A stretch of DNA of 64,000 nucleotides. It comes from Ostrea edulis (lineage: Eukaryota). The first letter of the stretch is position 1. Each line of letters starts with the position of its first letter. The stretch lies in assembly GCF_947568905.1 (NCBI RefSeq), contig NC_079169.1, positions 16,802,001-16,866,000 of the forward strand, given 5' to 3'. Under the pieces are notes generated by a model. It did not search any database and had not been told where the DNA came from. It was given only the letters and a program-made list of their open reading frames with translations. The position numbers and the translations under genes were made by a program. Of the stretch, positions 1-64,000 are shown one piece after another.

Positions 1-243
1 TTCTTATGTAAATCATTCCGAAACCTTACTGACAGACGTAAAGCGTCCCTAGACGCGTTCATTTGTTTTTCAAAATACTACTTTGTAAACTATGACGACT
101 TTCGTTCTGAATTCCTGGGGAACGTTAAACGGATTCGTTTAATCCGAAACAACTGTGTTAATTATTTCTCCTTGGACTATATTTCCGATCTAGTGCATCT
201 CAACGTGTGGTTTGTTAAAACAACTTTACAGAGTAAAGCATGA
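1..243 (+). CDS. Possible 3' end of a terminal coding exon of an upstream gene (80 aa, unknown product)
   Basis: Frame 1 is open from base 1 to TGA at 241-243 (FLCKSFRNLTDRRKASLDAF...TTLQSKA*) in AT-rich DNA; ATTAAA follows at 337-342. No family recognised. Confidence 0.3.
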   Translation, partial: FLCKSFRNLTDRRKASLDAFICFSKYYFVNYDDFRSEFLGNVKRIRLIRNNCVNYFSLDYISDLVHLNVWFVKTTLQSKA

Positions 244-743
244 CTGTTGTGTAAACTGCAAAAACATTGTGTAATGTGGACGAATTGTGACCTAATGAAT
301 TATAAAATTACCATTTCCTTCTATTGTTACACGTGCATTAAAACTTTAAAAACCCTCATTATCGTTTAATGTCTTTGTTCGATACATATACATGTACATC
401 GGCAGTATTGCAAATTCTTGGGATAATATCCAGCATATGAAGTGTGTATATTGTTCACTCGGAGTTTTGTAAAGAAGAGCTAGGTGTCGAGAAGAACCGT
501 GTTTCGTGTTATGGTATTGTGACACAGAAGAGGAGAAAAATCTTTGGATCCATCAGAAATCGAACTTTCGATCCTTGCATTCTATAAGTGATGAAACCAA
601 TGAGCTAACCAGACCGACATTCAAAGTAACAGGACTACAAAATATAAAATTGAGACCTATTTCGGAAATCATACATGAACACTTCAAATAGAGGAGATAC
701 AAATATAATTTTAGAAATGTCGCCCTTAAGGACATGCGTGACG

Positions 744-2135
744 TTTCTGATGATATCTCTAACATTATTTCTGATGATATCTCTAACATTATTTCTGATG
801 ATATCTCTAACATTATTTCTGATGACTTCTCTAACATTATTTCTGATGATATCTCTAACATTATTTCTGATGACTTCTCTAACATTATTTCTGATGTTTT
901 CTCTAACATTATTTCTGATGTTTTCTCTAACATTATTTCTGATGATATCTCTAACATTATTTCTGATGATTTCTCTAACATTATTTCTGATGATATCTCT
1001 AACATTATTTCTGATGATATCTCTAACATTATTTCTGATGTTTTCTCTAACATTATTTCTGATGTTTTCTCTAACATTATTTCTGATGATATATCTAACA
1101 TTATTTCTGATGATATCTCTAACATTATTTCTGATGATTTCTCTAACATTATTTCTGATGATATCTCTAACATTATTTCTGAGGATATCTCTAACATTAT
1201 TTCTGAGGATATCTCTAACATTATTTCTGAGGATATCTCTAACATTATTTCTGATGTTTTCTCTAACATTATTTCTGATGTTTTCTCTAACATTATTTCT
1301 GATGATATCTCTAACATTATTTCTGATGATTTCTCTAACATTATTTCTGATGATATCTCTAACATTATTTCTGATGATATCTCTAACATTATTTCTGATG
1401 ATATCTCTAACATTATTTCTGATGTTTTCTCTAACATTATTTCTGATGTTTTCTCTAACATTATTTCTGATGATATCTCTAACATTATTTCTGATGATAT
1501 CTCTAACATTATTTCTGATGATTCTCTAACATTATTTCTGATGATATCTCTAACATTATTTCTGATGATATCTCTAACATTATTTCTGATGTTTTCTCTA
1601 ACATTATTTCTGATGATATCTCTAACATTATTTCTGATGTTTTCTCTAACATTATTTCTGATGTTTTCTCTAACATTATTTCTGATGTTTTCTCTAACAT
1701 TATTTCTGATATTTTTTCTAACATTATTTCTGATAATTTCTCTAACATTATTTCTGATGTTTTCTCTAACATTATTTCTGATGTTTTCTTTAACATTATT
1801 TCTGATGTTTTCTCTAACATTATTTCTGATGATATTTCTAACATTATTTCTGATGTTTTCTCTAACATTATTTCTGATGTTTTCTCTAACATTATTTCTG
1901 ATGTTTTCTCTAACATTATTTCTGATGATTTCTCTAACATTATTTCTGATGTTTTCTCTAACATTATTTCTGATGATTTCTCTAACATTATTTCTGATGT
2001 TTTCTCTAACATTATTTCTGAGGATATCTCTAACATTATTTCTGATGATTTCTCTAACATTATTTCTGATGTTTTCTCTAACATTATTTCTGATGATTTC
2101 TCTAACATTATTTCTGATGTTTTCTCTAACATTAT
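744..2135. repeat. 21-bp minisatellite, ~66 copies (TCTAACATTATTTCTGATGAT-type unit)
   Basis: Tandem periodicity is directly visible, with variants GATATC/GATTTC/GTTTTC and a 1-bp deletion near 1521. Confidence 0.97.
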
Positions 2136-2229
2136 CTTTTCTAAACTCGTGGGGATTTTTGTGGCATTTCAGAATTTGTCTGCTGGTAGTGGTTATGGGC
2201 TTAACCCTAGGCCCGTGTCATATGCCTAA

Positions 2230-2680
2230 AAAATATTGTCTGATCATTTTAATCAATTTTGGTTTTGTTGAGATTGAGAAGTCTTCAAAAGGAGCAAACT
2301 ATAAAATGTTTAAAGAATGTTTAAAATTTGAGGACTATTTAGACATGTTAAAGGATTACCTTAGCAAAATTCAGAACACGAAATCATCGTTTACCAGTTG
2401 AAACTGGATCTTCCTCTATTTATGAGGATAGGTTTTGTAATTTGTGCAATTCCAATATTGGGGACGAATTACATTACCTTTCAGAATGTAAAGTGTTAAC
2501 AAAAATGAAAGGAATGATTTTATTGTCAAATTCGTTTTAGGTAGAACAAATGTTATAAAGTATAGATAATTTACTTCAATCACACAAGGTAAAGGATTTG
2601 AGAAATTTGTGCAAATTTATACGAGTAATTAACAAAAAAGTTTGTCCTCCCAAAGACATATTAACAGAGATTAGCAACTC
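2230..2680 (+). mobile_element. Degenerate 3' fragment of a non-LTR retrotransposon ORF2 (RTE-X-like C-terminus)
   Basis: Across frameshifts it translates to ...KFEDYL...KFRTRNHRLPVETG...RFCNLCNSNIGDELHYLSEC..., the C-terminal CxxC...DExH motif of these LINEs. Confidence 0.7.
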
Positions 2681-3539
2681 GTGGTTCCCTGTTTTTCGGT
2701 AAAAATGCATACACTGATTTAAATTGCGTATTATATCTTAATAATGAAAGATATCAAAGTTCAAACTATCTAAATCCTATCACGAAAACATCCAGGATAT
2801 TTCACTTCAGAGTAAAATGAAAGTGAAGTTTCAAAAGCCGACACATGACTCAAACTCGGCAAAACCGAAGAGATTTCAGCAAATAGTTACGATTTGTCTA
2901 TATTTTTGTTAATAGTACATTTGTTCATCATCAAATCATTTCATAATTTCTTACGTTCGATTCCAATTTATGGTAGGAGTGAAAATAAACTTAAATCAGC
3001 ATAAATTTCTCAAACCAATAAATAGGAATTAACAATTTATAGGCGAGACCGTAACATATTTTAAGCGGTAAACATGCCGCCCTGGGAGTTGCTTATCTCT
3101 GTTATATACAAATGTCATGTATGTCTCTGGTCCTCTCGAATGCCAATTATGCATTGTATATTTTGTTTTCATATATTGTATTATATCATGCCTTGCCATG
3201 AACAGAAACAAAAATTCTATCTGTACAAATTATTGTAAAATTCTCTATACCATGTAGTTATTGGTTTATGAGATTAAAGAATACTTCTAAAATACCCTGC
3301 CTCATATCTAAAACACTTTCAACCAGGTTACTCTTGCCCAACATTTCTAAATCACCACCAACTGACACCCTCAACTTTCGGACACTCTTGAAACAACACA
3401 TTTGGTGAGGAGATTGGATAGAAGGTGAACCTTTTAACCATTAAGGGCTACTGCAGATTTCAGTCACTTCTGTTACAATGCATGTCCACCGCCGTAAAAT
3501 GTACAAATCAAACCACCCAAACATACAGTAAAAATATCA

Positions 3540-3738
3540 TTTACATATTAGTCTGTTGGAATTCCCATGGGCATGAATTGTGCTCCTTTGTTAGCTGACC
3601 TGTTTTTATATTCTAATGAAGCAGACTTTCTATTCAAAAGCTTTTATATGAGAAGACAAATATCTTGCTGTGGCCTTCAACTCGACATTTAGATATATGT
3701 ACTACGTTTATCTATTAAAATTAATTATTTTTATTCAG
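3540..3738 (+). mobile_element. Penelope-like element (PLE) RT fragment
   Basis: Encodes degenerate VGIPMGxNCAPLLADLFLYS..., matching the other PLE copies in the window. Confidence 0.75.
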
Positions 3739-3741
3739 CAA

Positions 3742-4512
3742 AGTTGAAGAACAGAAATCAATCTCATAACTCCTATAAGTAATACAAAATAGTGAGTTGG
3801 GCCAATACCGACCCCTAGATATATCAGAGGTGGGATCAGGTGCCTAGGAGGAGTGAGCATCCCCTGTCGACCGGTCACATCCGCTGTGAGTCCTATATCT
3901 TAATCGGGTAAACGGAGTTATCCGTAGTAAAAATCACTGTGCCACAAACGGTCTAACAATCGGTATGAAACACGTCAGACAGCATTTGACCCAATGATAG
4001 GTTGTATTGGCAAATTAGATCGTTATAACGACCATATAATTTGCGAAATACTGACTTTAAACGAGACTGTTGAAACCCCTGCACCATGAACTTGTTTGTC
4101 AGTAGCTTGCCTCGATTTAAAAACTGACCTTACGCAGAACAAGATTGTGCCAATCGAATCAGTTGAAAGATATAAACACCATATGCAGGTGACAATGGAA
4201 TATTGCTACATAAATATGGGAAGTTGACGATGAAGAAACTGAAATCATCCTGTTTGTCATAAAATTGAGTTGTTAGTTTGCCGTTAATATCTACTTCCAA
4301 CAAAATATCTAACTTAAAGTATGAAGCAGAAGTGGACGACTCCATGGTGTCTTTTATTTCAAGATCGTAGGGATATATAGAATCGACATATGAATGAAAG
4401 TTATTATTGTTAACAGACAAATGTCGAATTGAAGGTCGCTGTAAGAGATTTTTCTTCTCACGTAGAAGTTTCTGAATAAATTCTGCTTAATATGGATATA
4501 AAAAACAGGTAT
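3742..4512 (-). mobile_element. PLE 3' part (RT C-terminus plus 3' end), inverted relative to the adjacent copy
   Basis: ORF 4130-4420 reads FHSYVDSIYPYDLEIKDT...YDKQDDFSFFIVNFPYLCSNIPLSPAYGVY; same 3' terminus as copies at 13252, 34463 and 55860. Confidence 0.8.
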
Positions 4513-4591
4513 AATAAATAAATTACATTTTTGAAAATACAGTAGAGCACATGAACTATTTCGCTAAATGCTGGTATACTTAACTTTAGCG

Positions 4592-4593
<2 letters not shown>

Positions 4594-4630
<37 letters not shown>
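4594..4630. repeat. (CT)n microsatellite
   Basis: Direct. Confidence 0.95.
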
Positions 4631-4633
<3 letters not shown>

Positions 4634-5084
4634 GCACGCGTTCACAATATCACCAATCCATGATTAATTCATTAATTTGAGGAAATTTGTCAACGTTACT
4701 ACCAGACTACCATTTGCGGACTGTCATCCTCCATAACTTGCGAGCCAGCTGGTGTGATGTCAATTACGAAGCTTTTCAGTGCCTGACAGGTGCATATAAG
4801 ACGAGATCAGCTTCACATCACCATATAACTATACCTGCTGTACCAAGAAAACCAGTTAGATATGCGCTCTCTTGTAATATTGGTGCTTTGTGTTGGTACT
4901 TGTTCGTCGGTTTTCCAAAGGCCAGGTAAGCTAAATATATTAATCATGTTCACAAATATGGAACGTTATTATACAGACAGTAGATCATCATACGCATGGT
5001 ATAAAAGTTGAAAACGTGGTTCCGTCTCAGTTACTGGTCCCTTCTCTTTCACTCCTATTGAGACGTCACCAACTGTGGGTGAAG

Positions 5085-5330
5085 TATCACAATCGCAGCT
5101 ATCAGGGCCCTAGCACTGAGGGGTCTTCAACCTGTCAGCGCTTGTCGCGATATTGTACCTTCATTTTTAAGGTCAAGTTCGAAAGACCCGCGATTCTCAC
5201 TTCTAAATGCTGAACGTTTGGCGAAGGAGTAATCCTTATCTATTTTCGTCTTAGGTTTGACGCAGCAATGGCACGAGCGGAGCTTGAACTCACAAACTTC
5301 TAGTTACGAAGCGAACAACCTGATCAAAAT
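5085..5330 (-). mobile_element. Degenerate tRNA-derived SINE (Meta/Deu-domain bivalve SINE-like)
   Basis: Reverse strand has a B-box-like GTGAGTTCAAG, then CTCCTTCGCCAAACG...AGAAGTGAGAATCGCGGGTCTTTCG; related copy at 45540-45730. Confidence 0.55.
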
Positions 5331-5371
5331 ACAGATCTCCCAAATAGCGCACTGTATTTTAATCAATCTGA

Positions 5372-7948
5372 TTAAAATAAGATTCTTTGATCCGCTCACG
5401 TAGATCGCTACACAAGGATCTAAAGTAACACAATAGAGGTTCAAGTCCGCATGACCTTTCGTTTGGAATATTAATGAGAACCATCAGCCAATCAGATTGC
5501 GCCATACAGATAATGACGTCCCAGTTAATTTGTAAGCAAGTCACGGTAATGTTTATTCCAAACTATAAACTGCATAAGGATCTTCAGAACTTTCGGAATA
5601 ATGACAAATTTATTCGATTTTGTATGGACTAAAACCTGCCCATATGGTAAAATAATAGTCAAAATTGTGTAACTTCAATTTTTATCATAATTTTATTATC
5701 TTTTGTTTTCCGAAAAATTCCAATTTATCGAGTACATATCATGTGAAGATCTTTTAAGAAACACTAAAAAAAAAATTTCTAAACTGTGTATCAGATGTTT
5801 TGGGTGAAAGAATTAAGATAGCAAATTTCTATTTTTAGATCATTGTGAAGTTGTAAGAGTTATTTCCCTTTACCTCATTTAAGATTTTTAAATTTTTTAA
5901 TTATGGATATGACACACACTCTCATACAAGTATAGACCTGTAATCAATTTCTTCCTAGAATTTTTAACAATTGAAATAAATGTACTTTAAAACTTGAAAT
6001 TTTCACTTTTATTTGGAGTACTGTAAAATGATGTTGCCAATGGTAACCAAATAAGGCACTGTACACCTTGTCGATTACCAGATTTTGACAAAATTCTCAA
6101 AAAAGTCTTAAAATACATTGAAATGAATAATTATGAGAAAAGAAAGTGAAACTGAAAACCTAACATGAATAGCTTTCTGCATGGTTTTCTAGTAGACACG
6201 CACTTAACACAAAAAATAATGCACGAGCTAGATATACAATCAAATTTGGTAAATTGGCAATTACGATTCATGTATGAATATGGATGAGTACGATTAGGCT
6301 GTCTTTTAGCTCTAAGGATTCTTTAATCTTTTGTACCGACCTAAAACACTTCTGGCACACACCTGTATCGGTGCTTTCAATGATGTCGAGGTTGAGAGCG
6401 CTGCTAATCAACTATTTTCGTTCGTCGATCAATTTGAATTTTCTATCCAAGATTTTTTTTTATTGTTTCCTCTCCATCGATATTTTTAGAGGCGAACTAA
6501 AGAGAACCCGCAGTGAATGCAGATATCATTTACATTGCATGTTTTGACAGGTGTGCAGCCTCCGATCATGGGCACAGTCATTTTTAACTTGTGTAAATTG
6601 ACACAAGAGCATCGCTGGCAGAAATTTGACATCATGTACATACATGCCAACTTTTAAAAATCCCCATGGGGGATTTTGCGCGCGACGACCTTTTTTCAAA
6701 GCTCAAAATTCACGACATTTTAGCATGAAAATAAATATTTGTCCTTTCAAATAAAATATCAATCAAATCATTGTTAATGTATCATATATTAACACAACAT
6801 CAAATGTGTTTGACCATTAACTATATAAAAAAAACTTTGAAAGATATACATTAATATTTTATTAAAATCATCTATTCAGCAAAAAATCTTCTCCAACAAG
6901 TCACATACATAATATCAAATAATATTTAAGGTTGCATCCTTTTACACCATACAATAAACATTGGCCGGTCTATATATCAAAATTTAAATTAAAGCACATG
7001 CATTTAGGTACGACTGCAAAGGCGATCTTGCTTGTCTGTAAACATGGGCTTGCAGAGACTGGTGGAATAATCTGCATTGCAACCAAAAAAGGAGTGATCT
7101 GCCCTGCTATGAAGTTTGCGAACAAAACCTTTGCACCCATGACATCTGAAATAATTACCAGGAAAAAAAAAACACATCAAAATATTCCGTTTTACTTGTA
7201 AATTAAGGCTACTTGCTAAATAAAAAATTCAGTACAGACTTGTGCGAATTACGCATCACAAAGTATATTTAATGAATACTACACTATATAGACTATATAA
7301 TACATCGCTATAGACGGATAGATTTGGATAGCCTATATTATTATAGTTGGAAAAAATATATACTTGACGTACCTTATTGCAAATTTTGGATGCTGTCATC
7401 GAGAGGCGGAATGTCCGATTGTTTGGTGGTGACACTAGCATCGTTGTCATTCACGTTTGTGTAAAGGATAGGTCAATTTGAAATCCGTCTTCCCGATTAA
7501 TTACTATCAAAACATGCTTCGTACTGTCCAATAAACACCTGCACCCCGACACAGGCAGACCAACCCGACACCATGCGACACAGGTAAACAGCAATGGCTG
7601 ACTATTGTCCCGATTTCTGATTGGCCAGTTCAGAAATGACGCGGGATTTCCAATTCTGGTCACGAGATTTCACGATTATCCCGCTTTCAAAATCGTTTTC
7701 AATCGTGAAATCGGAAATTTTGGTCGGAAAAAATTTCAAATCGGGATTTTAGGGTAATTTTGCTTTCCCGATCGGGAAAGCGGGACCGGAGGGTAAAATC
7801 GGGAAGATCCCGCCTAAATCGGGAAAGTTGGCATGTATGCATGTATTTGATTGGTTTAACGAAAGCCATGCGGACGTGACCCGCTATTGGGTTACTTCGG
7901 ATCCTTGTGTATCGATCTAAGTGAGCGGATCAAAAGATCTGATTTTAC
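5372..7948. mobile_element. Non-autonomous DNA element bounded by ~80-bp imperfect inverted repeats (5372-5453 / 7867-7948), carrying nested insertions
   Basis: TTTGATCCGCTCAC(G/T)TAGATCG(C/A)TACACAAGGATC occurs in inverted orientation at both ends. Confidence 0.6.
6639..7839. mobile_element. Non-autonomous TIR element (TIR CATACATGCCAACTTT)
   Basis: 16-bp TIR, flanking direct repeat CATGTA, and clustered subterminal AATCGGGA motifs at the right end. Confidence 0.7.
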
Positions 7949-8271
7949 TCAGAATGGGATTGTCGAGGGAGCACTCAACCACTGAACTACCGCGTCAGAT
8001 CCCAGGTAATATATAATGTAAACGTCATTTACCTACAAAACCCTGTCCGTCTGATTAATCCGCGCTTTCGCTTGCGGCTATTTAGAATCATCGTCGGATC
8101 ACCACGACTTCTTCTTTTAAAATTCCAAGTCTTGATTTTATGAACGTAACAGATAGTGAAAAAGTGAGACTGAGGTCAAAGGTGAGCTCGCTAACAGCAT
8201 GTAGACCCACCGCGGTTCACGTCGCCATGTAATTGTTTATTTTCTAACGTCAACTTGCGACGTCACGTACA

Positions 8272-8535
8272 TTGATTGATTGATTGATTGTATCGTGTTT
8301 AACGTCTCGAGAATCTTTCACTCATATGAAGACATCACCATTGCCGGTGAATGGCTACAAAATTGAGGCCTATACTTGGCGCTTATGGCCATTGAGCAGG
8401 GAGGGATCTTTATCGTGCCACACCTGTTGTGACACAGGACATTTTTTGTGGTCTCATCCGAAGGACCGCTCCATTTAGTCGCCTCTTTCGACAAGCAAGG
8501 GGTAATAAAGACCTATTCTATAACCCGGATGGGGC
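8272..8535 (-). mobile_element. Deu/Nin-domain SINE-like element with (CAAT)n tail and a non-tRNA head
   Basis: Central GGTCCTTCGGATGAGACC...CAGGTGTGGCACGATAAAGATCCC resembles the Deu domain; five copies in the window. Confidence 0.75.
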
Positions 8536-10076
8536 GTTCACTATCCGAATCGAAGAGTAAATGATTAAATAGGAAATTAGCATGATAATTTTTAATCCGA
8601 TCACATAATTGCATAAAGTATATAACTTATAATTATAGCTTTATATAAACCACTTGGTTATTTTTTAATTCCTACGATGATATCCAATGAATATGGCATA
8701 TATAGTTAATGGGATTTTCATCAGTTGAAATTTACAGTTTTTCTTTTGTTATAAATGTATAAATATTTTTTATGAATAAGTGGATTAGAATAGTTTTACA
8801 CAGGATTACATGTACATAAAACCCAACTTCCAAAATCGTGTTTGTAAACACGGTCACAAACTTTGTTTTGTCTTATGAATTTTATTGCGCATGTGTGGAC
8901 GTGTATTAGAATGAATCCTAGCCTAGTACCTGAGGCCTTCCGAATGCGCGCATGTGTGCATATCATTATAATTACAATATAAAAGTATGATTTAAAAATG
9001 GTATTTATTTGTAGAGAAATGGCCTTGTCTCACTCCAAGTTTCAACAGATTACAAGCATGCACGACCAGCGACCCATGCTGTTTCGTTGAACCAGTCTTT
9101 AGGAATGGATGCTTCCACGGCTGTGACGTGAAATGTCGAAGTAAGACTTTTTCACAAATATATTTGTTTATGAACGTGTAACGATAATATTTCACCTATC
9201 GAATTTGGCTAATAATGCACGATAAGATTGTATTGAAATGCAAATAAACACAAACACGAAAAAACTGCAGGCCGCCGCCATGTCCGGTTCATGTATCTGG
9301 GACTGATTCACAACCGCCCAAATTTTGTTTTTCACTTTAAATGATCAAAATCTACAGTCTAATATTTTTAGAATGTCTCACAAAAAATTAAGATTATTCA
9401 TCATGACAGAAGCTCATTATAGAGAGTCTATGATTTGTTTTGAAAACAAAGATTGAGGTGTGTTATTGTTTACGAACTTTTCAAAATAAATGGATATTGA
9501 TCCAAGTTTATTATATATCTATATATCACATCTCAAGTAAACTTTAGGTAAAATGTGTCATTTAAAAGTTAAGATTTGTGATTGTACAAACTGTAGATGC
9601 CCCCCAATGAACCAGAGATGAGTATTGGTGGCGAATTCTGTTTGATTTTACATGCATGATATTATGTGTAGTAGCTCACTGCATGCTGCCCACTTGCACA
9701 ATATGTAGACACACGGAGTGGTTGCTTTCTATATTCCTTTCATACGTGCGGCTTTTTTTTCAGATTCCGCTTTCTGCGAGCGGGCTTGCCCCGTGCTGTC
9801 ATTGGACACTGAAACAATGAAGCAATGTATCAATAGAGACCCCCACTGTTTCGTCCAAAAGCTGACAGAGGTTAATCTGATGAATGGCAAGCAGTGCTTC
9901 AGCGGCTGTGTAAAGGCCTGCCTATAAATGTTATTCCTCGTCATTAAAGTCTTAAATTGAAAACACTATTCTTTACTTGGATTTTTCAACACCAGAATAC
10001 CGACTGAATTGTGATAATGGATATTGCCCATCACAGGCTCCTTAAACCACCGCGGGTCCCGGATGCTAATCCTTCC

Positions 10077-10169
10077 TACAAGCAATTGCATTGCTTGTGG
10101 TCGAATTTACAATTAAAGAGTATTCTTTGATAGTAAATTCGCCGTCAAGCGATGCAAAATTTGCCTGTG
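10077..10169. mobile_element. ~90-bp palindromic MITE with 8-bp TSD (ATCCTTCC)
   Basis: Hairpin homologous to 63611-63699; direct repeats at 10069-10076 and 10170-10177. Confidence 0.75.
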
Positions 10170-10334
10170 ATCCTTCCTAAATCATTAAAAGGGTTAATTA
10201 AGCCTTGAATTTCGTAATATTTCAAGTCTAGATGTGGTTGTTTTTGGTTGTTGTTGTTTTTTTTTTTTTTTTTTTTTTTTGTTTTGTTTTTTTTTTTTTT
10301 TTTTTTACAGATATACGTCTACTATTGCATTCAA

Positions 10335-10820
10335 ACTTTTTTTAAATTACAAACTTGTAATTTTGAGATTACAATATTTCTCTCAAATCAACAGCATCAA
10401 AACTACGACTCTTCAACACTTAGCACCACCATTTCTTACATTAACTTAAAGACTAGGATTTTTGACATCATAGAGAGCCGCTTCTTGAATAAAAATGGTC
10501 CTTGAGAATATTCAGATCTTGTGATCAGTCATCCAAAAATTACTCTTTAATAATAACTATTCCGATTCTGCGCACAAGCAATTAATTAAAAGATGCTGGA
10601 GTTTCTCATTGACAAAATCTACGTAGTCATTGATAATCGGATATTCCAGCAATCTACTGGAATTACCTTGGGCACAAAGTGTGCTACTTTATCAGCTGAC
10701 CTGTTTTGGTATTCTTATGAGACAAAATTTATTCAAAAGCTTCTACATGAAAAGAAAAAATCTCCTGCTATGGCCTTCAACTCGACATTTATGTACATAT
10801 TCTTACAAAAGATATATTAA
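10335..10820 (+). mobile_element. PLE RT fragment (5' part of an interrupted copy)
   Basis: ORF 10593-10820 reads MLEFLIDKIYVV...FQQSTGITLGTKCATLSADLFWYSYE; a degenerate KTYDFSTLYT-like motif lies upstream. Confidence 0.8.
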
Positions 10821-10839
10821 TATATTTAGTTGCCGTATG

Positions 10840-13022
10840 ATTTGACTTTCTTCCGTCTCTAGTTGTATTAGTAGGTCGCTCTATCAAATTTCGTGCATGT
10901 CATAACACCTCAACACTCAAATATCAACCGTAACAGTCTCTGATGAGCCTAGCGAGGTTGTCCCTATTCCAGCTGTTGCGGACCAGTTTCCAAAACAGAG
11001 GAGAATACAGGTGAAAGTGGCTCTGGAGAGAAATGTAAACATTAAACAATTGAGTGGTATAAATGAACATAAATTAGTACATATACCTACCAAGAACAAT
11101 GAGTGGTACAATGGCTCAATCCATGAAGCCAGACAACGGAGAAGACAATTGGAGCGTAAAGCCATGAGCTCAGGCCTGGAGGTACATAGACAGATGCTTG
11201 CGGAACAGACCCGAGCTGTGTATATGATCAACTCCTCAAAGTCCAGCTATTATCGGGAAAAGATCACCAGTAAAGAGACTTTTAGAGTTAGTAGCAGTCT
11301 GGTGAATTATAATGCAGGGACTCCCTTAGCACCAGCTACCAGTGACCAGACCCTTGCCGACGATTTTGTGCAGTTCTACTACAGCAAAGTTCAAAAGAGC
11401 AGACAAGGTCTCGATGCCTCATATCCCTCTGACAATACAGCTTTTCCAGACCTGGACAGACCAGTTCCTCATCTTGGTTCCTTCAAGGTCCAGACGCAGA
11501 AAGAAGTGGACAAGTTCATCAGGAACTGTGCTAATGAGACCGGCTCACTGGATGCCATCCCCACTGCGCTCTTGAAGAACAGCACTGTCCTCTCTGTGGT
11601 GCTACCGACCATTGCTGAGCTGGTGAATACATCACTTTCAACTGGGGTCTTTCCAAATGAGCTGAAACGTGCACTTGTTACCCACGTCTGAAAAAGCCTG
11701 GACTTGATACGAGAACTTTTAGTTACTATAGACCAGTCTAAAATATCTCATTCATCAGCAAGGTCATCGAGCGTGTTGCTGCACAGCAGCTTAATAGTCA
11801 TTTCTCCAGGAATGGTCTACATGATGATCTGCAGTCAGCTTATAAGACCGGTACCAGCACTGAGACAGCCATCCTGCGAATAAAAGCAGACATAGAAGTA
11901 ATGGATGAAGGTGACTCTATGCTCCTGGTCCTTCTTGACCTAAGTGCGGCATTTGATTCCATCGATCATACCCTCTTGCTGGACAGACTACGTGAGGAAG
12001 CTGGATTGACGGACACAGCACTCCGTTGGGTACAGTCTTACCTGAGTGTCCGCATCCAAGCGGTGAAGATCAACACCAGTGTGTCCTCAGATGTATCACC
12101 GGAGTGCCACAAGGGTCTGTTATTGGCCCCCTTCTCTTCCTGGTGTACCTTCTCCCACTCAGGATAGTTATCAACCAATATGCCATAAACCGTCATGGGT
12201 TCACAGATGACATTCCACTTTACAGCCGTTTGAGTGTATAAAACACTGTCATACGTACCTATCAAGTCAACATTATGGAGGAGTGCAGAGCGAGTGTCTG
12301 AACCTGGGTGACTGTGAACAAACTCAAATTAAATGATGGAAAAACTGAGATAATGGTGGTTGTCAATGCCCACAACCAGTGCCGTGTGAAGGATGTCCGT
12401 CTGAAGATTGGTGAGGTAATATTGACACCTAAGTCTACTGTTAAAAACCTCGGTACTGCCTTGGACCTTACCTTATCAATGGAAATACATGTCAGCTACG
12501 TGGTAAGAAAGATGTACTTCAACATCAAGTGAATCTCCATGGTGAAACACCATCTCACCCAGGAAGTGTGTGCGAAGGTCATCAATGCAACAGTCATGTC
12601 CCACCTTGACTATCAGTTATATCCTTGACTATCACAATGCCCTCCTGCTTGGCATAACCGATCGCCCAATGCACCGACTACAAGTGGCTCAGAACAATGC
12701 TGCACGTTGTATCACAAGAACATGCTACAGACAATATATTTCGCCGGTACTTCAACAACTACACTGGCTGCCTGTAAAGCAACGCGTTGTGTTTAAATTG
12801 CTGACAACCATACATATGTCAATACATGTACACCCTCTCTCAGCACCAGCATACATGAGAGAGCTATGTCCTGTTTACCAACCACATAGTGCCTTGAGAT
12901 CATCATCTGACCAATGGAAACTGGCAGTGAAGAAATCATCAAACAAATACGGTGCAAGAGCCATAAAAACACTAGGTGTACAATTGTGGGATAAACTGCC
13001 ATTGGAACTTCGAGAGCTTTTA
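10840..13022 (+). mobile_element. L2/CR1-group LINE ORF2 remnant, truncated at both ends, with stops and frameshifts
   Basis: Motifs LDAIPTALLK, GVFPNELKRALVT, LLVLLDLSAAFDSIDHTLLL, GVPQGSVIGPLLF, HGFTDDIPLY (degenerate YADD), LKLNDGKTE and LHWLPVKQRVVFKLL. Confidence 0.9.
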
Positions 13023-13024
13023 CA

Positions 13025-13251
13025 TTTTCATTCATTTGTCGATTAGATATATCCCTGTGAACTCGAAATAAATGTCACAACAGAGTCGTCCCTTCCTGTT
13101 TCATACTTAGATATTTTATTGAAAAGCGATATTAACGGCAAACTAACAACTATATTTTAAGGATAAACGGGACGGTTTCAGCTTCTCTATCGTCAACTTT
13201 CCATACTTATTTAACAATATTCCATTCTCACCTGCATATGGTGTATATGCA
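13025..13251 (+). mobile_element. PLE RT fragment (continuation after the L2 insert)
   Basis: Resumes the PLE sequence TTTCATTCAT.TGTCGATT...CACCTGCATATGGTGTA. Confidence 0.75.
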
Positions 13252-13790
13252 AGGTGAAGACAACGAACAGTGATCAATCTCATAACTCCTACAAGCAATA
13301 CAAAATAGATAGTTGGGCAAACACGGACCCCTGGACACACCAGAGGTGGGATCAGGTGCCTAGGACGAGTAAGCATCCCCTGTTGACCGGTCACACCCGC
13401 CGTGAGCCCCATATCCTGATCAGGTAAACGGAGTTATCCGCAGTCAAATCAGTGTGCCAAGAACGGTTCAACAAACGGTATGAAACACGTCAGACAGCAT
13501 TTGACCCAATGCGAGGTTGTATTGACGAACTAGATCGTTATAACGACCATAGAATTTGCGAAATGCTGACTTCAATCGAGACTGTTGAAATCCCTGTACC
13601 ATCAACTTGTTTGTCAGTAGCTTACCTCGATTTAAAAACTGACTATACCCAGAACAAGCTCTTGCATATCGAATCAGATGAGATATATAAACACCATATG
13701 CAGGTGATAATGGAATATTGCTACATAAATGTGGGAAGTTGACGATGGAGAAGCTGAAATCATCCCGTTTGTCATACAGTTGAGTTGTCA
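13252..13790 (-). mobile_element. PLE 3' part inserted antisense within the plus-strand PLE
   Basis: Starts at the PLE 3' terminus AAGGTGAAGA(C/T)AACGAACAGTGATC; homologous to 3742-4270. Confidence 0.8.
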
Positions 13791-13799
13791 GTTATATAT

Positions 13800-14241
13800 A
13801 CATTGTATCTCAACTCATTCATTACGCAAGAGATTGTTCTGTGTAAGGTCAGTTTTTCAACCGAGGCAGGCTACTGACAAACAAGTTGATGGTGCAGGGG
13901 TTTCAACTGTCTCGTTTAAAATCAGCATTTCGCAAATTCTATGGTCGTAATAACGATCTAGTTTGCCAATACAACCTATCATTGGGTCAAATGCTGTCTG
14001 ACATGTTTCATACCGATTGTTAGGTCGTTCTTGGCACACTGATTTTGACTATAGATAACTCCATTTTCCTGATCAAGATAGAGGGCTCGCGAAGGGTGTG
14101 ACTGGTCGACAGGGGATGCTTACTTCTCCTAGGCACCTGATCCCACCTCTGGTGTGTCCAGGGTTCCGCGTTTGCCCAACTCTTTTTAGTATTGCTCATA
14201 AGAGTTGTGAGATTGATCATTGTTCGTTATCTTCACCTTTC
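13800..14241 (+). mobile_element. PLE 3' end (final part of the interrupted copy)
   Basis: Runs from TATCTCAACTCATTC... to ...GTTATCTTCACCTTT, the reverse complement of 13252-13700. Confidence 0.8.
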
Positions 14242-14324
14242 ATTAATGAAATATGAAGATAACGAACAGTGTTCAATCTCATAATTCCTATAAATAATAC
14301 ATAATTAAGAGTAGGACAAACCCA

Positions 14325-14513
14325 TCCTTCTGATGAGACAGTAAAAACCGGTCCCGTGTCACAGCAGGTGTGGCACATTAAAGATCCCTCCCTCCTTAAA
14401 GACCCAAAGTGCCGAGCATAGGCCTACATTTTGCAGCCGTCACCGGCAATGCTGACGTCTCCATATGAAGAAAAAAATCTCGAGAGGGACATTGAACAAT
14501 ATGCAATCAATCA
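14325..14513 (+). mobile_element. Deu-domain SINE-like element, 5'-truncated
   Basis: Homologous to 8272-8535; ends in CAATCAATC. Confidence 0.7.
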
Positions 14514-14564
14514 GAACTTAGCTGATAACAGACAATTTAACTTTTTTCTATACTGAAAATGGAT

Positions 14565-14822
14565 TGATGATTGCAAATTCTTTAACGTCCCTCTTGAGAA
14601 TTTTTCACATATTTGGAGGTGTTAACATTGCAGGTGAAGGGCTGCAAAATTTAGGCCTATGTTCGGTGCTTTCGCCCTTTGAGTAGGGAGGGATCTTTAT
14701 CATGTTACACCTGCTATGACACAGGGCCTCGTTTTTTGCGGTCTCATCCGAAGAACCGCCCCATTTCGTCGCCTCTTACAAGCAAGGGGGTACTGCGAAC
14801 CTATCCCGGATCCCCACGGGAC
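14565..14822 (-). mobile_element. Deu-domain SINE-like element, near full length
   Basis: Reverse strand starts CCCGTGGGGATCCGGG...CTTGCTTGTAAGAGGCGACG and continues into the Deu-like domain. Confidence 0.75.
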
Positions 14823-15161
14823 CTGAAAATGGATAACCTACATGTGTATGCAACCATATACATGTAATTGTAAAAGAAAACTAAGCACGTTCTGTCTGAG
14901 AAACTATAAAACATACCGTATTTCTTTGATACTCGTCTGTACAAGGACTGGTTGGGATGATATGAAAATGTTGCAGTTATTCTTCAAGTAGTTTCTCCAC
15001 CTTATTTTGTCACACTTTCTGATTGCTTTAAATGATGTTTGATAATGTAATCCTGCACTTTCAATGCTATATATTTTCCTAGTTATGGCATTACAGAATC
15101 AACCATATTGTGAAACCAGAACTTCCTCCCAGAAGCTAGGTCAAACACTAGTAATAAAAAC

Positions 15162-15335
15162 TTTATTTTCATAACATTTTCATACATCAGAAGATTCAGA
15201 ATTAGAGTTGAGCCAATTGACAAATGTTTTTCTGTTCATGAAATGGAGACAACCATTTTATTGTATATAAAATGACACTGACAAGGGTCAGAAGTAGTTT
15301 TAAATAAAACACAAAGAAATGAAGCCAGTTTTATT
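15162..15335 (-). terminator. Candidate ACOX1 polyadenylation signals (AATAAA at 15330-15335, 15257-15262, 15162-15167)
   Basis: Hexamers lie 760-930 nt past the stop codon; another is at 15893-15898. Which one is used cannot be determined. Confidence 0.35.
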
Positions 15336-16093
15336 TATGCAAAACTTTGAGATATAATTGATACTGTCCATTTCCTGATCATGGAAAATATGTCATAAAC
15401 ATTTCCTTCTCCAAAGCTTGAAAATATTCCTGTGCTTATTTTCCCTCTGCTTTCAAACATTTGAAATCATTTGACATTTACAATGTAATCTGGAACATAA
15501 AATATTTGTGAAATAACAATTAAAAACTTTACAAGAGGAACTATAAACTGAAAATAGAACAGGAATCAAGTAATTTTTATACAAAACATTAACTCAACAC
15601 TTCTACATCACATAATACATGTATCATAGATGTATAAATGGAATGTTCAATCAAAATTTTAAAATATATCACCAATGTATTAAAATTCAAAACATTATAG
15701 AAAATATTAAAATGTAGATTTGTACAGTATTTAAAAAGCTTGAATTAAGAGTATTTAAAATTAGAACAGATTTGTACATAAAGTTGCTAAATAAATGTAC
15801 ATGTACACTGTACCAAAAGTCATTGAAATATGAGCAAAGGACCAAAATCCCGCTGTAACATTTTCCTTGATAGTCAGGGGAGATAATAATATTTTATTAT
15901 ATGCATATTCTATCAAATTTGAATTCCGGTTTCCAAAATAAATAAATTCTGCATACATTAAAACAACAAATGTCCATATAATCTATACAACATATTAGGG
16001 TTTTTTAAATATCACTATAACAAGAAAATGGCAATAAGTTTCTACAGAATCACAGTAATCACATTGAAATCACAGACTGCTTCAGAATGTTTT

Positions 16094-16171
16094 TTACAGC
16101 TTTGAAAATTGCTGAATGGATCCATTTCCTTGCTGAGCAGGTTTAATATATTTGAAATAGGAATCAAGCAC
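16094..16171 (-). CDS. ACOX1: ACOX1 exon 14 coding part with PTS1 (78 nt incl. stop)
   Basis: [28 protein letters not shown] after a TTTTGTAG acceptor. Confidence 0.92.
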   Translation of the reverse strand: MLDSYFKYIKPAQQGNGSIQQFSKL

Positions 16172-19100
16172 CTACAAAATTGAGTAACAATTAAGAACAA
16201 TAAACACATCTCTTTCTCTGATAATATATTCTTAAGATGTGAATATGTAGATCTTAGAGGGGAGATCACCACAATCCCAAGAATCCCACCCCCGTTGATG
16301 GCTCCAAAATTTTGGATGGATGCTCAAACATCCTTTCTTTGGGTGATCGCAAGCACCCCCAAGGTTACAGAACTGTGTCTATACATACACACCACACACA
16401 CTGTTGAGAAAGTTACAGAACTGTGTCTATACACACACACCACACACACACTGTTGAGAAAGTTACAGAACTGTCCCTATACACACACACCACACACACA
16501 CTGTTGAGAAAGTTACAGAACTGTGTCTATACACACCCACACCCACCACACACTGTTGAGAAGGTTACAGAACTGTCCCTATACTTTACGTTCTCTTCCA
16601 CACTATGGATTGCTCCTTACCTCCTTCTCATTCAGTGGAGAACTTTTGGCGTATTCATACAGAGCCTGGTAGACTTGTCCATCGTAACGCCCCAGACAGC
16701 TCTGCAATACTTCATCTGGGTAATCGAACGCATCCACTAAAGCCACAGCGTTGGGTCTGATCTCTGCCAGAAGATCCATCAATTTATTCTTCAGAAGGTG
16801 TACTTGATTCGAGTCAAAAAATCCGTCCTGAAATGGTAATACAAAAGGAGCAAAATTAAATAAGACTACATACAAGGTGCACATATACATGTACCACAGT
16901 TGCATGATTTTCAAACACTTGTAGCTATGATTTTAACCAAGAACACTGAGCAATCTAAATTTTACTCGTGCGATCAATTTACATAATACGCTAAATCTAT
17001 CCGTACCTGTATGAATCCACCAAGATTTTCTATGATGCCATGAACAGCATACAACTTGCATAGACTGGTCAGAGCTAGTTTAACATCGGCATCCATCTTG
17101 GAATTCATTACTGTCTCGACAAAATGTTTCGTAACAAATGCATGGCAATGGGCCTAAAGGAAACATTTAAGCAAGGCTTTAAGTTCAAAAGATACATTTT
17201 CTTATAAATTTGTAATTCAAGCCAAAGTTCGAATATACTGATATTTTGACAATAAATAATATGATTACGGTGTGACCGTTGGGACGAGCGCAGCATATCT
17301 GAATACATTTTCAAAAAATCTATGTTGAAAACAAGGAAAACTGGTCTGGTTCACTGTCAATAAGTAGGATTATTATATACTTTCAATTTCATCTCTTCTT
17401 TTTTCTTTAAAAGTTTGCGGGCATATATCACACGATATATGCCCGGAAACATTCCGGCCCGCAAACATTACGTCACAATCAAATTTCTACGCCGTTAATT
17501 TTCAAATTTTTCGTGTTTTTCATCTTTTACTCAGTTAAACCGATAAAGTTATTGTTAAAAATAAAATTATTGTTAGTTTCTAAATGAAATTGAAAGTATA
17601 TAATAAAAAGGTTATATACTTTGTATGGGAAATATGACGACCTCGTTTTTTGTCGCGAACGGACCTCGCAAGCTCGGTCCGTCTACGTGCCATAAAACTC
17701 GGTCGTCATATTTTCCCATACAAAGTCTATAACCTATAATTACTGTCTTGCTCTTCTCGCCAATGTGGAACCAGTTTAGCGGGAAATGCAACGAGCGTGT
17801 TGTGACGTAGCCTGGTAGTTGTGACGTGACTGTTTACATTTCTTTAGACAATATTTTAAAAAGAAAAAGAAAGGGGTAAGAATATGATTGTCATCCTTTC
17901 CTTTCAAATAAGAAAGGTTTGTAATACTTCAAAGATTTTTTATTATTATTATTTTACAAATCGAACCATCCGCCATTTTGTACGAGGGACTTCTGGGATT
18001 GGCGTCAAAAAAAAATTCTTGTTAGAGGTTGAGATTTAGCTTGGATTATTTCCCGCGCTCTAGTCATTAGAGCTCGCAGTACGAGCCAGCGCTCTGCGCT
18101 GGCTCGCTATAAAATACTGAAATATAATAACTGCTTAATGCGGGAGTCAAACTTTTGAAGAACTTACTGTCGCAGCCCATGTCAACATCACTGTAGAGCC
18201 ATTCCAAGCCTCTATTGGTGATTTTCCGGACTGTACCAAGTTCTGCATGCTGGTAGCAGCATCTGTTACCATTCTACAAATACAGTACCACAGCTGTCTC
18301 TAACTCTGTAAACAAAGCTAGTAAGCCATTTTATTCATCTTTGTTATCTGTTTTACTGTTTGCCCCTAGATTTCTCACAAACTTATCAATGGATTTCATT
18401 CACATTTTGAAGTGAATTTTGACAAAAGAACAAATTGATCTGGATTTCAGGCAGATCTGGGTACATAGAATTTTGACGATAACAAAATAAAAACAAAAAA
18501 CTCATCTATTTCGATTTCACCCTTGAAAAAAAACAATACAAGAATTTTATACGCGGATTGATCAGATACGTTACAAACATACCGTGCTGCTCGGTGTTCA
18601 TAGGCCATGACTAGGCATTTAAGGGCAACATCCTCGGCCATACAGGATTTCTTGTTCAGATCGACATTTAAATATTGCACAAAACTAGGAAGTGATTCTC
18701 CTTGTTGCATCTTCTGATACATCTTCATCAAAAACCTACGACAATAAAGAAAAACTTGTAATACACATATATATATATTGGGAATGACATTCTTGAGGTG
18801 TAAGTTTTAAAGTGTACAGCATGTTATGATGAATTTTACAAAATAATGAATTCTTGTAAATCTCAAAGACATTTCTTGCTCACAAATTAAAGTTGGTTTA
18901 CACCAAGCATGAAATAAACACACACTACATATAAAACCATAACTGAATTTGTAAAATCCCTATTCTGAATAAACACACGCTACATACAAAACTAAAACAG
19001 TTTGTAAAGTCTCAATTCTGAATTTTCTCACCTGGCCACTTGCAGCATCATGACATTGTTTTCTCCTTCGTAAGTACAACCAGGCACACAGTCGACGTAA

Positions 19101-22100
19101 ATCTTCGGCAGACCACTAGCGTGAGAGTACCCATGACCTCCACAACACAGGCGACATGTCTCTACCCCGGCAGAACACGTCCAGGTGCTGAAAGCCTTTA
19201 GTCCAGCAGAAATGGCATGAAGCTATAGAATTTAAGAATTGTTATCACATGGTTAATACCATTAAATTCTAAACATTAGTGATAAAACAGCACCGAATAA
19301 AAACGTTTTCTCTAAATCGGAAAGATTCGATTAACTTCTTTCTCGTCTCAGTTTCGTTGACCCCAAAATTTTGGATGTGGGTCTGAAATTACCTGGGGCA
19401 TAGACTCCAGATTTCCATCCTCAATTTCCGCTGTCGCTTTAAGGTAAAAATCGTACATGAACCGCCCAGCAAAGTACATAGCATAAGAGGTGGCAAGTAG
19501 TGGAAACAGCTTGTATTGTTGAGTTTGGTAGTCTATAATCTGTGCCTCTTCACCTCTATAAACAAAATAGTTCGCATTCAGAAAAGATCTTCAACACAGT
19601 AAAAGGTCCTAAGTACCCCCTGCTTGTCGTAAGAGGCGATTAAATGGGGCGGTCCTTCCGATGAGACCGCAAAAACCAGGGCTCTGTGTCACAGCAGATG
19701 TGGAACGATAAAGATCTCTTCCTACACAAAGGCTTTAAACGCCAAGCATAGGCCTAAATTTTGTAGCCCTTCACCCGGCAATGGCGACATCTCCATATGA
19801 ATGAAAGATTCTCGAGTGGGACGTTAAACAATATACAATCAATCAATATTTAAATGATTTTTCATGGGATGTTTCTAAATCATTTTCTCAAAATTACTGT
19901 TTCATTGTCCAAGTCCAAACAAATTGTAAATCTTATTATAGTTGGATTATACATAACAACAAAAAGCACAGGTGCCAGGTTAAAACTGATCAATAAAACA
20001 ATTAACAAAACGAAGCTCATTACTCCCATGTATGTTAACACCTAATAAACAGCAACAAGCTAGCCCATTCACTGTTACACAGGAAAGGTCCAAGCAGAAA
20101 TAAATACATGTTTCAATTGACTGATGGTATATATCCTGCAAATATTTTGCGAGATCAAAAGAGAAAAACAAGGAAATATGTTTTATAGGACTTAAATTTC
20201 ACTTTAAAAAATCAAAAGTTTGAGAGCTCAAGAGCTTAGGTATATAGAAAAAAAATTTACAACTTTAATTTCATTTTGAGAAATCAATAAGTTCAAGCCA
20301 TCGAGAGTCATCTGTAATTACCCGTTCAATTCAGTAGATTTTCATTCACCTATGTTTTGTCAAAAAAAGAAAATCAATTGCTAATTCAATTTTCATATAA
20401 TATCCTTTACGGAGGAACTTCTGTTTACATCACAGAGGCTTGCTTTTTATGGAAAGTTATTCGAGTACACATATAAAATCTAAAATCTATATATTTTGTA
20501 AAATAATCGAGACGGTGGATATCAGCTGGGATAGCTTGTTAGAGTGTCTGACTAGTGAATATCAGCTGAGATAGCTCAGTGGTTAGAGAGCCTGACTAGT
20601 GGATATCAGCTGAGATAGCTCAGTGGTTAGAGTGTCTGACTAGTGGATATCAGCTGAGATAGCTCAGTGGTTAGAGTGTCTGACTAGTAGATATCAGCTG
20701 AGATAGCTCAGTGGTTAGAGTGTCTGACTAGTAGATATCAGCTGAGATAGCTCAGTGGTTAGAGTGTCTGACTAGTAGATATCAGCTGAGATAGCTCAGT
20801 GGTTAGAGAGCCTGACTAGTAGATATCAGCTGAGATAGCTCAGTGGTTAGAGTGTCAAACTAGTGGATATCAGCTGAGATAGCTCAGTGGTTAGAGTGTC
20901 TGACTAGTGGATATCAGCTGAGATAGCTCAGTGGTTAGAGAGCCTGACTAGTGGATATCAGCTGAGATAGCTCAGTGGTTAGAGAGCCTGACTAGTAGAT
21001 ATCAGCTGAGATAGCTCAGTGGTTAGAGAGCCTGACTAGTAGATATCAGCTGAGATAGCTCAGTGGTTAGAGAGCCTGACTAGTATAAGGAAGGGCCCCC
21101 GGGGCTGATTTCCTACCCAGTCATATATTTTCTCCTTTCCCACTACACTATTTAATTTATGGAATATTAGGAACACATTATGTACATGTCTAGGTTGTGG
21201 GATACAATAGAGACTAGGGCTGAAACGATACGCCCCCTTCACGATACGATACATATTGCAATACTTATGCCACATTCAAAACTTTCAATACGATACAATT
21301 CACAAAAGAAACCAATAATAACATTGAAGAAAAGATTAATTACCAAGATTCACATTCATGATTTTAAAAGCAAAATGTTTCCAAATTGTCAAACTGTAAG
21401 ATGCATGTTGGCTCTGTAGTATAAACTGATAAAGTTCATTATTATTTTCACAAGACTCAAGGCAAACAACAGTCTAGATGTTATTTGACGCTATTTTGTC
21501 ACTCATGTAAAATAATCATTGCAGGCTGAACCTGGCCCCAAGACCATAAACTGAGAATAGATTTATGTCTAACTTTCAAATCCAGCTAACTTTGGAAATA
21601 ATTTTCATAAACAAATAAAACTTTCAGTGTATGTTTGAATTTGATTTGATTTTATAAACCTGCAGTTTTTCAAACATCTGCGCTAGATAAATCTTCAGAT
21701 ATAAGTAATCAATATTTTTACTTAAGTCTATTCTCAGTTTNNNNNNNNNNNNNNNNNNNNNNNNNNNNNNNNNNNNNNNNNNNNNNNNNNNNNNNNNNNN
21801 NNNNNNNNNNNNNNNNNNNNNNNNNNNNNNNNNNNNNNNNNNNNNNNNNNNNNNNNNNNNNNNNNNNNNNNNNNNNNNNNNNNNNNNNNNNNNNNNNNNN
21901 NNNNNNNNNNNNNNNNNNNNNNNNNNNNNNNNNNNNNNNNATGACGACAACAACTGTCAACTCTTGAAATAACTCATTCAATTCTTGAGTCAAAGTTAAA
22001 CCAGTCCAAGAAAATTTCCACTCTTGAAATATCAACTCTTGAAAACAAGTGTCAACTCTTAAGATAATTCATTCAACTCTTGAGATAAATCATATTTCGT

Positions 22101-25100
22101 GACAAAGAAATGTAAACTTCATTTCCAATATATTACTTCCAATGGAGTTCTTTTCTTGAATAACAAATATATTCACAAAAACATGTTCATTTATATTTCT
22201 TAATCAATGTTTACAGCTATCTGACTTGACCATGAAAGAGCGCGGGAAATGGCGCTCGGCCCATTCGATCGAAGATTACATGTTTACACCCAGATTTAGT
22301 ATTAAAATCTCAAAAAATGCGTCCAAAAGAAATATTTTGGTAAAATTGTACGAAATTAACACATTGGGTTTCAGATAATTATCTTGAGTTAATGCGTTGG
22401 CAAGAATATATCAGTTCTCTCAGGCAAGACGTTTTCTCCTTGTTGATAAATAGGATAGCGTGGCGCGTATGGATACAGAGAAATAGTGCAGAGTTTAATA
22501 TTAAAATTCTAATTACACACAATTTCTGCTTGATAAATACAACAGATCACATACAAGGAAGACTTCTTCAATCTGACATAAAACAGAATTTATATATAAC
22601 AGTTTAATAAAAATGGAACATAGTATCAATGTGAACTATTTTTTGATAGGCGATAAATCGGCTAATTAACATAATTTTCAGACATAAGAGGAGACAGCTG
22701 TTTACCCAGAATTCCTAGAGAAAAATAGACCATGTTTTCCCTGTCTATATGTGAAAATGCGAATGAATACAGAAGCAATGCAAATCGTTTCCTACAGTCC
22801 AATTCTGTTTTTCTAAGATCGTGGAATAAAATGTTGGCAAACGACAAATAATTTTGATCTTGTTTACAAACCTAAACACTAATTCGCGATTCCTTTTGAT
22901 GTGTGGACTTTGTTTCATATCGAAGGGATAAAAATTGCGATTTCATAAATTCTTATTTAACTCGCTTATCGTAGAGGGTAAACATATGGATCCTATATCA
23001 ATCTCAAAGTGAATTGTGACAGCTTTTACGTTGCATTAGCATATGTGACAACAAATTTCTTATATTAAAAATCAAAGTGATTTCGCAAATGGTAGTGATT
23101 AAAACAGGGCGCCATTGAAGCTGGGGTCTGACATACGAGGCTGACTTACGTCACCTCGAAAAATCAGTTTGATATCTCAACTTCTTTTGTGGTTGGTAAA
23201 ACAAAGCATTACCCAGTGTTACTAATAAGTAAACCTACCCTGGTTTGACCTCTGTTTGTCGTCGGACTGCGCTGTACCGAATGGAAATTACACAGGCCTG
23301 TGCCAGGGCCCTGGAGGTGTCTGTCACAATGACTGCCCTAACCAATACCATGGAGCCATAAGCAATCTTAGCATTTTGGGGCTTCACAAAAGTCCCATCT
23401 TCCAGTACCTTTTCCATAAATAAAAGCTTGGTTCACAATAAGATCCTTTCCAATACATCAATTTCGAGATAAGAGCTCTTCTGTGAAGAAGGTGCATTTA
23501 GTGGAGCTTTTAATGCAGAAGTCATTCGGCAAACTTCAGCAGATTCCGGTATCCTACATCTAACCTCCGATGTATAATGTATTGATATGTAGCTATGCTT
23601 AACATTTGTAATGCGATCGTCTATTTACTCTCCTGGAAAAACTGACGCTTTGTTTAAGAAGGTAGTGATCAAAATGGCTTTTTTTTTTCAACGAATTTAG
23701 CGAGTTTGCCTTAGAAAACTGTCCTCTATTTTGAAAAAAAAAAAACATAATTCGCCAAGAGAAACAGCTACAAACATTGAGAGTGTCATACGTTAAAATG
23801 GACTGTATTTCGCTGTCAGTACTTCCAGTTGATCAGTGGTGTTAAACATGTTGTTATACGTCACTGTATACGTACTATGGCGAAAAACATCATACATCCG
23901 AGGTTAGATGGAATCGACTGAGGTGATCTGCACTTTTAATGATGAAGTGACACAGAGTGGACCTACTGTCAGCAAATAAGACGATAAAATGTATTAAATG
24001 CAGCTTCTCTTTCAGAATGTAAATGTCGGAAATACAAAATACTATCGAAAGAAATACTTTACTAAAGTGGAACATAAAAACAATGTCATATTTACAAATA
24101 ATTTCCTGGAAATGATACATATGAGCAATGAAATAACGTGATATAATAAGAATTCTATGTATTTGATTACTCCCTGAGTACTTATCATTTACTTTTAAAT
24201 AGTTTATGTAACAGTCAAATTTGGGTGATGAAACTGCATATGAGAAACTTATTGAGATGATTCACTTGTGCAAAGCTGAATATTTGTCCCACTCCCGCAT
24301 GTAAACAAATTGTTTTGTGCCTTATTATGTACAAGAGTTCTCCAAAGGGAAATAACTCGGACATATCTCGAAACTGGCATATTGTTTTACAACATAGTTA
24401 AACGTAAATGTACATTTCAATGATAAAAGTTGTTTTCTTTTTTTGTAACTCTGTTTACCTTGGAATATCTCATCAGCATGTTATCTCTTGGAATTCTGAC
24501 TTTGTTCAGTCTGAGGTAACCATTATCATTTGAGCCATATCCAAACTTGGGACCTATATCACCAACCTCCACACCTAAAAATATTGACAAGTCATACTAA
24601 AAGTATAACAATAACAGCCATAAAGAGGATAAGAAATGTGATCACTTTCTTTGAGCATGTGAAATTACTATGTGTTCATAATTTTAGAAACATGTAAATA
24701 GAATAGTGCATGTAATGCATGTGACCCCCCCCCCCCCCCCCCATTAAATAGTGATTTCAAGCTTAGAAACAAAAGACATAATATGGAACTTGAAAACAAA
24801 TGGCAATAGCAGTCTATGCGAAAGTTTTTTGGACCACACAGGACATTCAGTCCTGTGTAATCAATGAACACACCGGACCAAACCAAATTTTGTCAGACCG
24901 AAAAACCTAATGTAAACAAGAGATGTTTGTAAAACACATATGCCCCCCATGGTGCAAAATTGAAAAGGGTTATACACACACATCATTTAATTGAGAGTAG
25001 AATCATCAATTCAAAATATTGAGCAGAAAATATTTTCCTATGTCAAGAGTGGATTGACCATGTGACCTAAAAATCAATAGGGGTCATCAACTCCTGAAGA

Positions 25101-27473
25101 TGTACAAGTGTACCAAGTTTGATGTCTGTCAAGCAAAGGGTTCTCAAGATATTGTAGGGACAGTATATTCCTATGTCCAGTTTGACCCTTGACCTTTGGC
25201 CAGGTGACCTCAAATTCATTAGTAGTCATCTTCTCCTGATGATGTACCAGTGTACCAAGTTTGATGTCTGTCAAGCAAAGGGTTGTCAAGATATTGAAGG
25301 GACAGTATATTCCTATGTCCAGTTTGACCCTTGACCTTTGACCATGTGACCTCAAAATCAATAGGGGTCATCTTTTCCTGAAGATGTACCAGTGTACCAA
25401 GTTTGAAGTCTGTCAAGCAAAGGGTTCTCAAGATATTGACCGGACAGTATATTCCTATGTCCAGTTTGACCCTTGACCTTTAACCATGTGACCTCAAAAT
25501 CAATAGGGGTCATCTTTTCCTGAAGATGTACCAGTGTACCAAGTTTGAAGTCTGTCAAGCAAAGGGTTCTCAAGATATTGACCGGACAGTATATTCCTAT
25601 GTCCAGTTTGACCCTTGACCTTTGACCATGTGACCTCAAAATCAATATGGGTCATCTTCTTTTGAAGATATACCAGTGTTCCAAGTTTGATGTCTGTCAA
25701 GCAAAGGATTCTTGAGACATTCAGTGGTCAATATATTCCTATGTCCAGTTTGACCCTTGACCTTTGACCATGTGACCTCAAAATCAATAGGTGTCATCTT
25801 CTCCTGATGATGTACCAGCGTACCAAGTCTGATGTCTGTCAAGCAAAGGGTTCTCAAGATATTGAGCGGACAGTATATTCCTATGTCCAGAGTAGATTGA
25901 CCCTTGACCTTTAACCTTTTGACCTAAAAAACAATAGGGGTCCTCTTCTTTTTATAACCAACCCACATATGAAATATCATTACAATCAAGTGAATGGTTC
26001 TCAAGATATTGAGCGGACAACTCATGGTCTACCACATGGGGTTAAGACCAGCAGTTTGACCTTGACCTTTGACCACGTGACCTGAAAATCCATAGGGATC
26101 ATCTACTCTCTAAGGAAAGCCTCTGTATCAATTTTGGCTATTATCAAGCAAAGGGGTCAAAAGATATTGAGCGAACACATGGGCTTAAAACCAGAGGTTT
26201 GACCTTGACCTTTGACCATGTGACCTTAACGTCAATAGGGATCATCTACTCTTCAAGGGCAACCCTTGTATTAAGTTTGGTAGTTATCATGCATAGGGGT
26301 CAAAAGTTATTGAGTGGACAACACATGGTCTACCACATGGGGTAAAGACCAGCAGTTTGACCTTGACCTTTGACCTGAAAATCAATAAAGATCATCTACT
26401 CTCCAGGGGCAACCCCTGTACCAAGTTTGGTTGTTATCAAGCAAAGGGGTCGAAAGATATTGCGCGGACAACACATGGTCTACAGACCGACCGACCGACA
26501 GTTGCAAAACAATATGCCCCCTCTTTTTCAAATGGGGGCATAAAAAGTGAAACACGCGAAAATGCAAAACCAAGGAAATCTTATTTATTATACAAGTAAT
26601 ACTATACCAGGGATCCCTCCTGTATACTACTTTAGACGGTCCATGTGGTTTTAATAACATTCATTTACGTATTTGGATTTGTCTGATACTTTAACATTTA
26701 AATGACTCCGCATCAAAATAGTAGAGCTCAAAACCAGACACTGAGACATCGGACATTCCGGTTCGGTGTAAAAAATGATGTATCGGACCTGAGGCACTGC
26801 ACATCGGTCAGGTCCAACGGTCCGATGTCTTTCGCATAGACTGCAATAGTATACATAGTTAATTAAACTGCAGAAGTAACTAGAACTGTCCTTTTAAGGA
26901 CTAATACCCCCCCCCCACACACACACACTATATATATATAATGGATAAAAACAAGCTTCCTCTGATCAAACCAGAAGTTGTCTAATCAAATTGACATCTA
27001 GCATATTATTATTAATTTTTTTTTTTGGATTGAAAATGTTGCTTTTCAAAAACAAGAGGCCCAGGGGCCTTATAGGTCACCTGAGTATCATGTAACAACC
27101 TTCCAATGTTTGAATTAGGTTTGTGTTTAAATATAAGAATTTTACTTTTGGATGGAAGAAACATTGAATAGCTATGTGGTCAGCCCCGCCTTTGCACCAG
27201 AACCCCTGACCCAGGGGCCATAAATTTCAGTTTTGAAAGAAGCATCCTTGATCATCATTATCATACTATTAGTTTGTCTACTTAATAACCAGCAGCAGAG
27301 GAGAAGATTTTCAAAGAAATAAAATGCATTTTCACTATATGATCAATAGGGCCCCACCCTAATACCAGAACCCCTGATCCAGGGGCCATGAATTTCACAA
27401 TTTTGAAAGAGGCATCCTTTCTCATCATAACCATGCTATTGGCTATTGGTTTGTCTACTTAATACCCAAGGAC

Positions 27474-27523
<50 letters not shown>

Positions 27524-30451
27524 GAGCACCACCCTAGCACCAGAACCCCTGATCCAGGGGCCATGAATTTCACAATTTTTAACAAGAGGTACTGTGAGCA
27601 ATGCTCACTAAGAATACCCCCCGCTTACCCCAATCTCCCAAAGGGTGTTGGTAATAGGTATAAACTACCTCTTTTCTGAGTGTTGCTACTTCGATGTCCA
27701 GTGCACTTGACATCTGACCTTTTGACCCCAAAATCAATAGGGAACATCTTCATTCCATGGGTAGTCCAAATGTATGATATGGTGACTGTAGGTGGAAAGG
27801 ATAACGCTTTAGAGCCCGGAAACCATATTGCTACTTCAATGTCCAGTGCGCTTGACCTTTGACCTTTCGACCCCAAAATCGATAGGGAACATCTTCATCC
27901 CATGGGTAGTCCATATGTATGATATGGTGACTGTAGGTGGAAAGGATAACACTTTAGAGCCCGGAAACCATATTGCTACTTCGATGTCCAGTGCACTTGA
28001 CCTTTGACCTTTTGACCCCAAAATCGATAGGGAACATTTTCATCCCATGGGTAGTCCATATATATGATATGGTGACGGTAGGTGGAAAGAATAATGCTTT
28101 AGAGACCAGAAACCATTGCGTCTACAGACGGACAGACAGACGGACAACCTGATTCCAGTATACCCCCCCACAACTTGTTGCGGGGGGTATAAAGAGGCAT
28201 CCTTGCTCATCATTACCATGCTATCAGTTTGTCTACTTAATACCCAGAGACAGAGACGAAGATTTTCAAAGAATTTCTACATTTTCACTATATGACCAAT
28301 AGAGCCCCACCCTAACACAAGAACCCCTGCCCTAGGGGCCATGAATTTCACAATTTTGGTAGAGGGCTCAACGCTCATTATAATTATGCCCACAGTTTGG
28401 CTTCTTGATGTCCAGGAGTAAAGAAGAAGATTTTTTAAAATTACACTCATTTTGATGGTTTTTGCCCCACCCCTCAGGCCCCAGGGGGGCAGGGACCACG
28501 AATTTCACAATTTTTGTTCCCCTCCACCCACAGATGCTATATGCCAAAATTGGTTGAAATTGGTTCAGGGGTTTCAGTGAAGAAGCTGAAAATGTTCAAA
28601 TGTTAACGCACGACGACGGACAAAAACAGATAGCAATAGGTCACCTGAATGAATTCAGGTGACCTAAAAATCAATGAATCAATCAAATATTAAAATATTT
28701 CCGGTGATGCTCAATATGAATACTATTCTAATGATTTATATCATTTCTCTTCATTCGGTACATGGTTTAAAAATTGAGTGTACAAATTTTCAGAAAAATC
28801 CATAGAGTAGTTTCTTAGAACATGCACGGACAAAATCATGTCTACAGACAGATAGACAGACCGACATAATGATTCCAATATATACCCCCCCTCCCCGCAA
28901 CTTCATATCTCCCTCTCAAACATCATACTTCACCCCTTCAGCAGCCTCGTGTATTTTTCATAAATTTTACATCTAGGTAGACGTAGTTTATTGTGATGTC
29001 ATTGTGATGTCACAATAAGCTATCATATTTTGTATGGCACAAAGGGAATTTGTTTAAATCTCTGATACACAGTTAAATCGCCTGATTTTGGTTGATACAA
29101 AAACAAGCAAGTAAATCAGCATTCAAGAAAAATAGAAATATAAAAACTGGTTATCATATTACTGTATTTCGTTGTTTGTACCTTCTAATTAATACGCTGA
29201 CGGTGCGGTGTTACCGTTAGGGCGATCTCAGCTACATACAATGTATAGATGAGAGGACTCCAATTTTAAATTCAAATACATTTTTGTAGTCTTGCTTTGT
29301 TTTGGTATAATAAACAATTTATTGCATGGATGTTCGGAAGATATGAAGATGTATTCACCCAAGAAATATCATATTCCCCTGAGCCTGAGGGGAATATGAT
29401 TTTTCTTGGGTGAATTACATCTTCATATCTCCCTCACTATCATGTAATACATTTATATCAGCGTTACTCAGTAGTATGCAATGTATGACATCACACTGTG
29501 ACATCATAGTCAGTTATGTCACATATAACCAATATATAGTTGAATAGATTCACAACATATGAAAAAACAGATTATGCATTTTATTACCTCATTTGAAAGA
29601 AAACCCCTCTTTTAAGCCTAATGTATGTGTATCTGTTATTTAGAAGTGTATCCTACAAACCTGGCAGAGGTTGGTGTGTTTCGAGGTCCCGAATGGGCAC
29701 CATAAACATGTGAATACCACAATTCTTTCCTTGTGTGTATAGCTGGGCCATGACCAGGCAATGATTGGTGGACTTTCCCACTGAAAATAGTGTATCACAT
29801 CATTGGTTAGACATCAAGCAACACACCATTTTGAATTATGGGTAGGTAGAAAAAATGTTTTATTATTGAAATATGTATTAATAAATTTGTTGGATCATAT
29901 TTTATTAAATTCAAAGTCCATATTATCTATAAAAAAAAAATATGGCTATTTTTAACTTGATTGACTTTTCCCACTGAGCCGACATTCTCTCTAACAGATT
30001 ATATTGTATACACACAATTTCCTGGCCAGTACTTCATGGAGGTAATGGTGGGTGAGTTCAGGACAAATTCTTTGGTCTTTGGATCGTATGTTGAGGTTGT
30101 CTCTAACCCTCTGATGAATGTGCCTGCAAGCAATCACAAGTCACTATCAAGTAGAAAGAGTATCAGAAAAAAGGACAAGAGTTGTCACATGACAGAATAG
30201 CTCACAGGGAAGCGTGAACCTACTTACCTCATCCTTCTTGATTCAAAACATTATATAGAGCTGAGGTTGAAGATTTTGAAAAGTAGGTCAAATTTCAAGG
30301 TCAAGAGTCTTGATACAAATTGAAAAGCCTGGTCATGAGGCATCTACTTGCAAAATATCAAAGCTCTATCCCCCTTGGTTCAAAAGAAATAGCCAAGGTT
30401 AAAGTTTTTGAAAAGTAGGTCAAATCCTACATCAAGAGTCTTGATATCAAT

Positions 30452-30492
<41 letters not shown>

Positions 30493-33400
30493 AACGACAA
30501 TCAAAATGTTTAGATTCTATGTAATGCCTTACCATGCCCCATTTCTGTCTGAGCATATGTTCCAATCATTTTCAGACTTTCAGCTAGTGGCAGCCATCTT
30601 TCTTTCTGTTCTTTTGTTGCTTGTTTTTCTATGGTGGGAATAAACATAGCTGTGTGTAGGCCAATTGGACTGTTCTCATGTGGGGTTGCTGCTCTGTAGA
30701 AAATAAAATATAATGGTGGAAACATATGTAATATAAAACTACTGCTTACCATTTTCTTTACATGTCAATTATTCTAAATGTCTTTCATGATGTATGCTTG
30801 AAGTCAAAAGCTGTGACACTGTCAATTGCAATTCCAAAACGAGGCCACAGTGACCTACTTTTGGGAGCTACATCACCCTCCCCCACAAGATGCATTAACT
30901 GACCAAGTTTGACAGTCCTAGGCCTCACAGCTTACATACAGTCCTAGGCCTCACAGCTAACAGACAGCCCTAGGCCTCACAGCTTACAGACAGTCCTAGG
31001 CCTCACAGCTTACAGACAGCCCTAGGCCTCACAGCTTACAGACAGTCCTAGGCCTCACAGCTAACAGACAGTCCTAGGCCTCACAGCTAACAGACAGTCC
31101 TAGACCTCACAGCTAACAGACAGTCCTAGGCCTCACAGCTTACAGACAGTCCTAGGCCTCACAGCTAACAGACAGTCCTTGGCCTCACAGCTAACAGACA
31201 GTCCTAGACCTCACAGCTAACAGACAGTCCTAACTTCACAGCTTACAGACAGTCCTAGGCCTCACAGCTAACAGACAGCCCTAGGCCTCACAGCTAACAG
31301 ACAGTCCTACGCCTCACAGCTAACAGACAGTCCTAGGCCTCACAGCTAATAGACAGTCCTAGGCCTCACAGCTAACAGACAGTCCTAGGCCTCACAGCTA
31401 ACAGACAGTCCTAGGCCTCACAGCTAACAGACAGTCCTAGGCCTCACAGCTAACAGACAGTCCTAGGCCTCACAGCTAACAGACAGTCCTAGGCCTCACA
31501 GCTAACAGACAGCCCTAGGCCTCACAGCTAACAGACAGTCCTAGGCCTCACAGCTAACAGACAGTCCTAGGCCTCACAGCTAATAGACATTCCTAGGCCT
31601 CACAGCTAACAGACAGTCCTAGGCCTCACAGCTAACAGTCAGCCCTAGGCCTCACAGCTAACAGACAGCCCTAGGCCTCACAGCTAACAGACAGCCCTAG
31701 GCCTCACAGCTAACAGACAGTCCTACGCCTCATAGCTAACAGACAGTCCTAGGCCTCACAGCTAACAGACAGTCCTAGGCCTCACAGCTAATAGACAGCC
31801 CTAGGCCTCACAGCTAACAGACAGTCCTAGGCCTCACAGCTAACAGACAGCCCTAGGCCTCACAGCTAACAGACAGTCCTAGGCCTCACAGCTAACAGAC
31901 AGTCCTAGGACTCACAGCTAATAGACATTCCTAGGCCTCACAGCTAGCAGACAGTCCTAGGCCTCACAGCTAACAGACAGCCCTAGGCCTCACAGCTAAC
32001 AGACAGTCCTAGGCCTCACAGCTAACAGACAGTCCTAGGCCTCACAGCTATTAGACATTCCTAGGGCTCACAGCTATTAGACATTCCTCGGCCTCACAGC
32101 TAACAGACAGTCCTAGGCCTCACAGCTAACAGGCAGTCCTAGACCTCACAGCTAACAGACAGCCCTAGGCCTCACAGCTTACAGACAGTCCTAGGCCTCA
32201 CAGCTAACAGACAGTCCCAGGCCTCATAGCTAACAGACAGCCCTAGGCCTCACAGCTAACAGACAGTCCTTGGCCTCACAGCTAACAGACAGTCCTAGGC
32301 CTCACAGCTAATAGACATTCCTAGTCCTCACAGCTAACAGACAGTCCTAGGCCTCACAGCTAACAGACAGTCCTAGGCCTCACAGCTAACAGGCAGTCAT
32401 AGGCCTCACAGCTAACAGGCAGTCATAGGCCTCACAGCTAACAGACAGACGGGTAATCTTAAAGACGGGCGTATATCAAGACAGAGACTAATCAAATCAT
32501 ACAATCTAATTTACACCTGCCGGACTACAGAATTTGACCATTTCTGCATGTTTTGCCACATTTCACAATGCTAAATAGATACTGCATAAATTCAAAATCA
32601 AACATGTATCTACAAAATTGTGTATTTTCACATCTTATAAACCTTTACTTCTATCTACATGCATCTGCTCCAAATGAAATTGCAATCTACAAACATATAT
32701 TGTAATGCAATCCAATTACATGTTTAAAGATAATGATGTAATTAAAAGCATTCTCTACATTCACAGGTGTTGATTTTTTTTATTTCTTTTCACATTATTT
32801 TTTGATTTTAAGTTTCCAACAAAGAGAAAATTTAAAACTTACTCTTGATAGTAGAACCTTTCAGCAGGTTCGGTGAGAGCAAACTCTTTAAGCTGTTTGT
32901 TAATGTGAATATTTTTCCACAAAGATGTCTCATACTGTTCCTCTCGAGTTTGAAATGCCCAAGGCTTAGCCCTCCTTAAGACCGGGTCTTTTATAGCCAA
33001 GTTGTCTGTAGAAAAAAAAAGAGATGTTTTCAACATGAACATGATTACTTGTTATTTTTTTTATACATGTATGAATGACAAATTAAGCTCAAACACATGC
33101 CCCAGTAAATGTACTATCTGTGAACATCGAACATTTGAGTGTTCCGAGTATTAGTTATAAGTATCACTTGTCCCTCAGGCCTTATCAGTCACCTGAGTAT
33201 TAGTTATAAGTATCACTAGTCTCACAGGCCTTATCAGTCACCTGAGTATTAGTTATAAGTATCACTAGTCCCACAGGCCTTATCAGTTACCTGAGTATTA
33301 GTTATAAGTATCACTAGTCTCACAGGCCTTATCAGTCACCTGAGTATTAGTTATAAGTATCACTAGTCCCACAGGCCTTATCAGTTACCTGAGTATTAGT

Positions 33401-36257
33401 TATAAGTATCACTAGTCCCACAGGCCTTATCAGTCACCAGAGTATTAGTTATAAGTATATTAGTCCCACAGGCCTTATCAGTCACCAGAGTATTAGTTAT
33501 AAGTATCACTAGTCCCACAGGCCTTATCAGTCACCTGAGTAGTAGTTATAAGATCATCATCCACTGTACTGTACAATCTCAGATCCTCCACACTGACCAC
33601 TATACTGAATAACCCCTACTCCAGATTGATAGAAATAGATATCATGCTTGACATCTATATTTTTATGCATTTTCAGTTGTAAATTACTAAGTATTCAGTG
33701 TTTTTCATGCAGGAATTGTTACTTTATTTAGACAATTTCCCCTCACAAATATTCCCAAACTTTCCAAATGAGATTAAGTGATTAAAGCTTTATTTCAACT
33801 TTATAAAAAGGTTTTTCATTTTGTCATAGAATGAATTTAATTGTTGCAATATGATCTGATTTGCATCAGTTTACACTTTAAAATCCGTGAAACAAAATAT
33901 TTCAGATATATCTTTGTTTTGCACTATATCATTCAATCATCATGCAGATATTGATATATATTTTTTTATCCCGGTGTATTGAGTACGTCTTGTTGACATC
34001 AAGAAAACAATCTGTATTGGACAGGTTTCATTCTAATGATTTTCTATTTAATAGAAGGCCTAAAGCTGCAATGTAAATTAAGAAATAATACTAATAACAA
34101 GCATTCTATAAGTATTTTTTTGCGTAATATTCTGCATGAGCCCTCCCAATAACTTTAATTGTTACAGTATGATTGATTTTTGCATTTTCCTAAATTCTAA
34201 TATTCAAAACATGTCAAGGATCATCTCCAAACAAGGATATTTTTATAGTCGCATAAAACAACTCTTCATTCGTATCCCCAGCCTTGAGTTCTACTGCTAT
34301 GTAGGCACAACCTCACCGAGTCGTCCTCCAGTATTCTGTACAATGGAGCATCTAAAGACCGGCATTTTTTGCTTCTGTCTGTGTTTCTGTTAATATGTGA
34401 TATCTAGATCTCTTGTGTGTTTTAAATAAAAAATCACATATTTTTGGACAATCTGGGGGATGAAAGGTGAAGATTACGAACAGTGATCAATCTCATAACT
34501 CCTATAAAGGTGAAGATAATGAACAGTGATCAATCTCATAACTCCTATAAGCAATACAAAATAGAGTAGGGCAAACACGGACTCTCGGATATACCAGAGG
34601 TGGGATCAGGTGCCTAGGAGGACGTTCTAATACCAAATATTAAAAGCATTTTGATCTCTTGTAACATACAGATGTAGATGCAGTGAATTAGATAAAGTGG
34701 TATACATTGAATTATATAGATCTCACACCATAAAAAAAAAATACAGGGAACTAGACATTGATATTCTGTACGTTCCGTGATAATGCCGACACCAATTTGG
34801 GGTTTTTCCAGGGACGGGTTGTTACTGTTCTTATCCGTAGAAAAATCAGCGTTTACGTGTCTGCATTGTGATAAGACAGTGTTGACACCAGCATTACAAT
34901 GTCATAGAACCCAAAGATGCCGGATATCCGTTGATCACCCCGGATGGCTAGAATTTTGCATCTGACATCAACCATCTCCTGATCTGTGAATGTGAAAGGG
35001 GCTTAACAGGCGATATGTATAATCGGGTTAAACAGGTTGGGAACACTTCCCGGCCATCAGAGAGATATATCTGATCTGTCCCAATATTTCTCAAAGGACT
35101 ACTGTTCTGTAGCTATTTAACAGGTTGGGAACACTTCCCCTATAGCAAGATATTCTTGCTAAAACGTGATTATCCCTCTCTAGCGAGAGAAAATATATCT
35201 CGTACAACCGAGAAAAACACCCGTGGAGTACATCTCTTCGTGTTTCATGTGAAAAGAAGAAAAAGTGCTAAAATGTCTGATACTTCTGCAAATATATTAA
35301 TCAAACCAAAAACGCTCACGGTGTGCATTGGATTTCAGACTGCTTCCTTCTCACTAGTGTTGAAAAATCGGGAAAAATTTCATACTGGATAATCAGTCAT
35401 AATCGGAGGAACTGTAACAATCAATGATGGATATAATTGGTATAAATTTACATGTAGTTGATAAATGTTTATTATTTTGGGGGTTATTTCTATTTAGTTT
35501 TATGAATATGTGCAGCATACACACTAGGTGGTGTTACTGAATTCCCACTTTTTAATGCGGTGTCCACTCTGACTATCCCCACACGTCTCAATATAAAAGC
35601 GGGAATAACAGTCAGATGAATCTTGGAGTAGATATTAATTAGTGTACAGGCGACAATCGATTATGAAAAATAGAATCGAAATTGAAGAGCCAAAAACGAT
35701 TGACAATCAACTGCCGGCGACAATCGTTTCCTTACTACCTCTTAAGCAGCTACTTTGATATGAAATTTCTGACTCTGTTGTCAATTTTATAGAGACAATT
35801 CGCGTCATGTTGAGTGTATGTCGCACTTATTCAACATTGCACAGAATTTGCCATTATTTTAAATAAAGGCGCAGAAACACCCGTTTATCATTTTATGATA
35901 ATGTGAGGCTATGGGGGATTTCCCAATCCCATCCCCACATAGGTTAACCTATAGCCTAAGCCATGAAGATGTAGACTTGGTAATACCCAACTCTGTGTTT
36001 CATTTATTTGAAGTTGCATTTACTTACCCTAGGCCTAGTTAGAATTGCAATTACTGACAGTTATCGACAGGTTCAAAGTCCAACCTACCACTGATCATTA
36101 CAATACATATATTGTAAACGTTACACTTACGTATATAACGCCTCCTTCTCACTTTTTCGGGACCTCTGTAAATAAAATTTGTGAGATTTTCAACGTCAAA
36201 AGTGGCATTCCTTCTTTCTCTTGCAAGATCCGAATTTACTCCTTCTATTGCCGCCAT
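16094..36257 (-). CDS. ACOX1: Peroxisomal acyl-CoA oxidase 1; 14 exons, 2010-nt CDS, 669 aa
   Basis: All 13 introns are GT-AG and phases join into one frame. Motifs [42 protein letters not shown], catalytic YEGEN, LGRYDG, and PTS1 SKL*. Confidence 0.97.
16364..16584. repeat. ~50-bp tandem repeat with embedded CA microsatellite, ~4.4 copies (ACOX1 intron 13)
   Basis: GTTACAGAACTG starts at 16364, 16412, 16462, 16512 and 16564. Confidence 0.9.
16621..16827 (-). CDS. ACOX1: ACOX1 exon 13 (207 nt)
   Basis: DGFFDSNQV...[47 protein letters not shown]. Confidence 0.95.
17007..17153 (-). CDS. ACOX1: ACOX1 exon 12 (147 nt)
   Basis: [15 protein letters not shown]...[19 protein letters not shown]. 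Confidence 0.93.
17413..17735. mobile_element. Fold-back repeat with nested palindromes (17413-17466 and 17609-17735) in ACOX1 intron 11
   Basis: AGGTTATATACTTTGTATGGGAAATATGACGACC pairs with its near-perfect reverse complement around an ACGGACC...GGTCCGT core. Family not identified. Confidence 0.55.
18168..18273 (-). CDS. ACOX1: ACOX1 exon 11 (106 nt)
   Basis: [35 protein letters not shown]; donor GTAAGT. Confidence 0.92.
18583..18735 (-). CDS. ACOX1: ACOX1 exon 10 (153 nt)
   Basis: [23 protein letters not shown]...AYEHRAA. Confidence 0.93.
19032..19222 (-). CDS. ACOX1: ACOX1 exon 9 (191 nt, catalytic Glu)
   Basis: [14 protein letters not shown]...[17 protein letters not shown]...[15 protein letters not shown]. 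Confidence 0.96.
19393..19555 (-). CDS. ACOX1: ACOX1 exon 8 (163 nt)
   Basis: [30 protein letters not shown]...GNLESMPQ. Confidence 0.95.
19603..19847 (+). mobile_element. Deu-domain SINE-like element in ACOX1 intron 7
   Basis: CCCCTGCTTGTCGTAAGAGGCGATTAAATGGGGCGGTCCTTCCGATGAGACCGC...CAATCAATCAAT. Confidence 0.8.
20515..21084 (+). repeat. 44-bp tandem array (~13 copies) of a tRNA-like 5' half containing a Pol III A-box
   Basis: Unit GTGGATATCAGCTGAGATAGCTCAGTGGTTAGAGTGTCTGACTA; TAGCTCAGTGG fits the A-box consensus TRGCNNARYGG. Confidence 0.93.
21085..21147 (+). mobile_element. 3' half of the tRNA-like (LTR-like) element that seeded the 44-bp array
   Basis: Degenerate T-arm CCGGGGCTGATTTCC, then TTTTCTCCTTTCCCACTACA, similar to the 3' end of 37823-37936. 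Confidence 0.55.
21741..21940. other. Assembly gap (200 N) in ACOX1 intron 7
   Basis: Direct. Confidence 1.
23239..23408 (-). CDS. ACOX1: ACOX1 exon 7 (170 nt)
   Basis: [25 protein letters not shown]...[13 protein letters not shown]; the acceptor is purine-rich (see findings). Confidence 0.9.
23556..23910. mobile_element. MITE with ~24-bp TIR (CATCTAACCTC(C/G)GATGTAT) in ACOX1 intron 6
   Basis: Inverted copies near 23556-23580 and 23887-23910; no clear TSD. Confidence 0.55.
24459..24574 (-). CDS. ACOX1: ACOX1 exon 6 (116 nt)
   Basis: [39 protein letters not shown]. Confidence 0.95.
24914..26546 (+). mobile_element. HINE / non-autonomous Helentron with a 142-bp internal tandem array (ACOX1 intron 5)
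   Basis: 5' AAACAAGAG, subterminal ATGCCCCC, (GACC)n microsatellite, 3' palindrome ATGCCCCC...GGGGGCAT then AAAAA. Repeat-derived ORFs are spaced 284 bp apart (2 x 142). Confidence 0.85.
27049..28670 (+). mobile_element. HINE with ~167-bp Cg170-like satellite units, interrupted by a nested HINE
   Basis: 5' AACAAGAGGCCC...AGGTCACCTGA; 3' palindrome AGGTCACCTGAATGAATTCAGGTGACCT-AAAAA; units contain GAAGATTTTCAAAGAAATAATGCATTTTCACTATATGA...AACCCCTG. Confidence 0.85.
27581..28192 (+). mobile_element. Nested HINE with a 145-bp internal repeat (~3 copies)
   Basis: 5' AACAAGAGG, (GACA/GACG)n microsatellite, 3' ATACCCCCC...GGGGGGTAT. The host unit resumes exactly (AATTTT|...|AAAGAGGCATCC). Confidence 0.85.
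29316..29456. repeat. Near-perfect ~140-bp palindrome (fold-back element core)
   Basis: GAAGATATGAAGATGTATTCACCCAAGAAATATCATATTCCCC pairs with GGGGAATATGATTTTTCTTGGGTGAATTACATCTTCATATCT. Confidence 0.75.
29661..29780 (-). CDS. ACOX1: ACOX1 exon 5 (120 nt)
   Basis: [40 protein letters not shown]. Confidence 0.95.
30016..30123 (-). CDS. ACOX1: ACOX1 exon 4 (108 nt)
   Basis: [36 protein letters not shown]; donor GTGTGT. Confidence 0.93.
30455..30487. repeat. (CT)n microsatellite (ACOX1 intron 3)
   Basis: Direct. Confidence 0.95.
30533..30693 (-). CDS. ACOX1: ACOX1 exon 3 (161 nt)
   Basis: [12 protein letters not shown]...[11 protein letters not shown]; donor GTAAGG. Confidence 0.95.
30914..32447. 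repeat. 26-bp minisatellite, ~59 copies (CCTAGGCCTCACAGCTAACAGACAGT), ACOX1 intron 2
   Basis: Direct periodicity; flanks resemble the HINE ACCAAGTTTG / ACAGAC microsatellite region. Confidence 0.97.
32843..33005 (-). CDS. ACOX1: ACOX1 exon 2 (163 nt)
   Basis: [25 protein letters not shown]...; polyT-CTACAG acceptor, GTAAGT donor. Confidence 0.93.
33146..33553. repeat. 49-bp tandem repeat, ~8 copies (ACOX1 intron 1)
   Basis: Unit GAGTATTAGTTATAAGTATCACTAGTCCCACAGGCCTTATCAGTCACCT. Confidence 0.95.
34463..34622 (-). mobile_element. PLE 3' terminal fragment with its terminal ~43 nt duplicated in tandem
   Basis: AAAGGTGAAGAT.A.GAACAGTGATCAATCTCATAACTCCTAT occurs twice. Confidence 0.8.
35511..35630. 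repeat. Unidentified ~120-bp dispersed repeat, copy 1
   Basis: Homologous to 42356-42474; contains TATAAAAG inside a CTCTGACT...AGTCAGA stem. Confidence 0.6.
36131..36257 (-). CDS. ACOX1: ACOX1 exon 1 coding part (127 nt)
   Basis: [42 protein letters not shown]; donor GTAAGT. Confidence 0.93.
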
Positions 36258-36262
36258 TTTAA
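36250..36262 (-). promoter_or_regulatory. YY1-like motif (AAAATGGCGGC) overlapping the ACOX1 start codon
   Basis: Motif match only; no TATA box seen upstream. Function is inferred. Confidence 0.3.
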
Positions 36263-36689
36263 GACCGGTACTAGGTAAATCGTACAAAAAAGAGGTCTCA
36301 AATTAGAACGTGTACGTGAGATCGCTCGTTGACCAGTACATGTACAAGTGTTATCGGGAGTTCAAATCAGCACGCTATTTTTTGGTTCTGGTTCATTATT
36401 CAGAATGAGGGAGCAAAGTCTGTACCGCTCATCGAAGTAGATCACTAGTACCCCAAGGGTTATGAAAAACTTTTTTACTGTTCTGTATATCTTTAAGCTA
36501 AATTCTAGTATTAAGCAGCAGTATAAAATAAGATGTGTTCTATTAAAACGCAAATACCCCCTACCCCACCCCTCTCACCAAAAGTGACCAGACTGAGGGA
36601 CCGTTTTTTATATTTCAGACTTTAGTATTATCATTAACAATATTGTGACCAACTAGGCTTACCCTTTGAAAAAAAAAATACAGCACTTA

Positions 36690-37650
36690 ATATTTAAAGA
36701 TTGGGTGTACAGAAAAAAGCTTCAAATTTAGCCATTAAATATGAACTAGGAACATTCCCCATCTGCTTTAAAGCTCTCCTCTCTATGTTCAAATTTTACA
36801 AAAGACTAAAAAGCTATGATGATGAAAATGGCATTAAAAATCCAATACTACTCGCTGCTAAACAGGAAGATGATAACCTTTATAATACTGGCATATAGGG
36901 AGAAATTGGCAGGGACAATTAAATAATAAAGTTAAGAAATAAGCTAAATCTTTCATTATTAAGGTATTGATAATTTAAGCACTTGAGGAATTACTATATT
37001 GATAATATTAACATGCAACTGCAAAATACTGAATTCTCTAAAAGTGAAAAAATGCTTTTTTACAGTAAAATTAGAAAGAACTATGAATTACAAGACTATC
37101 TGAAATTTTCAATTGCGAAAGTAGTACGCTCTAAATTAACAAAACTAAGAATATCTGCCCACCCTTTAGAAATTGAACCTAGTAGATATTCAAAACATGT
37201 AGGCTATTCCAAAAGAATGTCGTTTTGTCAGTTTTGTAAAACTACTGTTGAAGATGAGTTACATTTTTGATATGACTGCTTCATGTATAAAGATATAACA
37301 AAGAAATATTACCCTTTGAACAATTCAGATGATGATATATCAAAGGAAAACCATTGTAAAGTACTATGCAACCCTGCCAATGTAGTTCATGCTAGAAGGT
37401 TGTGCTGTGTGAATTTTTTTCATGAATGTCTTGAATTGCACACCAAAAGTAGAGTGCTATAACTACATTTAATTTATGCAATACTAAATTGCATACATAG
37501 TCTAATATCTCAGGTACATATCAAATATATACTTGTATTTACATATATGTAAATGAACTGTTAGTAATTAGTTTATTGTCATTATATATCTCATATTGTG
37601 TAACATGATTGCATGCCAACATGCTTGGTGAATCAATAAATAAATTGAAT
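36690..37650 (+). mobile_element. 5'-truncated RTE-X-like LINE 3' end with AATAAA and (ATTGA)n tail
   Basis: ORFs 36701-36898 and 36983-37270 include LTKLRISAHPLEIE..RY...CQFCKTTVEDELHF; ends AATAAATAAATTGAATTGAATTGAAT. Confidence 0.8.
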
Positions 37651-37822
37651 TGAATTGAATATTGGGGGATTGGGACTGGTGCATTCAATTGTACCATTAA
37701 AAAAAACTATCCTATTTTCTAAGAATGCAAAAAAAAAAAGAATTGCTGTCGTTTATCAGATGTGTAATAAAAAGTGTGTCCTATGTAAGAACAGATATAA
37801 CGGATGCAAGTCAGCAAACTAC

Positions 37823-37936
37823 TGTAGCGGTCAGCCGGGTTCAACTCGTTGGTAGAGCACCTGACTAGAGATTCAGAGGGCCCGGGTTCGAATCCCGGTC
37901 GATCTGGTCCGTTGCATTTTCTCCCTTCCTGTTACA
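37823..37936 (+). mobile_element. 114-bp tRNA-like element with TG...CA termini; candidate solo LTR of a Helenus-type TRIM
   Basis: TGTAGC...GTTACA ends, flanks CTAC/CTAG (4-bp TSD with one mismatch), intact B-box GGTTCGAATCCC, cloverleaf-like arms. Confidence 0.65.
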
Positions 37937-37992
37937 CTAGAAAACTACGAAAGACGATTAGTATCATATTAAAAAATAAATTCACCTTCCAC

Positions 37993-38120
37993 TATCTCGT
38001 AACTACGAGATAATTATCTCGAAATTACGAGAAAAGATCTAATTGCGAGAAGAAAAGATCTCGTAATTACGAAATAATTATCTCCAAATTACGAGAAAAG
38101 AACTCGTAATTACGAGCTTG
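37993..38120. repeat. Cluster of palindromic TCTCGTAATTACGAGA motifs
   Basis: About six degenerate copies at roughly 20-22-bp spacing; probably the interior of a MITE. Confidence 0.7.
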
Positions 38121-38382
38121 AGATACAACTGTACTTATTTCTTTATATGAGCTCTCCTCTCAACATTCCGTCAGTGTGTTTTGGATGCTGTTTTGAATAT
38201 AAGAAACCACTTTCCATTTAAAGCATGCCAAGTAGACAATTTTTTAAAAGTTAACTTATCGAGTGAAAGTTTATTCATGCATTTAAAATACAACGGAAAG
38301 AAAACGACTATTCATTATTGTAGGTTTCTGCAAGTTATCAATTGATAAAATTAATTAAATTTTACAAGTTTTACGATCATAC

Positions 38383-38772
38383 CAGGGGCGGATCCAGAAA
38401 TTGCGGTTAAGGGGCGCAACTTTTTTTTAGGCAGGGGGTCGGGGGGGGGGGGGGCGCTCCTGGATTTTACAGATCTTATTAGGCTTGAAATATGTCTCCT
38501 ATGTAGTACAATGTAATTTTTACTATTTTCTGTCATTTTTAATCAGGTGAAATTAATAGAATGACACAAATTTTAAGGGGTTTTGGAAAAAATGTAAGTT
38601 CTCTCAATAGAGGTCATTCAGTAAGTCAAAAGATTTTGTCATTTATTGGAAAATATTATTGCTTCTTTTATCGATTACATTTTTCTAAACAATAAACCAC
38701 GGTTCACCTTAAATTTTGAAAAAATTAGGGGGGGGGGGGGGCACCGGCTGCGCCCCCTTAAATGCGTCACTA
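38383..38772. mobile_element. MITE starting CAGGGGCGGATCCAG, with a degenerate right TIR
   Basis: G-rich left TIR and CGCCCCCTTAAATGCGTCACT at the right end. Confidence 0.5.
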
Positions 38773-38922
38773 CATACTGCTTAGTGTAACTGTGTGTGAA
38801 AGTTCAAGACTCTTGTAATTCCGCCGTTGAGTGCACACTGTGATGGTACATATTGTCGTTTGGCACATGTCGTCCTCGGCGACGATATGCACGTACCCTC
38901 ACGGTACATATTGTCCGTTGGT

Positions 38923-41900
38923 GGGTCATAATCAAATTTTGCAGATTTTTCAGAGTTAGAAATGACAAGAAATGTATAGCTCTAAATTCCTTTTTTTTTT
39001 TTTAGCATAACATGTTTATCAAACATTACGGTAAAGCATATTAAATTTTGCAAACATGAAATGTGCCCCATTGCCAAAAAAAAAATGGGGTCAAAGGTGT
39101 ATAGGTAGAACAAATCTGTCAATGGTGTAACAATTTTATAATAAAGGGGGAAAAGATAAGTAATAACACCATATACTTGAAAATGGCATAAATAATTGCA
39201 AAAAAGCATTAAAATTGATATATTTTGGTCTGATGTTTAAAAAACTCAGTAATTCTATAATTAAACTGACACAAAATGGTATATCTGAGACACTATTTTA
39301 AAAACCTTCCATCTCTTTTTAACATGATACCTGCATGATTACAAAATGACACAAAAATTTTATTACAGATTAAATAGATTCATTTAAATCTTATTTTAAG
39401 AAAAGTTTGATACTGATATATGACCATCTTTGTCTGCGATCAAGAAAATTGTTCATGTCACACCAATGACAAAATGTGTTTGACCACTGACAGGTAAATT
39501 ACACCACTGACACAAAAATAACAGAAGTGGACCCAAACACTTTAACAGTAAAGCTAAAAATGAACCAATACCACTCCTTTGAATAATTTCATACATTTCT
39601 TTTCAATGAAAAAGAAATCGGACAAGAATATTTTTGCTTGTACGTATATACAAATGATGAAGGTGTATGTTACACCACTTATATTGTGTTACTCCACTGA
39701 TCATAGTGTTTGTGTAAGTTACATATGCAATAATAGATAATGTCAAAGGTAATCACTAAAAGTGTCAACATACTTACACCAAATACAAATTTCAAATATA
39801 CATCTTTATTAGGTCACCTGAGTTAACCAGATGACCTATTGCTTTTGGTCTGTGTCCATTGTCATGCGTTGTACATTAACAATTGAACAATTTTAACTTC
39901 TTGATAACTTCCATTCCAAATTCTGATGCATCCTTGGGACAAGGGGGAATAAATTGTAAATTTCAGAACACCTGCACCCCTGGGGCCTCAGGGGAGGAAC
40001 AAAACTTGACACAGTTTCAAAAATTTTCTTTTCAACCGCAAATCTGTAAGGAAAACTAAATGCATATTCATGAAGAGCGGGAAGTCCTCTGCCACAATTG
40101 TACATTTCATGGTCCCTGGGGTATAGGACCAAGGTTCTGATTCATGCAGTGACTCCAGGGTGGGGACCAAACTTAGCATATAGTGTGTAAGTGTAAATCA
40201 TTTAAGTAACATTTTCCTTAATGCTTTTGATACTAACTTTAAAGTAATTGGATACTTATAAGGAGCAGGTCTGTCTTTTACCAAAATTGGAAATGGGGTA
40301 GGGGTTTGGTATCAGGGTGGGGTCAAATGGTCATAGTGATTACATGTGTATGTTTGCAAATGGACATTGTTTAAGTGTGTCTTCTTTTCAATAACTACCT
40401 TTACATTTTTCACATTGCAGCACGAGTTATCCCCCCCCCCCAATACAGAGGGCGCACAGCACGTTGAGGTCCTCAAGTGATTGCATCATTATAGAGAATA
40501 TATAGAAAATTTACCATTTCTTATTGTAATTAAGTGCCAGTTGAGGAATTTTTATAGAAATTGTTTCCAGGTGTCTGTTATTTTATTTTTACATAGTACT
40601 CATGAAAGTTTTGGTATCAATTGTATCATAACTTGGACAATTAAACATCAAATACTGGAGATAGGTCTATATACCCCCCCACCCCCCACCCCCACCCCCG
40701 CGCCTCCCTTCAATTTGATGAAAGGTATATTCTAAAAAGTGTTCTCTGTAAAATCGAAGAAACTAGACCTTAATTATGATTTGTAATACCATTTTCTAAT
40801 AAACTCCATAACTTGTTATTTTGTCAATGGAAACACAATTTAGTCATTGGTGTTACATAAAATATACAGCAAATTTCAATAGTCTAAGACAATTGTCAAA
40901 TGGAATATGCATTGCAAGGATCCCAAAAGTCGCGATTTCTATTAAAAACAAAAGAAAAATTGTAGAGAGTTATAACATTAAGCATTTATCCATTGTCTTT
41001 TCTTGAGAAAATTGTAATGTCAGTGGTATAACAAATTTAGTCAATAGTGTAACACTTGAAATATCTGATATATTCATATGATGGCTTTAATTTGACCAAG
41101 ATGACATACCTGCACAAAATAAGGTTAATTGTGACTAAATAAGCTAAATTAATTAATTTATCATTGTTGGTTATTTAGAATTTTACCATATAATACAAAC
41201 ATGTCAGTGGTGTTACAATTTTCCTCAGTTGTGTAACATTATTCTTTGTTACACAACTGACAGTTACACCAATGATGTATTGAGGTTAGATATGTCGATG
41301 TAGCCATAGGAGTTCATTTATACAGATAGCAGCAAGCTACATCTAAATCTATAATAGGAACTATGGATGAACATCCCATGCTTCTGTTTTGAAAATTATC
41401 TGTGAAATCAGTGTTACACAATTGACTTGTTTTAAACTGTACTCATTAAACCAAACTTACCAAAATTGAAAATATTTCACGATCACAAATCACACTGTTT
41501 CAAGCATTGTTCGTTGGTGACAGGAAGTGATGTCACTAATGACAGGGGGTATTCACACATCAATTTGATATCAATTTCCCAATGTATTTTTAGATTTTAC
41601 ATCTCTGTTACACCACTTATCAGAAATTTTTGTACATGAATATTTAACCTTCTCATGATATTTTGTCAAAAGTTCAGAATCATAATTTCATGAAAAATTT
41701 CAATAGAAAGTATACTTTTACATGGTGCAACTTTATTTTTAAAATGAAATTAATTATGGTATTGAACCTGAAAGAGATGATCGAGATTTATTGACAGCCT
41801 CAAAACGCCAATTTCCGTAGGTTGGGGTCAATTTTCTTCTTTAAATGTATGACAAAAATTAAAAATATGCATTTTAATATGACACCTTATTTATACTTGA

Positions 41901-41990
41901 TTCATGGATATTCATTTTTCCCCATTTACATAGCTTATTAACAAGATTTTTTGAAGTGACTGAAAAATCTGCGAAATTTGATAATGACCC
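38923..41990. mobile_element. 3.07-kb non-autonomous TIR transposon with 4-bp TSD TGGT (Sola-like)
   Basis: TIR GGGTCAT(A/T)ATCAAATTT(T/C)GCAGATTTTTCAG at both ends; TGGT at 38919-38922 and 41991-41994; internal GTTACACCACTGAC-like motifs; no ORF. Confidence 0.7.
39805..40300 (-). mobile_element. Partial HINE with Cg170-like units, nested in the 3-kb element
   Basis: Reverse-oriented 3' palindrome AGGTCACCTGAG...GATGACCT and satellite-like units. Confidence 0.65.
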
Positions 41991-42355
41991 TGGTACATCT
42001 ACATAATGTACTACATATTGTCACCGATGATAATATGTGTCGACTTGGGGCGAGACAAGGCATATTTTTTGCATCACGGTATATACTGTCGTCGGAGACG
42101 ATATGTATTATAACATAATTCACAGAATTAAACGGACCTAACACCGACCAATGAAGCCTCACTTGAAATAGGTCGCCGCCTCGCCATTCGATTTCTTTGC
42201 GCATGACGTCAGCACTTAAACACACAAAATTCCACTGTTTAAACGTCGATAGCATCGTATTAACCATGATCTATTTGTAGAATAATCTTCCAATAACTGA
42301 ATCCTCGCGTCTTGGAAGATAGAACAGCGAAATAAAGTTGTAAGAGGTAGGTAAA

Positions 42356-42474
42356 GCAGCATCACAAGCTGGTGTCGCTGAATTCCCACTTTTCAATATG
42401 GAGTCCACTCTGACTCTCCCCCGCACATGTCACGATATAAAAGCGAAGGTAAGAGTCAGAGGAATCTCGGATTA
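42356..42474. repeat. Unidentified ~120-bp dispersed repeat, copy 2
   Basis: GCAGCATCACAAGCTGGTGTCGCTGAATTCCCACTTTT...TATAAAAGCG...AGAGTCAGAGGAATCTCGGATTA. Confidence 0.6.
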
Positions 42475-42604
42475 TGTAACGGTCAGCCGGGTTCGATCGC
42501 CGGTAGCCAGACAGTTTAGTCGGTAGAGCACCTGACTAGAGAATTCAGGGGGTCCGGGTTCGAACCCCGATCTGGTCTGTTGCATCTTCTCCCTTCCTCT
42601 TCCG
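42475..42604 (+). mobile_element. Second tRNA-like LTR-type element, 3' end eroded
   Basis: Starts TGTAACGGTCAGCCGGGTT; shares GGTAGAGCACCTGACTAGAG, GGGTTCGAACCCC and CTTCTCCCTTCC with 37823-37936. Confidence 0.6.
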
Positions 42605-42609
42605 CGACT

Positions 42610-43075
42610 ATGACATTAAAAATGGAGATCCCAAATCACGGTAGGCGTTGACATGATAAAAGAATCCTCATTGTTAAGACCTGATAAAGACCCCTCGCTG
42701 TTGACCCCTGATTGATTGAATGAATGAATGAATATTGTTTAACGTCCTTCTCGAGAATATTTCACTCATATGGAGACGTCACCACTGCCGGTGAAGGGCT
42801 GCAAAATATAGGCCTCTATACTCGGCGCTTATAGCCATTGAGCAGGGAGGGATATTTATCGTGCCACACCTGCTGTGACACGGGACCTCAGTTTTTGCGG
42901 TCTCATCCGAAGGACCGACCATCTAGTCGCTAAGCCCTGATAAAGAACCCTCATTGCTAAACCCTGATAAAGAACTCACACTATTAAACAATGGGCTCCA
43001 GGATTTGTGGAACTTCACCTACAGCGAGTGAAAAAAATCTCAAATGGAACGTAAAACAATGTACAAACAAATCAA
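42610..43075 (+). mobile_element. Degenerate Deu-domain SINE (+) with short internal duplications, interrupted by a minus-strand Deu element at 42712-42930
   Basis: CTGATAAAGA(A/C)CCCTC is repeated on both sides of an inverted copy of the 8272-type element. Confidence 0.6.
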
Positions 43076-43083
43076 AAGACCGC

Positions 43084-45303
43084 ATCTTTACTTGTATATC
43101 TAGTAATGACTTTACACATCTCTATTTGTATATCTAGTAATGACTTTACACATCTCTATTTGTATATCTAGTAATGACTTTACATATCTCTACTGGTATA
43201 TCTAGTAATGACTTTACACATTTCTATTTGTATATCTAGTAATGACTTTACACATCCCTACTAATATATTTAGTAATGACATTACACACCTCTACTGGTA
43301 TATCTAGTTATGACTTTACACATCTCTATTTGTATATCTAGTAATGACTTTACACATCTCTATTTGTATATCTAGTAATGACTTTACACATCTCTATTTG
43401 TATATCTAGTAATGACTTTACACATCTCTACTGGTATATCTAGTAATGACTTTACACATCTCTATTTGTATATCTAGTAATGACTTTACGCATTTTTATT
43501 TGTATATCTAGTAATGACTTTACGCATTTTTATTTGTATATCTAGTAATGACTTTACACATCTCTACTGGTATATTTAGTAATGACTTTACACACTTCTA
43601 CTGGTATATCTAGTAATGACTTTACACATCTCTATTTGTATATTTAGTAATGACTTTACACATCTCTATTTGTATATCTAGTAATGACTTTACACACCTC
43701 TACTGGTATATCTAGTAATGACTTTACACATCTCTATTTGTATATCTAGTAATGACTTTACACATCTCTACTGGTATATCTAGTAATGACTTTACACATT
43801 TCTACTGGTATATCTAGTAATGACTTTACACATTTCTATTTGTATATCTAGTAATGACTTTACACATCTCTATTTGTATATCTAGTAATGACTTTACACA
43901 TCTCTATTTGTATATCTAGTAATGACTTTACACATCTCTACTGGTATATCTAGTAATGACTTTACACATCTCTACTGGTATATTTAGTAATGACTTTACA
44001 CATCTCTATTTGTATATCTAGTAATGACTTTACACATCTCTATTTGTATATCTAGTAATGACTTTACATATCTCTACTGGTATATTTAGTAATGACTTTA
44101 CACACTTCTACTGGTATATCTAGTAATGACTTTACACATCTCTATTTGTATATTTAGTAATGACTTTACACATCTCTATTTGTATATCTAGTTATGACTT
44201 TACACATTTCTACTGGTATATCTAGTAATGACTTTACACATCTCTATTTGTATATCTAGTAATGACTTTACACATCTCTACTGGTATATTTAGTAATGAC
44301 TTTACACATCTCTATTTGTATATCTAGTAATGACTTTACACATCTCTACTGGTATATCTAGTAATGATTTTACACATCTCTATTTGTATATCTAGTAATG
44401 ACTTTACATATCTCTACTGGTATATCTAGTAATGACTTTACACATCCCTATTTGTATATTTAGTAATGACTTTACACATCTCTATTTGTATATCTAGTAA
44501 TGACTTTACACATCTCTACTGGTATATCTAGTATGACTTTACACATCTCTACTGGTATATCTAGTAATGACTTTACACATCTCTATTTGTATATCTAGTA
44601 ATGACTTTACACATCTCTACTGGTATATCTAGTAATGATTTTACACATCTCTATTTGTATATCTAGTAATGACTTTACACATCTCTACTGGTATATCTAG
44701 TAATGACTTTACACATCTCTATTTGTATATCTAGTAATGACTTTACACATCTCTACTGGTATATTTAGTAATGACTTTACACATCTCTATTTGTATATCT
44801 AGTAATGACTTTACACATCTCTATTTGTATATCTAGTAATGACTTTACACATCTCTACTGGTATATCTAGTAATGACTTTACACATCTCTACTGGTATAT
44901 TTAGTAATGACTTTACACATCTCTATTTGTATATCTAGTAATGACTTTACACATCTCTATTTGTATATCTAGTAATGACTTTACACATCTCTACTGGTAT
45001 ATTTAGTAATGACTTTACACATCTCTATTTGTATATCTAGTAATGACTTTACACATCTCTACTGGTATATCTAGTAATGACTTTACACATCTCTACTGGT
45101 ATATCTAGTAATGACTTTACACATCTCTATTTGTATATCTAGTAATGACTTTACACATTTCTATTTGTATATCTAGTAATGACTTTACACATCACTACTG
45201 GTATATCTAGTAATGACTTTACACATCTCTATTTGTATATCTAGTAATGACTTTACACATCTCTACTGGTATATCTAGTAATGACTTTACACATCTCTAC
45301 TTG
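43084..45303. repeat. 35-bp minisatellite, ~63 copies (GTATATCTAGTAATGACTTTACACATCTCTATTT / ...TACTG)
   Basis: Direct periodicity with two alternating unit ends. Confidence 0.97.
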
Positions 45304-45539
45304 TCTAGATATAGGGTATATAAAATGCTAGAACATTTAAAACTGGTGTTACAGCACTGGTCGATTGTCCACGGGTCAGGGATAGTAAAATCCTTAAGTT
45401 TTTTGGTTGTTTTTTCTTTATTTGTTAATTCTTAGTTTACGACCCTTCAAGTTTTTTTTCCCACTCATATTGAGACAGTTCCAGCAATAGGCGAAGTGCC
45501 ACAAAATTTTGACCTACATGTATGCAAGACATCCGGGGT

Positions 45540-45730
45540 AGTACTTGTGAACGTTCTTAATCTCCCCAACGCCTGCAGCAACACGGGACCTCCGTTTCTA
45601 AGATCTTACCCAAAACGTGTCTACTATATCTTCCGATCGTTTGGCGAAGGAGTGATTACTAGCTATCGTTACGTCTTCTGTCAGACTCGGTCAAGGTCCA
45701 TGCATGGCTCAAGAAGTGAACGCTCTGACT
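45540..45730 (-). mobile_element. Degenerate tRNA-derived Meta/Deu-type SINE
   Basis: Homologous to 5085-5330 (CGTTTGGCGAAGGAGT; ACACGGGACCTCCGTTT). Confidence 0.55.
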
Positions 45731-46018
45731 ACAAACAACAAATTTACAGATATGGGTATAACAGATAGGTCATGCTATTAATCTTATTGCAATAGCACTG
45801 GGTAAAAGAAACGATCGGGAGTCAGTTTGTAACAGGAAATTATTTCCATTAGGGTGACAGTTATTAAGAAACTGAGAGACGGACTTACAGACATGACAGG
45901 CTGTATTTAATCCGATAGTAGATAAACACAAAAGAGAATACAAGAAATCGTATGAACATCACATTGAATATTTTATTTAACCAGCACCTTTCTGACATCA
46001 GATTTAAAACACTTTTAA

Positions 46019-46559
46019 AGGAACATGGACACGATTTGAGCTGAAAAATTTTCCCATTTTATTTTTCAATTTTTAATGTTTAGAATGCTTTACTAAGGTA
46101 TTTGTAATGGTCAGCAAAAATTTGAATGTCGGTCGTCGAGGTACGTGGGAGTTACAGAGCTCACAATTCTTTGTTGTTTAAACAGGACCCGTGCCATGTT
46201 TTTGTTTAGATAGGTTAAATATACAAGTAAACAGTTTCGTTTAAAGCAGATTTTTTCAATTCTAAAGTTAATTCTGAACACAATTAAATAGTTTTTAGTG
46301 CTTGGCACATCTCATTTTGTTTTAAACATGCTGTTTTCTATTAAGCAATCTATATGTAAACAAAAATATGACACGAGCCTTGTTGACATAACAAAGCATT
46401 GTGAATGCTGCATCTCACTTGTAACTCAACAACTTATATTCAAAGTTTGGTTGATTATTAGAAATACTCTAGTGAAGCATTGTAAACATTTTTTGTAAAC
46501 AATAAAAATGGAAAATTAAAATTTGAAAAAATTTCAACTCAAACCGTGTCCATGCCCCT
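46019..46559. mobile_element. 541-bp Kolobok-like MITE with TTAA TSD
   Basis: TTAA-AGG(A/G)(A/G)CATGGACACG...CGTGTCCATGCCCCT-TTAA; AG...CT (RR...YY) termini with TTAA duplication is the Kolobok hallmark. Confidence 0.75.
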
Positions 46560-46600
46560 TTAAATAAAAAAAGAAACTTGATTTTGAGAATGAGGTTCTA

Positions 46601-49600
46601 TCACTGATATTTTCCGTACGCCATTTTGGAAACATACAAATGCCTTGGATTATACACTGACGGATCAACACGTCTCACTGCATTCTCATTATCTCCAAAA
46701 AAGAATCCTCTTTGGTGTAAATTACGTGGACCTTGGAGAACTGTGTTAGGGACCCCAGGTACATTTCTAGGAAGATTTCTATCAAAACGGGGTGCTTGTC
46801 TAATATTCAGACTGCTCGGATTGGGGGCATCGGGGAACCTTGGGACGGCATGGGTTAGTTGTCTTGGTGTAAAATGAGGTCGTCTGTGTAAACCAGCAGT
46901 ATTCCCAAGAACTGGGATATTTGAAGGTGCTAAGCGTCGGTTGTCTGGTGCTACTGATCTGGAAGTTGCTCGGGATCCAACTGGCAAGTTCAACCGCCCC
47001 ATAGATCCTGGAATGACAGGTTCAGATGTTAAACTGGGTCGCCTTTGATTGAATGCGGCGTTAAAGTCTATATCAGATGCAGGACCATCGAACTGACCTT
47101 CGATGGCAGCACTCAAAAAGGGCTGGTTTCTAGGAAGGTTGGGATCTGGAATAGCGACTCCAAAAGGCCTTGGACTAGGTGTAATTGGCCTTATTAGTTG
47201 AGGCCTTGTTAGTGGTCTGATATCCATCAACTGATCAGCTCGCGGCATCGGACGGCGGTCAATAGGGGGATCCATTTGGGGCATTGATACACGAGATGCA
47301 GGTGAAAGTGCCATCGGTGGTGTTAAAGATGCCCTAGATGGAAAATCTCTTCCACTAAATGGTATTCTTGGTCTTCCCTCTAAACCATTAAGATCGTTTC
47401 TTCTTCGTTCATTAAATGAACGTCGGGGACTCCTCATGAATCGTTCATCAAAATCATCCACATCGCCCCTACGCTGGTTTTCAAAGATATCTGTTTCCTC
47501 TAATCGGTTAATATCTTCACCCATTGGTCCTCTGACTGTGAATGGCGATGATGGAGTTCTGGGAATGAATCTATTCTGAAATCCTGGCGGTGCTCCCCTG
47601 TTTACATCAAAACCAGCATCATCTACTGTATTCGATACATCATCGATGTTTAGAAGAAAGGATATCAAGAAGCTTCCTTTTGGTCGCCTTCTTGGGGATC
47701 GATGAAGAAAACGTGTCAATTCTCGAGAAACTGGAGTTATTGAAAATTGTGAATCAGGTCTCCTTGAAGTTGGGAAACGTGGCTGAGAGAAAGGAGTGAA
47801 TGATCTCCTATTCATTTCATTGAATCGATCATTCAAACTATCATCTCTTTGATCATCAAATCTGTCAGCAGGACTAAGTCTATTGTTTCGAGGATCATCA
47901 AAACGATCATCTCTTGGATCACTAAATCTTCTATTCGGACTGAATCTCTGTTCTCCAAAATCGCCATCTGTGCGGTCAAGTCTATCTTCGGGGCCAAATC
48001 TATTTTCTCGAGGATCAAATCTATTCTCTCGAGGATCAAATCTATTTTCTCGAGGATCAAATCTATTTTCTCGAGGATCAAATCTATTTTCTCGAGCATC
48101 AAATCTATTTTCTCGAGCATCAAAGCGATTTTGTTCTATATTAGAGTTGGGGTCGTCTAACGGAAAACGTCTTCTAAAAGTGCCTGTATTAGATCTAAAC
48201 CCAGTTGGCCTAACTCTTTGACGGTTTCGAGGAATGGCAATACCGATGGGTCTACTAAAGTCATTTATAGGATTTTCAATTGGACGAATGGGTCTCTGAA
48301 TGAGATTTTGGAAAATAGGTTGGTTACGGGAGGGCGGTTGTAAAGCCCTTGATGGAATAAAAGGAAATCGACTTTGTGATAGTGTACTTGGCGCAGGGAC
48401 AGCTATACCAATAGGTCTTATGTTACCAGTTGGTATAGAAATAGAAGAACGTACAGTAGGTTGAGTGTCTGACAGTCTTCGAGTTGAATCGTCATGGAAT
48501 GGAAAGAAAGCCTCATTTCGTTGATCGCGAGTATCTACGCGCGGTGGTGGTGGTGGTGGTACAATAATGGCACGAGGTCTCACAATTCCTCGTCTTTGAT
48601 CCCTTTGAACTGGATCTAGATTTCTTGAAATGGGATCAAACTGCCTTGGAAAGGCAAAATTATCCCTAATGAAATTTTCTTGTATACGTTCATCAAGAGG
48701 TGACGGCAAATTAAATTCTCTAGAACGTCGATCTTCCCTTCTTATTGATTCACCTCTATTGTCAAGAGGGAAAGTTTCTCTTCTCCTATTTTCAAAATGG
48801 CCTGAACGAGGAGTTGCATTGCTAAATCCATCTCTTGGATCTCTAAAATCTTGGTTTGAGAACCTCCGTCTGTGTGAAAATCTAGGGCGGACGTCATCGA
48901 ATGTTGCTCTGGATGGGAAGTTATTAGGTATGCTTGGAGAAGATGATTGGTCTACCGGTGAGCGTCCTACAGGTAGGTCTCTGGATCTAGGACGTGATAC
49001 AAAATCATCAAATCTTACTGGGGACCTACGTGAACTGGACGACGGGAAAACATCGTTGCTTCTACTGGTAGATCTAGGATCAAAGTCCCCAATTCTACGG
49101 GTTCCACGGATACTAGCTAAAGTATCACTGGTAGAAGAAGGCCTGTGGAGGAAGTCATCAAAGCTTGTACTACGTACAAAATTATCCAGTCCACTAGGTG
49201 CTCGGGGTACAGACCTTTGAGCAAAATTAACCGTTTGCGGAATCATGTTATTTCTATTTACGCGAATATTTACTCTATTAACTGTAAATGGAAAATTTGA
49301 TCTAGGTCTGAAAGTTGATGTTAAAGGCGTAGGCAGGTCTGTTCTACGACTGGATAAAGGAGATGACATTCTTGGTCTCATATTGGAATGAATGCTACTC
49401 CTGAGAGGAAAAGGAGCAGTAGACGCCCTAGACATTAAAGGGTTATTACGCGGAAATGTCGATCCAACGTTTAAGGATCCTGAAGCAATGTTAAAGGATC
49501 CAGAAGGAACAAATCCTCTTTGATGATGAACAAATCCAGATGCAAAGGACGAAGACGACACACCTCTATTGATGTTATTATTATTATTCCGGTGTAAGCC

Positions 49601-51135
49601 GCTAGAGATTGGAACTCTTGGTATTGAACCTATACCTCGAAATGCAGCTGTGTTTAATACTGATGCTGGATGGAATGGAACGTTTGGTATTGACGCTGTA
49701 TTCGGCAGTGACCGTAATAATGAGGGATGAATTAAACCAGATACCCGACCAGGATTGGGTAAAGATTGGTGGATAGCGTTTGCGATGCGGTGACCGTTGT
49801 TGGCAGCTGCCTGACGTAAGGCATTGACTGCGTGATGAATGGGGTTTAAACCCGAATGTATTAAGCCAGACCCAGGTGAGGTTACAGAGGTATGCTGTAC
49901 AGAGCCCATATGAGAGATACGACCACCGGATAAAGCTCGATGAATAGCAGCTATTGGGTGAAGCGGAACCTGAGGAATCCGATTGATGTTTGCAAGCGCA
50001 CTGCTTAACAAACTCGAGGAACGACCTTGTCTTAACGATGGTACTTGAACTGGACCCAGAGGGGCTTGTGCACCACTGATAACACGTGTTGCGTGGGAAA
50101 CAACAGTACCAGAACTTCCTCTTAATGACTCTGGTAAAGTAATGCTGGGTATTGCAACTTCTGGGGCATTTGGAATTAAAGATCCAAGGTTGACATACGT
50201 CACATCCTGTCCGGGAGCCGAGGGCCCTCTTTGCCGTAAAGCACTTCGTCGAATTAAAGCCATAAAATCGTTGAAGTTAATGACTGGAACCCTTGATGGT
50301 TGTGCTGCACCTCTGGGTTGTGTTCTTGGAGATGTCCCAGTGGATCCTCCGGGAAATGGTACATTTGGTGCATTTTGAATTTGCAACATATTTTGGACCC
50401 TATTCCCGCCACCACCATTTCGAGACAATAGAGGAGAAATTGCCGATTCTATGCTCTGGGATACCGGTGTTTCTGCTACAGGGATGTAGATTGGTTCAAA
50501 TGGCACTTGAGTTCCCAGCCGGCGTCCATTACCAGGTACCGAAAAGCGTGGCTGTGGTTCCGGAAGAGCTCCAAGCGATCCTGCAGAATTGCTGGCGAAG
50601 CAACCTAGAAGATCAGAATGAAGTAGAATTAATATTTAAAATTTTTAATTGTAGACATCACGATTATTCCACAGTCATTGTATTGTGCTCAACGTCGTTC
50701 ATAATATACATGTATTGATACATTTTGAATTACTGCAGTACAGAATTAGAAATAAAAGATTTTGAAGCATGCAAACACATGCATTATCTATTTTCATCAT
50801 TATGCAACGTTGATCTTATAAATGAAATAGTAACATGATATTAAAGACGAAAATGATGTTTTTGTATCAATGTATTAATATTTATTGATATTATGGAACT
50901 ATCAGTTCAATATATACAAATTAATTTGTATTTATTTCAAATGCTAGGATGTAATTTACAACACTCTTAGAATTAGATTCTTTTCGTGCAAAAATTTGTA
51001 TATGTGTAAGAATCTCCTTGACTGAAGTATTCTGATTAATGTCATGTCACAAATCACATGTAATATATTTTTTCAAACACAAACCCTCATTTAATCCAAA
51101 TATGGTGAAAATGAAAACAAGGAAAATATATTAAC

Positions 51136-51201
<66 letters not shown>

Positions 51202-51838
51202 AATTTACTTGTCTCTATAAAAATGCGTAATTTAAAATAAAACTGCAGAATTACATCGGTAGCAAAATAAAATAAAATTACAGAAATATATTGGTAACAG
51301 AATTATTCCTGTCGAACTTATACTGACAATTTCAGTTTTACTCTTTGGTAAGGTTTTTAATGAAATGAACATTTGGGTGAAATCCGCTTTTTAGTTTGAA
51401 TAGAGAAACACCGTGGATCGTCACCCTTGGCTAGCGAAGATGTTACAACCCAGGTACATCGACAGATGAGGTGATCCAGGGCACAGAAAACTAAGCATAA
51501 GAACCAAACATTTAATTTTTATAAAGTTTCGTAATTTCAATTTCAACATGACGTTCTGTAGTGATTTAATATAGCTTCATTTTATAAAAAAGAAAATATT
51601 TCTAACAAATCTATATGGAAACACATAGAAAAAAACATGGAAGACAACATGCATGTATATTTCTCTCGAGTATGTATGTATTTTTTCATACTAATACCAC
51701 TAAAGAGTTAATCAGTATCCTGTGTACAGTACATATACCACCTAATATGGAAATCAAACATACATTTGTAGCTCCGGTTTATTTTGAAAGAGTTACCTTA
51801 CCCAGAGCACAAAGAATTGATATTCCATAGAGCATCAT
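46601..51838 (-). CDS. Uncharacterised secreted low-complexity Arg/Pro/Ser/Asn-rich protein (~1,340 aa); exon 1 coding 51838-51802, exon 2 from 50604 to 46601 (or to a donor at 46638)
   Basis: 3.9-kb stop-free, GC-elevated ORF. Upstream mini-exon ATG ATG CTC...CTG G|GTAAG splices in phase 1 to TTCTAG|GT TGC TTC GCC, giving signal-peptide-like MMLYGISILCALGCFA. TATA box is at a canonical distance. Confidence 0.85.
47990..48136 (-). repeat. Coding 21-bp tandem repeat, (ENRFD[P/A]R) x ~7
   Basis: Visible in the ORF translation and as TCTATTTTCTCGAGGATCAAA units. Confidence 0.92.
51139..51196. repeat. (CT)n microsatellite in intron 1 of the secreted-protein gene
   Basis: Direct. Confidence 0.95.
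51802..51838 (-). CDS. Exon 1 coding part (signal peptide) of the secreted protein
   Basis: MMLYGISILCAL + G; donor GTAAGG at 51801. Confidence 0.8.
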
Positions 51839-51873
51839 GTTGACTTCATCAGCGCCCTAGTTCATTCTGCAAA

Positions 51874-51906
51874 AACTAGAATCGGCTAACTGACGGAGAT
51901 TTTATA
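51874..51906 (-). promoter_or_regulatory. Core promoter: TATAAAA (51906-51900) and Inr-like TCTAGTT (A at 51877)
   Basis: TATA-to-Inr spacing is 29 nt; the ATG lies 39 nt further downstream. Confidence 0.7.
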
Positions 51907-53042
51907 AGCGCGATATTATGGTGTGTCATCTTGTAGTCGCCATGTCGATCTCATCATTTTGGGCTTTCTGTCGTACATATTTTATGGTTGTTGTTTCCTT
52001 GTAAATTGTTGATGTCAATCAAATAATCAAAAATTAAATCTAATCGAAGTAGTCTCTGATATTTAGATTTATGTAGTTTATGTTTTGTGGCATTCGAACA
52101 TTAAAATTGAACTTAAAATTGGCTAGTAACTTCCGTATGTTGCTTTGTTGTGAAATTATTGTGATTGTCAATTTGTAAATTGATTTATTGATGTTGAAGT
52201 AAAAGTCTGAGTTTCAGTTCACTGCAAACTGTAGTGGAACATGAGGTGATACGTAAATGGTATTTTTTTGACATTTTACTCTCCACATGTTTCAACAAAA
52301 ATGAAATTCCTGTGCAAAAATGCAGGAAAATTAATGAAATACTGAGAAGCTTAATGTGGCATATTTTTGTTTTTATGTACATGATAACAACCACTATGGC
52401 AGTCTGTGAAATTGAAGGCAAATCTCGAATTGGCATATTACTTCACAGTTCAGTATCTAGATTTATAAAATTTGAAGGAAAATTTTATACATATAAAAAC
52501 ATGGTGCCTGGTATTTTTTTTTTTTTTTTAGGTGCAGTGAATTGAATTTAACCCTTTTGCACTTAAAGTTTGATTTTTATAGCAGAAACTTGTACATCTG
52601 AAATATATATACATGCCTTCCACCTAAAGGATATTTATCAAAACTGTAATCATTGTCAGATACAGAACATCAATTAATAACATGTTACGCTCAGATCTTT
52701 TTTAAGGAAACAGGTATATTAGTCGTAAGTTCGGGGGACTATGAGACAGTAGAGATTTTAAAAGAATGAAATGAGATTTGTTGCAAATTGATTTAGTTCT
52801 TGGCAGGTGGTTTGTTCTGTTCCAAGATAGAAAATCCCGGATGTAAACTAAACGCTGATTCTAAGCTTTTGGGGCTTCCTACATTTCACATTCTGGGGTC
52901 AAGTCTGTTTTATAGTCGGCAGTCAAGGTAAATGTGTTAATCGTTGATGACTACATTGGTCATGGGTCATAAAGGTTAAACAGTCTGGTTTGAATTTTCC
53001 ATTTTGAACATCTAGAGACAAATTTAAAGGTAAGTTTTTAAG

Positions 53043-53252
53043 TACAGTAGATTTATTATTTTACGTGAGTACTTAATATGGCGAAATGACTCAAATCGCG
53101 AGAACATGAATTCGCGTGTCATCTGTTCTTTAAAAGTTCTTACATGTATTTAGCGACAGAAAATTAAAAGTGAGTAATTTTATTTCGCGAGTGATGTCTC
53201 TCGCGAAATTACGCGATAATAAATTCCTCGCCTATATTTGGAAATCTATACA
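53043..53252. mobile_element. Degenerate TA-flanked MITE (TACAGTAGATT...AATCTA) with TCGCGA-rich interior
   Basis: Only a partial TIR match. Confidence 0.4.
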
Positions 53253-55372
53253 CTACTCAGTGTTGAGGTAAATTAAAAAATTATCAGGGGTGAATTTTGA
53301 ATTTACTTTTTCTGTCCCACAGTGGGAATACCGTCCCAATCAAGGGGCAGTGTAACTTTTGAAAGTGAAATGCTCCCCAACAAAATTAAAGGGGCGCGAT
53401 CTCTGTAATTCCTTAAGATATTTGTCATCTTGTAATTTTTTTTATTTACTGGGAAGGTATAGATACAACCATTATAATGTGAGAACTCCTATGCATTGTA
53501 CAATCGTTGTAAAATTCGTAAAACATATTCAGGTTTTTTTTTTATGAGAGGAAGGACTCATAATAGATCATTATTCAAACTAATCTACCAGTTCTTGTGA
53601 AATGAAATTAGAAACAGGTATCTTTTGCTGATGTCGCAACTGAATGATTATTTATAAAACCACGCAGGTGTTTGATGAGCTGCAGCCATATCGAAGTAAT
53701 ACCGTGAAGGTTAATTATAGTTCATACCTGTCCAGAAATTAGATTGAACACAAAGGGAATTCTTATTAAGCTGTAATAGAGAGTATCCATCCATATATTT
53801 CTCCACAAAAATCGAGTTTAGTGGTGCCTGGGATAAAATGTGACATGCATTCCAAAATGCTGGTGAAAATTAATATTGGCGATTTTGTAATACGTATTTC
53901 ATGCTTTAATTTGATTTGCTAGATTTAGACTTACAACAATACGAACCAGCCTTTTCATAGCTTAATCTCTTTAATGAAGAAGTCAAACGGAGTAGTGTGG
54001 AAAAATGTATCTGAAAACGATACGTTTAATTCATCCTTGATGCACGTGACTTAATGGATGTCCGCTTAACTGATACTAGTCTTGAATAATAAAATTATTC
54101 ATTTGACTTTGAAAATTCACGATATAAATGAAAACATTGCACTATATTACTGGAGGTCAAAGGATTATGCTAATTTGAAGTCCGGAAATACTTTATCCGA
54201 TGTGCATTGGGTTTTCCTTTGTTACTTTTTTGTTATGTTTAAAACAGATCTGCCACGAAAGAGATAGGATAAAGTCCATTTTTTATCAAATTAAAATGCG
54301 ACTACATGTATAAAGATTATTCATTGTCTTTTTTACGATAAATATTGGCCATAAATGATGAAATTTCCTTATCAGTTTACAAACATGTTGAACATTAATC
54401 GTTGATTCAGAGCAGATTTAGAGGGGAGCGTCCCTCCCCTTTGTGACCAAAAATCAAAAACAAAAAACAGCAGAAAGGGCAAAACTATAAGATTTGAAAT
54501 TATACATACATGTATAAACAATTATTAGTTGCATAAAGCATAGCTACAAATGTAAAATAACGCATACAAGTAACCTAAAAAGCCTCTAAACCCTGGTCCC
54601 CAGATCCCTAGTCTAATGGACCCCCTTATAACAAATCCTGGATCCGCAAAATATTTATATATTTTTTCCAAAGTTGCCGAAAAGGCCCGATAAGTTTCCG
54701 TGCGTGCAGCATGCAAATCCTATCTTTGTACATTTATTTTGTTAATTTGTGTATTTCATAATTTTGTAACTATATGATCCTTAGCTCAAAACCACTAGCC
54801 AAGTGGACTGCACTCGTTTTTTGCTCAAAGCAGGCAAATCAGAACAAGTTTGAGAATGGAAAATGTCAATTTATTTAGTAAATGACGAAAAGTATATACA
54901 GTACAGGGGGTCATGAAACCAAGTAAAAATTAAGATCATATGCTGCAAATGACTAGATGACCCCCTGTTACATACATCTATGAAATTAACATTGAGAAAG
55001 AGAACATATATACACAAAATAAAAACATCCGATAGGGGGTCTAACAAGATGACCCCCTATTGCATACACATATATAAAAAGACTAGCATAAAAATAAATA
55101 ATCACTGATTTTGCATAATTCCAGTCAAAAATTTCCTTATCATTTACTTCTGAAACAAGTTTGATTTTTCACAATTAGGGTCATAGGAAACTGTAGTTTG
55201 TGTAAATTTATGTTCATGAAAGTCGGTTTATATGTATACAAAACTACAAAAAGCGATAAATAGCATTTGCTGCACTAAAAGCAAAAGTAAAATCGATTAG
55301 AAATGCTTCATCTAAAGTTCCTTGGCTTATCCCCCTTTGTCCATGACAACTGTTACATATACAGCTGTCAAT

Positions 55373-55647
55373 CCTCTGTCGCAGCCATCGCAGTCACGTA
55401 ATATAGTTTCTATGTACCTCTGTCACAGCCACCGCAGTCACGTAATATAGTTTCTATGTACCTCTGTCACAGCCACCGCAGTCACGTAATATAGTTTCTA
55501 TGTACCTCTGTCACAGCCACCGCAGTCACGTAATATAGTTTCTATGTACCTCTGTCACAGCCATCGCAGTCACGTAATATAGTTTCTATGTACCTCTGTC
55601 ACAGCCATCGCAGTCACGTAATATAGTTTCTATGTACCTCTGTCACA
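55373..55647. repeat. 44-bp tandem repeat, ~6 copies
   Basis: Unit CCTCTGTCACAGCCACCGCAGTCACGTAATATAGTTTCTATGTA. Confidence 0.95.
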
Positions 55648-55859
55648 CTTCGCACTTTTATTTAGTTTGTGAGTAAAATGTCCAGCGTTTACACATCGAT
55701 AAATTCATCAAAAAGAACGTTTAAGCCTATAATTTAACTGAACATTATCGACAAACTAAAGACTCAACTTCATGACACACGAGATGGCGTCACCTTTGTC
55801 ACTCTCTCATATTTCTGTAGCATTATTCCGTTATCACCTGTATTTGGTGCTTATGTCTC

Positions 55860-56300
55860 TCAACTAATTTGATACACAAAAAAACATGTACTGCGTATGA
55901 TCAGTTCTTAAACTGAGACAGACCAATGACATATAAGTTGATGTTACGGGGGTTTAAAAGTCTCGTTTAAAGTCAGCATTTTGAAAATTTTATGGTCGTT
56001 ATAATGATCTTTGATATTTTCACATATACAACCTCTCATTACATGTAGGTCGTTATTTCTGAAGTGTTTTATGCTTATTGTTAGGCCGTTCTTTACATAC
56101 TGATTTTGAATATGGAATACTCCGTTTATCTGATCAGGATATAGGGCTCACGACAGGTGTGACCGGTCAACAGGGAATGCTTACTCCTCCTAGCCACCTG
56201 ATCCCACGTCTGGTATATTCAGGGGTCCGTGTTTGCCTTACTCTTAATTTCGTATTCTTCATAGTATTTGAGATTGATCACTGTTATCTTAACATTTTTC
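55860..56300 (+). mobile_element. Degenerate PLE 3' fragment
   Basis: Shares TTTATGGTCGTTATAA and GGGCTCACGACAGGTGTGACCGGTCAACAGGG...CACCTGATCCCAC with the other copies. Confidence 0.75.
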
Positions 56301-57384
56301 ATGAATAGATTAAACTCTGAAAACGTAAATTTTACAGCAATATCTTGAATTCAAATTATTGTAAAATGTAAAAACATTTTGAAATTGAGAATTCATAATT
56401 AATAGTCTTAGTTGATTATTGATTAGCTCTCATTCACTACTGATAGTAGAAAGGTATATACTACAAACCTGTAATTCTTATAGGTTTTCTTGAAAATGAA
56501 AAATATTTTGTGCTATATGTTTAAGATATGATCAAATCAGAATTAGATATCAGGAAATGTTTACCACACACCCGCACGTATATAGTGTTAATCCAATTAA
56601 ACAAATTCTTCATCCTGTAATTTATCATACAAAACAATGTAATATCTTTTACAAACGTGATTTAGAACAGAGCAGAAATGCTTACTCTGGATAAAAAAAA
56701 TAACTCAAACATTACAATTGACAAGTTTATTATTCTGAAGTTCGTTGTACATTGTTCTTGATATTTTGTCTCATTTGTCATCGTCACGATAAAAAAAAAA
56801 AAAAAACAAGGAAGAAAAAAAACACGAGTTATTCCTCCTACCCCTTGCTTCTTTTCTTACCTTTAATGGTTTCATGAAAAAGTCTGTATGTTTTATGCAT
56901 AAGGGCAACTATTTTATTCTGAGTAAGCTGGGGAGGCGAGGAGGACACTGAAAGTGTTGAAAATATATAATTAAACATTTACTTCGCAGGAAATAACTGT
57001 TCACTTACTCGATTTAATCAGAAACACAAATATTAATCTTACTTCACCAAACAATGGTTTATAAATGATAATAGTTAACAATTCAGGACATTATTTGTTT
57101 TTAATAAGATACATTTATATGTTTATTCAGATATATACACGTGAATATAAGCACGGGAATCACTTAATGTTTTCATATTCCAATTTTTTAAGATCTTCAA
57201 TTTGTCTTCCCAATCCAGGGTGTTGTTCTGAATTCAGAACCCTTGCCTTTTCACCCCCTCCCCCACACCCCTCAAGTCTTGTACATGATCACATAGCCCC
57301 CCCCCCCCCCACACCCCTCAAGTCCTGTACATGTAGCAGTCCCAATCAGAGGAGACGAAATACCAACATCACCAGGTTGATTAA

Positions 57385-57457
57385 AATGTATTGTATATAC
57401 CGAATGTATTGTGTATACCGAATGTATTGTGTATACCGAATGTATTGTGTATACCGA
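57385..57457. repeat. 18-bp tandem repeat, ~4 copies (GAATGTATTGTGTATACC)
   Basis: Direct. Confidence 0.9.
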
Positions 57458-58654
57458 GTATTTTCAATTATTTTTACAGGGAGTTTGATATTGATCTAAC
57501 AATTGAATAATCTGTCCTTGCAATGGAAATAAATGTTAATCGGCCTAACTGTATTTGAATGAACCTAAAGATTCCGCCCTCGTCTAAAGTGTCACCCACC
57601 ACCCACCCATAACAAGCAATGGTCATCTCCTTTCGTTAAAAAGCACGGAATTTGTATATTTATTCCTGAAGCACCTATTGAACTGTACACGAGACACAGC
57701 CATCACCTTCACCTCCGTCGGCAAATGCTCTTGATTTAATATAACTGTTCACTTGCTCCTTTGCATGAGAACAATCGTAAAAATCCCGAACGCACTAATT
57801 GGGGGGAATTAATTTATTACGGACAAGCTGACCGTATCCAGAGGCAGTGTCTGGTTATAATCGGCGATTATCTGCTGTAACCGTCCCCCGATGTTTTAAA
57901 CCCGTGCCTTCATTCAACTTTCCCCCTCACGGCAGGTACTAAAAATTTGGATTCATGAAAACCGCTTTCATTTCCTCCCTAGACCCTTCACATCAATCAT
58001 AGTAATGAGGTCCAGCAGACGTCGTGAATTTTATTAAGGAAAAAAACAAGGTATCGTGAGTGAAATGAAGAAAATGTGTGTGTACTTTACCTAAACACAA
58101 GAGAGGCCGAACTAGTTTGTCCATGCTGAAAGACACATCTAAAAGATGTTTATGTCGATAAAAAAAAAAAATTACGGACAAGAAAGGACTGCGTGTTGAT
58201 GTAAATATTTACAGTTAATCAAGCCCATGTGCAAAATTATTTTGTTTTCTAAACATTTATTCGGAACTTTTCACAATTACACACACAATAGCTAAAATGC
58301 CAATGGTTTACTTTTAACGTCGGCTGGGTTTTCTACAACAAAACATGCAAAAGGTTGAATAATCAAAAATTACTTCAACATAATCCTCACACGTAGAAAT
58401 CTTCTTACCAAGATTTACAAATGTATTTTGTCTTTACTCACCCCACCATAGGATATGCAGGGGGGTGGGGGGTGGGGGGGTGGGGGGAGGTTACATATCA
58501 AATCAAAATCAGAAATATTTTATTAAAGTGTCACATACCAATACAATACCAATATACAATTCATATGTATATATAACAATGTTTCAATATTAAGAGCATT
58601 GGTATCCAGCCATATTGACATATGAAACGTTATCATTGAAGCACATATCATAAT

Positions 58655-59164
58655 CACTTGTATTAAACTGATGATAGTAACGATCGTTACTATCATCCCA
58701 AGATGGCGGAAGGAAATTCTGGTAAGACCACGTTTACTTATTATATCTATTTGTATTGTTTATTTGCGAATGATATGTAGGTAAAAAAATATCATACATT
58801 AGCAACAATTACGATCAGGTGTTATTTTATCTTTTATACGGCTCATATGATCAGAAAATTCGTCGTTGTAAAAACAGCGAGGATGATAGTAACGAAAGTT
58901 TTACGTTACTATCATCATTCATTTCCGTTACTATCATCCTCGCTGTTTTTTCAAAGACGAATTTTCTGTTCATATGAGCCGTATAAAAGATAAAATAACA
59001 CCTGATCGTAATTGTTGCTAGTGTATGATATTTCTTACCTACATATCATTCGCAAATAAACAATACAAATATATATAATAAGTAAATGTGGTCTTTCCGG
59101 AATTTCCTATCGCCATCTTGGGATGATAGTAACGATCGTTACCATCATCAGTTTAATACCAGTG
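58655..59164. mobile_element. 510-bp fold-back MITE with CACT...AGTG termini
   Basis: The two ~240-bp arms are near-perfect reverse complements; AT flanks both sides; internal palindromes GATAGTAACGATCGTTAC(T/C)ATC. Confidence 0.8.
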
Positions 59165-59887
59165 ATTATACAACTGTCGTATACAAGATACTTGTTATTG
59201 GAGCAGCTCCCTCTCGTAGGAGTTTTCCAATACTCATATAAACATAGCTCAAAGGTTTTCCATCCCTCGATGTAGAACAACTCTCTATTATAAGCATGTA
59301 CGATTAGTTTTACCTTCACCTGCAATATTGTAGAACAGTCTGATAGAAGCCTTTCCCACATTGAATATAGGTTTGAGAAAACGACATTCGTGACAATTCG
59401 TAAATATCCAGAAAATAAAATCAATACGAGATTATAATAGCAACTCAAACTTTAGACAATGAGTTTCTTTCTCTTTGCTGAGGCAATCTGTTGACTCAGG
59501 TTATTTTAATATAAATTGGAAATAACTCACATTTGAGTAACTGTCCTGTAAACAACAACGAAAAATGAATACGTGCAGAAAATATATCATTTGGACATAA
59601 CTAGGTGAACAGCAATAGAAATCACCCACGCAATGCCAACTACAAAACCTTTCTTGATGTATAGAACTATATTAAAACTACAAATCCGTAGACCATGCAT
59701 TATATTACATTATGTACGCACCTTTTTCTCACTGGATCCACCCATTTTTCTTCCCTTTTCTCCTCTTATGATTATAATGGGGGTTGTCCTTTTATATCAT
59801 ACTTCAGAATAATGTGTTTTCAAAATATTGTAGATTTCATCTATCATAAAGAAGTTCCAGCTTTTAAAACTCAATATAGTTACAGAT

Positions 59888-62371
59888 AATATCTGCTCTT
59901 TGTATCGGGTATTGTGCAGGCATTGTCTGTTGTAATATCTGACCTTTGTATGGGGTATTGTGTAGGCATTGTCTGTTGTAATATCTGACCTTTGTATGGG
60001 GTATTGTGTAGGCATTGTCTGTTGTAATATTTAACCTTTGTATGGAGTATTGTGTAGGCATTGTCTGTTGTAATATCTGACCTTTGTATGGAGTATTGTA
60101 TAGCCATTGTCTGTTGTAATATCTGACCTTTGTATGGGGTATTGTGTAGGCATTGTCTGTTGTAATATTTAACCTTTGTATCGGGTATTGTGTAGGAATT
60201 GTCTGTTGTAATATCTGACCTTTGTATGGAGTATTGTGTAGGCATTGTCTGTTGTAATATTTGACCTTTGTATGGGGTATTGTGTAGGCATTGTCTGCTG
60301 TAATATCTTACCTTTCTATGGGGTATTGTGTAGGCATTGTCTGTTGTAATATCTTACCTTTGTATGGGGTATTGTGTAGGCATTGTCTGTTGTAATATTT
60401 AACCTTTGTATGGGGTATTGTGTAGGCATTGTCTGTTGTAATATCTGACCTTTGTATGGGATATTGTGTAGGCATTGTCTGTTGTAATATTTGACCTTTG
60501 TATGGGGTATTGTGCAGGCATTGTCTGTTGTAATATCTGACCTTTGTATGGAGTATTGTGTAGGCATTGTCTGTTGTAATATCTGACCTTTGTATGGGGT
60601 ATTGTGTAGGCATTGTCTGTTGTAATATCTGACCTTTGTATGGGGTATTGTGTAGGCATTGTCTGTTGTAATATCTGACCTTTGTATGGAGTATTGTGTA
60701 GGCATTGTCTGTTGTAATATCTGACCTTTGTATGGGGTATTGTGTAGGCATTGTCTGTTGTAATATCTGACCTTTGTATCGGGTATTGTGTAGGCATTGT
60801 CTGTTGTAATATCTGACCTTTATATGGGGTATTGTATAGGCATTGTCTGTTGTAATATCTGACCTATGTATGGGGTATTGTGTAGGCATTGTCTGTTGTA
60901 ATATTTGACCTTTGTATCGGGTATTGTGTAGGCATTGTCTGTTGTAATATTTAACCTTTGTATGGGGTATTGTGTAGGCATTGTCTGTTGTAATATCTGA
61001 CCTTTGTATGGAGTATTGTGTAGGCATTGTCTGTTGTAATATTTAACCTTTGTATTGGGTATTGTGTAGGCATTGTCTGTTGTAATATCTGACCTTTGTA
61101 TGGGGTATTGTGTAGGCATTGTCTGTTTTAATATTTGACCTTTGTATGGGGTATTGTGTAGGCATTGTCTGTTGTAATATCTGACCTTTGTATGGGGTAT
61201 TGTGTAGGCATTGTCTGTTGTAATATCTGACCTTTGTATGGGGTATTGTATAGGCATTGTCTGTTGTAATATTTAACCTTTGTATGGGGTATTGTGCAGG
61301 CATTGTCTGTTGTAATATTTGACCTTTGTATGGGGTATTGTGTAGGCATTGTCTGTTGTAATATCTGACCTTTGTATGGGGTATTGTGTAGGCATTGTCT
61401 GTTGTAATATTTAACCTTTGTATGGGGTATTGTATAGGCATTGTCTGTTGTAATATTTAACCTTTGTATGGGGTATTGTATAGGCATTGTCTGTTGTAAT
61501 ATTTAACCTTTGTATGGGGTATTGTGTAGGCATTGTCTGTTGTAATATCTGACCTTTGTATGGGGTATTGTGTAGGCATTGTCTGTTGTAATATTTGACC
61601 TTTGTATCGGGTATTGTGTAGGCATTGTCTGTTGTAATATTTAACCTTTGTATGGGGTATTGTGTAGGCATTGTCTGTTGTAATATCTGACCTTTGTATG
61701 GGGTATTGTGTAGGCATTGTCTGTTGTAATATTTAACCTTTGTATTGGGTATTGTGTAGGCATTGTCTGTTGTAATATCTGACCTTTGTATGGGGTATTG
61801 TGTAGGCATTGTCTGTTTTAATATTTGACCTTTGTATGGGGTATTGTGTAGGCATTGTCTGTTGTAATATCTGACCTTTGTATGGGGTATTGTGTAGGCA
61901 TTGTCTGTTGTAATATTTAACCTTTGTATGGGGTATTGTATAGGCATTGTCTGTTGTAATATTTAACCTTTGTATGGGGTATTGTGCAGGCATTGTCTGT
62001 TGTAATATTTGACCTTTGTATGGGGTATTGTGTAGGCATTGTCTGTTGTAATATCTGACCTTTGTATGGGGTATTGTGTAGGCATTGTCTGTTGTAATAT
62101 TTAACCTTTGTATGGGGTATTGTATAGGCATTGTCTGTTGTAATATTGAACCTTTGTATGGGGTATTGTATAGGCATTGTCTGTTGTAATATTTAACCTT
62201 TGTATGGGGTATTGTGTAGGCATTGTCTGTTGTAATATCTGACCTTTGTATGGGGTATTGTATAGGCATTGTCTGTTGTAATATCTGACCTTTGTATGGG
62301 GTATTGTGTAGGCATTGTCTGTTGTAATATCTGACCTTTGTATGGGGTATTGTGTAGGCATTGTCTGTTGT
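59888..62371. repeat. 46-bp minisatellite, ~54 copies (ATTGTCTGTTGTAATATCTGACCTTTGTATGGGGTATTGTGTAGGC)
   Basis: Direct periodicity; includes a 690-bp higher-order duplication. Confidence 0.97.
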
Positions 62372-63284
62372 CAAATCAGCTTCTAGTGAATAAAATGTTG
62401 TTGAAATGAAATAAATCCTTATAAATTCCATGCTGACCAGAAGACTGTAGATGGACTGAGGCCGGAGATAAAACGAACGTGAACATTGATGACAAGTCGT
62501 GACATACATAAAAAGATTGGCCATTTTACGAGTTCATTTCATATCTAAGGATGAAAAGGTTCACCTTCCATATTGTTGAAAAAATATCATTGTCAAAAAA
62601 GTATTCTGTTTACGTTTCATCGGTAAGTAATTGAGTATGTCCACTACCAGCACAGTATTCAACAACTACGTCCATGTTAAACAACGTTTAATTTCTACTG
62701 AACAAGACCAATCAAACATTAAAACCTCGACAAGCTTTTATGATCTTTCTGGGGGGGGGGGGGGGGGGTTGACTATCGTTTTTCATATTCCATAAATCTT
62801 ATATGCAAAATTCAGGAACAAAATGGACTTGTTTCCACAACAGTAGCTGATACGTTAGGTCTAATGGTTATACCGTAAGTCAATAAATAACATACCGGTT
62901 TAATGGATACACTTTTCAACTCTCTCGATTCCTGTAGGCTACAAAAAGTTCATGTTACAACTCTTGTCATTTTGGTATACAATTGCAATTGTTTGATAAA
63001 AAGTAACATTGATCCGGCGAAATTACTCCGATTGTTTCTCATAAAACATCCAGGATATTTTCCGATTTCCAATCTAAGTCATTTGTAACTTTTGATGATT
63101 GAATTCGTAATTAATACTTGTTCAAATAAATGATTTATGAAAAGGTTAAATTATTACAAAACGATACAATTCAATGGCGTGGACGAGTATTTGAGAAGAC
63201 TGCATTGAAACTCTTTGGTTTTTAATTGATACTTTTATAATGATTCACAAAGATTTTGGGGAGATAAAAACATTGATTCATTAA

Positions 63285-64000
63285 CAAGTAACATACACAC
63301 GTATAAGCACAGGTCCCATGGTCCACATTGCTCACCTGGGCAGTTACATTTCCCTCTCTCGAGATCGCGGCTCCTGGGGATACGGTGTCAACAGCTTTGA
63401 GTCTAAATTCCCTACATACACTAGTGGGTAAAATTTTAAATCCCTGCTGTGACTCCTACATCCATGGCGTGGACAAAAATTTGATATACTCTCATCCTTT
63501 GCAAAGATGATTGCATATCAATTTCACAGAATATACTCAGGCGATTTTCAAGATGGTTGATGAACTGTCCTATACATGTATATATTTTAAGTAAAAATCA
63601 ACATTCCTATCACAGGCAATTGCATCGCTTGGGGTCGAATTTACTATATAAAGAGTCTTTATATAGTGAATTCGACCCCAAGCGATGCAATTGCCTGTGA
63701 TTCCTATGGTGACCCCCTTTATTACCTTTGAGAGTCGTGGTTGGATGAATTTGGAAGGTATTATACTTGAGAAGAATTGTCGGTATATCCATTTGATAGA
63801 CTGAATCTCTTGAGAAGATGTATGACAAATTGTCTAGAGCATTCTAGATAGATTAAAACCCTATCTGTGGCCCCACCCTGGTTCTGAGGAGGAGGTTTAC
63901 AGTGTGAATAAATTTTAATCCGCACTGAAAGTAAATGTTTGATAAGATTTTCTTTAATCTCCAAATATTTCTATGTACATTGTAACAATTGAAGTACTGT
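63285..64000 (+). mobile_element. Degenerate HINE-like element, running off the window
   Basis: AACAAG...GGTCCCATGGTCCACATTGCTCACCTG resembles HINE 5' ends; satellite-like units follow. Confidence 0.5.
63611..63699. mobile_element. 89-bp almost perfectly palindromic MITE with 8-bp TSD ATTCCTAT
   Basis: 44-bp arms starting CACAGGCAATTGCATCGCTTGGGG around a 1-nt centre; TSD at 63603-63610 and 63700-63707. Confidence 0.9.

What the first reader, a model, noticed from the sequence alone, without database searches (positions are those of the whole stretch)
46601..51906. Unrecognised ~1,340-aa secreted disordered protein with extreme compositional filtering (candidate shell-matrix, adhesive or coacervate protein)
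Seen: a TATA/Inr promoter, a 37-nt signal-peptide exon, and one ~4-kb exon. The mature chain has no Cys or Trp, and only one Lys (RRRPKG) before its last 11 residues despite abundant Arg. It is modular: a His/Ala/Gly/Ser-rich hydrophobic N-terminal part (HPIAAIH, NPIHHAVN), an Arg/Asp/Phe polyampholyte middle with (ENRFDPR)x7, and many RR/RRR sites. Established: molluscan shell, byssus and cement proteins are often lineage-specific, secreted, repetitive low-complexity proteins. Inference: Arg-over-Lys plus Phe stickers suggests cation-pi phase separation, and the RR sites could be convertase cleavage sites. This is the best candidate here for undescribed biology.
Basis: partly seen in the sequence, partly recalled or inferred. 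Interest (0 to 1): 0.72.

Follow-up and report, generated by a model that had tools for sequence, protein, structure and literature searches.

The report
Oyster-only secreted lysine-free disordered protein
This is a real gene, found only in true oysters, for a long, floppy, probably secreted protein from which evolution has removed lysine, cysteine, tryptophan, almost all tyrosine and the sugar-attachment sites; its function and site of expression are still unknown.

Summary
On the minus strand of an Ostrea edulis window lies a two-exon gene. It has a TATA box at 51906, a 37-nt coding first exon (51838-51802) and a 4,004-nt second exon (50604-46601). Its product is identical to RefSeq "uncharacterized protein LOC125683852" (1,346 aa).

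Promoter, exon 1, donor and acceptor are conserved in Saccostrea, Crassostrea virginica and Magallana gigas. The family is single-copy. An exhaustive profile search of 1.84 billion proteins found it only in oysters. It has no Pfam, PDB or literature match.

The compositional filter is real and selected:
- All four genera have 0-2 internal Lys, no mature Cys and 0-2 Trp.
- 105 of 187 Arg codons are one transition from Lys, yet aligned Arg sites never become Lys.
- New here: N-x-S/T sequons number 1-2 against 12-15 expected, while control motifs are normal. This argues independently for passage through the ER.

The convertase idea fails. RR frequency equals chance and only one dibasic site is conserved.

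Function is untested. The best guess is an extracellular, self-associating Arg/Phe scaffold that cannot be cross-linked except at its conserved Lys/Tyr C-terminal tail.

One caveat: the only RNA-like contig joins exon 2 to a distant upstream non-coding piece, not to exon 1.

The parts
51878..52240 (-). Proximal promoter. It is conserved over about 400 nt in Ostrea, Saccostrea and Crassostrea virginica, and includes the TATA box (TATAAAA from 51906).
   Evidence: Three-species DNA alignment A5 has 74% mean column identity. The TATA box and several 15-25-nt blocks are invariant. The region was first seen as tblastx hits.
51802..51877 (-). Exon 1. The estimated start is at the initiator A at 51877, followed by a 39-nt 5' UTR holding a 2-codon uORF (ATG AAC TAG). 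The coding part 51838-51802 (37 nt) encodes MMLYGISILCAL plus the first base of Gly13.
   Evidence: Sequence. The ATG context, the 37-nt length and the GG|GTAAG donor are conserved in Saccostrea and C. virginica. The encoded peptide matches the N-terminus of RefSeq protein P0001.
50605..51801 (-). Intron 1 (1,197 nt, GT..AG, phase 1). It contains a (CT)30 microsatellite at 51138-51197 and a high-copy interspersed repeat around 51324-51522.
   Evidence: Sequence and TRF. The RNA-like run X2 has zero depth over 50727-51124, whereas the DNA runs cover it evenly. The acceptor position is conserved in an M. gigas genomic contig.
46601..50604 (-). Exon 2. It holds the whole mature protein (1,333 codons plus the stop TGA at 46601-46603).
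   Evidence: ORF and translation. It is 100% identical to RefSeq LOC125683852. It is covered by RNA-like contigs of run X2 from 46548 to 50604. Only in-frame indel polymorphisms were seen: +3 at 48205 and -3 at 48543.
50582..50604 (-). End of the signal peptide (…G-CFASNSA). The likely cleavage is after CFA or SNSA, which removes both Cys.
   Evidence: The hydrophobic core ISILCALGCF has mean Kyte-Doolittle 2.5. Equivalent cores occur in Saccostrea and C. virginica, and there are no other TM-like windows. Alignment. The cleavage site is inferred from the -3/-1 rule; SignalP was not available.
49592..50506 (-). Conserved N-terminal module (protein residues 46-350). It is almost free of acidic residues, rich in His/Ala/Ile/Leu/Ser, and contains the blocks VPFEPIYIP, VPVINFNDF, TYVNLGSLIPNAPEVAIPS, LLSSALANINR and PLHPIAAIH.
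   Evidence: 28-46% of columns are invariant across four genera over residues 51-250. Alignments A1 and A3. AlphaFold2 mean pLDDT is 36.5, with only short low-confidence helices.
47342..49204 (-). Variable Arg/Asp/Glu/Phe/Pro polyampholyte middle (residues about 480-1100). Small conserved islands include FVR(R/S)(S/T)SFDDF, LPS.LDERIQ..F.R.NFA.P.QFDP and RPIGIA(I/V)P.
   Evidence: Sliding composition. Alignment showing species-specific insertions and repeat expansions. FD dipeptides are enriched in all four species, z +2.4 to +8.4.
47995..48132 (-). Tandem 21-nt repeat encoding ENRFD(A/P)R, about 6.6 copies. It is specific to O. edulis.
   Evidence: TRF: period 21, 6.6 copies, 95% matches. The orthologues have different repeats at this place.
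47636..47701 (-). RSPRRRPK|GSFLISFLLNIDDV. This is the only dibasic site conserved in all four genera, followed by the most hydrophobic conserved block. It holds the single internal Lys, at a position that is Arg in the other species.
   Evidence: Conserved-basic-pair scan, alignment and coordinates. Cleavage here is an inference only.
47009..47173 (-). The most conserved block of the protein: PRPFGVAIPDP..PRNQPFL.AAIEGQFDGP...ID.N.AFN.R...LTSEPV.P.
   Evidence: 60% of columns are invariant in this 50-residue window. Alignments A1 and A4.
46604..46639 (-). Conserved C-terminal tail LY(V/I)SK(K/M)A(F/Y)G(K/R)(Y/F)x. It holds two of the three Lys and three of the six Tyr of the exon-2 product.
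   Evidence: Positions of K and Y in four orthologues. Alignment. Coordinates.
46487..46600 (-). Short 3' UTR that runs into a very high-copy interspersed repeat (46150-46547).
   Evidence: X2 contigs reach down to 46487-46548. Word depth of 25,000-105,000 in the DNA runs over 46150-46547 marks a repeat. No canonical AATAAA was seen.

Best explanation
SHOWN:
- This is a single-copy, two-exon gene of Ostrea edulis (RefSeq LOC125683852).
- Orthologues were found only in true oysters (Ostrea, Saccostrea, Magallana, Crassostrea).
- It encodes a 1,346-aa, strongly basic (net +72) protein with a conserved N-terminal signal peptide, no membrane segment and no predicted fold.
- Selection has kept the mature chain free of Lys, Cys, Trp, nearly all Tyr and N-glycosylation sequons.
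- The Lys and Tyr that remain sit mostly in a conserved 12-residue C-terminal tail.

INFERRED:
- The protein enters the ER, is secreted unglycosylated and acts outside the cell as a disordered scaffold.
- Arg, Phe and Asp (the recurrent N-R-F-D grammar) would drive reversible self-association, as in a coacervate.
- Without Lys, Cys, Tyr or Trp, the chain would be invisible to the quinone, lysyl and disulfide cross-linking chemistry of molluscan secretions.
- It could then be fixed to a matrix only through its Lys/Tyr tail.
- The conserved N-terminal and C-terminal blocks would be docking sites for a partner such as another matrix protein, chitin or mineral.
- Shell matrix, cement or mucus are the candidate locations. 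None was tested.
For: Gene model:
- Identical to RefSeq P0001.
- Promoter, TATA box, 37-nt exon 1 and donor are conserved in Saccostrea and C. virginica. The acceptor is conserved in M. gigas.
- The RNA-like run X2 covers exon 2 and not the intron.
- Only in-frame indel polymorphisms were seen.
- dN/dS is about 0.28-0.39.

Secretion:
- The hydrophobic N-terminus is conserved and there is no TM window.
- N-x-S/T sequons number 1, 1, 2 and 2 against 12-15 expected. None of 1,000 local shuffles went as low in any of the four species.
- Control motifs were normal in O. edulis, the species checked: S/T-x-N 11 against 12, Q-x-S/T 5 against 6, D-x-S/T 8 against 9.4.

Filter under selection:
- Internal K is 0-2, mature C is 0 and W is 0-2 in four genera.
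- 105 of 187 Arg codons are AGA/AGG.
- About half of the O. edulis Arg sites differ in each orthologue. They go to G, N, S, T, Q, D or P, and Lys is absent from the twelve commonest replacements in each orthologue.

Disorder: AlphaFold2 mean pLDDT is 36.5 and 39.6.

Sticker grammar: FD is enriched in all four species (z +2.4 to +8.4). RF and NR are enriched only in some species, and FR is depleted in three of the four.

Tail: the Lys/Tyr cluster is conserved at the C-terminus.

Lineage restriction: only 6 hits, all oyster, among 1.84 billion representatives. The gene is single-copy.
Against: - No tissue, stage or proteome evidence places the protein in shell, cement or any secretion.
- No paper mentions any of its identifiers or peptides.
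- The only RNA-like contig (run X2) joins exon 2 to a non-coding piece about 14.2 kb upstream. It does not join to exon 1, so the 51802->50604 joint was not seen directly.
- The AlphaFold2 alignments held only five sequences, so low confidence is weak proof of disorder.
- His (26), Gln (52) and Met (19) remain, so the chain is not chemically inert.
- Phase separation and tail-mediated anchoring are untested inferences.
- All contigs of the orthologues in the protein collection look genomic. This is compatible with low or very restricted expression.
Confidence: 0.4

Rival explanations
1. Polyprotein precursor. The chain is cut at its many RR/RRR sites by proprotein convertases and releases bioactive or antimicrobial Pro/Arg-rich peptides.
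For: - Signal peptide.
- 29 RR and 5 RRR sites.
- Pro/Arg-rich stretches such as RPRAIIVPPPPPPR and IRPLTRPQLIRPITPSPRP.
- One conserved basic cluster, RR(P/S)(R/K) directly before GSFLISFL.
Against: - RR frequency equals the local-shuffle expectation in all four species: 29 against 27, 24 against 22, 19 against 17 and 27 against 20.
- Only one RR position is conserved.
- O. edulis has no R-x-K/R-R motif.
- The tandem ENRFDPR units are not flanked by dibasic sites and have no Gly-basic amidation signal.
- The conserved blocks are long, 20-55 aa, rather than repeated peptide units.
Confidence: 0.1
2. Secreted but not a material. It would be a fast-evolving reproductive protein (egg coat or sperm), a mucus component or a digestive-tract component, whose variable repeats reflect recognition or lubrication rather than scaffolding.
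For: - Lineage restriction.
- Only 43-51% identity between genera, with species-specific repeat expansions.
- Within-species length variation in C. virginica: products of 1,248, 1,374 and 1,429 aa.
- Rarity of transcript-derived contigs.
Against: - dN/dS is well below 1 overall.
- Long invariant blocks and a conserved promoter fit a conserved molecular interaction better than an arms race.
- There is no direct evidence for any tissue.
Confidence: 0.2
3. Not secreted. The main transcript starts at a distal upstream promoter, skips the signal-peptide exon and yields a non-coding RNA or an intracellular Arg-rich disordered protein.
For: - In the only RNA-like run the exon-2 contig ends exactly at acceptor 50604. 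It continues for 78 letters that are not exon 1.
- 22 of the 30 letters shown match uniquely about 14.2 kb upstream on the same strand, next to a conserved non-coding element.
Against: - In the 30 letters shown of that 5' piece there is no in-frame ATG, only ATG-TGA and an out-of-frame ATG.
- 8 letters at the joint match nothing between the two sites, and the genome has no GT donor there. A chimera or read-through artefact therefore remains possible.
- Exon 1, its TATA promoter and its donor are conserved in three genera.
- Specific sequon depletion is hard to explain for a cytosolic protein.
- RefSeq models in four species start with the signal peptide.
Confidence: 0.07
4. The compositional filter is a neutral by-product of low-complexity repeat expansion or mutational bias, and is not selected.
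For: - Parts of the middle region are young tandem repeats.
- The gene evolves fast.
Against: - Base composition predicts about 56 Lys, 39 Cys, 15 Trp and 57 Tyr.
- 105 Arg codons are one transition from Lys, yet Lys is absent from the twelve commonest replacements of the roughly 50% of Arg sites that changed.
- The same exclusions hold in four genera with saturated synonymous sites.
- Sequon depletion is motif-specific, and control motifs are normal.
Confidence: 0.03

Closest known systems
Lineage-restricted molluscan shell-matrix proteins with repetitive low-complexity domains (general class; from my own knowledge and the reviews listed)
   Same: - Signal peptide and a single large exon for the mature chain.
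- Disordered and repetitive, with species-specific repeat numbers.
- No Pfam domain.
- Restricted to one bivalve family.
   Different: - No sequence relation to any described family.
- Basic rather than acidic, and not enriched in S-x-E phosphorylation motifs (3 against 3 expected).
- Not shown to be in any shell proteome.
Mussel foot proteins and sandcastle-worm cement proteins (DOPA/Lys-based coacervating adhesives; from my own knowledge)
   Same: Secreted, basic and disordered, with cation-aromatic sticker chemistry proposed to drive coacervation.
   Different: - Those proteins depend on Tyr/DOPA and Lys. This protein has 0.5% Tyr and 0.2% Lys, and Phe is its only common aromatic.
- It is far longer than those adhesive proteins.
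Amelogenin (vertebrate enamel matrix protein; from my own knowledge, a lead and not a test)
   Same: A secreted, Pro/His-rich, largely hydrophobic disordered protein with a short conserved charged C-terminal tail, which self-assembles extracellularly.
   Different: - No homology.
- This protein is several times longer.
- It has an Arg/Asp polyampholyte middle that amelogenin lacks.
Tropoelastin and spider-silk spidroin repeat regions (from my own knowledge)
   Same: Long extracellular chains in which cross-linkable residues are absent from the bulk and confined to special short segments. The reversible self-association is of the coacervate type.
   Different: - Those are Gly/Ala/Val/Pro-rich and nearly uncharged. 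This protein is 14% Arg and 9% acidic.
- No homology.
Neuropeptide or antimicrobial multi-peptide precursors cut at dibasic sites
   Same: Signal peptide, many Arg-Arg pairs and a tandem heptapeptide repeat.
   Different: - The dibasic sites are neither enriched nor conserved.
- The repeats are not flanked by cleavage or amidation signals.

Membership tests
Classical secretory protein | N-terminal signal peptide with a hydrophobic core and small residues before the cleavage site | tested here: met
   The core ISILCALGCF has mean hydropathy 2.5. It is followed by CFA/SNSA. It is conserved in Saccostrea, C. virginica and M. gigas. No dedicated predictor was available.
Classical secretory protein | No transmembrane or retention segment in the mature chain | tested here: met
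   No 19-residue window has mean hydropathy above 1.6. The C-terminus is hydrophilic and is not KDEL-like.
Classical secretory protein | Demonstrated presence outside the cell | not testable with these tools
   The only indirect support is specific depletion of N-x-S/T sequons: 1-2 against 12-15 expected in four species.
Intrinsically disordered protein | No stable predicted fold, and a low-complexity, Pro/Ser/Arg/Asn-rich composition | tested here: met
   AlphaFold2 mean pLDDT is 36.5 (residues 46-497) and 39.6 (C-terminal 404 residues), with no residue at or above 70. The alignments were shallow. Composition.
Molluscan shell-matrix protein | Peptides identified in the shell organic matrix | not testable with these tools
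   No identifier or tryptic-type peptide of the family occurs in the searchable papers or in the five supplements checked.
Molluscan shell-matrix protein | Expression in mantle or larval shell field | not testable with these tools
   Only one RNA-like run, of unknown tissue, holds the gene.
Molluscan shell-matrix protein | Homology to a described shell-matrix family or domain | tested here: not met
   There is no Pfam domain and no PDB relative. The exhaustive profile search finds only uncharacterised oyster proteins.
Convertase-processed polyprotein or prohormone | Dibasic sites enriched and positionally conserved, flanking repeated peptides | tested here: not met
   RR count is 29 against 27 expected (z +0.4). 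One of 29 positions is conserved. O. edulis has no R-x-K/R-R motif.
DOPA/Lys-type marine adhesive protein (mussel foot protein kind) | High Tyr (DOPA) and Lys content | tested here: not met
   There are 6 Tyr and 3 Lys in 1,333 residues. The same holds in the orthologues.
Acidic phosphoprotein of biominerals (SIBLING-like) | Acidic net charge and enrichment of S-x-E/S-x-D kinase motifs | tested here: not met
   Net charge is +72. S-x-E is 3 against 3 expected, and S-x-[DE] is 6 against 10 expected.
Phase-separating (coacervate) protein | Demonstrated liquid-liquid demixing driven by sticker residues | not testable with these tools
   Only the sequence grammar is compatible: 14% Arg, 6.7% Phe and enriched FD.

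The most novel reading that the evidence does not exclude
True oysters have evolved a secreted scaffold that cannot be cross-linked and carries no glycans. It would be a 1,300-residue Arg/Phe/Asp chain that stays liquid or mobile within an oxidising, cross-linking secretion, because it lacks every residue that tyrosinases, peroxidases, lysyl chemistry, disulfide exchange and the oligosaccharyl transferase can act on. It would be tethered only through a 12-residue Lys/Tyr tag at its C-terminus. Such a material design has not been described, and it may underlie an oyster-specific trait such as cementation or chalky shell deposits.
Probability: 0.15. Interest if true: 0.8.

Novelty: new variant of a known kind. 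Interest (0 to 1): 0.55.

Why it matters
Lineage-specific secreted disordered proteins are thought to drive the diversity of molluscan shells and glues, but most are known only as database entries. This one carries an unusually clean evolutionary signal. A chain of more than 1,300 residues has been kept free of Lys, Cys, Trp, nearly all Tyr and N-glycan sites in four genera, and the few Lys and Tyr sit mostly in a conserved C-terminal tag.

That gives concrete, testable hypotheses about which chemistries the protein must avoid and where it may be anchored. It also gives a natural Arg/Phe-only sequence for studying extracellular condensates. If the protein proves to be linked to cementation or chalky shell formation, it would tie an oyster-specific gene to an oyster-specific trait.

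The sequon-depletion test is also a cheap, general way to argue for ER transit when no expression data exist.

Tried and rejected
- Domain and relative searches all gave nothing informative. Pfam gave only a sub-threshold RNase_Y_N hit (E 0.2, 11.5 bits against a cut-off of 32). The PDB profile search gave nothing. The ESM Atlas look-alike scored 0.75, below the informative range.
- The word-index protein search and the exhaustive HMMER profile search found no relative outside oysters.
- A search of the O. edulis genome for paralogues found none.
- Literature searches found nothing for LOC125683852, LOC111101587, LOC134271125, LOC105324774, K1PWD8, XP_022289827 or XP_034331020, nor for six diagnostic peptides.
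- Supplements of five oyster shell, adhesive or transcriptome papers held no hit. One of the five had no supplement stored as text.
- The expression search listed no run on record as RNA. One run (X2) behaves like RNA, but its tissue is unknown.
- I tried to place the 78-letter 5' continuation of the X2 contig. 22 letters map about 14.2 kb upstream. The 8 letters at the joint were not found as a micro-exon in the window or in L005.
- AlphaFold2 on both conserved ends gave models too poor for a fold search.
- A self-BLAST for internal repeats returned nothing usable.
- Rfam on the 10 kb upstream found nothing.
- Rejected ideas: prohormone or convertase polyprotein, SIBLING-like phosphoprotein, DOPA adhesive, and a neutral origin of the compositional bias.

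Full report
**What is there**

The window is Ostrea edulis DNA (G000 contig C6).

- A stop-free frame runs on the minus strand from 50604 to a TGA at 46601-46603.
- Upstream lies a 37-nt coding exon (51838-51802) encoding MMLYGISILCAL plus one base. It ends in GG|GTAAG.
- The acceptor TTCTAG|GT sits at 50605/50604 and continues the frame in phase 1.
- TATAAAA begins at 51906. A YYANWYY initiator has its A at 51877, 30 nt downstream.

Exon 2 was always searched by reference. The full-length product was handled only as the database protein P0001, which one search returned. P0001 is RefSeq "uncharacterized protein LOC125683852", 1,346 aa, 100% identical over all of exon 2.

**Is the gene model right?**

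Three lines support it.

- RefSeq models in Saccostrea cucullata, Crassostrea virginica and Magallana gigas start with a homologous signal peptide, M(I/M)R.GILILCVSGC.
- About 400 nt of proximal promoter align between Ostrea, Saccostrea and C. virginica at 74% column identity. The aligned region includes the TATA box, the initiator, the start-codon context, the 37-nt exon length and the GTAAG donor. Synonymous sites of the coding exon are saturated between the same species (dS 1.1-1.6).
- An M. gigas genomic contig has the acceptor at the same codon position.

Direct RNA evidence is thinner.

- No sequencing run holding the gene is on record as RNA.
- Three of the four runs laid cover intron and exon evenly, so they are DNA.
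- Run X2 covers 46548-50604 at word depth 24-45 and has zero depth over 50727-51124 of the intron, so it behaves as RNA.
- The X2 contig stops exactly at the predicted acceptor 50604. Its 78 further letters are not exon 1.
- 22 of the 30 letters shown match once in the genome. The match is 845 nt beyond the window end, about 14.2 kb upstream on the gene's strand, beside a conserved non-coding element.
- The 8 letters at the joint match nothing in between, and the genome has no GT donor there.

So the acceptor is confirmed, the 51802->50604 joint was not seen, and an alternative distal start or a chimera remains unexplained. All indel polymorphisms seen across individuals are in frame: +3 at 48205 and -3 at 48543.

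**Distribution**

- The word-index search found only oyster proteins, all unnamed.
- A four-genus profile of 1,134 positions was run with HMMER against 1.84 billion representatives. It returned six proteins, all oyster.
- One hit identifies the M. gigas gene as LOC105324774.
- The gene is single-copy in O. edulis.
- It keeps its neighbour: the first acyl-CoA oxidase exon lies downstream in both Saccostrea and Ostrea.
- Pfam, PDB and the ESM Atlas give nothing.
- No searchable paper, and none of the supplements held for the five papers checked, mentions any identifier or diagnostic peptide.

**The compositional filter is real and selected**

- The exon-2 product has R 187, K 3, C 1 (in the signal peptide), W 0 and Y 6.
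- Base composition alone predicts about 56 K, 39 C, 15 W and 57 Y.
- The same exclusions hold in Saccostrea, M. gigas and C. virginica: internal K 0-2, mature C 0, W 0-2 and internal Y 2-3.
- The remaining Lys and Tyr are clustered in a conserved tail, LY(V/I)SK(K/M)A(F/Y)G(K/R)(Y/F)x.
- 105 of 187 Arg codons are AGA or AGG, one transition from Lys.
- About half of the O. edulis Arg positions differ in each orthologue. They become G, N, S, T, Q, D or P, and Lys is absent from the twelve commonest replacements in each orthologue. Arg-to-Lys is normally the commonest Arg replacement.
- The one internal Lys of O. edulis sits at a position that is Arg elsewhere (RRRPK|GSF against RRPR|GSF).

**A new observation: N-glycosylation sequons are purged**

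- With 7.6% Asn and 15% Ser+Thr, shuffling within 40-residue windows predicts 12-15 N-x-S/T sequons.
- The four orthologues have 1, 1, 2 and 2, at non-homologous positions. None of 1,000 shuffles went as low in any species.
- Control motifs, checked in O. edulis, are normal: S/T-x-N 11 against 12, Q-x-S/T 5 against 6 and D-x-S/T 8 against 9.4.
- Such motif-specific avoidance makes sense only if the chain meets the oligosaccharyl transferase. It is therefore independent evidence for ER transit, and for a need to stay unglycosylated.

**Architecture**

- Conserved blocks alternate with fast-changing low-complexity sequence.
- N-terminal module (residues 46-350): almost no acidic residues, rich in His, Ala, Ile and Leu. 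Over residues 51-250, 28-46% of columns are invariant.
- Middle (about 480-1100): an R/D/E/F/P polyampholyte carrying species-specific repeats.
  - O. edulis has ENRFD(A/P)R in 6.6 copies.
  - Saccostrea has a roughly 220-residue array of ..RPIGPFD.. units.
  - Crassostrea has extra RPIGIAIP-containing units, and C. virginica shows length variants of 1,248, 1,374 and 1,429 aa.
- Two strongly conserved C-terminal blocks follow: RSP.RR(P/S)(R/K)GSFLISFL(V/L)NIDDV and PRNQPFL.AAIEGQFDGP...LTSEPV. After them comes the Lys/Tyr tail.
- FD dipeptides are enriched in all four species (z +2.4 to +8.4). RF and NR are enriched only in some species. FR is depleted in three of four species, and PP and R.R trend low in all four. 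Together these give an (N)RFD grammar.
- AlphaFold2 with five-sequence alignments gives mean pLDDT 36.5 and 39.6, with no residue at or above 70.
- There is no TM-like window.
- dN/dS is about 0.28-0.39, but dS is saturated, so the ratio is rough.

- "Many RR sites" follows simply from 14% Arg. The counts are 29 against 27 expected, and 24/22, 19/17 and 27/20 in the other species.
- Only one dibasic pair is conserved, and O. edulis has no R-x-K/R-R motif. General convertase processing is therefore not supported.
- A single cut before GSFLISFL remains possible but is inferred.
- The protein is not a SIBLING-like phosphoprotein. Net charge is +72 and S-x-E is at expectation.
- It is not a DOPA/Lys adhesive.
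- Cation-pi phase separation fits the grammar but was not testable.

**Most likely mechanism (confidence about 0.4)**

The protein is a secreted, unglycosylated, disordered scaffold. It self-associates reversibly through Arg, Phe and Asp contacts. Because it lacks Lys, Cys, Tyr and Trp, it escapes the quinone, lysyl and disulfide cross-linking chemistry of molluscan secretions. Its C-terminal Lys/Tyr tail is the exception and could serve as a single anchor.

An alternative logic for the same filter is evasion of ER quality control: no glycan timer, no thiol retention and no ubiquitin acceptor. This would allow bulk secretion of a long unfolded chain. The two readings are not exclusive. Shell matrix, cement and mucus are all open as locations.

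Rivals, with my confidence in each:
- A non-material secreted role, such as reproductive, mucus or digestive (0.2).
- A convertase-processed peptide precursor (0.1).
- A non-secreted isoform from the distal start (0.07).
- Neutral compositional drift (0.03).

**Comparison with known systems**

The protein belongs to the broad, known kind of lineage-restricted secreted low-complexity proteins of molluscs. It has no sequence relation to any described family, and it fails the defining features of acidic phosphoproteins, DOPA adhesives and prohormones. I draw functional analogies from my own knowledge to amelogenin (a hydrophobic disordered chain with a conserved charged tail) and to tropoelastin and spidroins (cross-linkable residues confined to short segments). 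These are leads, not tests.

**Limits**

- Tissue, stage and protein-level evidence are missing.
- The sequencing-run search and the read-laying tool were each limited to one call.
- The run of N at 21741-21940 was left untouched.

Noticed in passing
window 57794-58088; beyond the window end at about 64626-64862, 66699-67270, 70537-70984 and 71460-71768 (L005, L006): A colinear cluster of conserved non-coding elements lies upstream of the gene. Each element is conserved in Saccostrea and/or C. virginica (the last only in C. virginica), at 76-89% identity over about 240-570 nt in its best-matching species. Neighbouring synonymous sites are saturated. The elements have no long ORF, no 3-base periodicity of mismatches and no Rfam match. 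The 64.6-kb element carries homeodomain-like CAATTA sites. They may be distal enhancers of this gene or of a neighbour.
   Followed up: partly
window 50604 joined to about 64845-64915 (L005:1501-1571): An RNA-like contig of run X2 joins the exon-2 acceptor to a non-coding piece about 14.2 kb upstream instead of to exon 1. The 8 letters at the joint match nothing in between. This could be an alternative distal start, a read-through or a chimera.
   Followed up: partly
window 59887-62371: A 46-bp satellite of 54 copies with 94% matches. It has a strong G-over-C skew (0.44) and produces spurious overlapping ORFs of 120-260 aa.
   Followed up: partly
window 46150-46547 and 51324-51522: Very high-copy interspersed repeats lie in the 3' flank or UTR and in intron 1. 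Word depth is 7,000-105,000 in whole-genome runs, against about 20-140 for the gene.
   Followed up: no
window 51138-51197: A perfect (CT)30 microsatellite lies in intron 1. Contigs of all runs break there.
   Followed up: no
window 36126-36260: An exon 82% identical at protein level to the first coding exon of the Saccostrea acyl-CoA oxidase gene. In Saccostrea that gene is the downstream neighbour of the orthologue, so synteny is conserved.
   Followed up: partly
window 51863-51871: A two-codon upstream ORF (ATG AAC TAG) lies in the 5' UTR. The ATG is conserved in all three species. In Saccostrea it is in frame and is used as the start of the RefSeq model, which adds MKWKKDEVN and probably mis-annotates the start.
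   Followed up: partly
window 48205 and 48543: In-frame length polymorphisms occur among individuals. A 3-nt insertion is present in all four runs relative to the reference. A loss of one Pro codon in the poly-Pro run is seen in two runs.
   Followed up: no
L002 (C. virginica) and proteins P0004, P0005, P0016: C. virginica carries length variants of the orthologue (1,248, 1,374 and 1,429 aa). They differ by a duplicated unit of about 126 residues that contains the LPSSFDERIQ and RPIGIAIP motifs.
   Followed up: no
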